This document shows, piece by piece, positions 1 to 64,000 of a DNA stretch of 64,000 nt. The stretch lies in the NCBI GenBank assembly GCA_963791165.1, contig CAWBRL010000017.1, positions 6,388 to 70,387 of the forward strand, written 5' to 3'. The notes below the pieces were generated by a model that saw nothing but the letters and a program-made list of their open reading frames with translations, was not told the DNA's origin and made no database searches. How positions within the stretch are numbered: position 1 is the first letter of the stretch; each line of letters begins with the position of its first letter. Position numbers and translations under genes: made by a program. The stretch is from an uncultured Alphaproteobacteria bacterium (lineage in GTDB: Bacteria; Pseudomonadota; Alphaproteobacteria; Rhizobiales; Xanthobacteraceae).

Positions 1-2
1 TC

Positions 3-458
3 GGCGCCATCATCCGCACCCGGATTCCCTATGTCGGTTCGGTCGGCGCGCTCGACATGGTCAATTTCGGCGCGCCCGACAGCGTCCCCGAGCGCTACCG
101 CGGCCGGTTGCTTCATCAGCACAATCCGCAAGTCACCTTGATGCGGACGCTGCCCGACGAGAATGCCGCGATCGGCCGCTGGATCGGCGAACGCCTGAAT
201 CTGATGGAAGGCCTGGTGCGCTTCCTGCTGCCGGAGGGTGGGGTCTCGGCCCTCGACGAGGCGGGCAAGCCGTTCTTCGACACCGCGGCGCGCGAGGCGC
301 TGTTTGGCGCGCTGGAGGCGAGCGTGCGGCAGACCGCGTCGCGCCAGCTCGTTCGCGTTCCGCATCATATCAACAGCCCGGCGTTTGCGGCCGCGCTGGC
401 GCAGCATTTTCGCGCGCTGCAAGGCGCACGGCCGCGCGCCCGCGCCGCGGGCCGATAG
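3..458 (+). CDS. Tm-1-like ATP-binding domain protein (UPF0261), 5' end outside window
   Basis: Frame open from nt 3: [15 protein letters not shown]...[10 protein letters not shown]...[11 protein letters not shown]...[10 protein letters not shown], typical of the UPF0261 C-terminus. Confidence 0.85.
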
Positions 459-469
459 GGGATCACAGC

Positions 470-1304
470 ATGGCAGCGATCGATCGGCAGACGCTTCTTA
501 CCAGGTTTCACGACATGATCGCGCGTGGCGAACCGATCGTCGGCGGCGGCGCCGGCACCGGCCTGTCCGCCAAATGCGAGGAAGCCGGCGGTATCGACCT
601 GATCGTGATCTACAATTCCGGCCGCTTCCGGATGGCCGGGCGCGGTTCGCTGTCCGGCCTGATGCCGTATGGCGATGCCAATGCGATCGTGATGGAGATG
701 GCCGCCGAGGTGCTGCCGGTCGTGAAGCAAGACTCCGGTGCTGGCCGGCGTCTGCGCCACCGATCCGTTCCGCAGCATGGAGCGCTTTCTCGACGAGGTG
801 AAAGCCGCGGGGTTCTCCGGCGTACAGAACTTTCCCACGGTCGGACTGATCGACGGCAGCTTCCGCATCGGGCTGGAGGAAACCGGCATGTCCTACGCGC
901 TCGAAGTCGAGATGATCGCGTTGGCCGCCGCCAAGGGCCTGTTGACGACGCCCTATGTGTTCTCGGCCGACGATGCCGCGGCGATGGCGGGCGCGGGGGC
1001 TGACATCATCGTCTGCCATTTCGGGTTGACCGCCGGCGGCGCGATCGGCGCACGGACCGCACTGAAGCTCGAGGATGTTCCGGCCACCCTGGACGCCTGG
1101 GCGGCGACGGCACTCGCGGTGAAACCAGATGCGATCATCCTCGTGCATGGCGGTCCGGTGGCAGAACCTGCAGACGCCGAATTCGTCATCAAGAACTCGC
1201 GGCATTGCCACGGCTTCTACGGCGCTTCCTCGATGGAGCGGCTGCCGGTCGAAGTCGCGATCCGCGAGCAGACCCGGAAATTCAAGGCCATCAGCCGCGG
1301 CTGA
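470..1304 (+). CDS. Phosphoenolpyruvate-hydrolase-like TIM-barrel protein; +1 frameshift near 729
   Basis: [36 protein letters not shown], then PVLAGV...[13 protein letters not shown]...[13 protein letters not shown] in the next frame; removing one C in gtgaagCaagact restores VVKKTPVLAG. Confidence 0.88.
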
Positions 1305-1343
1305 ACGGACCATGCGACAGCACGTTGTAGAGGGAGAACAGAT

Positions 1344-4251
1344 ATGTCAGGCCAGCTGATCGGAGCGCTCATTCTCTGGCTGATTGTCGCGATCATCGTG
1401 ATCGCGATCGTCGTCTATCTGGTGAACTGGTTGTACCGGCGCTCGTCGAAGGAGGCGGCGTTTGTCCGTACCGGTGCTGCCGGCGAAAAAGTGGTGATCG
1501 ATTCCGGCGCTTTCGTGCTGCCGTTCATCCACGACATCACGCCGGTGAACATGAACGTGCTGCAGATGCGGGTGCATCGCGGCCAGGACGACGCCATCAT
1601 TACTCGCGACCGGATGCGGGTCGACATCGACGCCGACTTCTACGTCCGCGTCCGCGCCACCGCCGAGGCGGTTTCGCTCGCGGCCTCGACGCTCGGCCGG
1701 CGCACCATGCAGCCGGAGACGCTGCACGAGCTGTTGTCCGGCAAGTTCGTCTCGGCGATCCGCTCGGTCGCCTCCGAGATGACGATGGAGGACATGCATG
1801 AGCAGCGCGGGGTCTATCTGGCCAAAGTCAAGGAGGCCGCCGCCGAGGCGCTCGCCAAAAACGGGCTCGAACTGGAATCGGTGGCACTGACCAATCTCGA
1901 CCAGACCGACCTGCAATATTTCAACGCCTCGAACCGCTTCGATGCCGAAGGCCTGACCCATCTGATCGAGCAAATCGAAGGCCGGCGCAAGGCGCGCAAC
2001 GATATCGAGCAGGATTCGATGATCAAGATCCGCTCGCGCAATCTCGAAGCGGAGAAGCAGTCGCTCGAGATCGAGCGCGAGAGCGAGCTGGCGCGACTGG
2101 AGCAGCAGCGCGACGTCGAGGTGCGCCGCGCCGTGCAGCGCGCCGAAATCGCCCGCGAGCGTGCGATGCGCGACACCGAGGCCGAGCAGGCCCAGATCAA
2201 CGCGCGCGAGGAAATCGAGAAGTCGCGGATTGGCAATGAGCGCGCCATCAGCGAGGCGCGAATTGCCTCCGAGCGCGACGTCCGTCAGCGCGAGATCGAG
2301 CGCAGCCAGACCGTCGACCAGGCCGAGATCGCCGCGCGCGAGACCGTGGAAAAGGCGCGGATCGCCAACGACCAGTTGATCAAGGAGACCCGCATCGCCG
2401 CCGACCGCGAGATCCGCGAGCGCGAAATCGAGCAGCTGCGGGCGCTGCAGGCCGCCGAAATCGCCGCCCGCGAATCCACCGAGCGCGCCCGGATCGCGCA
2501 GGAAGCGTCCGTCAGCACGGACCGGATCGCCAACGAGCAGCGGATTTCGGGCCTCGACATCGCGAAGCGGCGTTCGATCGAGGAGGCCGACATCGCCGCG
2601 CGGCTCGCCACCGAAACCGCCGAAATCGCCCGCAACAGCGCCATCATCGCCAACCGCTTGGCTGCGGAGGAAAAGCGGCTGGCGCGGGAGATCGTCCGCG
2701 ACCGTACCGTCCAGCAGGAGATCCATCGCCGCAAAGGAACTGGTGGAGTCCGCCCGCATCGTCCAGGAGGAGCGGGTCCGCGCGCTGACCATTACCCGCA
2801 ACCAGGCGATCGATGAGGCCGAGATTGCCGCCCTGCATGCAGTGGAAGCGGCCCGGATCGCCAACGAGAAGGAAATCGCGGCGCATCGCATCCTCGCCGA
2901 GCAGGAAACCCGGTCGCAGGAGATCGCACGAACGAAGGCGCTGGAAGGCGCCGAGATTGCCGCCCGCGAGGCGACCGAGACCGCCCGGATCGCGCAGGAG
3001 CAAGCGGTTGCCACCTCGCGAATCGCCTCCGATCTCGAAATCCGCAACCTCGATATCAATCGCAACAAGGCGATCGAGACCGCCGAGATCAAGAAGCGGG
3101 ATGCGGTCGAGGTCAGCCGCATCGAGGCCGAGCTTGCGATCGACAAGGAGCGGATCGCGGCGTCGAAGAGCCGCGAGGTGCTGCAGATCGATCAGAAGAA
3201 GACCGTCGAGATCGCCGAGGAGGAGCGCGTCATCGCGACCTCTGCGCGGAAGATCGAGCGGGTCGATTCCGACCGTGCCGTGCGCGCAGCCGAGATCAAC
3301 GCGCGCCAGGAGATCGAGAAGGTCGACATCACGCGCGAGCGCGAATTGGAGGTGGCGCGGCTGGAGCGTCGCAAGGCGCTCGAGCAGCTCGATATCGCGC
3401 GCAACCAGGCACTGCAGGAATCCGAAATTGCGGCGCGCGAGGAAATCGAACGCGCGCGGATCGCCTCCGAACGCGGTCTCGACGAGGCCCGTGTCGGCCG
3501 CGACCTCGACCTGCGAAAGCTCGAGGTCGGTCGCGAGCGTGAGGTCGAGAGCGCGGTGATGGACAAGGCGATCGCGATCTTCGAGAAGTCGCTGCTGGAA
3601 TCCGCAGCCCAGGTGAAGGCGGAGATGGCGAAGGCCAAGGCGGTGGAGGCTGAGGAAATCGTCAAGACGGTGCGCGAAAGCGAGAACGCCAAGCGCCGTG
3701 CCACGGTCGAAGTCATGCTGGCAAGGAAGAACGCCGACGAGAAGCGAATCGAGGCCGAGGCCCATGCGATCCGCGCCGCGGTCGACGCCGAAGCGCAGAA
3801 GCTGCTCTACGAGGCCGAGAACGCGCTGACCGACGAGGCCCGCTACGGCCTGTTCCGGCGGCGGCTGCTGGACCGGATCGAGGGTATCGTCCGCGAAAGC
3901 GTCAAGCCGATGGAGAAGATCGAAGGCATCCGTATCCTGCATGTCGACGGGCTGGGCGGCATGGCCGGTAATGGCGGCGGCAGTTCGCGCACGCCGACCG
4001 ATGAGGTGATCGAGTTGGCGCTGCGCTACCGGGTGCAGGCGCCGCTGATCGATCAGGTGCTGAAGGAAATCGGGATCGAGGGTGGCAACCTTGCCAAGAT
4101 GGGCGGGTTGATGCGTGAGGCCAGCGATCTGCAACGGGTGGGTAAGGAAGCCCAGCCCCCGAGGCCGAAGGACGGGCCAGCCGCCACCGAGGCGGGTCCC
4201 GGCGAGCGCAAGCCGCCGGGCCGCGGCGACAAAGGCAAGGGCAGGGAGTAA
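1344..4251 (+). CDS. Extra-long flotillin/SPFH (YqiK-like) membrane protein, ~968 aa; +1 frameshift near 2720
   Basis: N-terminal TM helix, SPFH domain (FVRTG...ITRDRMRVD..ADFYVRV...GLELESVALT..DQT...FDAEGL), long coiled coil, YqiK-like C-terminus (IVRESVKPMEKIEGIRIL...ALRYRVQAPLID); GGGAG RBS. Confidence 0.85.
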
Positions 4252-4255
4252 TCGG

Positions 4256-4693
4256 ATGGCCCGCGTCTACGTATCCAGTGTCATCAATGCGCCGGCGGCC
4301 AAGGTCTGGGCGCGCGTGCGCGACTTCAACGGCCTGCCGAACTGGCATCCCGGCATCGCCGAGAGCCGGATCGAGAACGGCGAGCCGGCCGACAAGGTTG
4401 GCTGCGTCAGGGCGTTCGCGTTGCGCAATGGCGACCGGCTGCGCGAAAAGCTGCTCGGCCTGTCGGACTTCGACATGCTCTGCACTTACTCAATCCTGGA
4501 TTCGCCGATGCCGCTGACCAACTACGTCGCCTCACTGCGACTGACCCCGGTCACAGATCAAGATCGTACCTTCATCGAATGGAGCGCCGATTTCGACTGC
4601 GCGCCGGAACTGGAAGCGGAGCTGGTCAGCGGTGTCGGCGGCAATGTGTTCCAGACCGGGTTCGACGCGCTTAACCGCGCATTCGGAGCCTGA
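4256..4693 (+). CDS. SRPBCC (polyketide cyclase/START-like) family protein
   Basis: VSSVINAPAAKVWARVRDFNGLPNWHP...GCVRAF...LREKLL..SD...YSIL. Confidence 0.85.
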   Translation: MARVYVSSVINAPAAKVWARVRDFNGLPNWHPGIAESRIENGEPADKVGCVRAFALRNGDRLREKLLGLSDFDMLCTYSILDSPMPLTNYVASLRLTPVTDQDRTFIEWSADFDCAPELEAELVSGVGGNVFQTGFDALNRAFGA

Positions 4694-4696
4694 GCG

Positions 4697-5140
4697 ATGC
4701 CGCGAGTGGTTCGCAGCACCATCATCGATGCGCCGGTCGAACGGCTGTGGGCGGTGCTGCGCGACTTCAATGGTCATGAATCCTGGCATCCGATTGTGGC
4801 CAAGAGCACGATCGAGCGCGGTTATCCCTCGGACAAGATCGGCTGCGTCCGCCGCTTCACGATGCAGGACGGCGCCGAATTGCGCGAGCAACTGCTGGCC
4901 CTGTCGGATCTGGAAATGACGTTCAGCTATTGCCTGCTGGAGACGCCGATTCCGCTGTTCAACTACGTCGCCCATGTCCGGCTGCTGCCGGTCACCGACG
5001 GCAATCGCAGCTTCTGGCATTGGGAGGGCCGGTTTACCACGCCGGCCGGGCGCGAGACGGAGCTCGCCGAGCTCGTCGGCAACGAAGTCTATTCAAACGG
5101 GATCGCGGCGGTCCGCCAGTTGCCCGAACTCGCAGATTAG
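4697..5140 (+). CDS. SRPBCC family protein, paralog of upstream gene
   Basis: STIIDAPVERLWAVLRDFNGHESWHP...DKIGCVRRF...LREQLLALSD. Confidence 0.85.
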   Translation: MPRVVRSTIIDAPVERLWAVLRDFNGHESWHPIVAKSTIERGYPSDKIGCVRRFTMQDGAELREQLLALSDLEMTFSYCLLETPIPLFNYVAHVRLLPVTDGNRSFWHWEGRFTTPAGRETELAELVGNEVYSNGIAAVRQLPELAD

Positions 5141-5148
5141 GAAACGCC

Positions 5149-5973
5149 ATGCCCGTCAACGTACGCATCGTGCAGGGACTACAGGAAGCCGCTGGTATCC
5201 TCGCCAGCGATCGCGGCGCACAGTTGCTCGGCGGCGGCACGCTGCTGGTGCGCGCCATCAACGAGGGCACCATGACGGAGGGCACCTTGCTGCGGACGCT
5301 CGATCCGGTGCTGTTGGCGATGAACACCAGCGGTGCGCAGGTCGAACTCGGTGCCGGCGTCACGATGGCGATGGTGCTGGCGAACCGTGACCTGTCCTAT
5401 CTGCACGCACCGGCGCGCGGCATCGGCGGCCCCGCGGTGCGAACCACCGCGACCATCGGCGGCAATCTGTTCGCCGCCACGCCCTATGGCGATTTCACCA
5501 CCGCGCTGCTGGCGCTCGACGCTGTCGTCACGCTGCATGCCGGTTTCGGCGGCGCGCGGGTGATGCCGCTCGAGGAGATGCTGGCGAACCGGGCGCGGGG
5601 AGGGGTGGGGCTGGTCGCCTCGGTTGGCTTCAGCCGCCCGGCCGGCGCTGATGCATTTCGTTTCGTCAAGGTCGCGCGCGTGCGGCCCAAGGGCGTCTCG
5701 GTGCTCTCGATCGCAGCGCATCTGCCGCAGAACGGCGGACGGATCAGCGGCGCGCGGATCGCCTATGGCGCGATGGGGCCGGCGCCGCTGCGCGCCAAGG
5801 CGGTCGAGCGCGTGCTGGAGGGCCGCAGCCTGGACGCAGCCACCATTGCCGCCGCGAAGACCGCGGCGCTCGAGGGTACGCAGCCCGCGACCGATGCGAT
5901 CGCGTCAGAATGGTATCGCCGCGAAGTATTGCCTGTGCATCTCGGCCGGCTGCTTGCCGGCGAGACATCCTGA
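5149..5973 (+). CDS. Molybdenum hydroxylase FAD-binding subunit (XDH/CoxM family)
   Basis: LLGGGTLL, IGGPAVRTTATIGGNL, DFTTALLALDA, TDAIASEWYR motifs. Confidence 0.88.
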   Translation: MPVNVRIVQGLQEAAGILASDRGAQLLGGGTLLVRAINEGTMTEGTLLRTLDPVLLAMNTSGAQVELGAGVTMAMVLANRDLSYLHAPARGIGGPAVRTTATIGGNLFAATPYGDFTTALLALDAVVTLHAGFGGARVMPLEEMLANRARGGVGLVASVGFSRPAGADAFRFVKVARVRPKGVSVLSIAAHLPQNGGRISGARIAYGAMGPAPLRAKAVERVLEGRSLDAATIAAAKTAALEGTQPATDAIASEWYRREVLPVHLGRLLAGETS

Positions 5974-5984
5974 AGGAACGCAGA

Positions 5985-6467
<483 letters not shown>

Positions 6468-6477
6468 GGACACCACG

Positions 6478-8137
6478 ATGCTGGAGTTTCGCAAGGATCT
6501 GTTCGCCGACGAGCGCGACGACAATCTCAACGTGATCGGCAAAGGCGAACAGCGCCAGGACATGCTGGGGCATGTCACAGGCCGCACCCGCTTTTTCGAT
6601 GATCACGGCTTTGACGGCCTGCTGCATCTGAAGGTCGTGCGCTCGCCGCATCATCACGCCCGGATCCGGAGCATCGACGTCTCCGCCGCAGAGCGCGCGC
6701 CAGGCGTGAAACGCGTGATCCGGGGGCAGGACGTCCCGGTCAACAAGAACACGCTGCTCAGCCTGATCGAATTCGGCAAGGACGACGAGCCGACGCTGGC
6801 CGTCGACAAAGTGCGCTACAAAGGGCGAGCCGATCGTCGCCATCATCGCCGACAGCGAGGCGGAAGCCATGGCCGCCGTCAATCTGGTTCGGGTCAGCTA
6901 TGATCCGCTGCCCACGGTGTTCGACGTGCAGGAGGCGCTGAAGCCGGGCGCGGTCGTCGTCAACGAGACCTATCCGGGAAACTATTTCGAGTATCACGAC
7001 AAATACGACCATCAGAAACTGCGCTTCGGCGATGTCGATGCGGCGTTCCGCACGGCGGATCACGTGATCGAGGAGCGCTACCAGATGTCGCCGATCGAGC
7101 ACGCCTCGACCGAGACCAACGGCACCATCGCCGCGCCCGAAACCAACAACCGCTACGTCGTGCATTCCTGCGCGCAAGGCCTGTTCTTCTCGCTAGGTAC
7201 CACCGCCAAGATCCTTGCGCTGGAGTCCAACCGGCTGCATTTCATCGGCGGCACCGTCGGCGGCGGCTTTGGCGGCAAGGTCGATTCGCTAACCGAGCCG
7301 CTGGCGGTGCTCGGCGCGATCCTCACCGGGCGACCGGTCCGCTATGTACTGGGACGCGAGGAGGAGATGCAGTTCGGCTCGCCGCGCGGGGCCGAGCGGC
7401 ACGTCATCAAGGACGGCGTGATGCGAGACGGCCGTATCGTCGCGCGGCAGATCACGTCCTATTTCGATGCCGGCGCCTACACGCGGCTGTCCAGCTACGG
7501 CGTGGTCAAATGTATCGCCCACATGCCGGGGCCTTACACGATCCCGAACGTGCGCGGCGATGCCTATTGCGTTTTCACCAACCGCGTGCCGGCCACTGCG
7601 ATGCGCGGCTTCGGCGTCACTGGCCTCGACTTCTCGATCGAGGTCCAGATGGACAAGCTGGCGCATCTGGTCGGCATCGACCCGATGGAATTCCGCATCC
7701 TCAACGCCTATCGCGACGGCGACATGAAGGCGCATCGCCGTGTCGCCCACAACACCGCGCTGATTGAATGCGTGCAGGTCGTGGCGGAGAAGGTGAACTG
7801 GCCGCTCGGCGAGACGGCGCGTCGCGCCTCGTCGCTGAGCGGCGGTGGCGGCGCGCGCGCGGCGATTCCGCCCACGGTGACCGATGAGAGCGGTCGGATC
7901 GGCCGGCCGGAGACGCGGCAGGCGCCGCCACAACTGACGCCGGGCGCGGCACCGCTGCCGGCTTATCAGCCGCAACCTGCCGTGACCGTCTATCAGCCGC
8001 CGCCGGCGCATCAGCCGGTGGCGCCGCCGCCGAACTTTCCGTCGCCGCGGGCTCCGACGCCCCCGGTTCCAATTCCGCCGGCGGCGCCCCAGCACGGTGC
8101 GGCGCGGTTCTCGTCGGTGTTCACACGGAGACGCTGA
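6478..8137 (+). CDS. Molybdopterin-binding subunit, N-terminal (large) part, with Pro-rich tail; +1 frameshift near 6820
   Basis: RSPHHHARIRSID, VRYKGEPIVA (restored by deleting one A), GGGFGGK, GAY, AMRGFG, DPMEFRILN. Confidence 0.88.
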
Positions 8138-8138
8138 G

Positions 8139-9164
8139 ATGGCACGGCATCAGGGACGCGGAATGGCGTCCATCAACTACCCGATTGGCATGAATCTCGG
8201 CGGTGATCCCAGTCAGGCGCTGGTGCACGCCAATCCGGACGGCAAATTCACCGTGGCGCTGTCGGCGATCGATCTCGGGCAGGGCATGAAGCAGGTGAGC
8301 CGGCAGATCGCGGCAGAGACGCTGGGCGTCCCGATCGAGGACGTCTATGTCGACACCGCCGACAGCGACACCGGTCCGCATGACATGGGCTCGTTCGCCT
8401 CGCGCGGCACGCACCGCGTTGGCAACGCGGTGATCGTCGCGGCGAAGGAGGCGCGGGGCGTGCTGCTGGAGGCCGCTGCCGAGGAACTGGAGGTCAATGC
8501 CGATGACCTCGTCACCGACGGCAAGGGCAATATCCATGTCCGCGGCGCGGTGTCGAAATCGATCACCGTCAAGGCCGCATCGCAGGCGGCGCAGTTCAAG
8601 CAGGGCAAAACGATCTCCGGCCGCGGCATCTTTCTGATCCCGCTGTCCACGGTCAATCCGGAGACTGGCGAGATGTCGCCGGTCACCGCCTATGCCCATG
8701 CCTGCCTCGTCGTCGATCTGGAGGTCTGCGACGAAACCGGTGACGTCAAGGTCAACAAGCTCACCAGCGCCTATGAACTCGGTCGCGCGCTCAATCCGAA
8801 GATGGTCGAGCAGCAACTGGTCGGCGGCGCCTGGATGGGCATGAGCCACGCGCTCTACGAGACGCCGGAGCCGTATTATCCAACCCCCGAATACGGCGGG
8901 CGCGACTACAACGAATATCTGATGCCCGGCCCCGGCGACATCGCACCGCACGACATCACGGTGCTGGAACGACCGGCGCCGGACGGTCCGTTCGGTGCCA
9001 AGGGCCCCGGCGAAATGTGCGCCAATCCGGTGCTGCCGGCGGTCGCCAACGCGATCTACAACGCCATCGGCGTGCGGATCGACACGCTGCCGATTACGCC
9101 GGAAAAGATCCTGCGCGCGCTGAAGGCGCAGGGTGGCGCGCGGCCGCAAGTCCGGCGTGCATAG
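8139..9164 (+). CDS. Molybdopterin-binding subunit, C-terminal (medium) part
   Basis: GRGMASINYPIG, DLGQG, GSFASRGT, GRALNP..VEQQLVGG, GPFGAKGPGE (catalytic Glu), PITPEKIL. Confidence 0.9.
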   Translation: MARHQGRGMASINYPIGMNLGGDPSQALVHANPDGKFTVALSAIDLGQGMKQVSRQIAAETLGVPIEDVYVDTADSDTGPHDMGSFASRGTHRVGNAVIVAAKEARGVLLEAAAEELEVNADDLVTDGKGNIHVRGAVSKSITVKAASQAAQFKQGKTISGRGIFLIPLSTVNPETGEMSPVTAYAHACLVVDLEVCDETGDVKVNKLTSAYELGRALNPKMVEQQLVGGAWMGMSHALYETPEPYYPTPEYGGRDYNEYLMPGPGDIAPHDITVLERPAPDGPFGAKGPGEMCANPVLPAVANAIYNAIGVRIDTLPITPEKILRALKAQGGARPQVRRA

Positions 9165-9175
9165 GGAAAATCGGG

Positions 9176-10057
9176 ATGGCGGTGCGCGGAAGTGTTGGTG
9201 GGATCGATCGGCCGGAGAAACTGGCCGAGGCGTTGCGCGCGGCCTATTACCTAGCCGATGACGGCTTCGCGACAGCCGGCTATCTCGCGCTCGCGCTCGG
9301 CAAGCCGCTGCTGCTGGAAGGTGCGCCGGGTGTCGGCAAGACCGAGGCCGCCAAGGCGATCGCCGGGATCATGGGGCGGCAGCTGATCCGGCTGCAATGC
9401 TACGAGGGCATCGACGCCGCCGCCGCGCTGTACGAGTGGAATTACCCGCGCCAGATGCTGGCGATCCGTCAGGCCGGCGATGAACCGATCGACATCTATC
9501 GCGACGATTTCCTGATCGAGCGGCCGATGCTGGCGGCGCTGCGTCGCCCGGAATCGACCGTGCTGCTGATCGACGAAATCGACCGCTCCGATCCGGAATT
9601 CGAGGCGTTCCTGCTCGAATTCCTGTCAGATTTCTCGATCTCGATCCCGGAGCGCGGCACGCTGCGCGCGCATGAGCGCCCGGTGGTAATCCTGACTTCG
9701 AACCGCACCCGCGATCTGCACGAGGCGCTGCGGCGCCGCTGCGTCTATCACTACATCGCCTATCCGGATCCGGAGCGCGAGGCGCGGATCATCATGATGC
9801 GCTCGTCGGCCGTCGCCGAGGCCACCGCACGCGCGATCGTGACGGCGGTGGGGCGGCTGCGGCAGGAGCCGCTGACCAAGCCGCCCGGCGTCGCCGAAGC
9901 GATCGACTGGGCGGAGGCGGCGACCCTGCTGGCAAAAACCGGCGCACCGTGGCCGGACGCGTTCCGCCGCGCGATCGGCGTGGCGCTGAAGGACGAAGAG
10001 GACCTCGCCTTCATCGCGCCGCGGCTCGACGCCATCATCGCGGAGATCGCGGCATGA
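9176..10057 (+). CDS. MoxR-family AAA+ ATPase (CoxD-like)
   Basis: Walker A LEGAPGVGKT, RLQCYEGID, Walker B LLIDEIDR, TSNRTRDLHEALRRRC. Confidence 0.92.
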   Translation: MAVRGSVGGIDRPEKLAEALRAAYYLADDGFATAGYLALALGKPLLLEGAPGVGKTEAAKAIAGIMGRQLIRLQCYEGIDAAAALYEWNYPRQMLAIRQAGDEPIDIYRDDFLIERPMLAALRRPESTVLLIDEIDRSDPEFEAFLLEFLSDFSISIPERGTLRAHERPVVILTSNRTRDLHEALRRRCVYHYIAYPDPEREARIIMMRSSAVAEATARAIVTAVGRLRQEPLTKPPGVAEAIDWAEAATLLAKTGAPWPDAFRRAIGVALKDEEDLAFIAPRLDAIIAEIAA

Positions 10058-11172
10058 CGGTATCAGCTCTGCCGCGCGCGGCCCGGCCGCTGCTGGATTT
10101 CATCGCGCTGCTGCGCCGCAACAGCTTTTCGGTCGCGCCGGAACAGGGCCTGGCTTTTCTGCGCGCAATCGAACTGCTCGGTCCGCGCGATATCGAGGAC
10201 ATCCGCCGCGCCGGCGTTGCCACGCTGGCGCCGCCGTTCGAGCGGCAGCCCGATTTCGACATGCTATTCGATATGCATTTTCTCGGCCTTGCCGGCGTGC
10301 TGTCGGATCAGGTCGCCGAAAGCGACGAAGAGCTGGAAGTTCAGGACGATGGCGCCGGGTATGACGCGCCGCTGTCGGACGACATCAACGAAACCGGGCA
10401 GGCCGCGACTGCCACCGAGGCGCTTTCGCGGCGCGCACTCCGGTCGGAAGATGACAGCCGGGAACTGGCGCGATTCAGCCGGCACCTGCCGGCCCGGCTG
10501 CCGCGCCGCCGCGGCTATCGGATGCGCTCGGCAAAACGCGGCGGCGGCTTCGACTTGCAGCGCTCGCTGCGAGACTCCATCCGTACCGACGGCGAGGTGA
10601 TCCTGCTGCGCCGCCGCGAACGCCAATTGCGGCCACGCGCCATCCTGCTCCTGATCGACGTGTCGGGCTCGATGAAGGCGCGCTCCGACGCGCATCTGCG
10701 TTTTGCCCATGCGCTGGTCAACGCAGCACCCCGCGTCGAGGTGTTCACGTTCGGCACGCGGCTGACGCGGCTGACCCGTGCGCTGCGGCTGAAGAATCGC
10801 GAGCAGGCGCTTGCCGTCGCAGCCGACCTCGTCGCCGACTGGGATGGCGGCACGCGGATCGGCGATGCGCTGGCCGCCTTTCTCGCAGTGCCGCGCTTCG
10901 CCGGCTATGCTCGCGGCGCGTTGGTGCTGGTGTTGTCCGACGGGCTCGAGCGCGGCGATCCGGCGCAGATGATCCGCGCGGTCAGGCATCTCGCCGCGCG
11001 CGCCTGGCGGATCGACTGGCTGACGCCGCTTGCCGCTGCGGCCGATTATCGCCCGGAGACCGCGGCGCTGCGCGCGGTGCTGCCGATGCTCGACAGCGTC
11101 GCCAATGGCGCGACCACGGAGCGGCTCTGCCGGCACGTTCTCGATCTGTCACGACGGAGGGCTGCACAATGA
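10054..11172 (+). CDS. vWA-domain protein (CoxE-like)
   Basis: MIDAS motif DVSGSM, EVFTFGTRLTRLT, WDGGTRIG, SDGLERGD; ATGA overlap with the MoxR gene. Confidence 0.9.
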   Translation: MTVSALPRAARPLLDFIALLRRNSFSVAPEQGLAFLRAIELLGPRDIEDIRRAGVATLAPPFERQPDFDMLFDMHFLGLAGVLSDQVAESDEELEVQDDGAGYDAPLSDDINETGQAATATEALSRRALRSEDDSRELARFSRHLPARLPRRRGYRMRSAKRGGGFDLQRSLRDSIRTDGEVILLRRRERQLRPRAILLLIDVSGSMKARSDAHLRFAHALVNAAPRVEVFTFGTRLTRLTRALRLKNREQALAVAADLVADWDGGTRIGDALAAFLAVPRFAGYARGALVLVLSDGLERGDPAQMIRAVRHLAARAWRIDWLTPLAAAADYRPETAALRAVLPMLDSVANGATTERLCRHVLDLSRRRAAQ

Positions 11173-12068
11173 TCCGGCCTGCGCCGGGCTGCGTCGATGC
11201 CCATCATCACATCTGGCGGCAGCAGGATCTGCCCTGGCTGCTCGGGCCGATGCAGCCGCGGATCTTTGGACCCTACGAGCCGATCCGCCGCGACTACACC
11301 ATCGCGGAATATCTGGCGGATGTCGCCGCCGCCGGTGTCACGCGGTCGGTTTACGTGCAGGCGAACTGGGCGAAGGAGCGTTTCCTCGATGAGGTCTCCT
11401 ATGTCAGCAACGCCGCGCGGGAAACCGGCTGGCCGCATGCGATTGTCGCCTATGCGGATTTCACTGCGGAGGATGTGCGGCCTCAACTGGAGCAGTTGGC
11501 GGCATTCCCGTTGGTGCGGGGCGTCAGGATGCAGCTGCACTGGCACGACAATCCGCAATATCGCTTCGCATCCGCTCCGGATTTGGCGCGCGATCCCACG
11601 CTCCGGCGCAACATCGCGCGATTGAGCGAATATGGCTGGGCCTTCGATCTGCAGGTTTTCGCTCCGCAGATGGCTGGTGCGGCCGAGCTTGCCGATAGCT
11701 GTCCCGACGTCAACTTCGTCTTGCAGCACGCCGGCATGCTGGAGGATTTGTCGTCGGCCGGCCTTGAGGCCTGGTGCGCCGGTATGGCGTTGTTGGCGCG
11801 GCAGCCCAACGTCGTGGCGAAGTTATCCGGCCTCGGCACCTTCCTGCATCGCAACGACCCCGCGCATATCGGTTTCGTGGTCGGCGAAACCGTCCGGCTG
11901 TTCGGCGCCGGCCGCTGCATGTTCGGTTCGAATTTTCCGATCGAAAAACTCTGGACCCGCTACGAGGCGTTGTTCGATGCCTATCGCACGGCGACGCAGA
12001 CGCTTTCCATCACGGACCAGCAAGCGATCTTTCACGACACCGCCGCCGGCATCTACCGGCTGGCTTGA
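11169..12068 (+). CDS. Amidohydrolase_2 family protein (lactonase-like)
   Basis: VDAHHHIW, FVLQHAG, VAKLSG, RCMFGSNFP. Confidence 0.88.
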   Translation: MIRPAPGCVDAHHHIWRQQDLPWLLGPMQPRIFGPYEPIRRDYTIAEYLADVAAAGVTRSVYVQANWAKERFLDEVSYVSNAARETGWPHAIVAYADFTAEDVRPQLEQLAAFPLVRGVRMQLHWHDNPQYRFASAPDLARDPTLRRNIARLSEYGWAFDLQVFAPQMAGAAELADSCPDVNFVLQHAGMLEDLSSAGLEAWCAGMALLARQPNVVAKLSGLGTFLHRNDPAHIGFVVGETVRLFGAGRCMFGSNFPIEKLWTRYEALFDAYRTATQTLSITDQQAIFHDTAAGIYRLA

Positions 12069-12109
12069 TTTTCAGAAAACAACACGATCCAACGAGGGAA
12101 AACAATCAC

Positions 12110-12958
12110 ATGGCGCTCGAAATCAAGATCCTGGACTACGGCGACATCGAACTGGAATCCAGCTTCCTCGTGCTGGGACGCGATTGCGGGCGCACCAGGC
12201 GGGTCTACACTTACGGATTCCTGATCCTCGGAGGTCCGTGGCCGATGGTGGTCGATACCGGCTATCGCCACAATCAGATCATGGAAAGCTTGGGCATGCG
12301 CGGGCTGCAGCACCATGAGAACATGATCGAAAACCAGCTCGCCAGGCATGGCGTGCGGATGGGCGACGTGCGCTACGTCATGCACACCCATCTCCACATC
12401 GACCACGCCGGCAAGGACGAGTTGTTCCCGATGAATACGACGGTGCTGCTGAACCGGCGCGAACTGGAATACTCCGTATCAGGCCTGATGCATCCGCAAT
12501 ATCCGGCGCCTGACATCAAGCACCTGATCGACCGGCTGCACACCCGCCACGCGCTGCGGCTGGAAGATCTCGAACTGTCCGGCCCGATCGAGGTCTGCCC
12601 CGGTGTCACCGTCGATGCGGCGGGCGCTCACACCGAGGGCTCGATGAACGTCCATGTCGAGACCGCCGAGGGCCGCGCCACCATATGCGGCGACGTGATC
12701 TACGATTTCAACGACCAGATCGTGAATCCCTTCCACGAACTGCATCACAACGAGCCCCGCACCACCGGCAATCATGGCAACACCAAGCGCGAGGAGAAGG
12801 CGGCGATCAAGCGGCTGCTTTCCGGTTCGCGCTTCCTGCTGCCGGTGCATGACAAGCCCGCCAAGATCGAGCACGGCCAGGTCGTCGGGCGACTCGACAT
12901 GGCGGTGCCGGGGCCGATCGTGCAATCGCTGCCGTCACGCAATTGGTTCGCAGCGTGA
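12110..12958 (+). CDS. Metallo-beta-lactamase-fold hydrolase (AHL-lactonase/4-pyridoxolactonase-like)
   Basis: VVDTG, HTHLHIDHAG (HxHxDH), GAHTEGS, CGD, PVHD; GAGGG RBS. Confidence 0.85.
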   Translation: MALEIKILDYGDIELESSFLVLGRDCGRTRRVYTYGFLILGGPWPMVVDTGYRHNQIMESLGMRGLQHHENMIENQLARHGVRMGDVRYVMHTHLHIDHAGKDELFPMNTTVLLNRRELEYSVSGLMHPQYPAPDIKHLIDRLHTRHALRLEDLELSGPIEVCPGVTVDAAGAHTEGSMNVHVETAEGRATICGDVIYDFNDQIVNPFHELHHNEPRTTGNHGNTKREEKAAIKRLLSGSRFLLPVHDKPAKIEHGQVVGRLDMAVPGPIVQSLPSRNWFAA

Positions 12959-12980
12959 GCGGCGGCTTCGGAGACCAGCG

Positions 12981-14588
12981 ATGACCACGCATATCGCGCT
13001 GCGGCCGTCCTTTGCCGAACTGATCGACCTGTGGGCGCCGGTGCGGCAGGCCGGCACCGGATTTCAGTTCACGGAAGGTCCGGTCTGGCACCCGAAGGCG
13101 CATGATCTTCTGTTCTCCGACATGCCGGACGACGTGCGCCGCCGTCTTGATGGGCAGGGCATTCGCGAGGCGATGCGTCCGGCCAACAAGTGCAACGGCA
13201 TGACCTATGATGCCGGGCTGAACCTGATCGTCTGCGAGCACGCCACCTCCACGCTCGTGCGCGAACGCCCCGACGGCCGGCGCGAGATCTTGGCGTCGCA
13301 TTTCGACGGGCTGGAGCTGAATTCGCCGAACGACGTCTGCGTCAAGTCCGATGGCGCGATCTATTTTTCCGACCCGTGGTACGGCCGGATGCCGGTCTAT
13401 GGCGTCGAACGGCCGCGCCAGCTCGGATTCCAGGGCGTCTATCGCGTACCGCCCCGCGGTGGCCCGCCGGAATTGCTGGTCGACCGCTATCTGTTCGATC
13501 AACCGAACGGGCTGTGCTTTTCGCCGGACGAGCAGCGGTTCTACGTCAACGATACCGTCAAGCATCTGATCCGTGTGTTCGACGTCGATGCCGCCGGCGG
13601 CCTCCGCAACGGCCGTGTGTTCGCCTCCAACATCGTCTCGGCCGCCGAGCCCGGTGTGCCTGATGGCATGAAATGCGACGCGCTCGGTAATGTCTGGGTT
13701 TCGGCGCCGGGCGGAATCTGGGTCTATGCGCCGGACGGCAGACTAGTCGGCAAGCTGCGCATTCCCGAGTTGGTCAGTAACCTGACCTGGGGCGGGCCGG
13801 ATTGGCGCACGCTCTACATCACCGCGACGCATTCGGTTTATGCGGTGCCGGTGAAGGTCGGACCACGCAACGAGCCTTATATGCGCGCCAGCCAGAACGG
13901 GCCGGCCGCGGCCCGGCCGGCACCGGCTCCGGTAGCTCCGCTGGCCACTGTCAATCGGTCCGCAGCCCAGCTCGCCGAGCCGGGCTACGCGGTCGATCCG
14001 TCGCGCTGCGCGCTGATCATTCAGGACATGCAAAACGACGTGGTGATGGACGGCGGCGCCTTTGCTTCCTCCGGCTCGCCAGCGCATTGCCGCGAACAGA
14101 ACGCCATCGCCAACGCAAAGCGGCTCGCGGAGGCCGCGCGTGCCCGTGGCGTCCTGGTGATTCACGTCTGGTTCGTGGTGGAGCCGGGCGCGCCCGGCGT
14201 GACGGCGAATGCACCGCTGTTCGAGGGGTTGATCGACGCGAAAGCACTGGTGCGCGGCACCTGGGGAGCTGCGCCGGTGCCGGGACTGGAGCCGCACGCC
14301 GGCGACCAGGTGGTGGAGAAGATGCGGATGAGCGCCTGGGAGGGTACGAGGCTGGAGGCGATGCTGAAATCGGCCGGCCGCGATTTCGTCATCGTCACTG
14401 GCGCCTGGACTAACATGTCGATCGAACACACCGCCCGCACTGGCGCGGACAAGGGGTTCTACATGGTCGTGCCGGAGGATTGCTGCTCGACCATGAACGC
14501 CGAATGGCACATCGCCGCGGTGAACTACGCGATCCAGAACGTGGCGATGGTGACCCGCGCCGACGACCTGATCGCAGCCTTGTCCTGA
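12981..14588 (+). CDS. SMP-30/gluconolactonase domain fused to isochorismatase-family (cysteine hydrolase) domain
   Basis: FTEGPVW, NSPND, PNGLCFSPD, PDGMKCD; Ala/Pro linker; then ALIIQDMQND, EKMRMSAW, GAWTNMSIEHTAR. Confidence 0.87.
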   Translation: MTTHIALRPSFAELIDLWAPVRQAGTGFQFTEGPVWHPKAHDLLFSDMPDDVRRRLDGQGIREAMRPANKCNGMTYDAGLNLIVCEHATSTLVRERPDGRREILASHFDGLELNSPNDVCVKSDGAIYFSDPWYGRMPVYGVERPRQLGFQGVYRVPPRGGPPELLVDRYLFDQPNGLCFSPDEQRFYVNDTVKHLIRVFDVDAAGGLRNGRVFASNIVSAAEPGVPDGMKCDALGNVWVSAPGGIWVYAPDGRLVGKLRIPELVSNLTWGGPDWRTLYITATHSVYAVPVKVGPRNEPYMRASQNGPAAARPAPAPVAPLATVNRSAAQLAEPGYAVDPSRCALIIQDMQNDVVMDGGAFASSGSPAHCREQNAIANAKRLAEAARARGVLVIHVWFVVEPGAPGVTANAPLFEGLIDAKALVRGTWGAAPVPGLEPHAGDQVVEKMRMSAWEGTRLEAMLKSAGRDFVIVTGAWTNMSIEHTARTGADKGFYMVVPEDCCSTMNAEWHIAAVNYAIQNVAMVTRADDLIAALS

Positions 14589-14666
14589 GCGGGGCCGAAG
14601 CTGCCGGGCCGCAATCCGCAAATCCCGCGCAGTGATCGAGCAAGGTCACGTGTTCGCATGAAGGAG

Positions 14667-14696
14667 AAGGAGGCGCGTGGCACCTCCTTATTTTTT
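14667..14696 (+). terminator. Probable intrinsic terminator of operon 1
   Basis: AAGGAGG/CCTCCTT stem followed by ATTTTTT. Confidence 0.55.
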
Positions 14697-14916
14697 CATT
14701 TGATTCCAGACGGCTCATATCCCACGTCAACACAGCCTCACCCGCGGCTCGGTACGACCGATCGCACCGACGCAGAGATTGAACGTACGGCCATGGTTCG
14801 GATCTGCCCCGCGCTGGTTCTTTTGTGAGTTGTCCGGCCGCCACAAGCTTGCGGGGAAACCACGATAGGGGCGCTCGTTTGGCTTGAAAGGCGAGCAGAT
14901 GAGAGCCCGCTTGCAA

Positions 14917-15007
14917 TGTTTAGTAAATCGTGTTTCACTAAACAAATCGAGCTTCGCCGGTCGTTAAGAATCCGGGAATGCGCGAGGAAACGTTAGTTTA
15001 GCAAATC
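14917..15007. promoter_or_regulatory. Putative operator upstream of the ABC/dha operon
   Basis: Inverted repeat TGTTTAGT-N12-ACTAAACA (14917-14944); half-site GTTTAGYAAATC at 14918 and 14996. Confidence 0.55.
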
Positions 15008-15096
15008 AAACCGTCACGGACTGTGTCGCACTGCTCGAAGCATTCGAGCGGGCGGGAACGCCGCGCCATGTCGATGGCCGGCTCAAACGGAGGGAA

Positions 15097-16443
15097 ATGC
15101 GCATGAACACGATGAAGGCGCTTCTGGTTGCAGGCGGTGCCCTTGGCGCCGCGCTCGGTGTCGGAGCGGCGACCACGCCCGCGCACGCGCAGGGCAAAAC
15201 GATCACGCTGTGCTGGGCCGCATGGGATCCGGCCAACGCGCTGGTCGAACTGTCGAAGGACTTCACCGCCAAGAGCGGGATCGGCATGAAGTTCGAGTTC
15301 GTGCCCTGGACCAACTATGCCGATCGCTTCCTGAACGAACTCAACTCGCGCGGTTCGCTGTGCGATCTCATCATCGGCGACTCGCAGTGGATCGGCGGCG
15401 CCGCCGAGAACGGCCAGTACGTCAAGCTGAACGACTTCTTCACGAAGGAAGGGATCAGCATGGACGACTACATGCCGGCCACCGTGGTCGGTTATTCACA
15501 GTGGCCAAAGAATACGCCGAATTACTGGGCGTTGCCGGCAATGGGCGACGCGGTGGGCTGGACCTATCGCAAGGACTGGTTCGCGCGCCCCGACGTGCAA
15601 AAGGATTTCAAGGCCAAATACGGCCGCGATCTCGCCGTGCCGCAGACGCTCGATGAACTCCGCGACATCGCGAAATTCTTCCAGGGCCGCGAGATCGACG
15701 GCAAAAAGGTCTACGGCGCCTCGATCTATACCGAGCGCGGCTCGGAAGGCATCACCATGGGCGTCTCGAACTATCTCTACGACTACGGCTTCAAGTACCA
15801 GGATCCCAACAAGCCCTATGCGATGGACGGGTTCGTCAACTCGCCGGGCGCCGTCAAGGGGCTCGAGGCCTACAAGGAACTCTACAAGTGCTGCACGCCT
15901 CCCGGTGCCTCCAACTCCTACATGTCGGAAGGTCTTGATGCCTTCAAATCCGGCCAGGTGGCGCTGCAGATGAACTTCTTCGCCTTCTTCCCGGGTCTCT
16001 ACAAGGATCCGAATGTCGGTGGCGACAAGATCGGCTTCTTCTCCAATCCCGCCGCCACCACCCAGGCCACCCAGCTCGGCGGGCAGGGCATCTCCGTGGT
16101 TTCCTATTCCAAGAACCAGGGCGAAGCGCTGCAATACATCAAGTGGTTCTCCGGTGGCGAGGTGCAGAAGAAGTGGTGGGCGCTGGGCGGCTATTCCTGC
16201 GCCAAGTCCGTGCTGAACGATCCGGGCTTCCCGGACAGCGCCCCCTTCGCCAAGGAGTTCCTGAAGTCAATGGGCATGGTGGTCGACTTCTGGGCCGAGC
16301 CCTCCTACGCGCAGCTCCTGCAAGCCGAACAGAAGCGCGTGCATGACTACGTGGTCGCTGACAAGGGCACCGCGCAGGAAGCGCTCGACGGGCTGGTGAA
16401 AGATTGGAAGGCCATCTTCAAGGAAGAGGGCAAGAAGTTCTAG
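15097..16443 (+). CDS. Sugar/polyol ABC transporter substrate-binding protein
   Basis: Signal peptide (..AHA-Q), CUT1-type binding-protein length and sequence, GGAGG RBS. Confidence 0.9.
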   Translation: MRMNTMKALLVAGGALGAALGVGAATTPAHAQGKTITLCWAAWDPANALVELSKDFTAKSGIGMKFEFVPWTNYADRFLNELNSRGSLCDLIIGDSQWIGGAAENGQYVKLNDFFTKEGISMDDYMPATVVGYSQWPKNTPNYWALPAMGDAVGWTYRKDWFARPDVQKDFKAKYGRDLAVPQTLDELRDIAKFFQGREIDGKKVYGASIYTERGSEGITMGVSNYLYDYGFKYQDPNKPYAMDGFVNSPGAVKGLEAYKELYKCCTPPGASNSYMSEGLDAFKSGQVALQMNFFAFFPGLYKDPNVGGDKIGFFSNPAATTQATQLGGQGISVVSYSKNQGEALQYIKWFSGGEVQKKWWALGGYSCAKSVLNDPGFPDSAPFAKEFLKSMGMVVDFWAEPSYAQLLQAEQKRVHDYVVADKGTAQEALDGLVKDWKAIFKEEGKKF

Positions 16444-16450
16444 GATAGCG

Positions 16451-16481
16451 GCCTGGAGCGCGGTTCGTCAGCGCTCCAGGC
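16451..16481 (+). terminator. Intercistronic stem-loop after the binding-protein gene
   Basis: GCCTGGAGCGC-N9-GCGCTCCAGGC, perfect 11-bp stem. Confidence 0.6.
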
Positions 16482-16553
16482 TATTCCTTTCGGACAAACC
16501 CGGACCTTTCTCCGAAGCCGGCCATCGCAGTGCATCAGGACCAGCCCCACGCC

Positions 16554-17513
16554 ATGAATGATTTGAGTGCCCCATCGCGGATCACCTACGGCGCTGTTCG
16601 GGTCCAGCCGGTGGTGGTGCGCCGCATTCGGGGGCTGTCCGACAAGGCTCTTGCGTGGCTCTTCATCACCCCGACGATGGTGCTGCTGCTGGCGATCAAC
16701 ATCTTCCCGCTGGTCTGGACGATCTATCTGTCGTTCACCAACTACCGGGCCAACCGGGCCAATGCACCGGTGAAATGGCTGGGGATCGACTGGTACCAGA
16801 CGATCCTGACCGATCCTGACATCTGGGCGGCGATGCAGGTGACAGCGCATTTCGTGTTCTGGACCGTCGTCATCGAGACCGTGCTCGGATTTGGCCTCGC
16901 CTTCCTGATCGACAAGAAATTCCGCGGCCACGGCGTCTGGACCACGATCATCCTGCTGCCGATGATGCTTTCGCCGGCCGTCGTCGGCAATTTCTGGACG
17001 TTCCTCTATCAGCCGCAGATCGGCCTCTTCAACTATGTGGTCGCCTTCCTTACCGGCCGCCCCGCATCGTCGTTCCAGATGCTGGGCGACGTGACGCTCA
17101 GTCCCTGGGCGATTGTCATCGTCGACGCCTGGATGTGGACGCCCTATGTGATGCTGATCTGCCTTGCCGGCCTGCGGTCGATCCCGGATTTCATCTATGA
17201 GGCGGCGGAAGTCGACCGCGCCTCGAAATGGCGGCAGTTCTGGTCGATCACGCTGCCGATGGCGCTGCCGTTCATCATGCTCGCGGTGCTGTTCCGCGGC
17301 ATCGAGAACTTCAAGATGTTCGACATGGTCAACCTGCTCACCGGGGGCGGGCCGGGGTCGACCACGGAGGTTGCCTCGATCACGCTCAAGCGCGCGGCGT
17401 TCGAGAGCTGGCGGACCGGTTATTCCTCGGCCTTCGCGATTATCTTGTTCGTGACAGTGTTCGGTCTCGCCAACATCTATGTAAAGGCGCTGAACCGGGT
17501 GAAAAGCCGATGA
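16554..17513 (+). CDS. Carbohydrate ABC transporter permease
   Basis: Multiple TM segments, EAA loop YEAAEVDRASKWRQFWSITLP; start could be 16530. Confidence 0.9.
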   Translation: MNDLSAPSRITYGAVRVQPVVVRRIRGLSDKALAWLFITPTMVLLLAINIFPLVWTIYLSFTNYRANRANAPVKWLGIDWYQTILTDPDIWAAMQVTAHFVFWTVVIETVLGFGLAFLIDKKFRGHGVWTTIILLPMMLSPAVVGNFWTFLYQPQIGLFNYVVAFLTGRPASSFQMLGDVTLSPWAIVIVDAWMWTPYVMLICLAGLRSIPDFIYEAAEVDRASKWRQFWSITLPMALPFIMLAVLFRGIENFKMFDMVNLLTGGGPGSTTEVASITLKRAAFESWRTGYSSAFAIILFVTVFGLANIYVKALNRVKSR

Positions 17514-18463
17514 GCCAGACCACCACAGCCCATTCCGTCGTCGAACCCTCGTCCGGTACCAGGCGATTGGCGGGTTCGCTCGTAGTGCTCTATGCCGTGA
17601 TCACCATGATCCCGCTGGTCTGGATCGTCCTCACCTCGTTCAAGTCGCCGGACGATGCGATCTCCTATCCGCCCAAAATCGTCTTTACGCCGTCGCTGGA
17701 AGGTTTCTGCAATCTCTTCACCACGCGCTCGCGCCAGACGCCGGATTTCATTCGCTCGCTCGGACCGTCGCAGGGGCTTTGCGACGAAATTGCGCGCAGT
17801 CGCAATATGGTCGTCGCTGGACCGTCGAATTATGTGCCGCGTTTCATCAATTCCGTGATCATAGCCTTTGGCTCCACCGTGCTCGCGGTCGCCCTGGGCA
17901 CATTGTCGGCCTACGGGTTCTCGCGGTTCCGCGTGCCCTTGAAGGACGATTTGCTGTTCTTCATCCTGTCGACACGGATGATGCCGCCGATCGCGGTCGC
18001 GATCCCGATCTATCTGATGTACCGCACCATCGGACTGTCGGACACAAGGCTCGGCATGATCCTGCTCTACACCTCGGTGAACGTCTCGCTCGCTGTTTGG
18101 CTGCTGAAAGGTTTCATCGACGAGATCCCGCGCGAGTACGAGGAAGCGGCCATGATCGACGGCTATACGCGATTTCAGGCCTTCGTGAAGGTGGTGCTGC
18201 CGCAGGCAACGACGGGAATCGCGGCAACGGCGATCTTCTGCCTGATCTTCGCCTGGAACGAATACGCTTTCGCGGTGCTCCTGACCTCCGGGAACGCGCA
18301 GACGGCGCCGCCCTTCATTCCGATCATCATCGGGGAGGGCGGGCAGGACTGGCCCGCGGTAGCCGCCGGCACGACGCTGTTTCTGGTGCCGATCGTCGTG
18401 TTCACGGTGCTGTTGCGCAAACATCTCTTGCGCGGCATCACCTTTGGAGCCGTTCGCAAATGA
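17510..18463 (+). CDS. Carbohydrate ABC transporter permease
   Basis: EAA loop EEAAMIDGYTRFQAF, FAWNEY. Confidence 0.9.
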   Translation: MSQTTTAHSVVEPSSGTRRLAGSLVVLYAVITMIPLVWIVLTSFKSPDDAISYPPKIVFTPSLEGFCNLFTTRSRQTPDFIRSLGPSQGLCDEIARSRNMVVAGPSNYVPRFINSVIIAFGSTVLAVALGTLSAYGFSRFRVPLKDDLLFFILSTRMMPPIAVAIPIYLMYRTIGLSDTRLGMILLYTSVNVSLAVWLLKGFIDEIPREYEEAAMIDGYTRFQAFVKVVLPQATTGIAATAIFCLIFAWNEYAFAVLLTSGNAQTAPPFIPIIIGEGGQDWPAVAAGTTLFLVPIVVFTVLLRKHLLRGITFGAVRK

Positions 18464-18672
18464 GCCTCGATGCAAACTCCTCCATGCAGGCGCGCGGCTT
18501 AGCGGACAGGGTTCTGCGACGCGGTCCGTTGGAAGCCATCGCGACGGCGATCATCGCCGCGGGCGTCATCATGCTGATGCAGCCGTTTTTCCTTACGCTG
18601 TATTCCTGGTCGTTCGCGACCACGCTGTTCGGCACCGTGATGTTCATCATTGTCTCGAAGGTCAGGGAGTAG
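18460..18672 (+). CDS. 70-aa two-TM membrane protein inside the ABC operon
   Basis: ATGA overlap with the permease, two hydrophobic segments, ends 5 nt before the ATPase start. Confidence 0.65.
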   Translation: MSLDANSSMQARGLADRVLRRGPLEAIATAIIAAGVIMLMQPFFLTLYSWSFATTLFGTVMFIIVSKVRE

Positions 18673-18677
18673 GGCGG

Positions 18678-19775
18678 ATGGCACAGATCAGGGTCGAAGC
18701 GCTCGATAAATCCTTCGGCGATTTCCATGCCGTCAAGGCAGCGAACTTCACGGTGGAGGATGGCGAGTTCCTCTGCCTGCTGGGTCCCTCCGGCTGCGGC
18801 AAGACGACGACGCTGCGCATGATTGCGGGGCTTGAACTACCGACGGCCGGTACCATCCGGCTCGGTGGCGAGGATGTCACGATGAACCGTGCATCGGAGC
18901 GCGATATCGCTTTCGTGTTCCAGCTGTTCGCCCTCTATCCGCACATGAATGTCCGGCGAAACATCGGTTTCCCCCTTAAATGCGAGCGCATCAGCTCAGC
19001 CGAGTCGGACCGTCGGGTCGTGGAAGCAGCGCGCATATTGCGCATTTCGCATCTTCTGGACCGGCCGGTGTCGGGTCTTGCTGGCGGCGACCGGCAGCGC
19101 GTTGCGCTCGGGCGGGCGATCGTGCGCAAGCCGAAGTGTTTCCTGATGGACGAGCCGCTCGGCGCACTCGATACCGAAATGCGCGAGGCGATGATCCGTG
19201 AATTGCGCGCGCTGCATGACCGGCTCGGCGCGACGACGGTCTACGTTACGCACGACCAGCTCGAGGCGATGGCGATGGCCGACATGATCGCCGTGATGAA
19301 CAACGGCGTCGTCGAGCAGGTCGCGAGCCCGCGCGATATCTATGACCGACCGGCGTCGCTGTTCGTTGCCGATTTCATCGGTTCGCCACCCATGAACTTC
19401 CTGCCGTTCCGCGGCAGCCTGCACGCCGGCGCTCACGCGATTCGGCTCGGCGAGCGCGAGGTTGCCATTCCCGCCGCGCGCGAAGCTCTGCCGGAAAGCG
19501 ATCTCATGCTCGGGGTAAGGCCCGAGCATGTGCGTTTCACCGATCGCGGCGTCGTGCGGGGCGAGGTCTATGGGTCGGAGTATCTCGGCACGACGCAGAT
19601 CGTGACCGTGACGACGCGCTATGGCGCGCTCAAGGCCCGGTCGCCCGCCAGCGTACCGTTCCGGATCGGAGAGAATGTCGGGCTCGACTTCCGCCCCGAT
19701 ACGCTGTCGATCTTCGACAAGGAGTCGGGCCGCGCGGTTCGCACCGCGCTGCATGAGGGACGTGGGCATGGCTGA
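18678..19775 (+). CDS. ABC transporter ATP-binding protein (MalK-like)
   Basis: GPSGCGKT, LAGGDRQRVALGRA, LMDEP, TOBE-like C-terminus. Confidence 0.93.
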   Translation: MAQIRVEALDKSFGDFHAVKAANFTVEDGEFLCLLGPSGCGKTTTLRMIAGLELPTAGTIRLGGEDVTMNRASERDIAFVFQLFALYPHMNVRRNIGFPLKCERISSAESDRRVVEAARILRISHLLDRPVSGLAGGDRQRVALGRAIVRKPKCFLMDEPLGALDTEMREAMIRELRALHDRLGATTVYVTHDQLEAMAMADMIAVMNNGVVEQVASPRDIYDRPASLFVADFIGSPPMNFLPFRGSLHAGAHAIRLGEREVAIPAAREALPESDLMLGVRPEHVRFTDRGVVRGEVYGSEYLGTTQIVTVTTRYGALKARSPASVPFRIGENVGLDFRPDTLSIFDKESGRAVRTALHEGRGHG

Positions 19776-20775
19776 GGTCGAGATCAGGGCGGTCTCCAAG
19801 GCGTTCAAGAAGACGCAGGCGGTCAGCGATCTGTCACTCACTGTCGCAGACGGTGAATTTGTCGCACTGCTCGGGCCGACAGGTGCCGGCAAGACGACGA
19901 CCTTGCGCCTCATCGCCGGACTCGAAATGCCGGACCGAGGCTCGATCCGGATCGGCGGACGCGACGTGACCGGCAATGCGCCGGCCGATCGCGACGTCGC
20001 CTTCGTTTTCCAGCAATATTCGTTGTATCCGCATCTTACCGTGTTCGAGAACATGGCCTTTGCGTTGCGTGCGCCGATCCGGCGCCTACCGGAGGCCGAG
20101 ATCCGCGCCAAGGTCCGTGAAGTCGCGCGTCTTCTCCACATCGAAACCAAGCTGGACAACAAGGCAACGCAGCTGTCGGGTGGACAGATGCAGCGGGTCG
20201 CGATCGGCCGGGCGCTGGTGCGCTCGCCCGCGATATATCTGATGGACGAACCGCTCTCCTCGCTGGACGCCAAGCTGCGTGGCGAGATGCGGCTTGAACT
20301 CAAGCGCATCCAGACCGATCTTGGCGCGACCATACTCTATGTCACCCATGATCAGACCGAAGCGATGACCATGGCATCGCGCATCGGTGTTATCGAGGGC
20401 GGGCGGCTACTGCAGATAGGTACGCCACGCGAGATCTACGAGAACCCGGTCAACGTTCATGTCGCCGCGCGGCTTGGCCAGCCGGCGATCAATCTGCTGC
20501 CGGCGGCCCTCTTTGCCGGTACGCCGCGCGGGGCCAGGACCATCGGCGCGCGCACCGAGCACCTGACGATCGCGCGCGGCGGCGGCGACGTACAAGCGAC
20601 CGTCAAACGGATCGAGCACCTCGGCGACCAGAGCCACCTCCATCTCGATCTTGGCGGCCAACCCGTCGTGACGTTGTCCGACCCTGAAGCCAGCCTCGGC
20701 GCCGGGGATGTCGTCTCGCTTCGCCTCAACAAGCCGCTGTTCTTCGATGCGGATGGCGGGAGGGTCGCGGCATGA
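19768..20775 (+). CDS. ABC transporter ATP-binding protein (MalK-like)
   Basis: GPTGAGKT, LSGGQMQRVAIGRA, LMDEP. Confidence 0.93.
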   Translation: MAEVEIRAVSKAFKKTQAVSDLSLTVADGEFVALLGPTGAGKTTTLRLIAGLEMPDRGSIRIGGRDVTGNAPADRDVAFVFQQYSLYPHLTVFENMAFALRAPIRRLPEAEIRAKVREVARLLHIETKLDNKATQLSGGQMQRVAIGRALVRSPAIYLMDEPLSSLDAKLRGEMRLELKRIQTDLGATILYVTHDQTEAMTMASRIGVIEGGRLLQIGTPREIYENPVNVHVAARLGQPAINLLPAALFAGTPRGARTIGARTEHLTIARGGGDVQATVKRIEHLGDQSHLHLDLGGQPVVTLSDPEASLGAGDVVSLRLNKPLFFDADGGRVAA

Positions 20776-21386
20776 CACTCAATCGGGAAGCCAGGGAAAA
20801 ACTGGTGCGGGCGCTTGCAGAATTGGTGATCTCGCACGCCGAAGAACTGACCAGCCTGGACCAGGCGATCGGCGACGGCGATCACGGATTGAACATGAAG
20901 CGGGGTTTTGAGGCTGTGCTCGCGACGCTGCCCGGTCTTGCTGACAAATCATTGCCGGAGATGCTGAAAGCGATTGGAATGACTCTGGTGATGAAGGTCG
21001 GTGGTGCCTCCGGGCCGTTGGTCGGCACCTTCTTCATGGAACTCGGCAAGGCGCTTCCGGAGGAGCCGGCGCGCGCCGATCTCGTCGCGGCGGCGGACAA
21101 GGCGATCGAAGCGGTCAAGTCCCGCGGGCGTTCGGATGCGGGGCAGAAAACCCTGCTCGATGTTCTGGTGCCGGTGCAGGCCGTATTTGCGGGTGGTGGC
21201 AATGCCAGCGCGATTGCGGCCGAGGCGGCGCAGGCCGCCGACCGCACGACGCCGATGCTTGCGACCCGCGGCCGAGCGTCCTTCCTCGGTGAAAGATCCA
21301 TCGGTCACATGGACCCGGGCTCGCGCTCGGCGTCTCTCCTGATCAGCGCCGCCGTTGCGGCGCTGGAATTCGAGGCAACCTCATGA
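20772..21386 (+). CDS. dhaL: Dihydroxyacetone kinase ADP-binding subunit
   Basis: LDQAIGDGDHGLNM, GGASGPL, KTLLDVL, GRASFLGERSIGHMDPG. Confidence 0.93.
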   Translation: MTLNREAREKLVRALAELVISHAEELTSLDQAIGDGDHGLNMKRGFEAVLATLPGLADKSLPEMLKAIGMTLVMKVGGASGPLVGTFFMELGKALPEEPARADLVAAADKAIEAVKSRGRSDAGQKTLLDVLVPVQAVFAGGGNASAIAAEAAQAADRTTPMLATRGRASFLGERSIGHMDPGSRSASLLISAAVAALEFEATS

Positions 21387-21784
21387 GCAATTCAAGTTCC
21401 GGCAATGTCGGGATCGTTATCGTTTCGCATTCCTCCAAAATTGCGGAGGGCGCCGCCGATATGGTGCGCCAGATGGTAGGCAATGCCGTGCCGCTCGCTT
21501 GGACCGGCGGCGATGTCGATGGGGGGCTCGGCACCAATGTCGCGGGAATTGTCGAGGCGATCGAGGCTGCCTGGTCGCAGGCCGGCGTGGCGATCCTGGT
21601 CGATCTTGGCGGAGCGGAGACGAATTCCGAGATGGCGGTCGAGATGATGCCTGAAGATCGACGCGCGCGCATCGTGGTCTGCAATGCGCCAGTGGTTGAG
21701 GGCGCCGTTATCGCAGCGACTGAATCCTCGGGTGGTTCGCCGCTCGCTGCCGTCAAGCGTAGCGCGGAGGAATTCTATGCATGA
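21383..21784 (+). CDS. dhaM: PTS-dependent dihydroxyacetone kinase phosphotransferase subunit (EIIA-mannose-like)
   Basis: GIVIVSHS, LVDLGGA, APVVEGA. Confidence 0.9.
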   Translation: MSNSSSGNVGIVIVSHSSKIAEGAADMVRQMVGNAVPLAWTGGDVDGGLGTNVAGIVEAIEAAWSQAGVAILVDLGGAETNSEMAVEMMPEDRRARIVVCNAPVVEGAVIAATESSGGSPLAAVKRSAEEFYA

Positions 21785-22091
21785 TGTCAACGCCAGCCGG
21801 GCGGCTAACGCCTTCGCGCCGCTGACGGCCTCGGCGGTTCTCGTCAACGCCGTCGGTCTTCATGCGCGGCCGTCGGTCAAGCTCACGCAGTGCGCGAAAG
21901 GTTTTACTGCGAAGATCGAATTTGCGCTTGCGCCGGACGGGCCCTGGACCGATGCGAAGAGTCCGGTAAAGGTGATGCGCGTGAAGGCACCGCAGGGAGC
22001 GACGCTGCATTTCCGCGTCACCGGCCCCGATGGCAAGGCAGCGCTTGCTGCCGTGCTTGCGCTTGTGCATGACGGTTTCGGCGAGGCCTGA
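21777..22091 (+). CDS. ptsH: HPr phosphocarrier protein
   Basis: GLHARPS (His15 motif), DAKS (Ser46 motif). Confidence 0.9.
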   Translation: MHDVNASRAANAFAPLTASAVLVNAVGLHARPSVKLTQCAKGFTAKIEFALAPDGPWTDAKSPVKVMRVKAPQGATLHFRVTGPDGKAALAAVLALVHDGFGEA

Positions 22092-22096
22092 CCACG

Positions 22097-23707
22097 GTGG
22101 TAGAGATCCATCTCATCGGCCGTGCTGCCTCGCCGGGTCTCGCGATCGGACCGGTCACCATGCTGACTGCGGTTGTGGCCAGGCGAACGGCGAGCGACGA
22201 TCCCGCGCAGGAGGCGGCGGCACTGCGGGCGGCGATTGAAGGCGCGAGGGCGGAGATCGCCGAGCAGATCAAGACGATTCAGGGCGAGGTGGCCGACATT
22301 CTGGAATTCCAGGTCGCCATGCTTGAAGATGATGCGCTGGCGGTTGCGGCATATGAGGTCATCTCGGTGGGGATCACGGCCGACCATGCCTGGCGCTTGG
22401 CACTCGACGAGGAGATCGCTGGTTACCGCGCTGCTGAAGACGAATATTTCCGTGCCCGTGCCGCCGATATCATCGACATCCGCGACCGCGTGCTCGCGCA
22501 TCTGAGCGGCGTGGACACGGTTGCCAGGATCACCGGCGGCTCGATCGTGGCCGCTGACGACATCACGCCTTCCGCCTTTCTTGCCGTCGACTGGACGCGC
22601 GGCGGCGCCATTGCGCTGGCCGCGGGGTCGCCTTCCTCGCATGTCGCGATGCTGGCACGCGCACGCGGCGCCCCCATGGTCGTCGGCCTCGGTCCGTTGT
22701 CGTGGAACGGGCACCCGCCGGCGCTGGCGCTGGTCGATGGCGATGCTGGCACCGTGGTCTTCGATCCCGAACCCAAGACGCGCCGCTTGTTCGAGCAGCG
22801 CATGGCGGCTGCGAACGCTGCGCTGGCCGTCGCCAAGACCGCCAGCCTTGCGCCTGCCTATACCGCCGATGGCCGGCGGATCGCGGTTCTGCTCAACATC
22901 GCCGCTCCCGAAGACCTTGCGGGCCTCGATCCCGCGATTTGCGACGGCATCGGTCTCGTGCGCACCGAATTTTTGTTCGAAGCATCTTACGGCCTGCCGG
23001 ACGAGGACACGCAATATGCGATCTACCGGCGCATTCTTGAGTGGGCGCAGGGAAGGCCGGTGACGATCCGCACCCTCGATGCCGGCGGCGACAAGCCGAT
23101 CGCCGGTTTGACGATTGACGGCGAGAGCAATCCGTTTCTCGGCCTGCGCGGCATCCGCCTCTCGCTTGCGCGGCCGGAGGTGTTTCGCGTGCAACTGCGT
23201 GCGCTGGCGCGTGCGGCGCTGCACGGGGTGCTGAAAGTGATGCTGCCGATGATTGCCGTTCCCGCAGAACTCGATCGTGCCAGTGTCATGCTTGACGCGG
23301 AGTTCGCGGCGCTCAGGGCGGAAGGGATCGCTTGCGCCCGTCCGCCACTTGGTATCATGGTTGAGGTTCCGGCAGCGGCGCTGCGTGCCGAGGATTTCGG
23401 CGCCGCGTTCTATTCCATCGGTTCAAACGACCTGACCCAGTACACGATGGCCGCCGCGCGCGATATCGGTTCGGTCGCCGACCTCAACGATGCCGGGCAT
23501 CCGGCAGTGCTGGCACTGATCGCCCGGACCGTTGAGGCGGCGCGCAAGCGCGATGTCGAGGTTTCGCTCTGCGGCGACGCGGCCGCCGACACCCGCCTGA
23601 CGACAGCGCTGCTCGCGACCGGGCTGAGCACCCTCTCGGTGGCACCGGTAACGGTAGCGCGGCTCAAGGCGGCGATCGCAAAGGTTGGTTCAAGGGTTGC
23701 TTCATGA
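22097..23707 (+). CDS. ptsI: PEP-protein phosphotransferase (Enzyme I)
   Basis: ASPGLAIG, SHVAMLARA (phospho-His), GIGLVRTEFL, RTLDAGGDK, NPFLGLRGIR, SIGSNDLTQY. Confidence 0.93.
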   Translation: MVEIHLIGRAASPGLAIGPVTMLTAVVARRTASDDPAQEAAALRAAIEGARAEIAEQIKTIQGEVADILEFQVAMLEDDALAVAAYEVISVGITADHAWRLALDEEIAGYRAAEDEYFRARAADIIDIRDRVLAHLSGVDTVARITGGSIVAADDITPSAFLAVDWTRGGAIALAAGSPSSHVAMLARARGAPMVVGLGPLSWNGHPPALALVDGDAGTVVFDPEPKTRRLFEQRMAAANAALAVAKTASLAPAYTADGRRIAVLLNIAAPEDLAGLDPAICDGIGLVRTEFLFEASYGLPDEDTQYAIYRRILEWAQGRPVTIRTLDAGGDKPIAGLTIDGESNPFLGLRGIRLSLARPEVFRVQLRALARAALHGVLKVMLPMIAVPAELDRASVMLDAEFAALRAEGIACARPPLGIMVEVPAAALRAEDFGAAFYSIGSNDLTQYTMAAARDIGSVADLNDAGHPAVLALIARTVEAARKRDVEVSLCGDAAADTRLTTALLATGLSTLSVAPVTVARLKAAIAKVGSRVAS

Positions 23708-24135
23708 CGGAAGATACAGGCGAAGAGTCCCGCGGGCCTGGCGACAGCAATGTTGCCGACTACAAGGTCATCCTGCGACGGGTACTCGACAACCGGCCGT
23801 CGGGGACTAGGCTCAAGCTTGCGGCGGCGCTGGGCAAGAATCGCTCCTTCGTGACCCAGATTACCAATCCGGCCTATCTCGTGCCAATCCCGGCGAAGCA
23901 TGTCGCGATCATCTTCGAAGTCTGCCATCTGTCCGGCGCCGAGCGTGCGGCGTTCCTCGAGGCCTATGGACGCGCGCATCCCGGCCGGCTGCGCGGATCC
24001 CATCGCGAAGCGCGCACGCGCACCGTCGCGGTGACGGTGCCTGACCTCGGCGATGACAAGAAGAACCGCGCGCTCGAACAACTGGTCATCGATTTTGCGG
24101 CGCAGCTTGCGCGCTACGCCGAGACCGTCGGCTGA
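23704..24135 (+). CDS. Hypothetical protein, possible XRE-like DNA-binding regulator
   Basis: ATGA-coupled to ptsI; RLKLAAALGKNRSFVTQITNP resembles a helix-turn-helix. Confidence 0.6.
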   Translation: MTEDTGEESRGPGDSNVADYKVILRRVLDNRPSGTRLKLAAALGKNRSFVTQITNPAYLVPIPAKHVAIIFEVCHLSGAERAAFLEAYGRAHPGRLRGSHREARTRTVAVTVPDLGDDKKNRALEQLVIDFAAQLARYAETVG

Positions 24136-24176
24136 CGGTTTGATCCGAACCGCAAGTGAACAATCGGGAGGGGATT

Positions 24177-25167
24177 ATGAAAAAGCTGATCAACGGCGCC
24201 GATACGGTACTCGAAGAAAGTCTTGACGGCTTTGCCGCCGCGCATGCGGATATCCTGCTGCTTGGGCCTGAGCGCAAATTCGTGCGCCGCCGCACACTTG
24301 AAGTCGGGCAAGGTCGCCCTGATTTCAGGCGGCGGTTCGGGACATGAACCGTTGCATGCGGGCTTTGTCGGCCACGGCATGCTCGATGCCGCCTGCCCCG
24401 GCCAGGTATTCACCTCGCCGACGCCGGACCAGATGATCGAGGCTGCGGAGGCCGTCGATACCGGCGCAGGCGTTCTCTTCATCGTCAAGAACTACGAAGG
24501 CGATGTGATGAATTTCACCATGGCCGCCGAGATGGCCGGGCGGGACGTGGCGAGCGTGGTGACGAACGACGACGTCGCGGTCGAGAAATCGACCTACACG
24601 ACCGGTCGCCGCGGTGTCGCGGGTACGCTGATCGTGGAAAAGATGGTCGGCGCCGCGGCCGAGGCCGGCATGCCGCTTGCCCCTCTCAAGGCGCTAGGCG
24701 ATGAAGTCAACCGGCGCACGCGCTCGATGGGTGTGGCGCTGTTGCCGTGTACCGTGCCGGCGGCGGGGCGGCCGAACTTCACTCTGGCCGAGGACGAAAT
24801 GGAGATGGGCGTCGGCATTCATGGCGAGCCTGGCCGGCGGAGGGTATCGCTGGCTCCCGCCGATGCGATTGCCGAGGAGCTCGTTGGCGCGATCCTCAAG
24901 GATCTTGCGCCAAAGCAGGGGAGCGAAGTGCTGCTTCTCGTCAACGGGTTCGGCGCAACGCCGCTGATCGAACTTTATCTGATGGTCAATAGCGCAAAGC
25001 GAATTCTGGACGATGCGGGGATCACGGCGACGCGATTCCTGACCGGATCCTACGTCACATCCCTCGACATGGCTGGCGTCTCGATCACCGCATCCGTGCT
25101 GGATGGCCAAGCAAAGGAATTGTGGGACGCTCCGGTCCACACGGCGGCGCTGCGCTGGGGCACTTGA
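24177..25167 (+). CDS. dhaK: Dihydroxyacetone kinase substrate-binding subunit; +1 frameshift near 24298
   Basis: MKKLIN..., then [44 protein letters not shown]. Confidence 0.9.
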
Positions 25168-25210
25168 TCACATCTCGCGGTTTAGTTTCTCGTTACAACC
25201 GTTCGCAGAA

Positions 25211-25483
25211 ATGTCCGGACGCCGTGTCGTCACAGACGCGGCGCTGGCAACCCGGCTCAATTCGGCGCGCGCGGCGATCGGCGATAACGGTAGCGAGCAG
25301 CGCCTGATCAAGACCTTGCAGCGCAAGGGTTTCCGCTTCGTGGGCGCTGTTCGCGAAGTCGATGGGGAGGTCGACACAACTGCCGCAAATGCCGAAGCGG
25401 GTCTCTTCCACTTATCCGCTTCTGGCACCAGCAGTCATCCCTCGGGCGCCACAAGGGCGGTTGTTGGCTGTAACCGGAATTGA
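25211..25483 (+). pseudogene. Fragment of a winged-helix (OmpR/CadC C-type) DNA-binding domain
   Basis: GRRVVTDAALATRLNSARAAIGDNGSEQRLIKTLQRKGFRFVGAVRE, lacking the N-terminal part and any downstream domain. Confidence 0.7.
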
Positions 25484-25562
25484 TGCAACGCAATATGCCT
25501 GCGCTATCAAGTCGCCTCTAATCCACCGAGTTTGATGTATGCTCGTCACTCGGTAGGGTTCC

Positions 25563-25766
25563 ATGACATTTGCAATTCACGGATCGAAGAACGGGGAGAG
25601 CGTCGTCACCGTTCGCATCCGCCCAGATGCTGCAGTCGACAAAGCTCGCCTATTGGAAAGCGTTGGCTGGCAAGTTCATATTACAGACTCGGCTGGGCAC
25701 CAGTTTGACTTGTCACAATTCGATCGGTTTCTTTGGATCAATCGAGGGACAACCGGGCGTATGTAG
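25563..25766 (+). CDS. Small hypothetical protein
   Basis: 67-aa ORF with plausible start and globular composition. Confidence 0.45.
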   Translation: MTFAIHGSKNGESVVTVRIRPDAAVDKARLLESVGWQVHITDSAGHQFDLSQFDRFLWINRGTTGRM

Positions 25767-25898
25767 ATCGAAAATTTAACTTCACTGAGTCCTGCGCCGC
25801 CTCGAGGATACCGATCTATCGGATCAGTGACAACAAAACAGCGCAGCGTTAAGATCAGCAAAAGCTGGAGTTCATCTACTACCGACAGGGAGCCAGTC

Positions 25899-26315
25899 AT
25901 GGCGTCGATCACAGCTATTGCCAACGATTTCTTTGCCGCTTGTGAGACTGGAAAGGGGTGGGAAGCCTGCAAGGCTTACTGCGCTCCGAATGCGACATTC
26001 GCCGCACAAGCCGAACCGCTTGCAGATATCAAAACACTTGCGGAATACACCGATTGGATGAAGGGACTGATGACGATTATGCCGGATGGCAGCTATGAGG
26101 TGAAATCCTTTTCCACTGATGTCGAGCGAAACAACGTCGCTGCCTACGGTGTCTTCTCGGGTACGCATACCGGCCCCGGTGGTCCATGTGAGCCGACCGG
26201 CAAAAAGACGATCTCGGATTACGTCTATGTGATGCAGTTCACCGGAGACAAGATCAGCCACATGACGAAGATTTGGCATTCTGGAATGGCACTAAAGGAA
26301 CTAGGCTGGGCTTGA
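25899..26315 (+). CDS. SnoaL-like / ester cyclase (NTF2-like) protein
   Basis: FFAACETGKGW...FSGTHTG..PTGKK...YVYVMQF.GDKISHMTKIW; GGGAG RBS. Confidence 0.85.
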   Translation: MASITAIANDFFAACETGKGWEACKAYCAPNATFAAQAEPLADIKTLAEYTDWMKGLMTIMPDGSYEVKSFSTDVERNNVAAYGVFSGTHTGPGGPCEPTGKKTISDYVYVMQFTGDKISHMTKIWHSGMALKELGWA

Positions 26316-26405
26316 CGGCAACCAAGTTGTATTTGCGCAGGGCAAAGGTGAGAGGCACCGGGCCGTCGTCGGATAAATCAAGTGAGGATGATTGCTGCTC
26401 TTTCC

Positions 26406-26882
26406 CTAGATGGCCAACTTGCCTCGTGGACTGCACTTCACGAATTTCGCTCTGCGTGCGTTGTTTCTAATCTCAATAGTCAAAGGATCAATGATTGTCA
26501 GAAAGTATGTGATCTTTTGTCTGAACCAGAATCGCCTTCGAACATCCGGAAGTTCAGTTATCCAATAACCGCCATCTGCTGGCTTTGTGGAAACCAGCGT
26601 GCTGATTGTCTGTAAGCTCTGTTTGACCTCGTATCGCTTGTTATCGTTAAATATAAGAAGCTGAGAGATGAGTTTCCGCGACACTGCGTCGATTCCTGAT
26701 AGTGTTACAGTTAAGCAAGCTTCAGTTGGTCCGATGGGAAAATCACGATGTTGGGCCACCCATACCCCTCTGACGGGATAGATGTCAGCAAGAGCCGGAG
26801 AACTCAAAAGCAGACCTGCCAAGCCTAGCATTTGAGCCCGGTCCAACAATCGCTTGTGGATTCCAATAGTTGGGGTCCTCAT
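26406..26882 (-). CDS. Hypothetical secreted protein (low GC)
   Basis: Signal-like LGLAGLLLSSPALA, then mature region with a Cys pair. Confidence 0.5.
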   Translation of the reverse strand: MRTPTIGIHKRLLDRAQMLGLAGLLLSSPALADIYPVRGVWVAQHRDFPIGPTEACLTVTLSGIDAVSRKLISQLLIFNDNKRYEVKQSLQTISTLVSTKPADGGYWITELPDVRRRFWFRQKITYFLTIIDPLTIEIRNNARRAKFVKCSPRGKLAI

Positions 26883-26959
26883 GCCGGAACCTCGATCATA
26901 TTGCCAGGCATCCATCCAAGGTCTTTCTATCAGAATGCTCACGACAATACCGAGGACCA

Positions 26960-27259
26960 ATGCGTATCAAAGTGTTCATCGTGGCCTCGGCAATGCTTCT
27001 TGCCACCGCAAACGCCCGGGCGGAAGCCAACAAGGCTTGTGTTTTGAAAGCAACCGAATCATTGCCCCGCATTCACGGGCTCGTAGTCAAGAAGACACGG
27101 ACCCGTCCCGTTGGGGCGGAGATCTTGGCGACGTGGAAGGGCCAGACACGTCCAATCATCGTCGATGTTGATGTTGTCGCAACGGGAGCCGAAGAGACCT
27201 ATTCATACCTGTGCGCCGTAACTAAAGGCTCGGCCCATGTTCGCCGTGTAATGAGTTAG
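26960..27259 (+). CDS. Hypothetical secreted protein
   Basis: GAGG RBS, signal peptide MRIKVFIVASAMLLATANARA, two Cys. Confidence 0.6.
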   Translation: MRIKVFIVASAMLLATANARAEANKACVLKATESLPRIHGLVVKKTRTRPVGAEILATWKGQTRPIIVDVDVVATGAEETYSYLCAVTKGSAHVRRVMS

Positions 27260-27330
27260 GCTAAGACAAACTCCAGAAGGCCAGGCGCTCCCCGTGGCCT
27301 GTTCGCCAGCGGACGGCAGCGGGCGATCCA

Positions 27331-27705
27331 TCAAGATATGGTCTTGACCCCACAAAGGTTGCGATCCTTTGCGACCCCCGCGCGTTTCTGCCTTTTGATA
27401 CCTACTCTTGATAGAGAATGGGTTTCCTCCGCTAAGTGATTTATTGCATCGGCCATCTCATCAAGGACCACCTTATATTCGCCCGCGGTTTCCAGAGAAG
27501 GTTCTTCAGCGTTCCTGCTATTCTGCACATGCTCAAGGGCTCTGAGGTCGAACCGCACCCTCTCGAGTTTCTCGCCCACGAACCACACGCAGATAATGCC
27601 GGTAATTTTATAGTCGTCGAAAATACTCGTATTGACGGCATCGACCGTCATAGTCGGGCCGCCTGATTTCAAAACTACAAGATCGCCCGCCTGGAATAAG
27701 GTCAT
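27331..27705 (-). CDS. YodC (DUF2158) family protein with C-terminal extension
   Basis: FQAGDLVVLKSGGPTMTV...CVWF...F...L. Confidence 0.75.
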   Translation of the reverse strand: MTLFQAGDLVVLKSGGPTMTVDAVNTSIFDDYKITGIICVWFVGEKLERVRFDLRALEHVQNSRNAEEPSLETAGEYKVVLDEMADAINHLAEETHSLSRVGIKRQKRAGVAKDRNLCGVKTIS

Positions 27706-27995
27706 CGCTATATCTGTCAATCAAAGCGAATCGCATTGGTTGCGCCGCACAATAGCAGGTGCCGGGTGGGCCCATCCACCCCTCTACCATCCACCCCTCT
27801 AAATGAATCTCGAGTTTCGGCGTGGTCCTCACTCGTGCCCGCGATCAGCGGACAATCCAGCGCGGCCTGGCGCGGCGAGACGGCGGCGGGCGAAGACTTT
27901 TCATCCTCGCGAGATGGGGTCGGTGTCATGGACCGGCTGTGGAGCAAAAAGCCGGTCACGGTTTGTGGCTGGCTTCTCCATTCTGGGCTAAGGGT

Positions 27996-28217
27996 CTAGC
28001 GACCGGCCGGCGCCGAGTAACCGCCGGAGTAGCGCGACCAATAAGGTTGCTCTTGCTGGGCTGGCCATGCGGCATTTGAATTGCGGAATTTGTCGCTCGC
28101 CGTAACCGGTGCGCGAGCCGCATTCTTTGTGTGATGGCGCTCGGCAGCAGCGGCGAACTGGACTGTCGCGGCGGCAATCAGTGCGGCGCCGAGAATCGTG
28201 AAAATGGTCTTGTGCAT
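27996..28217 (-). CDS. Small secreted protein ending SAPAGR
   Basis: GAGGAG RBS, signal peptide, C-terminal YSGGYSAPAGR. Confidence 0.7.
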   Translation of the reverse strand: MHKTIFTILGAALIAAATVQFAAAAERHHTKNAARAPVTASDKFRNSNAAWPAQQEQPYWSRYSGGYSAPAGR

Positions 28218-28459
28218 CGTTGTTCTCCTCGTGCGCTCTATCATGCAAGACTTCGTGCGCCGCGCATCAGCGCTGCACCCCAGATAGCGATGGCTCCGGC
28301 TGATTATTACGATCGTGGCCATCACGAAGCGGCGAGCAAATTTTTTGATCAGAAGGCGAGGGAGACTAAATATTCAGCAGTTGGTCCCAGCCGAGCTGTA
28401 CTAGACTTACCCAACCGGTCCGATCGGGTCGGAAAAAGCGTGTCCCGTGAGGCCGACCG

Positions 28460-28744
28460 ATGAAGAACTTGCTGCTGCTCGTTGCGCTGATGGCGTCCCC
28501 GGCCTGGGCGCAAACCCAATCGACGCCCAAGAGCGCAACCGCTCGCGCCGATCCCTGCGCGCCCATCGGCAAGACCGCAAAGGGCGAACTGGTCTATTCG
28601 ATGAAATGCGACAATCTGCCGGCGACGCCGGCACCACCGCCGCCTCAAGCCGAGGCAAGGGAAGCCGCGCCGCCGCCGGAGCCGGAGGTTCGCAGAAGTG
28701 GCCTGTTCGGCTGGTCGTATGATCGCAGGAAGCCCGACGAGTGA
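28460..28744 (+). CDS. Hypothetical secreted Pro-rich protein
   Basis: Signal peptide (..PAWA-Q), CAPIG..GELVYSMKC. Confidence 0.65.
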   Translation: MKNLLLLVALMASPAWAQTQSTPKSATARADPCAPIGKTAKGELVYSMKCDNLPATPAPPPPQAEAREAAPPPEPEVRRSGLFGWSYDRRKPDE

Positions 28745-28773
28745 TCGCCGGGCAAGGGATGGTGAGGCGCTAA

Positions 28774-29661
28774 ATGTCAGGGAAAACCCTGTTCGATCTG
28801 AATGGCTGCAGCAAGGATGATTTTGTTGCGGCGCTGTCGAACATCTTCGAATATTCGCCGTGGATTGCCGAACAGGTTGTATCTGCGCGGCCGTTCGCGG
28901 GCGTGAAGCAGTTGTTCGATGCGATGAAAGCGGCGGTCGATCACGCGCCTGCGGAACTGCGCCTCGCACTGATCAAGGCGCATCCTGATCTCGCCAACAA
29001 GACCCAGCGCGCGGCGGGGCTTACCGCGGAATCCGATGCCGAGCAGAACAGCGTCGGTCTCGACCGGCTGTCGGATGCGGAATATGCCGCGTTCGAGCGG
29101 GTCAATAACGCCTACCGCGCGAAGTTCGGTTTTCCCTATATCGTCTGCGTCCGCCGCCACACCAAGGATTCGATTTTGCGGGATTTCGAACAGCGGCTGC
29201 CCAACGATGCCAGGGCCGAGATGCAGACGTCGATCGCGGAAATCTGCCGGATTGCGGCGCTGCGACTGGACCAGCTCGTGTCGGCTGACGACAAGCTGCC
29301 GGTGCACGGGCGCCTCTCCACCCATGTGCTCGATACCCATAGCGGCATGCCGGCAGCGGGGATTGCGATCGAGCTTACGGAGCTCTCCGCGCTCGGCATT
29401 CCTCGCGTTATCACGCGCACGGTGACCAACAGCGACGGCCGCACCGATCAACCGTTGATCGGCAGCCGGCCGGTACCGATTGGTCGCTACGAGCTGATGT
29501 TCAGCGTCGGCGATCATTTTTCCGCGCGCGGCGTGCCGATGTCGGACCCGCCGTTTCTCGACAAGATCCCGTTGCGCTTTTCGGTGAGCGACCCCGAAGG
29601 CCACCTGCACGTGCCGCTGCTGGTCACGCCGTGGAGCTACGCGACGTATCGGGGCAGCTAA
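28774..29661 (+). CDS. uraD: Bifunctional OHCU decarboxylase / 5-hydroxyisourate hydrolase (UraD-UraH fusion)
   Basis: IFEYSPWIA, AHPDLA, EQNSVGL, YRAKFGFPYIVCVR; then LSTHVLDT, HVPLLVTPWSYATYRGS (HIUase YRGS end). Confidence 0.92.
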   Translation: MSGKTLFDLNGCSKDDFVAALSNIFEYSPWIAEQVVSARPFAGVKQLFDAMKAAVDHAPAELRLALIKAHPDLANKTQRAAGLTAESDAEQNSVGLDRLSDAEYAAFERVNNAYRAKFGFPYIVCVRRHTKDSILRDFEQRLPNDARAEMQTSIAEICRIAALRLDQLVSADDKLPVHGRLSTHVLDTHSGMPAAGIAIELTELSALGIPRVITRTVTNSDGRTDQPLIGSRPVPIGRYELMFSVGDHFSARGVPMSDPPFLDKIPLRFSVSDPEGHLHVPLLVTPWSYATYRGS

Positions 29662-29697
29662 CTATTGTCCCTGAGTGTTCCGACGACCGAGGACGGT

Positions 29698-31101
29698 TCA
29701 CACATGCTGAGCCGACGACGCCGCGGCTGCTGCGTCCGCTTCCGCTGCCGCCTTGCTGCCAACGCCGTTGAAGAAGGCGTTCAGAACGACTGCAACCAGC
29801 GCGCAGAGCAAAATTCCGGATTCCAGCAGCGGGTGCAGGTCGTGCGGCAGGTTCTTGAAGAAGTTGGGCGCGACCAGCGGGATCATGCCGAAGCCGACCG
29901 AGATTGCGACCACAAACAGGTTGAATTGATTGTTCTTGAAATCGACCGTGGCCAGGATACGCGCGCCGGTCGCCGCCACCATGCCGAACATCACGAGGCC
30001 GGCGCCGCCGAGCACGACGAGCGGAACGGCTTCGACCAGCGACGCCATCTTCGGCAACAACCCAAGCAGCAGCATGATGGCGCCGCCGGCGATCGTGACC
30101 CAGCGCGAGCGCACGCCGGTGACGCTGACAAGGCCGACATTCTGCGAGAACGATGTGTAAGGGAACGTATTGAAGATGCCGCCAAGCAGCGTACCGACGC
30201 CGTCGGCGCGCAGACCACGGGTCAGCGCGTCGCGGTCGATCTTCTTGCCGGTGATCTCGCCGAGCGCGAGGAACATGCCGAGCAATTCGATCATCACGAC
30301 GATCATCACGATGCACATGGTGATGATCGGCACCAGATGAAATTGCGGCATGCCGAAACGGAACGGGATGACGATCGCGCCCCAGGACGCGGAAGCGACC
30401 TTGTCGAAATGCATCACGCCGAGCACGCTGGCGAGCACTGCACCCGCGACGATGCCGAGCAGCACCGAAACATTGGCGACGAAGCCGGAGCCCCATTTGA
30501 TCAGGCCGAGGATCACCAGCAGCACGAACAGCGCGATTCCTAGTCCCTGCAACTGGCCATAGCCGGGATTGGGGAAGGCGCCGGGAACCCCGTCAATCAC
30601 CTTGGTCAGGGTCGGCAGACCGCCGCCGGCCCAATTGATACCCACCCGCATCAACGAGATTCCGATCACCAGGATGATGGTGCCGGTGACGACGGGCGGA
30701 AACAGCGGCAGCAGACGGCTGATGAAGGGCGCGGCAATGATGCCGAAGATTCCGGCAGCGATGACCGAACCGTAGATGCCGAGCAGGCCGATGTCGGGCG
30801 CTGCGGCCATCGACAGCATCGGGCCGACCGAGGCAAAGGTCACCCCCATCATCACAGGCAGCCGGATACCGACGCCGGGGAAACCGATACATTGGACCAG
30901 CGTCGCGAGCCCACAGGCGAACAGGTCGGCGCTGATCAGGAACGCCACATCCTCCGGCGGCAGCTTCAGCGCCCGGCCGATGATCAAGGGTACCGCGACC
31001 GCGCCGGCATACATCACCAGCACATGCTGCAGGCCGAGCGCCAGCAGCCGCGGCGTCGGCAGCATCTGATCGACGGGGTGGATTTCGCTGGTCGTGGTCA
31101 T
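29698..31101 (-). CDS. NCS2 nucleobase:cation symporter (urate/xanthine permease)
   Basis: GLQHVLVMYAGAVAVP, NAT signature FSQNVGLVSVTG. Confidence 0.92.
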   Translation of the reverse strand: MTTTSEIHPVDQMLPTPRLLALGLQHVLVMYAGAVAVPLIIGRALKLPPEDVAFLISADLFACGLATLVQCIGFPGVGIRLPVMMGVTFASVGPMLSMAAAPDIGLLGIYGSVIAAGIFGIIAAPFISRLLPLFPPVVTGTIILVIGISLMRVGINWAGGGLPTLTKVIDGVPGAFPNPGYGQLQGLGIALFVLLVILGLIKWGSGFVANVSVLLGIVAGAVLASVLGVMHFDKVASASWGAIVIPFRFGMPQFHLVPIITMCIVMIVVMIELLGMFLALGEITGKKIDRDALTRGLRADGVGTLLGGIFNTFPYTSFSQNVGLVSVTGVRSRWVTIAGGAIMLLLGLLPKMASLVEAVPLVVLGGAGLVMFGMVAATGARILATVDFKNNQFNLFVVAISVGFGMIPLVAPNFFKNLPHDLHPLLESGILLCALVAVVLNAFFNGVGSKAAAEADAAAAASSAQHV

Positions 31102-31131
31102 GAATCGTTCCCCTGGCGCCGCCTGAACCGA

Positions 31132-31147
31132 TACAAGGCCCGTGCCA
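31132..31147 (-). promoter_or_regulatory. sigma54-like promoter for the NCS2 permease
   Basis: Minus strand TGGCAC-GGGCC-TTGTA (one mismatch in the -12 element). Confidence 0.6.
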
Positions 31148-31172
31148 AAGTTTGCCTTGGAACCTTGTCCAA

Positions 31173-31188
31173 TGGCACGATCGTTGCT
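31173..31188 (+). promoter_or_regulatory. sigma54 promoter for uricase
   Basis: TGGCAC-GATCG-TTGCT, canonical -24/-12. Confidence 0.8.
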
Positions 31189-31253
31189 CACTATTGGACC
31201 GGGTCGGGCGACCATGGTCCCGCAGAATGACGGACTGAACTGGAGGCTCCCAC

Positions 31254-32096
31254 GTGCCGCTGATCAAGAACAGATACGGGAAGGGCCGCGTCCGCGTGAT
31301 GCGAATTCATCGCGACGGCGACCGCCATGAGGTCAGCCAGCTCAACGTCAAGGCGATGATCGAAGGTGATTTTGCCCGCGCTTATACCCATGGCGACAAT
31401 TCCACGTCGGTATCGACGGACACCATCAAGAACGTCGTCAACGTCGTTGCCCGTGAAAACACCGGCCTCTGCACGGAAGAGTTCTGCCAGGTGCTGGCGA
31501 CAAAATATCTCGACACCTATCCGCAGATCGCCTCCGTCGCGCTTACCGTGCATGAGACCAAATGGAGCCGGCTCAGTTTCGGCGGCAAGCCGCATCCCCA
31601 TAGTTTCGTGCTCGACAGCAACGGCAAACCAACCGTGGAACTGTCTATCGTCCGCGGCGGCGCGACGACGATGTCGTCCGGTATCGATGGCTTTGCCTTC
31701 ATGAAGTCGACGCAGTCGGGCTGGGAGAACTACGTCAAGGACAGCTACACCACGATCCCGCCCACCGCCGACCGCATGTGCGCGACCAGCATGGTGACGT
31801 CGTGGAAATGGTCGGGCAAGCCGGCGAGTTATCCTGCCACCAACAAGAAGATTCTCGACACGGTACTGGAAGTGTTTTCGATGACCTACAGCAAGAGCGT
31901 GCAGGATAGCCTCTATCGGATGGGCGAGGCGGCGCTGGCAGCGGTGCCGGAAATTTCCGAAATCAGCATGGCCTGCCCGAATATGCACTTCATCCCGATG
32001 AACCTCTCGGCGTTCGGGCTCGATAACAACAACGACGTGTTCCTCCCGACCGACGAGCCGCACGGCCAGATCGAATGCACGGTGGGACGCGGGTGA
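31254..32096 (+). CDS. pucL: Factor-independent urate hydroxylase (uricase)
   Basis: YGKGRVRV, GDNSTSVSTDTIKN, KSTQSGW, SKSVQDSLY, PNMHF, PTDEPHGQIE; GGAGG + GTG start. Confidence 0.93.
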   Translation: MPLIKNRYGKGRVRVMRIHRDGDRHEVSQLNVKAMIEGDFARAYTHGDNSTSVSTDTIKNVVNVVARENTGLCTEEFCQVLATKYLDTYPQIASVALTVHETKWSRLSFGGKPHPHSFVLDSNGKPTVELSIVRGGATTMSSGIDGFAFMKSTQSGWENYVKDSYTTIPPTADRMCATSMVTSWKWSGKPASYPATNKKILDTVLEVFSMTYSKSVQDSLYRMGEAALAAVPEISEISMACPNMHFIPMNLSAFGLDNNNDVFLPTDEPHGQIECTVGRG

Positions 32097-32108
32097 GGGC
32101 GCCCCGAC

Positions 32109-32186
32109 GTCATTGCGGGCGAAGCGAAGCAATCCATAGCGGTTCAAGCGCAGGCATGGATTGCTTCATCGCTTCGCTCCTCGCAA
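32109..32186. repeat. Palindromic intergenic REP-like element between convergent genes
   Basis: GTCATTGCG..GAAGCAATCCAT...ATGGATTGCTTC..CGCAA inverted repeat of a type common in Rhizobiales. Confidence 0.75.
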
Positions 32187-32195
32187 AGTCGAAGC

Positions 32196-34918
32196 CTAAT
32201 TCCCAAACTTCTCATTCAACGCCGGCCATAGCCGGTCCGGCTTGAACGGGGTCGCCGTGAAGCGAATGCCGGTGGCGTTGGCGATGGCATTGCCGAGTGC
32301 GGCGGCGACCGGGTTGTACGGGCTTTCGCTCATTGATTTGGCGCCCATCGGTCCCAGCGTATCCGACGTGTCGGCAAAGAACACTTCGGTGCGGGGGATG
32401 TCGGCAAAGGACGGCAGATGATAGTCGCGGAACTTGGGATTAACGACCCGGCCGGTGTCGTCGATCACCATTTCCTCGTAGAGCGCCGCGCCGAGGGATT
32501 GCGCGACGCCGCCTTCGACCTGGCCGCGGCACTGCATCGGATTGGCGACGCGGCCGGCGTCGGCGGCGTGCACGCTCTTCAGGATCTTGAGTTCGCCGGT
32601 GCACTTGTTGACCGCGACCCGAAAGCCCTGGACGTTGAAGGCGACGGAGCGCGGCGTGCCCGTCGAATTGCCGCTGGCGCTGAGAACCTTGCCGAGCGAG
32701 TGCGCGGATGCGGCGAGCAACGCAAAAGGGGTGCGGCGTCCGGCGCAGACCGTGGCATGGTTGTCGAGTGTGCACGCGTCCGGGTTCTCACCCAGCAATG
32801 ACGCCGCGAATTGCTTCAGTTGGCCGGCCAGCGCCTCGGCGGCGGCCTGGGTCGCACGCCCGGCGACGAAGGTCCCAGCACTGCCATAGGCGCCGGTGTC
32901 GTGGCCGCCATGGGCGGTGTCGGATTGCAGAAGACGGATGCGGTCGACGGTCGTCGCCAGCACGGACGCGGCGATCTGGCGGTGCACGGTGCTGGTGCCA
33001 TTGCCGAATTCGGCGGTGCCGACCGTGAGGTCGAAGCCGCCATCTTCGCGCAGCGAAATGCTGCAATCGGCGAAATGACCGGCCGGCGGCACAGTGTCGA
33101 TCATGGTCAGCGCGATGCCGTCCCCCGTCAACCAGTCCGGCGAGAGCGAAGGCGCGGCGCTCCGGCGGCCATCGCGCGCTCGACCAGGTCGAGGCATTGA
33201 TCGAGGCCATAGCTGCCGTAGAGCACGTCGTGATACTCGGATTCCGGCGGCGACAGCATGGGATCGCCGGGCTTGACGATATTGCGGCGGCGCATCTCGA
33301 ACGGGCTGATGCCGAGTTGATTGGCCAGTTCGTCGATCGCGGCTTCGACGGCGATCAGCGTTTGCGGCAGGCCGTAACCGCGAAACGCACCTGCCGGTAC
33401 GGTGTTGGTATAGGCGGCGATGCCGTCGACCTTCTTGTTCGGGCAGTTATAGACGCCGATGCATTCGCCGACCGAATGAAACAGCACGGGACCAGCGTGG
33501 TTGCCGTAGGCGCCGGTGTTGGAGAGTACGTCGAGCTGCAGCGCCGTGAGTTTGCCGTCCTTGTCGGCGCCTGCCTTGACGGTGACGCGCATCGGATGCC
33601 GCGTCGAGGTCGAGATGAATTGCTCTTCCCGCGTCAGTTCGAATTTGACCGGCCGGCCGGTCTTGAGCGCGGCGAGCGCGAGAATGTCCTCGACGAACAT
33701 TTCCTGCTTGCCGCCGAACCCGCCGCCGACGCGCTCGCAGAACACCCGCACCTTGTCGGGTGGCAGATCGAACAGATCGGCCAGCGTGCGCCGCGTCAGG
33801 AACGGCACCTGGGTGCTGGATCGGACATTGAGGATTCCATGGTCATCGACCCAGGCAAGCCCGCCATGGGTTTCCAGCGCGGCGTGCTGGACCCGCTGGC
33901 TGGTGAAGGTGCCCTCATAGGTTACGGCCGAAGCTGCGAGCGCCGCCGCGACGTCGCCGAACTCTCCGTGGGTTTCCGCGACGATGTTGCGCGCCGAATT
34001 GGCCACGCGATGCTCTGGCGTCTTGTCGGCATGAATTGCGGGCGCACCTGGAAGTATCGCTAGCGCGGGGTCAATCACCGCCGGCAGGATCTCGTACTCG
34101 ACCTTCAGACGTCGGCAACCTTCCTCGGCGGCGGCCTCGCTCTCGGCAACCACGGCCGCGACCTTCTGCCCGACAAAGCGGACGACATTGTCGAGCACAC
34201 GCGTGTCGTCCGGATCCATCCAGTCCTTCTCGTGCCGCGCGGTCGAGAACAGGCGATCCGGCGCGTCTTCGAACGTCAGCACCGTGTGCACGCCGGGAAC
34301 GCTGAGCGCCGCGCGCTTGTCGATCGAGAGGATCTTCGCGTGCGGATGCGGCGAACGCAGCATCTTGATGTGCAGCAGGCCTTCCGGCGCAACATCGAAC
34401 GTATAGCGCGCGGCGCCGCGCACGACCTGCGGTCCGGCGGGGGCGGGGAGGCTGCGGCCGAATGCGGTGCCTGCCGCGGCATCCTCGATGTTTTTCTTGC
34501 CGTTCAGCGCATCTTCGATCGAGCGATAGCCGGTGCAACGGCAGATATTGCCTTTGAGCGAGGCGCCGAGGTCCTGCCGCTGCGCCTGGTTCAGCGATGC
34601 GCAGGTCAGGATCATGCCTGATGTGCAGAAGCCGCATTGAAACCCCTGCGCATCCAGAAACGCCTGTTGCATCGGATGGGTGCCGCCATCCGGCGCAAAG
34701 CCTTCGATCGTCGTCACGGCGTGACCTTCGGCGCGGAAGGCCGGGATCAGGCAGCTATGCACGGGTTCACCATCGAACAGCACGGTGCAGGCGCCGCAGT
34801 CGCCGGCATCGCAGCCCTTCTTGACCCCGAAATGCCCGAGTTCGCGCAGGAACGTCCGCAGGCACTGACCGGGTCGCGGAGATTCTGAAAATGCCTTGCC
34901 GTTGATCTCGATGGTCAT
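32196..34918 (-). CDS. Xanthine-dehydrogenase-family protein, fused [2Fe-2S] + molybdopterin subunit; frameshift near 33155
   Basis: GCDAGDCGAC, QCGFC, NICRCTGY, GGGFGGKQE, AFRGYG, AKSMSESP. Confidence 0.88.
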
Positions 34919-35750
34919 GGCAGCGCTCGCGGCGGTGCCTGCAATTCGCCGCGGATCTCTTCCGCGAGGCGCAGCGTCATGGCCTTGCGCCAGTTCGGCT
35001 TGCCGTGGACATCCGTGTGGTAGAGGCTGTCTGGAATGCGCTGGAGGATGGCTGCACGCAGCTCCTCCGCCGGGCGGGATTGCTGCGAAGGAGAGTTGAA
35101 CAGGCCGCACCGTTGATGCGGTCACCGTCAACGCCAATCCGCCGTCACCGTCCACTGTGCCGATCAGCAGTGCCGCCGAGCGGCCGACCGGCGTCAGCGA
35201 AATCTGGCGGAACGCCGAACGCCGCCGCAAGGCCGCGAGCGGGATATCCACCTGCCGCAGGAGGTCGCCCGGCGCGAGAACGTTGCGCTGGTTGCCGGTG
35301 ACGAAATCGGCGACGGTAATTTTCCGCTCGGCGCCATCGGCCTGCCAGATCGTGCAGACGCCGTCGAGCGCCGAGGTGAGGGAGATCATCGGCCCGGCCG
35401 GCAGCGACATGCAGATGTTGCCGCCGACAGTCGCCGTCTTCCAGATCTTGAACGAGGCGAGAAACGCGCGGCAGCATTGGTTGATCAGCGGCGAGGCGAT
35501 CCAGTCCGGCGGACAGGCCAGCGCGTCGAGCTGGGCCACCGTGCAGGTCGCGGCAATCGAAAGCCCGGCCTCATGGATGGTCAGTGCCGGCCATTTCAGG
35601 TCGGTGAGATCGACCAGCCGGGTCAGATGGGCCTGAGGTTCCGAGAACAGCCACGTTCCGCCCGCGAGCCAAGCATCGCCTGCCGTCCAAACGGGCAATT
35701 GATCCCGCGTGCGTGGGACGGGCAACGTCGCGGATGGTGTTCAGGTCCAT
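34915..35750 (-). CDS. Xanthine-dehydrogenase-family FAD subunit; +1 frameshifts near 35715 and 35070
   Basis: MDLNTI..., WLAGGTWLFS, TATVGGNIC; corrected C-terminus AEELRAAILQRIP..DVHGKPNWRKAMT ends at an ATGA overlap with the next gene. Confidence 0.82.
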
Positions 35751-35797
35751 CGATACGCTAACGCTTTCAAGTAGATGCATCTCCGACTATGAAGTCT

Positions 35798-35813
35798 TGC
35801 AAGACCAGCGCCA
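35798..35813 (-). promoter_or_regulatory. sigma54 promoter for the xdh-like genes
   Basis: Minus strand TGGCGC-TGGTC-TTGCA. Confidence 0.75.
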
Positions 35814-35827
35814 ATTGTTGATCGCCT

Positions 35828-35843
35828 TGGGATGGTCTTTGCA
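35828..35843 (+). promoter_or_regulatory. sigma54-like promoter for the deaminase
   Basis: TGGGAT-GGTCT-TTGCA (GG-N10-GC). Confidence 0.5.
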
Positions 35844-35896
35844 TTGCAGGAGCGTGCGGGCGTTCGCACAGCGCCTTTCGCAAATCAGGTGGGATC

Positions 35897-37247
35897 ATGG
35901 ACCAAACGCAGCCGATATGGATCAAGGACCCCCTTTCTATTCTGGCCGACGGCGCTGAGCGCGGCGTCGTGGTTCGCGGTGGCAAGATTGTCGAGCTGGT
36001 GCCGCGGGGACGGGAGCCAGTAACGGTCAATACCGCCGTCTATGATGCCGCCGACCATGTGGTGCTGCCGGGACTGATCAACACCCACCATCACTTCTAC
36101 CAGACCCTGACCAGGGCGCTGCCGGCGGCGCTGGACCGCGAGCTGTTTCCCTGGCTGCAGGCGCTCTACCCGGTCTGGGCACGGCTGACGCCGGAATCTC
36201 TCGACCTCGGCGTCACCGTTGCAATGTCGGAACTGCTGCTGTCCGGCTGTACCACCACGACCGACCATCATTATGTGTTCCCGGCCGGGCTAGAGGACGC
36301 CGTCGATATCGAGGTCGCCGCCGCCAAAAGGCTCGGCATCCGCGTGCTGCTGACGCGCGGCTCGATGGACCGGTCGCAGAAAGATGGCGGCCTGCCGCCC
36401 GACAGCGTGGTCCAGGACGAAGACACGATTTTGGCCGACAGCGAACGCGTGGTGGCAAAACACCACCAGCGCGGCGAGGATGCGATGACGCAGATCGCGC
36501 TGGCGCCATGCTCGCCGTTTTCAGTGACGACTTCGCTGATGCGCGCGACTGCCGACGCTTGCAGACAAGCTCGACGTCCGCCTCCATACGCATCTGGCCG
36601 AGACCGAGGATGAGAACAGATTCTGCGAGCAGATGCATGGCTGCCGCCCGCTCGATTATCTCGAGCAATGCGGCTGGCTGAATGCGCGGACCTGGCTCGC
36701 GCACGGTATCTTTTTCAATCCGGACGAGATGAAGCGGTTGGGGAAAGCGAAGACTTCCATCAGCCATTGCGCCTGCAGCAACCAGATTCTGGCGTCGGGC
36801 TGCTGTCCGGTTTGCGAGATGGAAGAGGCGGGGGTATCGATCGGTCTCGGCGTCGACGGCTCGGCCTCGAACGACGAATCGAACCTGATGCAGGAGGTCC
36901 GTGCAGCGTTCCTGCTGCAGCGGGCGCGCTACGGCGTCACCCGTGTCAGCCACAAGGACGCGCTACGCTGGGCGACCAGGGGCTCCGCAGCATGCATCGG
37001 GCGCCCCGAGCTCGGCGAGATCGCGGTCGGAAAGGCCGCCGACCTCGCGCTGTTCAAGCTCGACGAACTGCGTTTCTCCGGCCACGGCGATCCGCTGGCG
37101 GCACTGGTGCTGTGCGGCGCGCATCGCGCCGACCGCGTGATGGTCGGCGGCAAATGGGCTGTCACTGACGGTGCGATTCCCGGTCTCGATGTCCCCGACC
37201 TGATCCGCCGTCATAGCGCCGCGGCGAGGGCGATGCATAAGGGATGA
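35897..37247 (+). CDS. 8-oxoguanine-deaminase-like amidohydrolase; +1 frameshift near 36560
   Basis: PGLINTHHHFYQTLTR, APCSPFS, HTHLAETEDE (shifted frame), GLGVDGSASND. Confidence 0.88.
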
Positions 37248-37299
37248 GGGCTTTTCCGGGCATTGAGCAACGAGGCGCATTTGGGAATGGCGCGCGCAG

Positions 37300-37442
37300 C
37301 GAAGTTTGCGATGGCCGATATCTACCAGATCTTGCAGTTTCGAAAGGAGCGGACCCCATTTCTACTTTGCATGGGGTTGTTTTCGCAATTTTGCTCACGG
37401 TCGAAGCGGTCTGACCTCTCCCCGCCAAAGGGCGGAGAGAGG
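37300..37442. repeat. Probable dispersed intergenic repeat plus hairpin
   Basis: Minus strand GAAAACAACCCCATGCAAAGTAG resembles a Bradyrhizobium dispersed repeat (recalled, not verified); CTCTCCCCGC...GGCGGAGAGAG hairpin. Confidence 0.45.
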
Positions 37443-37461
37443 TAAGGGCGACGCGCCCGCC

Positions 37462-38542
37462 CTACTTGCCGGGGATCTTGTCGTCGATGCCCTTGACGTA
37501 GAAGTTCATGCCGAGGATCTGGCCGTCATCGAGATGGGTGCCGCCCTTGCATTCGACTTCCTTGCCGTCCTGGCCGATGACTGGGCATTTGAACGGCTGC
37601 AGCTTGCCTTCGGTGATCGCCGCTTCGGTTTCTTCTGCGAGCTTCTTCACGTCATCGGGCATGTTGGTGTACGGCGCCATCACGACGAGCTTGCTCTTCA
37701 GGCCGCCCCAGAAGTCTTCCGACTTCCATGTGCCGTCGAGCTCGGCCTTGACGCGTTCGATATAGTAGGGACCCCAATTGTCCATGATCGAGGTGAGCTG
37801 TGTCTTCGGCCCGAACTTGATCATCTCGGAAATCCTGACCGAAGGCCAGCTTTCCGCGCTCGGAGGCGATCTGCATCGGGGCCGGTGAGTCCGTATGCTG
37901 CATGATAACGTCGGCGCCTTGGTCGAGCAGGGCCTTGGCGGCGTCGGCTTCCTTACCGGGATCGAACCAGGTGTTCGCCCAGATGACCTTGACCTTGATG
38001 TTGGGATTGATCGTTTGTGCGCCAAGCATCGTGGCGTTGATGCCCGAGATGACTTCCGGGATCGGGAACGAGGCAATGTAGCCGAGCACGCCGGACTTCG
38101 ACATCTTGGCGGCGATGATGCCCTGGATATAGCGGCCCTCATAGAACCGGCCGGAATAGGTCGACATGTTCGGGTTGCGCTTGTAGCCGGTGGCATGCTC
38201 GAAATGCACGTTCGGGTATTTCTTGGCGACCTTCAGCGTCGGCTCCATATAGCCGAACGACGTCGTGAAGATGAGTTTGTTGCCGGCGCGCGCGAGCTGC
38301 TCGATCGACCGTTCGGAGTCCGGACCTTCGCTGACATTCTCCAGGAACGTGGTCTCGACCTTGTCGCCGAATTCCTTGAGCATGGCGAGACGTCCGAGGT
38401 CGTGCTGGTAGGTCCAGCCGAGATCGCCGACCGGTCCGAGATAGATGAATCCGACCTTGAGTTTGTCGGCGGCGGAAGCGCCGAACAGGCCTGCGCCGGT
38501 TGCAAGCATCGCCGCGGTTACCGCGATGAGAATCTTTTTCAT
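37462..38542 (-). CDS. BMP-family ABC substrate-binding protein (purine); +1 frameshift near 37830
   Basis: Signal peptide, KVGFIYLGPVGDLGWTYQHD, IFTTSFGY, TWFDPGKEADAA, QHTDSPA. Confidence 0.9.
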
Positions 38543-38618
38543 GGATTTCTCCGTTTTGCTGACGGGTGGACGGTCTCTCCCGATGCGCGGCGCCCCGTCG
38601 CGCGCGCTTCGGGCATGT

Positions 38619-39060
38619 TTACCGGTCGGGCACGAACACGGTCCCGAGCGCCGCAGGCGCGGTGGAGCCGCCGGTTCGTGCACGTGAAATCAGGACAAGG
38701 ACGATGACAGTCGCGAGATAAGGCAAAGCCGACATGAACTGTGAGGGGATGCCGACGCCCCAGCCCTGCGCGTGAAGCTGCAGGATCGTAACCGCTCCGA
38801 ACAGATAGGCCCCGATCACGAGGCGTCCGGGCAGCCAGGACGCGAACACGACCAGCGCCAGCGCAATCCATCCACGCCCCGCCGTCATGCCGGGAATGAA
38901 GAACGGCGTATAGGCGAGCGGCAGGTAGGCGCCCGCAAGCCCAGCGCAGGCGCCGCCGAACATTACGGCATACAGCCTGATCCGAAGCACGGGATAGCCG
39001 AGCGCATGCGCGGAAGCGTGGTTGTCGCCCGCGGCCCGCAGGATCAAGCCAGGCCGTGTT
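38619..39060 (-). pseudogene. 3' half of a nucleoside/purine ABC permease (5' half missing)
   Basis: TRPGLILRAAGDNHASAHALG...[12 protein letters not shown]...ALPYLAT..PAALG; similarity stops abruptly upstream of ~39060. Confidence 0.8.
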
Positions 39061-39189
39061 GTCGCATGGCCGGTATTTCCGCGCCCTTCCAGCGCGATCA
39101 TACCGAGGTATGACGCGGCCAAACCGACAAGCTAGTGACTTAACCGCGCGTAGAATGGAGCGCGTGGACGAACGGATTACTTTGCTCCC

Positions 39190-40098
39190 ATGGCGTCCGG
39201 ACAAGGCGATCAGCCTTTTCGGACCTTCAACTGGACAAGGGATCCGATCATGTCGCTGCAGATGTCACCTGTGCAAAGCACCAAGGATCACGTCGCCGAT
39301 ATCAGGTCGATCGACCTCTCGGTAATCGATGGCCGCCGGCTGAAACGTTCGAAATTCGCCGGCCGCTTTGCCGAAGACGGCATCACGCTATCCCTCGTGC
39401 ATCTCGATGTCGCTCTTGCCGTCAAGGCCGAGGGTCGGGGTGCCGAGGAAGCCGCCGACGGCGTTCGCTGCTTCAGGGTCTCCGCCAAACGCCTCGCACG
39501 GGGTTCTGGGCAGGTCGACGCGTTGTCGGCTGTAGAAAAGTTCGAAGACCCTGTCATTCGGCGCCTTTCCGACGCACTTGCGGCAACGGAAGCTGCGGAT
39601 GATTCCCACTCGGCGATCTGTGCCGACGCCCTCCGCCTCGCCCTCCTGACCCGGCAGTTCAGCCGGCAGGCTAATTCCGCGCGAACCAACACTGCTGCCA
39701 CCGAGGACCTTCCCGGCCGGAATGTGAGGTCGCTGCAGAAATGGCGCCTCAAGCGCGTCCTGCAGTATGCCGATGATCATCTGGATGCAAAGATCACACT
39801 GCAGGACCTCGCCACGGTCGCCGGGCTGAGCCGGATGCACTTTGCCGCGCAGTTTCGGACGGCGGTCGGCATGCGGCCCCATGAATATCTGCTGAAGCGG
39901 CGGATCGAGCGCGCCGAAGAATTGCTCAAGCAGGCTGAAGTTTCCCTCGTGGATGTCGCGCTGACGGTCGGCTTCCAGACCCAGGCGCATTTCACAACGG
40001 TGTTCAAGCGCTTCGCGGGAGACACGCCGCATCAATGGAGAAGCGCCTATCTCGGACAATCCGCGCCGCTGCCGCCCGCACGAATGAGCCTGTCATGA
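39190..40098 (+). CDS. AraC-family transcriptional regulator
   Basis: LQKWRLKRV..Y...ITLQDLA..AGLSRMHFAAQFR...SLVDVALTVGFQTQAHFTTVFKR; start could be 39250. Confidence 0.9.
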   Translation: MASGQGDQPFRTFNWTRDPIMSLQMSPVQSTKDHVADIRSIDLSVIDGRRLKRSKFAGRFAEDGITLSLVHLDVALAVKAEGRGAEEAADGVRCFRVSAKRLARGSGQVDALSAVEKFEDPVIRRLSDALAATEAADDSHSAICADALRLALLTRQFSRQANSARTNTAATEDLPGRNVRSLQKWRLKRVLQYADDHLDAKITLQDLATVAGLSRMHFAAQFRTAVGMRPHEYLLKRRIERAEELLKQAEVSLVDVALTVGFQTQAHFTTVFKRFAGDTPHQWRSAYLGQSAPLPPARMSLS

Positions 40099-40415
40099 CC
40101 GGTCTCGGCATTCAAGCGTGGTTGCTGTCCTTGATCGGCGTCCGGACAGCGTTTGTACACCGTGAGATTATGGAGGTCCTTGAACTCCTCCATATCCTCG
40201 GCAACTCGTACCGTTTGGCATCTTTGGGGGTTGGCTCGGCCGTCGTGTACGGGCGGTTCACGCTAGGCTTCTGCAGGACAGTCGTCGTCGGCGCGGCATG
40301 CAATCTCGCATCGCGGTGGCCGCTTCAGGTGCTTCGCGGCGTTTGACGCAGTCGCCTGGTCCTGCGCGCCGACGTCATCTGGCAGCTCGATAGTTCGGGA
40401 GTTCCGCAAGTAACA

Positions 40416-40512
40416 TTAAATTGCGCTTTAGAGAGCGCGGTCCTGATCGTGAGGATCTCCGGCCGATCCATCCGGTGCTGAGGACGAATTCAAATTCTAA
40501 ATCCGTTTTTAA
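40416..40512. promoter_or_regulatory. Two TAAA-N6-TTTA palindromes upstream of the RND operon
   Basis: TTAAATTGCGCTTTAG (40416) and CTAAATCCGTTTTTAA (40497); motif recurs across the block. Confidence 0.65.
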
Positions 40513-40610
40513 TTGAGAACGCTGTGTCTGGCCGCCATGTATCGAACGTTCCCGTAAAATTGTTGGCCGGCTCGCACTGCCGTCGGCGCGAAACGCAGTA
40601 AGGACAGACG

Positions 40611-43600
40611 ATGGGGATTGTTCGATTTGCGCTACGGCTTCCGCACACCTTCTATGTGCTGGCGGCACTCATCCTGTTCCTGGGTGTTGTCGCCATCCGG
40701 TCGATGCCGACGGACATATTTCCGGAAATCCGCATCCCGGTAGTCACCGTGATCTGGCAATACACCGGCCTGACGACGCAGGAAATGGAACAGCGCGTCA
40801 CCACCTACAGCCAATATTCCATCAGCGCGAACGTCAACGGCATCAAAAACATGGAAGCGCAGACCCTCAATGGTCTGTCGATCCAGAAGATCTACTTCCA
40901 GCCGGACGTCAACATCGACCTCGCCATCGCGCAGATCGTCTCTGCCACCAACTCCATTCGCGCCCTGATGCCACCAGGCATTCAACCGCCCGTCGTCGTG
41001 CAGTTCAATGCGTCGAGCGTTCCCGTGCTGCAACTCAGCCTCAGTTCCAACAGCCTGAACGAGCAGCAGCTCTATGATTTCGGTATCTACCGGGTTCGGC
41101 AGCAACTGGCGCCGGTTGCCGGCGTCACCCTGCCGACGCCGGCCGGCGGCAAGTATCGCCAGATCATGGTGGATATCGACCCGGACAAGCTTCTGTCGCG
41201 AGGCTTGACGCCGCTCGACATCGTGAATGCGGTCAACACCCAGAACCTGACGCTGCCGTCTGGAACAGCGAAGATCGGCGGCACGCAATATACGGTGCGA
41301 ACCAACGCGACACCGGCGTCGATCGACGACCTCAACATGATGCCGGTCAAGTTCGTCAACGGCGCCACCGTCTTTCTAAAGGACGTGGCGCAGGTCCGCG
41401 ACGGATCGCTCGTGCAGCAGAATATCGTGCGCGAGAATAGCCGCCGCTCGGTTCTGCTCAGCGTGATCAAGAACGGCAATGCCTCTACGCTTGCGGTCGT
41501 CAACGGCGTGAAGCAGGCGCTGCAGGGCATCCGGGCGGCTGCGCCGGCCGGACTCAAGATCAACGAGCTGTTCGATCAGTCTGTGTTCGTGAAAAATTCA
41601 GTCAACGGCGTGTTGCGCGAAGGCGCCATCGCCGCGGGCCTCACGGCGTTGATGATTCTGGTCTTCCTTGGTTCATGGCGCTCGACCCTGGTCGTCATGA
41701 TTTCAATCCCGCTGGCGATCCTGTCGTCGCTTACCGTGCTGTATTTTCTAGGCGAGACACTGAACACGATGACGCTCGGCGGCCTTGCCCTGGCGGTCGG
41801 CATACTGGTCGATGACTCGACGGTAACGATCGAAAATACCCACCGTCTGTGGACTGAAGAGGGTATGCCGCTCCCGGAGGCGACGTTGCATGGCGCCGCC
41901 GAAATCGCGGTGCCCACGCTGGTATCGACGCTTGCCATCAGCTGCGTCTTCACGTCGGTCCTGTTCCTCGATGGGCCGGCCAAGTACCTGTTCACGCCGC
42001 TGGGACTGGCCGTCGTGTTCGCGATGCTGGCTTCCTACGGATTGTCGCGGACGCTGACGCCGATCACGATCGGCTTGCTGCTCAAGAGCGAACGTCGCCA
42101 CACGGGCGAGGGGACGCCTACAGGCCTGTTCTCGCGGTTCGCCGCCGCATTCGACCGCGGCTTCGAGCGGCTGCGCGATGGATACTCGAAGCTTCTGACG
42201 ACGCTGCTCCAGCGGAAGGCCATCGTTCCCGTCGTTGCCGTGTTGATACTCGGCCTTGGCGCGGTGATGTTTACGTTTGTCGGGCGCGACTTTTTCCCGC
42301 TGATCGACGGCGGGCAGATCCAGCTTCATGTTCGCGCGCCTGCGGGAACGCGCATCGAGAGCACGGAGGCGATCTTCCAGGCGGTCGAGGACAAGATCCG
42401 TGAGGTCATTCCCGAAAAGGAGCGTTCGCTCATTGTCGACAATATCGGGTTGCCGGCGAGATCCTACAATCTGGCATTTGCCGATGGGTCGACCATCGGG
42501 GTCAATGATGGCGTCATCCAGGTGGCGCTTACGGAAGGCCACAAGCCGACGGCCGACTACGTCAGGAAATTGCGCCAGGTGCTGCCCGCGGCATTCCCGG
42601 AGGATGTGTTCTATTTCCAGGCGGCCGATATCGTAACGCAGATCCTGAACTTCGGACTGCCGGCGCAGATCGATGTCCGAACCGTGGGCGTTGATCCGGC
42701 AAACCTTGCGGTTGCAAAGCAGCTCCGTCAGCGCCTTGCCGCGATTCCCGGCATCGTGGATGCGCATCTGCAGCAGGAAGTCGACGCGCCCGCCTTCTAC
42801 GCGCAGATCGATCGAAGCCGCGCCGCGCAGCTCGGCCTTAATGCGAGTACGATCGCTACCAACATCAACGTCAGCCTGAGTTCGTCGGCGCAGGTGTCGC
42901 CCAATTTCTGGACCGATCCGAAGTCCGGGATCCCGTATTACATTGCCGTGCAAACACCGGAGTACAAAGTCAACTCGCTGAATGCGCTGCAGAACACGCC
43001 GGTCTCCACCTCACTGGCGATGAGCGGCCAGACGGTTCCGGGCATGCTCAGCAACGTCGCGACGTTCAAGCGGGAAAAAGTCGCGACCAACACCAACCAG
43101 AGCAACATCCAGCCGGTCTTTGACGTCTATGCCAGCGTGCAAGGCCGCAATCTCGGCAGCGTCGCGGCCGATATCAACAAGGTCACGGCCGAGTTGCAGA
43201 AGCAGCTCAAGCCCGGCAACTCGATTCAGGTGGTCGGACAGATCCAGAGCATGAACAACTCGTTCCGGAACCTGGGTATCGGATTGTTGTTCGCCGCGGT
43301 GTTCGTCTATCTGCTGATGGTCGTGAATTACCAGAATTTCGGCGATCCGTTCGTCGTGATCCTGGCGCTGCCGGCGACGCTCTGCGGCATTGTCACGATG
43401 CTGTTCATCACCGGCACCACGCTCAACGTTCCCTCGTTGATGGGAGCCATCATGGCCGTCGGTGTCGCCTCGGCAAACTCGATTCTGCTGGTGACGTTCG
43501 CGCGCGAACAGCAGCTGAAAGGGCACTCGGCCCTGGAGGCTGCGCTGAGCGCCGGCTATACCCGGATCCGTCCCGTGCTGATGACGGCGGCAGCGATGAT

Positions 43601-43793
43601 CGTCGGCATGATCCCGATGGCGATCGGCGGCGCCGGCGAGGAGCAGAACGCGGCGCTCGCACGCGCCGTCATCGGCGGGCTGCTGTTTGCAACACCGACT
43701 ACGCTGCTGATCGTGCCCTACCTGTTCGCCATGCTGCGCAAGGGCAACGACGGAAAGCCTCACCATGGCGTATTTGAGGAAGTACCGGCATGA
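40611..43793 (+). CDS. RND efflux transporter permease (AcrB/AcrD/AcrF family)
   Basis: 1060 aa, DIFPEI, LAVGILVDD, RIRPVLMT. Confidence 0.95.
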   Translation: MGIVRFALRLPHTFYVLAALILFLGVVAIRSMPTDIFPEIRIPVVTVIWQYTGLTTQEMEQRVTTYSQYSISANVNGIKNMEAQTLNGLSIQKIYFQPDVNIDLAIAQIVSATNSIRALMPPGIQPPVVVQFNASSVPVLQLSLSSNSLNEQQLYDFGIYRVRQQLAPVAGVTLPTPAGGKYRQIMVDIDPDKLLSRGLTPLDIVNAVNTQNLTLPSGTAKIGGTQYTVRTNATPASIDDLNMMPVKFVNGATVFLKDVAQVRDGSLVQQNIVRENSRRSVLLSVIKNGNASTLAVVNGVKQALQGIRAAAPAGLKINELFDQSVFVKNSVNGVLREGAIAAGLTALMILVFLGSWRSTLVVMISIPLAILSSLTVLYFLGETLNTMTLGGLALAVGILVDDSTVTIENTHRLWTEEGMPLPEATLHGAAEIAVPTLVSTLAISCVFTSVLFLDGPAKYLFTPLGLAVVFAMLASYGLSRTLTPITIGLLLKSERRHTGEGTPTGLFSRFAAAFDRGFERLRDGYSKLLTTLLQRKAIVPVVAVLILGLGAVMFTFVGRDFFPLIDGGQIQLHVRAPAGTRIESTEAIFQAVEDKIREVIPEKERSLIVDNIGLPARSYNLAFADGSTIGVNDGVIQVALTEGHKPTADYVRKLRQVLPAAFPEDVFYFQAADIVTQILNFGLPAQIDVRTVGVDPANLAVAKQLRQRLAAIPGIVDAHLQQEVDAPAFYAQIDRSRAAQLGLNASTIATNINVSLSSSAQVSPNFWTDPKSGIPYYIAVQTPEYKVNSLNALQNTPVSTSLAMSGQTVPGMLSNVATFKREKVATNTNQSNIQPVFDVYASVQGRNLGSVAADINKVTAELQKQLKPGNSIQVVGQIQSMNNSFRNLGIGLLFAAVFVYLLMVVNYQNFGDPFVVILALPATLCGIVTMLFITGTTLNVPSLMGAIMAVGVASANSILLVTFAREQQLKGHSALEAALSAGYTRIRPVLMTAAAMIVGMIPMAIGGAGEEQNAALARAVIGGLLFATPTTLLIVPYLFAMLRKGNDGKPHHGVFEEVPA

Positions 43794-45067
43794 CCGACAC
43801 TGCTGTGCGGCCCAAGAGTGAGCCCAGGAATGAGAAGGTCGAGGACCACCGGCGCGACGCCGAGACCGATCGTGTGGCGCTACCGCGGAAGCGAGGCCGT
43901 CGTTACGGCGCAGCGCTGCTCGGCGGAACCGCGCTCTTGCTGCTCGTGGGCGGCCTCGCAGAGGGGGCCTGGCGCCGCCACCAGGCCGACCTCGGCGTTG
44001 CGGCCACTGCGCAGGAGAGCAGGGCGTTTGTGCCCGACGTTCGCGTCGCCGCGGTACGTGCCAGCGACCGTACGACAACCGTCACGTTGCCGGCGACGAC
44101 GACTGCGTTCGAGGCCGCGAATATTTTTGCGCGCACCAGCGGCTATATTGAAAAGCGCTATGTCGATATCGGCGATCAGGTCAAGGCGGGAGACCTGCTG
44201 GCCAACATCGTCGCCCCTGAGCTCGACCATCAGATTACGCAAGCCAAGGCAACGCTGGCTCAGAACCGGGCGACGTTGCAGCAGACGGAGGCAAGCCGCG
44301 ACCTCGCCCAGGTCACCAATGCGCGTGACAGCAATCTGGTCAAGCAGGGATGGCTCACGCTTCAGCAAGGCGACAACGACCGTTTGACGCTGCAGGCGCA
44401 GAAGGCCGCGGTCGAAGTCGCTCAATCGAATATTGCGGCCCAGGAAGCCCAAATTCGCATACTCGAGCAGGAGAAAGCCTACCAGCGCGTCGTGGCGCCG
44501 TTCGACGGCGTCATCACCCAGCGCAACATCGACAACGGCAGCCTGGTGACGTCAGGCTCGACCTTCATGTTCACGTTGATGCATTCCAATGTCATCCGCA
44601 CCCAGGTGTTCGTGCCGCAGGATGAGGCGTTCGGGCTTGGGCCCGGCGTCGACGCGGTGGTTCGTGTCCCCGAGATTCCGGACCGTACGTTTCCGGGCAA
44701 GGTGACGCGGATAGCGAGCGCGTTACAGCCTGGAAGCCGGACGCTTTTGACCGAGATCGATGTTCCCAATCCGGATGGCGCGCTCAGCCCCGGAATCTAC
44801 TGCACCGTCCAGCTGTTCATTCCGCGCAAGACGCCGGCGATGATCATACCGGCCGACGCTGTCGTATTCGATCAAAACGGCCTGCATGTCGCCGTGGTCC
44901 GCAATGGCACCGTGCATTTGCAGAAGATCACGATCGCGCGGGACTTCGGTACCGAAGTCGAGGTGCACGACGGTGTAAAGCCGGGTGATCAAGTCGTCCT
45001 CAATCCGATGGTGAATCTGGCGGAAGGCAGCAAGGTCGCGGTGCGTCATGAGACGAGGACAAGCTAG
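43790..45067 (+). CDS. RND periplasmic adaptor (membrane fusion protein)
   Basis: TM anchor, ARTSGYIEKRYVDIGDQVKAGDLL, VVAPFDGVIT. Confidence 0.93.
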   Translation: MTDTAVRPKSEPRNEKVEDHRRDAETDRVALPRKRGRRYGAALLGGTALLLLVGGLAEGAWRRHQADLGVAATAQESRAFVPDVRVAAVRASDRTTTVTLPATTTAFEAANIFARTSGYIEKRYVDIGDQVKAGDLLANIVAPELDHQITQAKATLAQNRATLQQTEASRDLAQVTNARDSNLVKQGWLTLQQGDNDRLTLQAQKAAVEVAQSNIAAQEAQIRILEQEKAYQRVVAPFDGVITQRNIDNGSLVTSGSTFMFTLMHSNVIRTQVFVPQDEAFGLGPGVDAVVRVPEIPDRTFPGKVTRIASALQPGSRTLLTEIDVPNPDGALSPGIYCTVQLFIPRKTPAMIIPADAVVFDQNGLHVAVVRNGTVHLQKITIARDFGTEVEVHDGVKPGDQVVLNPMVNLAEGSKVAVRHETRTS

Positions 45068-45068
45068 A

Positions 45069-46091
45069 ATGACGCCGGGAAAGCAATCGCAGACGCGACG
45101 CCTGCTGCTCACGGTCGGTATTCTGCTGTTGGGCTGCAACGCCAGCTTCGCGCAGGTCTCCACCATGGGCACCACGGCCATGGGTCTTTCCACGACGCCG
45201 GGGACTATCTTGATTTCCCCGCTCAATGGTCCTGGTCCGTTCTCGGCGGTCACTCAGCCGGGCACTCCCGGCACGACGCTGGCGCCGGTGCCGTTGGCGT
45301 CCAACCCCGCAACGCCGGGGACGGTCGTGACCTGTGCCACGCCGGTAGGCCAGATCGCGCCCGGGACCGCGGCGGTGCAGGTTACGTCGATGCCGGCAAT
45401 CGGCCGCACGACCGGATCGCTGCCATCGGTTTCCGCCGTGCCAGCCGCACCTGCGGATCCTTCCGCGTCCACAACGGCTAACGGGCTTACGCCATTCCTG
45501 TCATTGTCCGCACAACCGGCCACGTCGTTCCTGACGGATATTCCCGGCTCGACCGTACCGGCCGCGCCGCCGCCCACGGTGCCGGCTCTGCCTCAGCCTT
45601 CCATCGTCGCTCCGCAGGTGCCGCTGCTGTCGAGGGCATCAGGCGGGATTTCCACATCCATGGCGCTGGGCACAAATGCGATGACGCCGTCGGCCACGAT
45701 GATGTTGTCACCCACGGCCTTGGGAACCATTCCCACATCCATCATCGCCAGCGCGACCGGAACGATATCGCCGGTGCCGCCGGTCGGCAGCTCATCGACC
45801 ACCCTCTGCAGCTCTTTACCGGGAGGTCCTCCGACCAACAGCGCCGCTTTGACACTCTCGACGCCGGATATTCCGGCTGGTCCGCCACCCGGTACGATCC
45901 AGCCCGACGTGACGCCACTTGCGACCACCAGCCTGGATCCGACCGTGACGGTGGTGCCGACGCCAAATACGTCGGCCTGCGCCGAGAGCGCGACGATGTA
46001 TCTGATGACACCCGGCACGATGGCCCCGGCCAATGCCACGGGTGCTGCCGCAACGCCGGGCGTATCGTCTCTGTGGCCGCCAGGCTGTTGA
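45069..46091 (+). CDS. Secreted Pro/Thr/Ser-rich low-complexity protein
   Basis: Starts 1 nt after the adaptor stop, signal peptide (..ASFA-Q), P/T/S/A-rich with 4 spaced Cys. Confidence 0.6.
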   Translation: MTPGKQSQTRRLLLTVGILLLGCNASFAQVSTMGTTAMGLSTTPGTILISPLNGPGPFSAVTQPGTPGTTLAPVPLASNPATPGTVVTCATPVGQIAPGTAAVQVTSMPAIGRTTGSLPSVSAVPAAPADPSASTTANGLTPFLSLSAQPATSFLTDIPGSTVPAAPPPTVPALPQPSIVAPQVPLLSRASGGISTSMALGTNAMTPSATMMLSPTALGTIPTSIIASATGTISPVPPVGSSSTTLCSSLPGGPPTNSAALTLSTPDIPAGPPPGTIQPDVTPLATTSLDPTVTVVPTPNTSACAESATMYLMTPGTMAPANATGAAATPGVSSLWPPGC

Positions 46092-46133
46092 GGGGGCAAT
46101 TTCTCTTCGCGGGTCAGGCAGCAGCCCCGAATT

Positions 46134-46216
46134 CTAAAACCCTATTTAATGGTGCCTGGGATCCACAACGCCTAAATTCACCGATGAGTGATCCGGGAAA
46201 AATGAGTGATCCGGGA
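46134..46216. promoter_or_regulatory. TAAA-N6-TTTA palindrome plus 15-nt direct repeat upstream of the response regulator
   Basis: CTAAAACCCTATTTAA at 46134; ATGAGTGATCCGGGA at 46184 and 46202. Confidence 0.55.
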
Positions 46217-46332
46217 GAAACGCGTGGAGTTTGCAGGACGTTGACATGACAGGGGTCTCAGGGAAGCGTGCAATCGTGACGGCCGGAAATTCGGAATCTG
46301 AGGATGTTTTCGCCGCAGTCGGGGATCGATTG

Positions 46333-47010
46333 ATGACAAAAGTGCTGTTGATCGAGGATGATAGCGAGACGGCTGAGGAAATCACCGCGGAACTGGCCGA
46401 TCGTGGTTTTGAAGTCGAATGGTCGGCCAACGGCATCGATGGCCTCGACAAGGCACGATCGTCACGGCCGGATGCCATGATCGTCGACCGGCTGCTGCCC
46501 GGAATGGATGGACTTACTGTCATCGAGGCGCTGCGCAAGGATCAGGTGCGCACCCCGGTACTGGTGCTGAGCGCGCTCGGCGCGGTGGACGACCGTGTAC
46601 GCGGACTGCGGATGGGTGGCGACGACTATCTCACCAAACCCTTTGCGCTCGTCGAACTCGTCGCCCGGATCGAGGCGTTGCTGCGCCGTCCGGTGGAATC
46701 GCGAGAAACGACGCTTCGGGCGGGGCCGCTCGAGCTCGATCTGATCGAGCGTACCGCCAAACGCGGCGATCGCGTCATCGATCTGCTGCCGCGCGAATTC
46801 CGCCTGCTCGAATACATGATGCAGCGAAGCGATCAGCTTCTGACGCGAGCCATGCTTCTGGAGGAGGTCTGGAATTACAAGTTCGTGCCGGCGACCAATC
46901 TTGTCGACGTGCATATGGGCCGCCTGCGCCACAAGGTGGACGGGCCTGGCGAAGTCCCTATGATCCACAATGTGCGTGGTGCCGGCTTTATTCTTCGCAC
47001 GGGGCTGTGA
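46333..47010 (+). CDS. OmpR-family response regulator
   Basis: LLIEDD, DRLLPGMDG, DDYLTKPF, REFRLLEY, NLVDVHMGRLRHK. Confidence 0.94.
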   Translation: MTKVLLIEDDSETAEEITAELADRGFEVEWSANGIDGLDKARSSRPDAMIVDRLLPGMDGLTVIEALRKDQVRTPVLVLSALGAVDDRVRGLRMGGDDYLTKPFALVELVARIEALLRRPVESRETTLRAGPLELDLIERTAKRGDRVIDLLPREFRLLEYMMQRSDQLLTRAMLLEEVWNYKFVPATNLVDVHMGRLRHKVDGPGEVPMIHNVRGAGFILRTGL

Positions 47011-47017
47011 GGTTCCG

Positions 47018-48445
47018 ATGGCCGTGAGCAATGCGCCGTCCTTGGCGTCGAGCGGGCTATCCGGGCAGCGAGATCCGATGCTTCAGCCGCAGTTCATGCG
47101 TTCGAGCACTTTTCACTGGACCCTCGCGGTAGCCGGTGTGCTCGCAATTTTTGTCGTCGGGCTGTTCAGCTTCATCTATTGGAGCGTCGACGATTACCTG
47201 ATCAAACGGTCCGACACGATGATTGCCCGTGAACTGGACCTCATTGCAGGCTTGCCTGGCGAACGACAGCTGGATGCGATCGATCAAAATCTGAAGCAGG
47301 ACACCCGCGGCGTCCACTATGCCGGACTGTTCGGCGCGGACGGCCGCAAGATAGCCGGCAACATGGCACAGCTTCCACCCGAACTTGGGACCAATGACAT
47401 TGTCCGAAACGTCACGATCCTTCGGACGCTGCCGGCAGGACGGCAAGTTCGCGTCATCCGCGCGATCGCGCGAAGAATGCCAGGCGACAACACGCTGGTG
47501 ATCGGACGTGAGGTCGACGAAACGAGGGAGATTTCCCACGTCGTCGGTCAGGCGCTCGCGCTGGGTCTATTGCCGGGACTTTGTCTGTGCCTGCTGGCTG
47601 GGGCATGGCTGAGCATGCGCGCCCAGAGGCGGGTCGAAGAGGTCAATGCACGGGTACAGCGCATCATCGCCGGCGACCTGCGCAAACGGCTTCCGCACCG
47701 TAATGTCGACGAGCCGTTCTCGAAGCTCGCCGTCATCGTCAACGGCATGCTCGATGAAATGGAAACGATGATCCACGCGCTCGCCGGCGTTGGCAACGAC
47801 ATCGCCCACGACTTGCGTACGCCGCTGACGCGGGCGCGGCTCGCGCTCGAACGCGGTCGCACCAACGCAACGACGGTCGAACAGCTCCAGGCAGTTGTCG
47901 ACAAGGCGATCGCAAATATCGATCAGTCGCTCGCCATCATCACGGCGCTGTTGCGTCTTGCTGAAATCGAAAACAGCCGGCGGTCGGCGGCCTTTGGCAG
48001 CGTGCCCGTCCACGAGATGCTGCGCGAGGTCTGCGACCTGTACGAGCCGATCGCGGAGAACAAGAACGTCGACTTGCGGGCCGCGGTCAAACACAGCTTC
48101 AACGTGCTCGGCGACCGGGATCTGTTGTTCGAGGCCGTCGCCAACCTCGTTGATAACGCCATCAAGTTTACCCCGGAAGGCGGCCGGGTGTGCATCGAAC
48201 TGGAACGCGGCGACGGCGAATCCATCGTCCGCGTTACGGATACCGGCCCTGGCATCAGCGAACAGGAGCGCGAGGCTGTGCTGCGGCGGTTCTACCGGTC
48301 GGACAAGATCCGCAATACGCCGGGCGTCGGGCTTGGTCTCAATCTCGTGGCTGCCATCGTCAAGCTGCACGGCTTCAGGCTGGCCATTCATCCCGGCCCC
48401 GGCGGTCGGATGGAGATCATTTGTCCCGACCGTCAGTCAGGATGA
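47018..48445 (+). CDS. Sensor histidine kinase (2 TM, HAMP)
   Basis: IAHDLRTPL, NLVDNAIKFT, DTGPGI, GLGL. Confidence 0.93.
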   Translation: MAVSNAPSLASSGLSGQRDPMLQPQFMRSSTFHWTLAVAGVLAIFVVGLFSFIYWSVDDYLIKRSDTMIARELDLIAGLPGERQLDAIDQNLKQDTRGVHYAGLFGADGRKIAGNMAQLPPELGTNDIVRNVTILRTLPAGRQVRVIRAIARRMPGDNTLVIGREVDETREISHVVGQALALGLLPGLCLCLLAGAWLSMRAQRRVEEVNARVQRIIAGDLRKRLPHRNVDEPFSKLAVIVNGMLDEMETMIHALAGVGNDIAHDLRTPLTRARLALERGRTNATTVEQLQAVVDKAIANIDQSLAIITALLRLAEIENSRRSAAFGSVPVHEMLREVCDLYEPIAENKNVDLRAAVKHSFNVLGDRDLLFEAVANLVDNAIKFTPEGGRVCIELERGDGESIVRVTDTGPGISEQEREAVLRRFYRSDKIRNTPGVGLGLNLVAAIVKLHGFRLAIHPGPGGRMEIICPDRQSG

Positions 48446-48450
48446 AGCTC

Positions 48451-48744
48451 TCACCAAGCCGGCGATGCGAAGGTGGGTGCCATCTGGTGTCGACCGCGGC
48501 TCTTGCTGTTCCACCGCTGGTCATCCTGAACCGGACTGCCGTAGCACTCTGCGGCCAGCCCCGAAGCCGTCGCCTCACACTGCGAATAGCTCGTGAAACC
48601 ACAATCCGTCCCGCCGTAGTCATATTCGATACAGTCATGTCCGGGGGGAACGATGGGACCTGCCTTTGCCGATTCCAGTCCGCCGAAAGCGAGCATTGAT
48701 ACTGCAATAGCCGAAGCCATTACCATGGATGAAATCATCTTCAT
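48451..48744 (-). CDS. DUF3551-like small secreted Cys-rich protein
   Basis: Signal peptide, then C-x9-CGFTSYSQC-x-ATASG-x4-C pattern. Confidence 0.75.
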   Translation of the reverse strand: MKMISSMVMASAIAVSMLAFGGLESAKAGPIVPPGHDCIEYDYGGTDCGFTSYSQCEATASGLAAECYGSPVQDDQRWNSKSRGRHQMAPTFASPAW

Positions 48745-48939
48745 GCGGGGGCTCCTTTGAATGAATGACTATCGTCGAGATAGGGATGCGCGACAGCGGA
48801 AGCGATTATAAAAAAGTTCACTTTGCCTGGAGCCAATGGCGAACCTTGTCTGCTCAAGCGGAGTTTACTGGCGGAGCGGCGGCCGGTCTCCGATGTAACC
48901 TCACACGACCTGCCTCTGAACTCTCCAAAGGAGACCAAG

Positions 48940-49200
48940 ATGAAATCAGCATTGATTGGCGCCGCCGCCGTTGCCGCGGCAGCTTTCGCAACTCCGGCCA
49001 TGGCGCAGGCTGTTATCGAAGACCCCGGCTATTGCGCTCAGTTCTATCCCAACGGCAATTGCCAGTATCTGGAGCCGGGTATTCCGTACACCGATCGCGG
49101 TTTCCGGCGGGACGAGAGCACCGTGATGCTGGGCCATGCGACAGAGCCGAGCAGGCTCGAGACGTACCGCTATCATGGCGGACCGAAGTCAGACTATTGA
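48940..49200 (+). CDS. Small secreted protein
   Basis: AAGGAG RBS, signal peptide (..TPAMA-Q), PGYCAQFYPNGNC, C-terminal YHGGPK. Confidence 0.75.
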   Translation: MKSALIGAAAVAAAAFATPAMAQAVIEDPGYCAQFYPNGNCQYLEPGIPYTDRGFRRDESTVMLGHATEPSRLETYRYHGGPKSDY

Positions 49201-49239
49201 CGACACTGTCGAGTGCAATCCGCAGCGTCGGTTCTCGAT

Positions 49240-50173
49240 TCAGGCGTACTCGGCCTCCAGCATCGGCACCGCAGCTTTTGCCGCAACATTCCTGACCGCT
49301 TTTCGTACTTTCTGGAAGGCGGACGCATCGATCTGGCGGATGCGCTCACGCGATACGTTGAACCTGGCGGCGAGGTCTTCCAGCGTCGGTGGTTCGTCGG
49401 CCAGGTGGCGCGCCTCGAAGATACGACGTTCTCGATCGTTCAGGACGCCGATTGCGGCGACCAGCGCCTTGTGCCGGTAGTCCTTGTTGTCCTGTTCGAT
49501 GACGATGGCTTCCGGTGATGGCGATTGATCGATGAGTTGGTCCTGCCATTCGCCGACCTCGGCGTCGTCGCGGATCGGTGCGTTGATCGACTTGTCACCG
49601 GCGAGCCGCCGATTCATGTCGACGACATCCTGGGCCGTGACATCAAGGTTCTTTGCGATCGAGTTCGACCTGATCCGGATGCAGGTCGCCGCTTTCGAAG
49701 GCGGCGATCTTGCTCTTTGCGGTGCGCAGCTTGAAGAACAGCCTCTTCTGGTTCGCAGTGGTGCCGATCTTCACCAATGACCACGAGCGCAGGATGTAAT
49801 CGTGAATGGAAGCCCTGACCCACCACATTGCGTAAGTGGTGAAGCGAAAGCCTTTGTCGGGCTCAAAGCGGTTCAATGCCTGCATCAGGCCGACATTGCC
49901 CTCGGATATGATTTCCGAGGCCGGCAGGCCATATCCGCGATAGCCCATCGCGATCTTGACGACGAGACGCAGGTGACTCGTAACCAGCTGATCGGCGGCG
50001 CCACGATCGCCGTGCTCGCGCCAACGCCTTGCGAGCTCAAACTCCTGTTCCCGTTCGAGCATCGGGAAACGCCTGATCTCGTGGAGATAGCTCTTGCGAC
50101 CTTCATCTCCGACGACCGCTGGTGTTCGGCAGGCGCGAATTGTTATGCCGGCAAATTGTCCTTCAATTCCCAT
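49240..50173 (-). CDS. rpoH: RpoH (sigma32)-family sigma factor paralog; +1 frameshift near 49660
   Basis: YLHEIRRFPML, LVTSHLRLVVKIAMGYRGYG, RpoH box GTTANQKRLFFKLR, TLEDLA..FNVSRERIRQI. Confidence 0.88.
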
Positions 50174-50407
50174 ATCCGTCGCTCCCTGATGGCGCAGACC
50201 GTTCGAAACTCGAGCGGATTGCTCAATGATAGGGAGGGATCGCGGGCGAGCCACTAAATTGGGGTTTAGGATATTAAATTCGAATTGAAAGTGCGGGCAT
50301 TCGCTGTGCGTGCCGACTATCCCGGCAGTGGCGGCCCACCCGGCAGAGTTGACGTTCTGTTGATCGCCAATTCTCCCAGGTGTGCCAGCTAGGGTTTGCG
50401 AAAACGT

Positions 50408-50812
50408 TCAGTAGTCGCAGGTGTAGGGCCAGTAGTATGTTGACCCGTAATACGGGCAATCGAGGCCGGGGTCGTAATACCCGCCATATCCGCCACCAAC
50501 GAAGCGATGCCTTCCTGCTCCAAAATGCTCATGGCCGATATGCGCCATATGAGCTCCGCCAAGGCCAGCGATGTGGCCGCCGCCAAAACCGCCACCAAAG
50601 CCACCGACGTGACCTCCACCAAAGCCGCCGCCCATGTGTCCGCCGCCGAAGCCGCCGCCCATGTGACCGCCACCAAAGCCGCCACCCATATGTCCGCCGC
50701 CACCACCGCCGCCGCCGCCGCGTGCCTGTGCACCGGTGGCGAGAAGGCTGCTGGCCACGACGGCGGTTGCCAGGATCTTCATTACTCGTCCTCTCATGAA
50801 ACTCTTTCTCAT
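50408..50812 (-). CDS. Secreted glycine-rich repeat protein
   Basis: AAGGAG RBS, signal peptide, (GGH[MV]GGGFG) repeats, Tyr/Cys-rich tail. Confidence 0.7.
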   Translation of the reverse strand: MRKSFMRGRVMKILATAVVASSLLATGAQARGGGGGGGGGHMGGGFGGGHMGGGFGGGHMGGGFGGGHVGGFGGGFGGGHIAGLGGAHMAHIGHEHFGAGRHRFVGGGYGGYYDPGLDCPYYGSTYYWPYTCDY

Positions 50813-51117
50813 GACACTCTCCTTTATGATGGGCGGGGGTTCCGCCACAGGGGCCTAGTCAGGCGCTGGCATGTTCGAGCAAGGCGACTGCCAACGTCAC
50901 GGTAGACCGGAGGTGGGAATGCCCACGCGTCGTCTCGATTAAAATCTTCGTTCAGCCACTGGAATGTGAACGCCGCACGCGTTTCGATCGAGCCAATGCG
51001 CGCATCAAATGGCGCGCATTAAACTCGTTTTTAGTTGAAAGGAGCGTATCGGAGCGCGACATCTACGCCGCTACCGCTTTGTGAAAGATTAAATGCAAAA
51101 CCAGCAAGGAGTGCGTG

Positions 51118-51423
51118 ATGCGCAAGCTCATCATAGCAACCATGATATTCGTTCTGGCTGGGCTCTCCGCCAGTTATGCGCGGGGCGGCATGCACGGTGG
51201 TGGCATGCACGGGCCCGGATCACATGCCCTCATGGGTCCGGCGAGTCCGACCGTCCCGCCATCTCTGACGCCCGATGCTCGCCTCATCGGAAGTGCGCCA
51301 ATTCCACCCCATCATCAGCCGACAGCGGCCGATGTTTCTTCGCTTCCAGACGCGCTGCTCAAGCCGACCCCCGAAGAAGAAGCCGTTGATCGGGCCATTG
51401 GAAACATTTGCCGCGGTTGTTGA
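51118..51423 (+). CDS. Small secreted protein ending ICRGC
   Basis: AAGGAG RBS, signal peptide, GGMH repeats, C-terminal CxxC. Confidence 0.7.
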   Translation: MRKLIIATMIFVLAGLSASYARGGMHGGGMHGPGSHALMGPASPTVPPSLTPDARLIGSAPIPPHHQPTAADVSSLPDALLKPTPEEEAVDRAIGNICRGC

Positions 51424-51454
51424 GTGCAAGCCGCGCTCTCGTATACGCAGTACA

Positions 51455-51483
51455 GCAAAGCCCCGACCAGGTCGGGGCTTTGC
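51455..51483. terminator. Bidirectional terminator between convergent genes
   Basis: GCAAAGCCCCGACC-A-GGTCGGGGCTTTGC perfect inverted repeat. Confidence 0.75.
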
Positions 51484-51511
51484 CATGACGTGGCGCCGTC
51501 GCTGCCGTGTG

Positions 51512-51763
51512 CTACTTGAATTGCGGAATTGTCGGGACGGTTATGCGCGGTGGCGGCAGCGGGGCCATTCTTGAAGCGTTGGCGATGCCGCTCGGATCGA
51601 CGATCACATTGTTCATTCCACCGGGATTGGCGGGCCCCGCAGGGATTCCGCTGATCGGTATGTTTCCCATGCCGGCTTCGCCGGCCATTCTTGCGTTCGA
51701 AGCGGCAGGCGCCGCGAGCAGCACGAGCAGTGCACCAATGATCTTGATCGAGGTTTTAGTCAT
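51512..51763 (-). CDS. Small secreted protein
   Basis: AAGGAG RBS, signal peptide, DPSGIANA...PPPRITVPTIPQFK. Confidence 0.65.
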   Translation of the reverse strand: MTKTSIKIIGALLVLLAAPAASNARMAGEAGMGNIPISGIPAGPANPGGMNNVIVDPSGIANASRMAPLPPPRITVPTIPQFK

Positions 51764-52082
51764 GGACGAAACTCCTTGTTGAGAACGTTGGCTGCGATGT
51801 AGGTCCGTCCGTCTGTAAGCACCACTAAATTCGAGCTTAGTGCGGCCAGAGAACAGGCGTTCTCGACAATCGAAGTGCAAGCGATCGACATAAGATCAAT
51901 TTCGCTTCCTGAAGTTAAATTTGATCTGGATTGGCAAGGCTGAAACGGGCGCAGCAATCTCCGGCAATCGGCGCCGGGCCCGGCTTGTCTCCGCCCTTCA
52001 ACAGTAAACTCCAATTTACTGGGGAAGCCCGCGATGCCTCACTATTTCGAAAAAGGGGATGCCCCAAACATGGAGAATAGTG

Positions 52083-52327
52083 ATGACCCAACTGAAGATC
52101 TGATGACTGCCGCGGCCGTTCTGGTGTCGCTGGCATCGGCGCCGGTATTCGCGCAGACCGCCCGCACACTTCACACCAACAAGGGCGTGACCTACGACAA
52201 CAGCGGCTGGAATGGTTACAACGGCGGTGGCTATAACAACACCTGGTTCGACGGCAGGACTTATCGCTCCGATCCCATGCCGCTCGGAGAAGACATTGCT
52301 TCCGATGCAGCCAGTGTCACTCGCTGA
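52083..52327 (+). CDS. Small secreted protein, probable frameshift near its start
   Basis: GGAGA RBS + MTQLKI, continuing out of frame as MTAAAVLVSLASAPVFA-Q; G/Y/N-rich. Confidence 0.45.
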
Positions 52328-52566
52328 CGATCCGTGCATGGCAAGTCGCGAAGGCTCCGGTATTTGCCGGAGCCTTCGTCGTGAGATTCGTTTGCTTCAA
52401 CAGATTTCGTGATCTGGAAGCCTTTCTCAGCGTTCGATCGTCGCCGTGATTTGTTCGATGAGGCCGTGGGCCCGCCGCTGCAAATGCAATATGAGGCGCA
52501 TCAGGAGGCGGACAATGCCTCAAGGCCTCACATAACCGCGCCGATCCATTTTTCTGCGGAGCTTTT

Positions 52567-52818
52567 TCAGCATATAAACGGGTTATCGCCGACGTCGCAG
52601 TTTTCCCCGTCCGGGGGCGCCGGACGAAATGCGCCGCCGCGCGGCGCTCGGATGCCGACAGGGTCGTCAATATCTCTATGATGGGCTCTGGGAGAAACAC
52701 TCGCATTGGCGTCCTCTGCGAGATGCCGCGAGATTACATGGTTCGTGCGAGCCATAGCGGGAGTTGCGAGCACGGCTGCGGCAATCAGTGCAGCCGACAG
52801 AAGTGTAGGCATGGTCAT
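52567..52818 (-). CDS. Small secreted protein ending CDVGDNPFIC
   Basis: GGAG RBS, signal peptide (..TPAMA), terminal Cys pair. Confidence 0.7.
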   Translation of the reverse strand: MTMPTLLSAALIAAAVLATPAMARTNHVISRHLAEDANASVSPRAHHRDIDDPVGIRAPRGGAFRPAPPDGENCDVGDNPFIC

Positions 52819-53221
52819 TCGCTTTCTCCATATGGACCTGTCAGGACGACCAAAAGTGATTGTGTGTGACCGATGATGTGTGCTCGGTCCGACGCCTTAC
52901 CATTAAAACGTTGTTTAGGCGCACGCGTCGTCTTTGCCTCTCTGCCAGCCAACTCGGTCTACCCTAATGAACTGACATCGCCAGACCAGCCCGGTCCGTT
53001 TCGTGCCGTTGGCAGACATCAGAGACTCAGGCGCAGCAAGAACTCGAATGGTTGTATCGAAAGGCGTAGCACCAATGATCCGGTCACTTGCGCCGATGCG
53101 CGTTCTCCGCGGAACCCGCCCGGGTGCCATGCTCTGTTTTATTGGCAATCTAATTTGGCGGCCCGAAAGCTGAGCTTCGGCGGATGAATTGCCCGATAAG
53201 CCGTCAGGAGGCGTTTTTTGC

Positions 53222-54223
53222 ATGCGCCACCCGATTGAGAAGTCACCGCGGGACGGAACCGCGATCATCCTGGAGGATGATGCGAGCGGGACCTATGACG
53301 TCGCTCACTGGTCGACCGAGGCGGGTGAATGGCTCGGGGAAAACGGCGAGCCGATCAAGATCGCGCCGACGCATTGGTATCCGATACCGCGCGATCAATA
53401 TCTTTCCCGAGAAGACGAAGGGGCGCGCGACCAACCGCGGTCCGGCCGTAGCCGGCGACTTGCCTCGATCGCCGTAACGCTCGTTGCGGCAGCGCTCATC
53501 GTCACGTATTTCCGCGCCGAGGTCGCTGGCTACGTGACGCGATATTCCGGTCAGCAAGACTTCCTCGGAGTCAATGCAATCGGCGGGTATATCACCGGGC
53601 TGTTGGCGAACCAGGGTTCGCGTAAAAGCACCGTGGCTGCCGAACGGCAGGTCGAAGCCGGTCAGGCCAGCGCGCCAGCGCAAGCGCAGCAAACTGCAAA
53701 AGTGCAGCAGATCGCGGCGGTGCCGGTAGCAAAAGCGCAACAATCCCTCGAGGACGATCGGACCGAAGGCCGGGCGCAGGCGGCTACAGAGCCCCGCCGC
53801 GCTATCGAGGGACCCGATGTGCGATTGTACGCGGAGGCGGCGAAGAGCGCGCGATCGTTGGAAGAGGACCGCGAAAAGGCGGCCGGTCTGGCGCTGGAGG
53901 CCGCCACCGCACGAAAAGAGCTGGCGGCGATTACGGAGCAAAATCGCCGGGCGCTCGAAGAAGAACGCGCGCGCGGCGCCGCACTGGCCGGCGAACTAGC
54001 CGCCGCGCAGCGAGAAAACGAAAAGCAGGCGGCGCTGTTGAAGGCCAGTGGAGAAACAGGGCAGCAAAAGCAGGCGGAAGCGGCGCAGCGCGCACGATCG
54101 CTCGAAGCGGAGCGCGAAAAAGCGGCCGGTCTGGCGCGGGAGGCCGCCGCCGCACGAAAAGAGCTGGCCGCGAGCGCGGAGCAGCATCGTCAAGCGCTCG
54201 AAGAGGAACGCGGACGCCGGTGA
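53222..54223 (+). CDS. Membrane-anchored coiled-coil protein with 81-aa-spaced repeat, probably 3'-truncated
   Basis: PIEKSPRDGT..W...PTHWYP N-domain, TM helix, repeat AEAA..ARSLE..REKAAGLA.EA..ARKELAA..EQ.R.ALEEER at 53831 and 54074. Confidence 0.65.
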   Translation: MRHPIEKSPRDGTAIILEDDASGTYDVAHWSTEAGEWLGENGEPIKIAPTHWYPIPRDQYLSREDEGARDQPRSGRSRRLASIAVTLVAAALIVTYFRAEVAGYVTRYSGQQDFLGVNAIGGYITGLLANQGSRKSTVAAERQVEAGQASAPAQAQQTAKVQQIAAVPVAKAQQSLEDDRTEGRAQAATEPRRAIEGPDVRLYAEAAKSARSLEEDREKAAGLALEAATARKELAAITEQNRRALEEERARGAALAGELAAAQRENEKQAALLKASGETGQQKQAEAAQRARSLEAEREKAAGLAREAAAARKELAASAEQHRQALEEERGRR

Positions 54224-54414
54224 AGGCACGGATCAAGACGATCAAGGAGGCCAATCCGGCAATCTCCTTCCAGGCCTGCGGCAATACCCAGGAAAACATG
54301 CACAAGGTCGAGAACAAGGACATTCCCCTCGTTCCCGAGGCGACGGTCGTGAAGTCCGGCGTCGTGCGTGTCATGGAATTGCAGGAACAGGGCTGGACCT
54401 ATGTAAAGCCCTGA
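54214..54414 (+). pseudogene. C-terminal fragment of a DsrE-family protein
   Basis: PVKARI...FQACGNT...VKSGVVRVMELQEQGWTYVKP; N-terminal half absent. Confidence 0.75.
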
Positions 54415-54446
54415 CGCGGTCAGATGTCCTCAGACCGCAGCCGACG

Positions 54447-54677
54447 TCATTGCGTATGTCTGGCGCTGACGCAAATCAGGAACAGCGGTTTGGCAAACTC
54501 ATCCGTGACCTCCAGCCGCCAATCGCGGCCGGGTTGCAGCCTTCCACCGAGGCTTTGGAGCAGATGGCCGGCGGTGATGGTCGCTTCTTTCCACGCCGCT
54601 TGCTGGTCCGGCAGTTCCTCCCCGACTTCGTCTGCGTCGGAGCGTTCGTGGTAGACGTTGAAGAAGTATCTGGGCAT
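54447..54677 (-). CDS. DUF6894-like small protein
   Basis: MPRYFFNV...D..GEELPD..AAWKEA...W.LEVTDE..KPLF. Confidence 0.75.
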   Translation of the reverse strand: MPRYFFNVYHERSDADEVGEELPDQQAAWKEATITAGHLLQSLGGRLQPGRDWRLEVTDEFAKPLFLICVSARHTQ

Positions 54678-54861
54678 CGAAACCAACGCCGTCCACCAGG
54701 ACCGGTTCCCGGCGCGCCGCCGCGGACGCGCTCCATCCTTCAAATGGTTGTATCGGAAGGCGTGACGCCAAGGAGATCGCGTACCTGCGCCGATGCGAGT
54801 TCGAGGTGGAACCGGCCCGGGCCCATGGTGCCGGCGCAGAACGTCGGGAACTCTCCGCCTG

Positions 54862-55716
54862 CTAATTAGGCGCAGAGGATTTGACCGCCGCTGTGGAATC
54901 CATGGGGATGATCTCGACCACGCCGTCCGGGCCAATACCGCTTCTGTTGCGGGCGGCGGCGATGGCAACCTGCGTCCGGTTGCATACGCCGAGCTTGCGC
55001 ATGATCTCCCGGACGTGGACTTTCACGGTCGTTTCCGTCATTCCGAGCTTGCGGCCGATCACCTTGTTGGGGTCGCCCAGGCAAAGACAGGTGAGAACAG
55101 CGTACTGCCGCTCGGTAAATTCGGGAGCAGGCCGAACGCCGCTGGGTCCATTGCCGAGCCGGAGGCCCGGCGCCTTGCTATCGAAAAGGGTGGAGGCGTG
55201 CTGTTCGTAAATGCCGTCGTCCAGCCCAAGGGGGGTCGCGTGATGTTGTTGCTCTGCGTCCGGGAGCGGGTGCTCCTGGAGCACCGAGGCATGGCTGGCC
55301 ATGATGGCGGTCGGCGGAAAATATGTGCCGCCGTGCAGGACGAAACTAAGGGCTTGCAGCGCAAGATCGGGCGGCATGGAATTGCCGAAGTAACCTTGGG
55401 CTCCGGAACGCATCGTAGCGATCACAGTGGCAGGATTCTCGTCGTCCGAGACGATGGCAAGTGCAGCCCCCCTGCGCAGGGTGTGCAACACCTGTATTTC
55501 GGCGAAGATTTCGTAGGCGGAGGGAGCGCCGACACTGTAGACCAGCATGTCGCATTCTTTACGCTCGACAAGCCTCTGGTGGGCGTCATCCGGATCGAGC
55601 GAAATCAACTCGACGTTTTCATGCGCAGCCCATGCAAATAAAAAGCTCTCTACGCGGGCCCGTCGAAAGGCCATTGCATCAACGATAAAAACCGTCTTCC
55701 GGGTCGGGACTGACAT
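54862..55716 (-). CDS. LuxR/NarL-type regulator with atypical receiver domain
   Basis: FTERQYAVLTCLCLGDPNKVIGRKLGMTETTVKVHVREIMRKLG; degenerate receiver domain. Confidence 0.88.
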   Translation of the reverse strand: MSVPTRKTVFIVDAMAFRRARVESFLFAWAAHENVELISLDPDDAHQRLVERKECDMLVYSVGAPSAYEIFAEIQVLHTLRRGAALAIVSDDENPATVIATMRSGAQGYFGNSMPPDLALQALSFVLHGGTYFPPTAIMASHASVLQEHPLPDAEQQHHATPLGLDDGIYEQHASTLFDSKAPGLRLGNGPSGVRPAPEFTERQYAVLTCLCLGDPNKVIGRKLGMTETTVKVHVREIMRKLGVCNRTQVAIAAARNRSGIGPDGVVEIIPMDSTAAVKSSAPN

Positions 55717-56056
55717 TACGCGCCCCCCTCGATTATGCCCTACAACGCTATCGATAGAGTCCTTCCTAAGCGATGACGCTGCTATGAATTAGTTCACTTA
55801 GCCTCTAAATTGTTCAAAAGAAAACTGTATCCCCATTGGAGGGCGATGCCAAGACGCTGAATTGGACAGAATGTCGTCCAAAACAGGGGAACTACAGCGC
55901 TATCGCGGCAATAATCCGACATTTCCCATTCCGTGATTGCCGATAAATAATCGCTGCAACCTTGGTAATATATCTTTCGATAGGTACTCCGGCGCCGGCC
56001 AAATCGTTACGGTTGTTTCGTCGTCGGCCAGTCCTTTGCCCCGGGGACAGAATGCA

Positions 56057-56647
56057 ATGTTTGTCAGCAAGCTGCCCCCGAAGCCTGATTTCGATGTGCT
56101 GGCCGCCGCCGCTCCCGCTTCGGCTGACCGGCGGACGCATGTTCTGGCCTTGATCGGGAACCTGATCTGCAGCTGGTCGAATAACGAGAGCCTTTTCATC
56201 TATATATTGATGATTCTGTTGCGGACCGAGGAGGCCGCCGCCGCCGTCGTGTTCGCGACATTGAACACGACTCGCGCCAGGCTCGATCTGATCCAGCGAT
56301 TGGCCAAGATCAGAATTACCGACAAGGCTCTCGCCAAAAGTTTGACGGTGCTGATCGAGCGTTTTTCGGAGTCCACCAAGGTTCGCAATGAGTTGAACCA
56401 TTGCATGTTCGTATTTGATCGCGCCGGCGCCATCACCCACACCCAGTCGATGCGATTGGTGGAGACAAGGTCGAGCCTGAGGTTCGGCGAGCTCAAGGCG
56501 CTGGACGAGGCTCGCCTGCAGGAGATGGCGCAGACGACCGGTGAAATGACCAAGATCAATCGCGACATCTGGGATCTTCTGCCGCGCCTCGAAGCGCATG
56601 TTTGCGGCGGCGCGCCGCCACAACACCGTCCCGCCGGCGCGGCCTAG
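56057..56647 (+). CDS. Hypothetical helical protein
   Basis: 196-aa ORF, LIGNLICSWSNNESLF...RNELNH. Confidence 0.7.
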   Translation: MFVSKLPPKPDFDVLAAAAPASADRRTHVLALIGNLICSWSNNESLFIYILMILLRTEEAAAAVVFATLNTTRARLDLIQRLAKIRITDKALAKSLTVLIERFSESTKVRNELNHCMFVFDRAGAITHTQSMRLVETRSSLRFGELKALDEARLQEMAQTTGEMTKINRDIWDLLPRLEAHVCGGAPPQHRPAGAA

Positions 56648-56959
56648 GGCTGGCACGGCCCACGGACGATACCGTCGTCCTTTCATCGATTATCCCAATC
56701 CTCTTACTCGGAGAATCGAACACCCGGGCACAAACCGCATCGATCGTTAGACATCGCAAGATATAGCGTTGGATCGAATGCGTGCATGTTGTTGGCGAAG
56801 ATGTGGCTGCATCCTGAGGGTGCCGGCATCCGCAATAACGCGAGTGCCGGCAGTCGGAACAACCGACGTTGAAGAGCACCGCCGCGTTTCGAAGACCGCA
56901 GACTTAGAAGATCAGCGTTCTCCGTTTCGCCCACGATGCTCCAGCCACAGGAGCCCGTC

Positions 56960-57781
56960 ATGGGTAAGTACAGCAAGAGGTATGACCCCCAGGATCAGGA
57001 ACAGGAGCAAGATCAGCTACAGGCGCAGGCCAATCTCCAGGCTCAATTGCAGGGTCAAGGTCAGGGCCAAGGTCAGGGGCAGGGGCAGTACCAGACCGCG
57101 GTACAGTCGCTGGAATCCAGCAGTGACAACGACAACTGGAACGCCAACGGTAACGCCAATGGCAACCTGAACGGCAACGGCAACCTCAACTTCAATGCGA
57201 ACGAGAACGAGAACAAGGTCGATAACAAGCTCGACAACGACGTCGATAACAATGTCGACAACAAGGTCGACAACAACATCGAAAACAAGATCGAAAATAC
57301 CGTCGAGAACAACGTGGATGTCGATGTGAATGTGAAGGTCGATCTCGACCTTAGCGCCGACGGCCTGAGCAGCCCGGTCATCGCTCTCTACGACTTCGAC
57401 GCGAAGGGTGCCATCGTGATGCCCGACGTGGTGAACCAGACGATGAACGATGGCAACCAGTTCAATATCGATCAGGTCAACAACCTGGTCGATAACGACA
57501 CCAACTACTCGCTTGCCAGCTACTACTCGGGCGGCGGCGGCGGCGGATTGTGGCATGATCCGGGCGCAGGCTTCAGCATGGACGCCAAGATCGAGGGCGG
57601 CGAGTCCAAGATCGACGCCGATGCTATTGGCGACCGCACAAACGTTCATTCCAGCGCAGATGCAGCGATCAACCAGTCTGCGTTCGACCAGAACATCACC
57701 CAGGGTGCGAACATCCAGTTCAACAGCATCACCATCCAGGCTGCAGGTGACAATCTGGACGATCATGGAGATACATTCTAG
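56960..57781 (+). CDS. Gln/Asn/Asp-rich low-complexity protein, candidate type I secretion substrate
   Basis: AGGAG RBS, genome-typical codon usage, QxQx, NxNx and (V/I/L)(D/E)N repeats, no signal peptide. Confidence 0.8.
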   Translation: MGKYSKRYDPQDQEQEQDQLQAQANLQAQLQGQGQGQGQGQGQYQTAVQSLESSSDNDNWNANGNANGNLNGNGNLNFNANENENKVDNKLDNDVDNNVDNKVDNNIENKIENTVENNVDVDVNVKVDLDLSADGLSSPVIALYDFDAKGAIVMPDVVNQTMNDGNQFNIDQVNNLVDNDTNYSLASYYSGGGGGGLWHDPGAGFSMDAKIEGGESKIDADAIGDRTNVHSSADAAINQSAFDQNITQGANIQFNSITIQAAGDNLDDHGDTF

Positions 57782-57790
57782 TTTTGCGTT

Positions 57791-57826
57791 CGATCCGCGC
57801 GGCCCAGCCGCGCGGATCGCTTTTTT
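57791..57826 (+). terminator. Strong intrinsic terminator after the Q/N-rich gene
   Basis: CGATCCGCGCGGC-CCA-GCCGCGCGGATCG followed by CTTTTTT. Confidence 0.85.
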
Positions 57827-57914
57827 GCAAATCATTTCATTTCCGTCGCTGCAGTTGCCGACAAGAAGCTGCGGGCCGTGAGGCCTGACGGCTCACGGCG
57901 ACCGGGAGGTTCCC

Positions 57915-59846
57915 ATGGCGTCAGCGAGCTTCGTCGAAATCATTTCGCACTTCGCAGGATATCTGCAGATCTTCCACGACATCGCCCGCGACCGGCTCCA
58001 GTACGATGAGACGCGCGCCCCCGGTCGTTCGGACGACTTCACGACGCCGCGACCGAATTACGATCATCCGTTCGCACCTGACGACCTGGACACCAGGGGC
58101 GGGTCCGTGCCGGCGCTGATAGCGGACGATCCGATGGATGTGTTCCGCGGCCGGCCGCTCAAGCTGCTTCGCGATTCGCAGCACCCCGATGATGATTTCT
58201 CCCCGCCTTCGCTCAATCCGAAAATCCCGTTGCCGACACATGGCGGCGGTGGCGGCGGCAGCCCCGATCATCACATCAGGGTGACATACCATGAAGGCGG
58301 CGAGGAGACGCAGCTTTCAGTCCGCCAGCACAACTTCATGGTCGACAACGACACCAATCTGTCGCCGGACGCCCTGGCTGTCGTGGAGCCCTTGATCACG
58401 GCCCTCAACAATGATGCGATGACGACCATCGAGCATCTGGTGGCCGATGCCAACGCCGAGATTCCCACCAACTGGTGGATGACGCAGAACGACGGCGGCG
58501 CGGTGGAGTTTTTGAAGGCCCACGACGCGGCGTGGGCCGAGCGCGAGGGTGCGCCGGACGAGCACTCGGTGGCCCCCGGTTATTACGTTAACGGCGAGCT
58601 GGAGGAGCGGCCGGTCGAGTCGACACCGCCGGCCAAGTTCGACGATTTGCCGGACACCGGTCACGGAATCGGCCAGTGGGCGTCGCTGGGCGGCAATGAA
58701 AGCATCAACGCAGCCCTGATCGCCGATATTGGCGAGGGGGTCCGCACCATGGTCGTCATGGGGGACTACTACAAGACCGACGCTATTTTCCAGACCAATA
58801 CGATCGTCGACAAGGACGAGGTCCACGTCTCGGGCGGGGAGGGCAAGCCGTCGCTAACCAGCGAAGGAAATGTCGCGACCAACATCGCCTATTTCCTCCA
58901 CAACCCCAGCATCTACGACGGACATCCGGCCCAAGCCGCCGGGTCGAACTGGATCGTCGATAAGGTGGACGGCGACTACTACAGCGTCCACGCGGTGCTC
59001 CAGACCAACTATCTCTCCGACAACGATGTTGCAACGCAGGTCAGCGGCAGTAGCCACTACAACCTGGTCGGCGGCCACAATCAGCTCGGCAATCTGGCCC
59101 TGATCGTCGATGGCGATATTCAGTACGACCTGATCGTCATCCACGGCGCCTATCACGGCATGAACGTGATCTTTCAGAACAACATCCTGCTCAACAACGA
59201 CAATATCGTGATGTCGGCCGACGGCTCCGATCCGTCTCAATCGGTCAACTCCGGCCACAACGGCGCGTCGAACGAGGGGGCTATCGAAAATTACGGCGGC
59301 AACGATTTCCGTGACCTTGTTCCCGGCATGAAAGCGATCGACGACCTGCTGGGCGCCGGCGCGACATCGATCGATCCAGAACTGGGCAGCGTCATCGCCG
59401 GCCATGGCGGCCCTCTGCGCGTGCTCTACGTCACTGGAGATTATTACGACATCAACGCGGTCTGGCAGACCAACATCACCAGCGACGTCAACGTGATGTA
59501 TCAGCTGCAGAACGAGCCGTCGGCCGATCTGCTGGCGCTTCATCCCGACGAGGACGTGACGCAGTCGGCCGACACCGGAAACAACCAGCTGACGAACGAC
59601 GCGGCAATTGTCGACGTCAATCCCGATGCTACCTACGTCAACGGGCACGTCTATACCGATTGCATCCTGGTGCAGGCCGAATTGGTGCCGGCCAATCATC
59701 AGGACGCCGCCGTCAACGCCGATACCGACGCGCTGGTGACTGAACTCATTGCCTTTGTCGACGACAACCAGGACCACAGCAATAGCGGCTCTTCGCACGT
59801 GTCGCTAACCGTGCAGGGAGACCCGATCGGGAGTGTGCTCCACTAG
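57915..59846 (+). CDS. Acidic Asn-rich repeat protein, candidate type I secretion substrate
   Basis: GGAGG RBS, 643 aa, internal GDYY..QxN..DxD and GxNxxxNxAxI repeats, no signal peptide. Confidence 0.8.
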   Translation: MASASFVEIISHFAGYLQIFHDIARDRLQYDETRAPGRSDDFTTPRPNYDHPFAPDDLDTRGGSVPALIADDPMDVFRGRPLKLLRDSQHPDDDFSPPSLNPKIPLPTHGGGGGGSPDHHIRVTYHEGGEETQLSVRQHNFMVDNDTNLSPDALAVVEPLITALNNDAMTTIEHLVADANAEIPTNWWMTQNDGGAVEFLKAHDAAWAEREGAPDEHSVAPGYYVNGELEERPVESTPPAKFDDLPDTGHGIGQWASLGGNESINAALIADIGEGVRTMVVMGDYYKTDAIFQTNTIVDKDEVHVSGGEGKPSLTSEGNVATNIAYFLHNPSIYDGHPAQAAGSNWIVDKVDGDYYSVHAVLQTNYLSDNDVATQVSGSSHYNLVGGHNQLGNLALIVDGDIQYDLIVIHGAYHGMNVIFQNNILLNNDNIVMSADGSDPSQSVNSGHNGASNEGAIENYGGNDFRDLVPGMKAIDDLLGAGATSIDPELGSVIAGHGGPLRVLYVTGDYYDINAVWQTNITSDVNVMYQLQNEPSADLLALHPDEDVTQSADTGNNQLTNDAAIVDVNPDATYVNGHVYTDCILVQAELVPANHQDAAVNADTDALVTELIAFVDDNQDHSNSGSSHVSLTVQGDPIGSVLH

Positions 59847-59891
59847 AGGCAGGGCAGGGTTGTCAGTTATTTCAGGTAGCGGAGTTTCCAG

Positions 59892-62006
59892 ATGTCGTTG
59901 GGCGGGAAAGATCGGTCAGGCAGCGTCGCGAGTTCGCACTCGGATCAGCCCGGCGACGGGGCGTCGAATACGGCCAAGATCATTCCGCTTCGTCCATGGT
60001 TTGATGCGTCGTCCCCGCACGCAGAGGATCCGCCCTTCAGGTTCACGGATGAGAAAGCTGCTCCAGCCGTAGCCAGAGTAGCCGAGCCGCCTTCCGTCGA
60101 GCCATCGATGCGAGAAGAGGCAAAGACCCCGCCGCCGGGATCCACCGTGGTAATCGAGCAGGCAACTCCGGCGCCTCCGCTCGAACGTCGAGGCGACAAG
60201 GACGGCGGAGGTTCCGCCGGCGGTGGAGGAGGAGGGGGAGGTGGAGGCGGCGGCAAGCCGCCGCTACACAAGCGTTCCAGCGATAATGAATTCCGCGACG
60301 TGCTCGGCAAGGGTCTTGCGGGCGCCCGCAGCAACATGGTGACCGTCGGAATCTTCTCGATTGTGGTCAATTTGCTGGTGCTGGCCATACCGATCTATTT
60401 GTTCAACATGTCCGATCGCGTGCTGACCAGCCGCAGCACCGATACGCTGGTAATGCTGACCATTATCGTGATCATCGCGATCGCAGCGCATGTGCTGATG
60501 GACATGATGCGCCGCTTCATCCTGATGCGGGTTGCGGTCGAGACCGAAGCCAAGTTGGGCGGACCCGTGCTGAGCGCCGCCGCCAAATCCGCGCAGAGTG
60601 GATCCAGCCGCGAATTCCAGACGCTGGCCGACCTGCAGCACCTCCGCGCGTTCCTCACCGGGCCGGTATTGCTGACGATGTTCGATGCGCCGGTCGCGCC
60701 GGCCTATTTTGCCGTCGTGTTCCTGATCCATCCTCATCTCGGGTTCATCGTGCTGGGGGCGGGCATAGCCCTGGTCGTCGTGGCGCTGTTGAACCAGCGG
60801 GTCACCGCGATCCCGTTCAACCAGGCAAATAGCTACGGCGCCAGGGCGAACCTGACGGCGGAATCGATGGCCCGCAACGCGCAGGTCATCAATGCGATGG
60901 GCATGATTCCGGAAGGCGTGCAGGTGTGGGGCCGCGAGACCGTGGAGTCCCTGAAGGCGCAGGTGATCGCGCAGGACCGCAACATCCTGATGACGGGGCT
61001 TTCGAAGTTCCTGCGGCTGTGCACCCAGATCGGCATCCTCGGCTGGGGCGCATGGCTGGCGCTGGAAGGTAATGTCACCAGCGGCATGGTCATTGCCGCC
61101 TCGATCGTGGCGAGCCGCGCGCTGGCGCCGCTGGAAGGCACCATCGAAGGCTGGCGCAGCTTCGTCCAGGCGCGTTCCGCCTACGCCCGGATCAAGTCCC
61201 TGTTGCTGAACTCGCCGCTCAACATGGAGCGGCTCCGGCTGCCGCGTCCCGCGGGATACCTCAACGTCGAGCGCATTCTCTATGTGCCGCCGCCGAACAA
61301 GAAGGTGATCCTCAACGGCATCAGCTTTCAATTGAAGCCCGGAGAATCGCTCGCCATCGTCGGAGATTCCGGCACCGGGAAGACCATGCTGGCGCGCATG
61401 CTGGTCGGATCCATCGTCCCGACCGCAGGCAGCGTCAGGCTCGACATGATGGACCTGCGCAACTGGGATCCGCGCCAGTTCGGCGAGAGCGTCGGCTACC
61501 TGCCGCAGGATGTGCAATTGTTCCCCGCAACCATCAAGGCCAACATCGGCCGGATGCGCGACGATGCCCGCGATGAGGATGTGTTCGACGCGGCCGAGGC
61601 CGCCGACGTGCATGAGCTGATCTCGGGCTTCGCCCAGGGCTACGAGACCGTCGTCGGCATGGATGGGAGTCCGCTGTCGGGCGGCCAGCGCCAGCGCATC
61701 GGATTGGCGCGCGCGTTCTACGGCAATCCGCGCCTGCTCGTGCTCGACGAGCCGAATTCGAACCTCGATTCCAATGGCGAGCGGGCACTCGCCAAGGCGC
61801 TGCTGCGCGCCAAGGAAAAGCAGATCACCGTGGTGACGATCACCCAGCGCGCGGCGCTGCTCATGAGCGTCGACAAGATCATGATCATGCATCAGGGCGC
61901 GGTGCAGGCGTTCGGAAGCCGCGACGAGATCATTCCGATGCTTTCCGGCCGCAAGCCGAACAACAATATCCCGAACGGGCCGGGCGATCCTCCTTCATTG
62001 AATTGA
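59892..62006 (+). CDS. Type I secretion ABC permease/ATPase (PrtD family)
   Basis: DRVLTSRS, GDSGTGKT, GYLPQDVQLF, LSGGQRQRIGLARA, LDEPNSNLD. Confidence 0.94.
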   Translation: MSLGGKDRSGSVASSHSDQPGDGASNTAKIIPLRPWFDASSPHAEDPPFRFTDEKAAPAVARVAEPPSVEPSMREEAKTPPPGSTVVIEQATPAPPLERRGDKDGGGSAGGGGGGGGGGGGKPPLHKRSSDNEFRDVLGKGLAGARSNMVTVGIFSIVVNLLVLAIPIYLFNMSDRVLTSRSTDTLVMLTIIVIIAIAAHVLMDMMRRFILMRVAVETEAKLGGPVLSAAAKSAQSGSSREFQTLADLQHLRAFLTGPVLLTMFDAPVAPAYFAVVFLIHPHLGFIVLGAGIALVVVALLNQRVTAIPFNQANSYGARANLTAESMARNAQVINAMGMIPEGVQVWGRETVESLKAQVIAQDRNILMTGLSKFLRLCTQIGILGWGAWLALEGNVTSGMVIAASIVASRALAPLEGTIEGWRSFVQARSAYARIKSLLLNSPLNMERLRLPRPAGYLNVERILYVPPPNKKVILNGISFQLKPGESLAIVGDSGTGKTMLARMLVGSIVPTAGSVRLDMMDLRNWDPRQFGESVGYLPQDVQLFPATIKANIGRMRDDARDEDVFDAAEAADVHELISGFAQGYETVVGMDGSPLSGGQRQRIGLARAFYGNPRLLVLDEPNSNLDSNGERALAKALLRAKEKQITVVTITQRAALLMSVDKIMIMHQGAVQAFGSRDEIIPMLSGRKPNNNIPNGPGDPPSLN

Positions 62007-62042
62007 CCAGGACGCCGGCCGGGACAGCAACGAGGTTACGCG

Positions 62043-63407
62043 ATGGCCAACAGGAAAATTGCGGACCGCTCCGCAGCAACAGACGGAACCTGGTACAATT
62101 CGCTGCCGCGATCGACCAGACTGCCGACGATTGCCGGCGTGCTGATCATGGCCGTGGTGACGATGGGATTCGGCGTCTGGGGCAACATGGCGCCGATCGC
62201 CGGCGCGGTGGTCGCGTCGGGCGTTTTCGTCGTTACCGGGCAGAACAAGATCGTCCAGCATCTCGAAGGCGGCGTTATCCGCGAGATCTATGTGCGCGAA
62301 GGCGACACCGTGGAAGCCGGCCAGCTGCTGCTCGAACTCGATGACACCGCGGCACGTGCCGAGCTGCAGCGGCTGTTCCTGCGGCGCATCCGGCTGTCGT
62401 CCATGGATGCAAGGCTGCAGGCCGAGATGCGGGAGGAACAGGATATCAAGCTTCCGGCGGAGATCAGCGATTGGCTGGGCAGATCGCCCGAGGTGAGGGA
62501 AATCGTCGACAGTCAGCAGATGACGTTCACCGCACGCCGCAACAACCTCAACAGCGACGTCAAGAGCATCGACGAGAGCATCAAGGCGCTGGACGAGCGG
62601 ATCCGGGGATCGCGGGTGCAACTCGACGCGGTCAAGCGCCAGATCGTGCTGCTCGACGAGGAAATCGAGACCAAGGACCGCCTGGTTCAGGCCGGACTGG
62701 TGCGTAAGCCGGAACTGATGGTGCTGCAGCGGACGAAGGCCAATCTGGAAGGCGAGGTCGGCCGCATCATGGGCGACATCGGGGACGCCAAGGAACGGAT
62801 CGCCCGGGCTCTCGAGCAGATCAACGGCGTGCGCAAGACCGCGATCAAGACCGCGGTCGAACAGATGCACGAGGTTCGGGGCGAACTGGCCGACGTCCGC
62901 GAGCGGATGCTCAGCGCCAAGGGTATACTCGATCGAGTCCGCGTCGCGGCGCCGGTCTCAGGCGTCGTGGTGAAACTGCGCTATCATACGCGGGGCGGCG
63001 TGATCGAGGCCGGCAAGAGCATCATGGAACTGTTGCCGCTGAAGGACGAGCTCATCATCGAGGCGCGGCTGCGGCCGCAGGACATCGACAGCGTGAAGCA
63101 CGGGCAGCACGCGATGGTGCGGCTGACGGCATTGAACCAGCGCATCACGCCGATGGTCTCCGGCGAGGTCGTGTACCTGTCGGCCGACACCCTGGCGGAC
63201 GAAAAGAAGTCCCAGCAGGTGGGGCCGACCGACATCTATCTCGTCCGCGTCAGGCTCAACCGCGAAGAAAGCCTGGCGCTTCCGGGTTTCAGCCCGACGC
63301 CCGGCATGCCGGCCGAGGTCTACATCAAGACGGCGGAACGGACGTTCTTCCAGTACATCGTCCGGCCGATCCACGACAGCATGATGCGCGCATTCCGGGA
63401 GCGCTAG
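62043..63407 (+). CDS. HlyD-family type I secretion membrane fusion protein
   Basis: [41 protein letters not shown]. Confidence 0.94.
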
Positions 63408-63482
63408 AGCATGATCCGGAAAAGTGGGAACCGGTTTTCCCTCGCGACAAGCGCGGAACGCGTTTGCGCGGAGATCATGCTC
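63404..63482. repeat. Rhizobiales palindromic intergenic element
   Basis: GAGCATGATC-CGGAAAAGTGGGAACCGGTTTTCC...GATCATGCTC terminal inverted repeats. Confidence 0.75.
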
Positions 63483-63535
63483 GAATAAAGAGGGCTCGGA
63501 ACGAGGCCACTTGAACATTGGAAAGGGCGTCCGCC

Positions 63536-64000
63536 GTGCATATCGACATCATCGAAACCCTGCCGTCGCTGGCCAAGATCGAGGACAACTGGAACGCCGT
63601 CTACGACGCGGACGACGAAGCGCAGATATTCCTGTCGTGGCGATGGCTCAGCGGCTGGCTGTCCTACATCGAGGGCCCCTGGTTCATCCTGGCGGCGAAG
63701 GCCGGCGAGGCCGCCGACCTGCCTTACGTTGCGTTCCTTCCCTTGCGCCTGCAGACCACGATCGAGAAAGCCGATGTCATCAGCGACATGCGGATGGCCG
63801 GCAATTTCGGCGCCGACTACACCGGCATCATTTGCAGACCCGAGGCGGAGAACAAGGTCATTCCCGCCTTTGCCCGCTGCATCAGGCAGATGAAATGGGC
63901 GCGGCTCAATCTTGAAAATGTGCGGATGTCGGAGCGTCGCGCGCGGTTGCTTCTGGCCTGTTTTCCGAAAGCCAGTTTCAGCTCTAGGGAGGTCGGCAGG
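63536..64000 (+). CDS. CelD/BcsL-like GNAT acetyltransferase, runs off the window
   Basis: GTG start; WNAVY....QIFLSWRWL..W, VAFLPL, MAGNFGADYTG; open to the window end. Confidence 0.75.
   Translation, partial: MHIDIIETLPSLAKIEDNWNAVYDADDEAQIFLSWRWLSGWLSYIEGPWFILAAKAGEAADLPYVAFLPLRLQTTIEKADVISDMRMAGNFGADYTGIICRPEAENKVIPAFARCIRQMKWARLNLENVRMSERRARLLLACFPKASFSSREVGR

Follow-up and report, generated by a model that had tools for sequence, protein, structure and literature searches.

The window (the 64,000-nucleotide stretch of DNA analyzed here) contains a gene cluster in which a giant flotillin is followed by two SRPBCC proteins and a Mo hydroxylase (Table 1). The cluster starts on the contig upstream of the window, with AraC, livH, livM and livG, and continues inside it with the livF-UPF0261 fusion, the PF09370 TIM barrel, the flotillin and the two SRPBCC genes. 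The UPF0261 domain of the LivF fusion is presumably Tm-1-like. The rest of the cluster consists of the FAD and 2Fe-2S subunits, the two halves of the Mo large subunit (MoA and MoB), the AAA and vWA proteins, the amidohydrolase, the lactonase, and the gluconolactonase-isochorismatase fusion. Among the loci listed, almost all of the 92 giant-type ones retain this gene order, as far as the contigs reach.

Table 1. Features of the flotillin gene cluster, in coordinates of the window
Feature	Position	Strand	Remarks
End of LivF-type ABC ATPase fused to UPF0261 domain	3..458	+	
PF09370 PEP-hydrolase-like TIM-barrel gene (relative of Mll9387, PDB 2p10)	470..1304	+	Split by one extra base near 728-731
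Giant SPFH2b (YqiK-type) flotillin gene	1344..4251	+	968 aa once read through; intact homologues known
N-terminal hydrophobic helix, residues 3-34, likely membrane anchor	1350..1445	+	From sequence; helix in the L038 model
SPFH / Band 7 domain, residues 37-195	1452..1928	+	PF01145, E 3e-19; human flotillin-1, E 8e-8
About 32 hendecads in one register, residues 285-636	2196..3252	+	Ile at position a; 44-residue super-period
Extra base splitting the reading frame	2722	+	Absent from close genomes and run contigs; most likely an assembly error
Second block, 8-9 hendecads, after a 3-residue register shift	3295..3591	+	
Flot C-terminal domain (likely cap region), then variable low-complexity tail	3721..4077	+	PF15975, E 1e-34
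SRPBCC protein 1	4256..4693	+	PF10604
SRPBCC protein 2	4697..5140	+	PF10604; fused to MDR dehydrogenase in Mo-less clusters
Xanthine-oxidase-family Mo hydroxylase, FAD subunit	5149..5973	+	
Xanthine-oxidase-family Mo hydroxylase, 2Fe-2S subunit	5985..6467	+	
MoA, Mo large subunit, first half	6478..8137	+	Split by one extra base near 6820
End of MoA: Pro-rich linker and conserved terminal motif, a candidate docking tag	7850..8134	+	Motif at 8093-8134, HGAARFSSVFTRRR
MoB, Mo large subunit, second half	8139..9164	+	Closest solved chains 3hrd_B, 4-hydroxybenzoyl-CoA reductase
MoxR-type AAA ATPase and CoxE-like vWA protein (likely maturation chaperone pair)	9176..11172	+	
Amidohydrolase_2, metallo-lactamase-fold lactonase, gluconolactonase-isochorismatase fusion	11169..14588	+	

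Among the solved chains closest to MoB, 3hrd_B is the medium subunit of nicotinate dehydrogenase. This enzyme and 4-hydroxybenzoyl-CoA reductase point loosely to an aromatic or N-heterocyclic acid as the substrate. The matches of the lactonase and the amidohydrolase to solved enzymes are weak.

A related cluster is found without the Mo enzyme. It contains the importer, UPF0261, usually the TIM gene, a shorter flotillin (560-770 aa) and SRPBCC-1, and its SRPBCC-2 is fused via a Pro/Ala linker to an MDR dehydrogenase. A loss of the periplasmic binding protein in the giant clusters was ruled out, as 74 of 102 Mo-type loci contain this protein. Fusions of the flotillin to SRPBCC or TIM (P0004, P0009) look like frameshift read-throughs on single contigs, and were left out of the counts. 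The scan for promoters and terminators of the cluster gave hits at chance level only.

Reading frame of the flotillin gene

The SPFH head is located in ORF 1344-2816 and the Flot tail in ORF 2743-4251, and these are two frames of one gene. Compared with three close genomes, single extra bases are observed at 2722, at about 728-731 and at 6820, each within a gene. The base at 2722 is missing from the three close genomes and from a 92%-identical metagenome contig (beginning at 1938), which is also without the extra base at 6820. Contigs from five of eight public runs have one base fewer at 2720-2722. One of these five covers 2690-2915, and is otherwise identical to the window there. For the remaining three runs no indel is listed at 2720-2722, and one of them has a contig that ends at 2719. 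The essential gene valS is also broken in the source assembly, into several short open frames, while dnaE, gyrA, secA and alaS are whole and rpoB and rpoC were not found in it. A rough scan with a codon model gave 4.3 frameshift-like junctions per 100 kb, compared to 1.9 in 22 control loci.

As relatives and run contigs lack the base and valS is fragmented as well, it is almost certain that the assembly introduced the break at 2722. The read-through protein has 968 residues, as does the intact homologue L038, which is 95% identical to it. It is very improbable that the gene and the operon are truly broken in the source strain. The presence of three frameshifts within 7 kb, together with the intact state of four of the five housekeeping genes found, would fit such decay, but each of the three consists of one extra base, stop codons and other decay are absent, and near-identical contigs from other runs do not have these bases. 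The break in valS, an essential gene of the same assembly, also argues against it, and the finding at the level of the family would stand regardless. Contigs from RNA runs cover the flotillin gene piecewise; such contigs cannot show transcription.

Architecture and length of the flotillin wall

The flotillin matches PF01145 with 70 bits (cut-off 23.6) and PF15975 with 119 bits (cut-off 27). The head and the tail are joined by a long Glu/Ala/Arg-rich helical region, and by this domain arrangement the protein is of the SPFH2b / YqiK type. Proline is absent from 646 residues of the wall, and the Flot tail is strongly conserved. The full-length flotillin has no sequence match in the PDB at E 0.01. 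Intact L038 was modeled as a monomer with AF2 on an alignment of 50 rows, and the model as a whole is weak (pLDDT 61, pTM 0.23). It is helical at residues 204-415, 443-606 and 641-827 and interrupted at 416-442 and 607-640. Flotillins are its best fold matches in the PDB.

The wall segment is made of 11-residue units (hendecads), often grouped in 44s. The register shift between the two blocks corresponds to three extra residues, 648-650, and there are about 40 hendecads in total. In a self-similarity test with 200 shuffles, the z score is 16 at lag 44, 12.5 at lag 11 and 12 at lag 33. At lag 7 it is about 0, and the flotillin is thus without classical heptad periodicity. Three short paralogues reach z scores of 3-4 at best in the same test. 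In 77 intact homologues, 91% of the units have Ile at position a. Position g is Val, Ile, Leu or Thr, small residues predominate at positions b, f and j, and charged ones at positions d, e, h and k. In a test for one-face versus two-face helices, the harmonics 11/4 and 11/2 are dominant, with the hydrophobic positions a and g about 130 degrees apart. The tandem repeats are almost erased at the DNA level.

The original prediction of a giant YqiK-type flotillin with hendecads, and with a hydrophobic residue (usually Ile) at every 11th position, is borne out by these data. Removal of one base near 2720 does restore the frame, as proposed, but not an exact register throughout, due to the three-residue shift. 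The proposed number of ~39 hendecads is close to the count, but the units are divided between two registers. The extension, put at roughly 400 residues, is real and amounts to 377, as the span between two fixed anchors is 660 residues in the flotillin of the window versus 283 in short orthologues. The full-length homologues that had been sought as a check are common, and the intact giant ones have 828-1264 residues. A search for relatives of 1720-4910 aa found none, which is weak evidence.

Among 114 distinct giant sequences, 28 different spans between the two anchors occur, the shortest being 528 and the longest 935. The span is 0 mod 11 in 103 of the sequences and 8 mod 11 in 10, and the odd one is a damaged sequence. 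Whole 11-residue steps are therefore found in 113 of the 114 distinct homologues, in two registers. The short orthologues (spans 283 and 404) are also 8 mod 11. Close relatives differ by a single 11-residue or 44-residue block. A precisely measured height is disfavored, because spans from 528 to 935 share one gene set. The wall segment, at about 590-620 residues, is roughly three times the length of its counterpart in human flotillin (186 residues).

In a tree of 61 head domains (L125, which has no anchor, was dropped), the length climbs from ~560 residues to 685-770 in the Mo-less forms and to 830 and more in the forms with the Mo enzyme. The giant forms are one clade (98/79), and its sister is the clade of 685 aa. 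A second giant lineage, of 804-958 aa and with a 29-residue repeat, is separate on this tree. It sits after hydantoinase A/B genes in six of six loci, as judged by ORF size and order, with confirmation by Pfam in two.

Linkage to the Mo hydroxylase and the C-terminal tail of MoA

Of 150 genomes of the family, the same 12 contain the giant gene and the MoB orthologue, and the other 138 are without both. In the reverse direction, MoB has 85 matches in 400 genomes of the order, and 43 loci were picked by MoB alone (40 of the 85 matches and 3 records from a plasmid collection). The giant gene is in the cluster in all 30 loci with MoB identity of 72% or more, being adjacent in 29 and part of an inverted module in one. 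This last locus, L161, was considered as an exception to the linkage and rejected on that ground. For MoB identity of 57-71%, a flotillin is present in the fetched stretch in 0 of 13 loci. Three of four checked genomes of this class have an orthologue of 733-737 aa elsewhere, in a Mo-less cluster. Some of the compared loci may be one genome fetched twice. A search of phage sequences with MoA gave distant matches only.

Co-occurrence of the long flotillin with the Mo-hydroxylase operon, the second check that had been suggested, is supported by both counts. The enzyme-operon setting described in the original prediction is conserved as a linkage, but the genes directly after the flotillin are the two SRPBCC genes and not the Mo enzyme, in every orthologous locus examined, and the linkage does not extend to the 13 diverged relatives of the enzyme. 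The expected absence of a YqiJ/NfeD-like neighbor holds: no such gene, which is usual in the operons of YqiK-type flotillins outside the giant subgroup, adjoins the flotillin, and PF21001 was not found in the genome, which is 86% complete.

The SRPBCC proteins could be CoxG-like quinone shuttles, with the flotillin as a sheltered conduit for electrons from the Mo enzyme to the membrane. CoxG, a member of the SRPBCC superfamily, extracts menaquinone for Mo-CODH (10.1101/2024.01.09.574806), and an SRPBCC gene is located beside flotillin-unlinked Mo enzymes as well (L143, L144, L182 and L184). This possibility appears improbable, however, as PF10604 and PF03364 are the only families that the two SRPBCC proteins match, with no match to the CoxG family, and these proteins are retained in the Mo-less clusters.

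There is a marked difference between linked and unlinked enzymes at the end of MoA. In the linked form, the core is followed by a Pro-rich linker, 34-170 residues long with a median of about 100, and then by the motif R[FY]SS[VI]xGxRRR. Linker and motif are present in all 43 flotillin-linked loci listed, with some variants and one degenerate case (L142), while 12 intact unlinked orthologues of MoA stop right after the core. Overall, the RFSS..G.RRR tag is found in 103 of 103 flotillin-linked loci versus 0 of 12 unlinked orthologues. In a census of 115 loci with a complete MoA end, 101 have both the flotillin and the tag, 12 have neither, and the two apparent exceptions have both. L037, a candidate for an untagged exception, was rejected because its tag sits in a shifted frame. 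In the metagenome set (80 loci picked by similarity to the MoA of the window), 75 of 76 complete MoA ends are tagged, and the flotillin is present in all 42 loci that are long enough to check. No other ORF ending in this motif was found in the loci and the genome searched.

The codons of RFSS vary synonymously, and the linker is free to vary. In 37-38 of 46 loci the last two Arg codons, AGG AGG, double as the ribosome-binding site for the gene that follows, and part of the conservation of the motif therefore has another cause. In two loci RRR is kept with CGN codons alone. When the MoA tail (36 residues) was modeled in complex with the two SRPBCC proteins, the score was 0.00, with no controls folded, and this result counts neither for nor against binding. 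As in a cargo-loading peptide, the terminal motif is carried on a flexible linker and is found only on scaffold-linked enzymes, within a single clade. The tag on the side of the enzyme lends indirect support to a physical link with the flotillin. It is best read as a non-covalent counterpart of the SRPBCC-MDR fusion, whose Pro/Ala linker is similar, and the Mo enzyme would be recruited by this tag.

It is also conceivable that only the module of importer, UPF0261/TIM and SRPBCC is served by the flotillin, that the length of the flotillin is a tolerated repeat expansion, and that the tail of MoA has another binding partner, for example the AAA/vWA chaperone or the Mo enzyme. The upstream module does accompany orthologues of 560-770 aa without the Mo enzyme, and the two modules are mutually inverted in one genome. 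Moreover, length, Mo enzyme and tag all belong to one clade, so that their correlation may be a single event. We consider this explanation unlikely, since many unlinked enzymes retain AAA/vWA and the split large subunit and have no tail, and none of 106 complete Mo-linked flotillins is under 828 aa. In addition, three Mo-linked loci (L165, L172 and L181) keep the flotillin, both SRPBCC genes and the tag, with importer or TIM genes not found beside the flotillin.

A possible tall cage and its relation to known systems

The reading that we prefer, and hold tentatively at a little less than an even chance, is that the intact 968-residue flotillin forms an unusually tall, membrane-anchored helical barrel, which holds the Mo hydroxylase via the end-peptide of MoA. 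As its sequence shows, the single gene encodes the membrane helix and SPFH head, the long Pro-free wall and the Flot tail. The chains would assemble into a ring with their helices side by side, by analogy with flotillin-1/2 and HflK/C. Eleven residues correspond to three helical turns, and growth by whole units would thus keep the contact and packing stripes in register. By arithmetic only, ~590 wall residues make a helix of 88 nm, which would give a barrel about 60 nm high if the tilt is similar. The gene order suggests that the barrel is likely positioned over or beside the co-encoded Liv-type importer, and that the two SRPBCC proteins may be dedicated partners that replace NfeD. The Mo enzyme would likely be recruited by the RFSS..G.RRR tag, to SRPBCC-2 or to the wall; the correlation is seen, and the binding is presumed from it. 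The imported substrate, probably an N-heterocycle or a lactone, would be oxidized and hydrolyzed locally. A normal cage of 22 x 32 nm would probably have room for a Mo hydroxylase dimer, and the size of the cargo alone therefore needs no extra height. The diverged Mo enzymes with neither flotillin nor tag in their cluster count against a tagged cage.

A broader version of the tall-barrel reading is doubtful. In this version, a vault-sized (about 60 nm) flotillin barrel of 11-residue modules would stand over its own importer and load the Mo hydroxylase by a cargo peptide, and the same design would have been reached independently by the second lineage, with 29-residue modules and hydantoinases, making this a new bacterial metabolic compartment.

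Instead of a closed cage, the flotillin may form an open scaffold (a tube, a partial ring or a long tether) that concentrates the tagged enzymes at the membrane without enclosure. The height of the flotillin varies freely between relatives, and binding at a surface would suit the long flexible linkers of the enzyme. The two breaks in the L038 monomer model, one of them at the register shift, also count for a scaffold, and the breaks and the weakness of this model count against the tagged cage. On the other hand, strong conservation is seen in the Flot tail, which in human flotillin shuts the narrow end, and the solved flotillin complex is a closed barrel (PMC11260169). An open scaffold is judged rather unlikely.

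Five 'gigant SPFH2b w/o NfeD' proteins are listed by Hinderhofer et al. 2009 (PMC2636767), from B. japonicum (NP_770020), Bradyrhizobium BTAi1, Sagittula, R. etli and Delftia. The giant size and the absence of NfeD are therefore already in print. The flotillins described here are the same as these proteins in having 800-1000 aa, an expanded coiled-coil region and no NfeD partner. NP_770020 is most likely a member of the present family, judging by the gene order around bll3369-bll3386 and not by sequence. From the same gene order, we infer that the bll3369-bll3386 region is the matching cluster in B. diazoefficiens. In a nasT mutant of this organism, bll3383-3386, bll3376, bll3377 and bll3369 rise together (PMC6759348). 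The 11-residue units, the enzyme cluster, the SRPBCC partners and the enzyme tag go beyond the account in the accessible text of PMC2636767. In the open-access literature searched, the hendecad build, the enzyme cluster and the MoA tag were not found. Martinez-Goikoetxea and Lupas reportedly surveyed hendecad coiled-coil families in 2023, and giant flotillins may be included there.

The giant flotillin cluster is real, and there is possibly a new compartment behind it. The contents of bacterial flotillins are largely open, and the cluster offers a candidate client together with a candidate docking peptide. The flotillins also form a natural length series (560, 685-770 and 830-1264 aa), and the cluster is found in the culturable genera Bradyrhizobium, Bosea and Xanthobacter. 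If the tall-barrel reading is true, SPFH cages would also be metabolic compartments whose height can be tuned, and engineering could make use of an addressable protein container at the membrane.

The barrel of human flotillin is closed and right-handed, and consists of 44 helices, with a wall of 186 residues and a height of 22 nm (PMC11260169). The giant form is similar to this flotillin-1/2 cage (PDB 9bq2, 9l3g) in its SPFH head, long charged non-heptad wall helix and C-terminal cap region. The human cage, however, is a lipid-anchored 44-mer of two proteins, whereas the giant form has a single gene, a membrane helix and strict 11/44-residue units. With the E. coli YqiK type (about 560 aa) it shares the PF01145 and PF15975 pair, but not NfeD. 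HflK/C encloses a dedicated client, FtsH, at the membrane (PMC11260169). This client is a protease, whereas those suggested for the giant flotillin are a cytoplasmic redox enzyme and an importer.

The cargo-loading peptides of encapsulins and the encapsulation peptides of microcompartments are short conserved terminal motifs on a flexible linker, found only on enzymes that are co-encoded with the shell. The MoA tag, a candidate by its sequence, differs from them in its motif, in the unrelated shell and in the membrane anchor. In the FArhodopsin-flotillin clusters, a flotillin is co-transcribed with dedicated neighbors in a transport cluster (10.1101/2023.01.04.522823). These clusters, which are also seen among the loci here, resemble the present one in having a related flotillin with dedicated transport neighbors, but their flotillins have about 560-660 aa, the partner is a rhodopsin, and there is no Mo enzyme.

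Importer fusion and interrupted genes

In almost all clusters, the LivF gene (ABC ATPase) is fused to the UPF0261 domain. Because of this fusion, the UPF0261 domain would be located on the importer. In addition to the one in the flotillin gene, single-base insertions split two genes of the cluster in the window, and valS, elsewhere in the same assembly, is likewise fragmented. Downstream, a fused two-domain gene and a group of importer and kinase genes were also observed; within the range of the comparison, the latter do not belong to the conserved cluster.

Positions of the features in the window and in the compared loci (L-numbers)
Feature	Position	Description
LivF-UPF0261 fusion	L116:4584-6845	End corresponds to window 458
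Single-base insertion	window 728-731	Splits the TIM-barrel gene
Single-base insertion	window 6820	Splits the Mo large subunit
Two-domain gene	window 12981-14588	Gluconolactonase domain joined to isochorismatase domain by a short Pro/Ala linker
Importer and kinase genes	window 15097-22091	Sugar-type ABC importer, then dihydroxyacetone kinase subunit L, PTS EIIA-like subunit and HPr-like gene
Second long flotillin	L187:8399-11170	874 aa, 52% head identity
YqiJ-like and flotillin pair	L185:1773-4114	Between traC and pilI

Mo enzymes and flotillins in other clusters

The same split four-subunit Mo enzyme is found in a haloarchaeon and an actinomycete (L182 and L183), with 57-62% identity. Both enzymes are untagged, lacking the C-terminal motif of the large subunit, and no flotillin was found near them within the fetched stretch.

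Related flotillins of 554-680 aa are found in ABC-transporter clusters (L119, L120, L191 and L198), each after a rhodopsin-like gene, which is annotated in L119 and L120 and was recognized by inspection of the sequence in L191 and L198. The clusters of L119 and L120 also contain an AttM-type lactonase. In another locus (L029), a short flotillin is flanked on one side by an isochorismatase gene and on the other by that for a Liv-type importer's periplasmic binding protein, and no YqiJ gene was seen near it. Flotillins without an NfeD partner recur in clusters for uptake and breakdown.

Other long and plasmid-borne flotillins

The genome with the second long flotillin also holds the giant cluster, and the neighbors of the two flotillin genes differ. 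An independent lineage of giant SPFH proteins (804-958 aa; L136-L141, also L195 and L196) shows repeats of 29 residues, with self-similarity at lags 29 and 58, and its gene is located between those for hydantoinase A and B and that for an ABC ATPase, in this order. A conjugative plasmid of E. coli carries the YqiJ-like and flotillin pair within its transfer region, and the flotillin head is matched by 228 Escherichia plasmid records.
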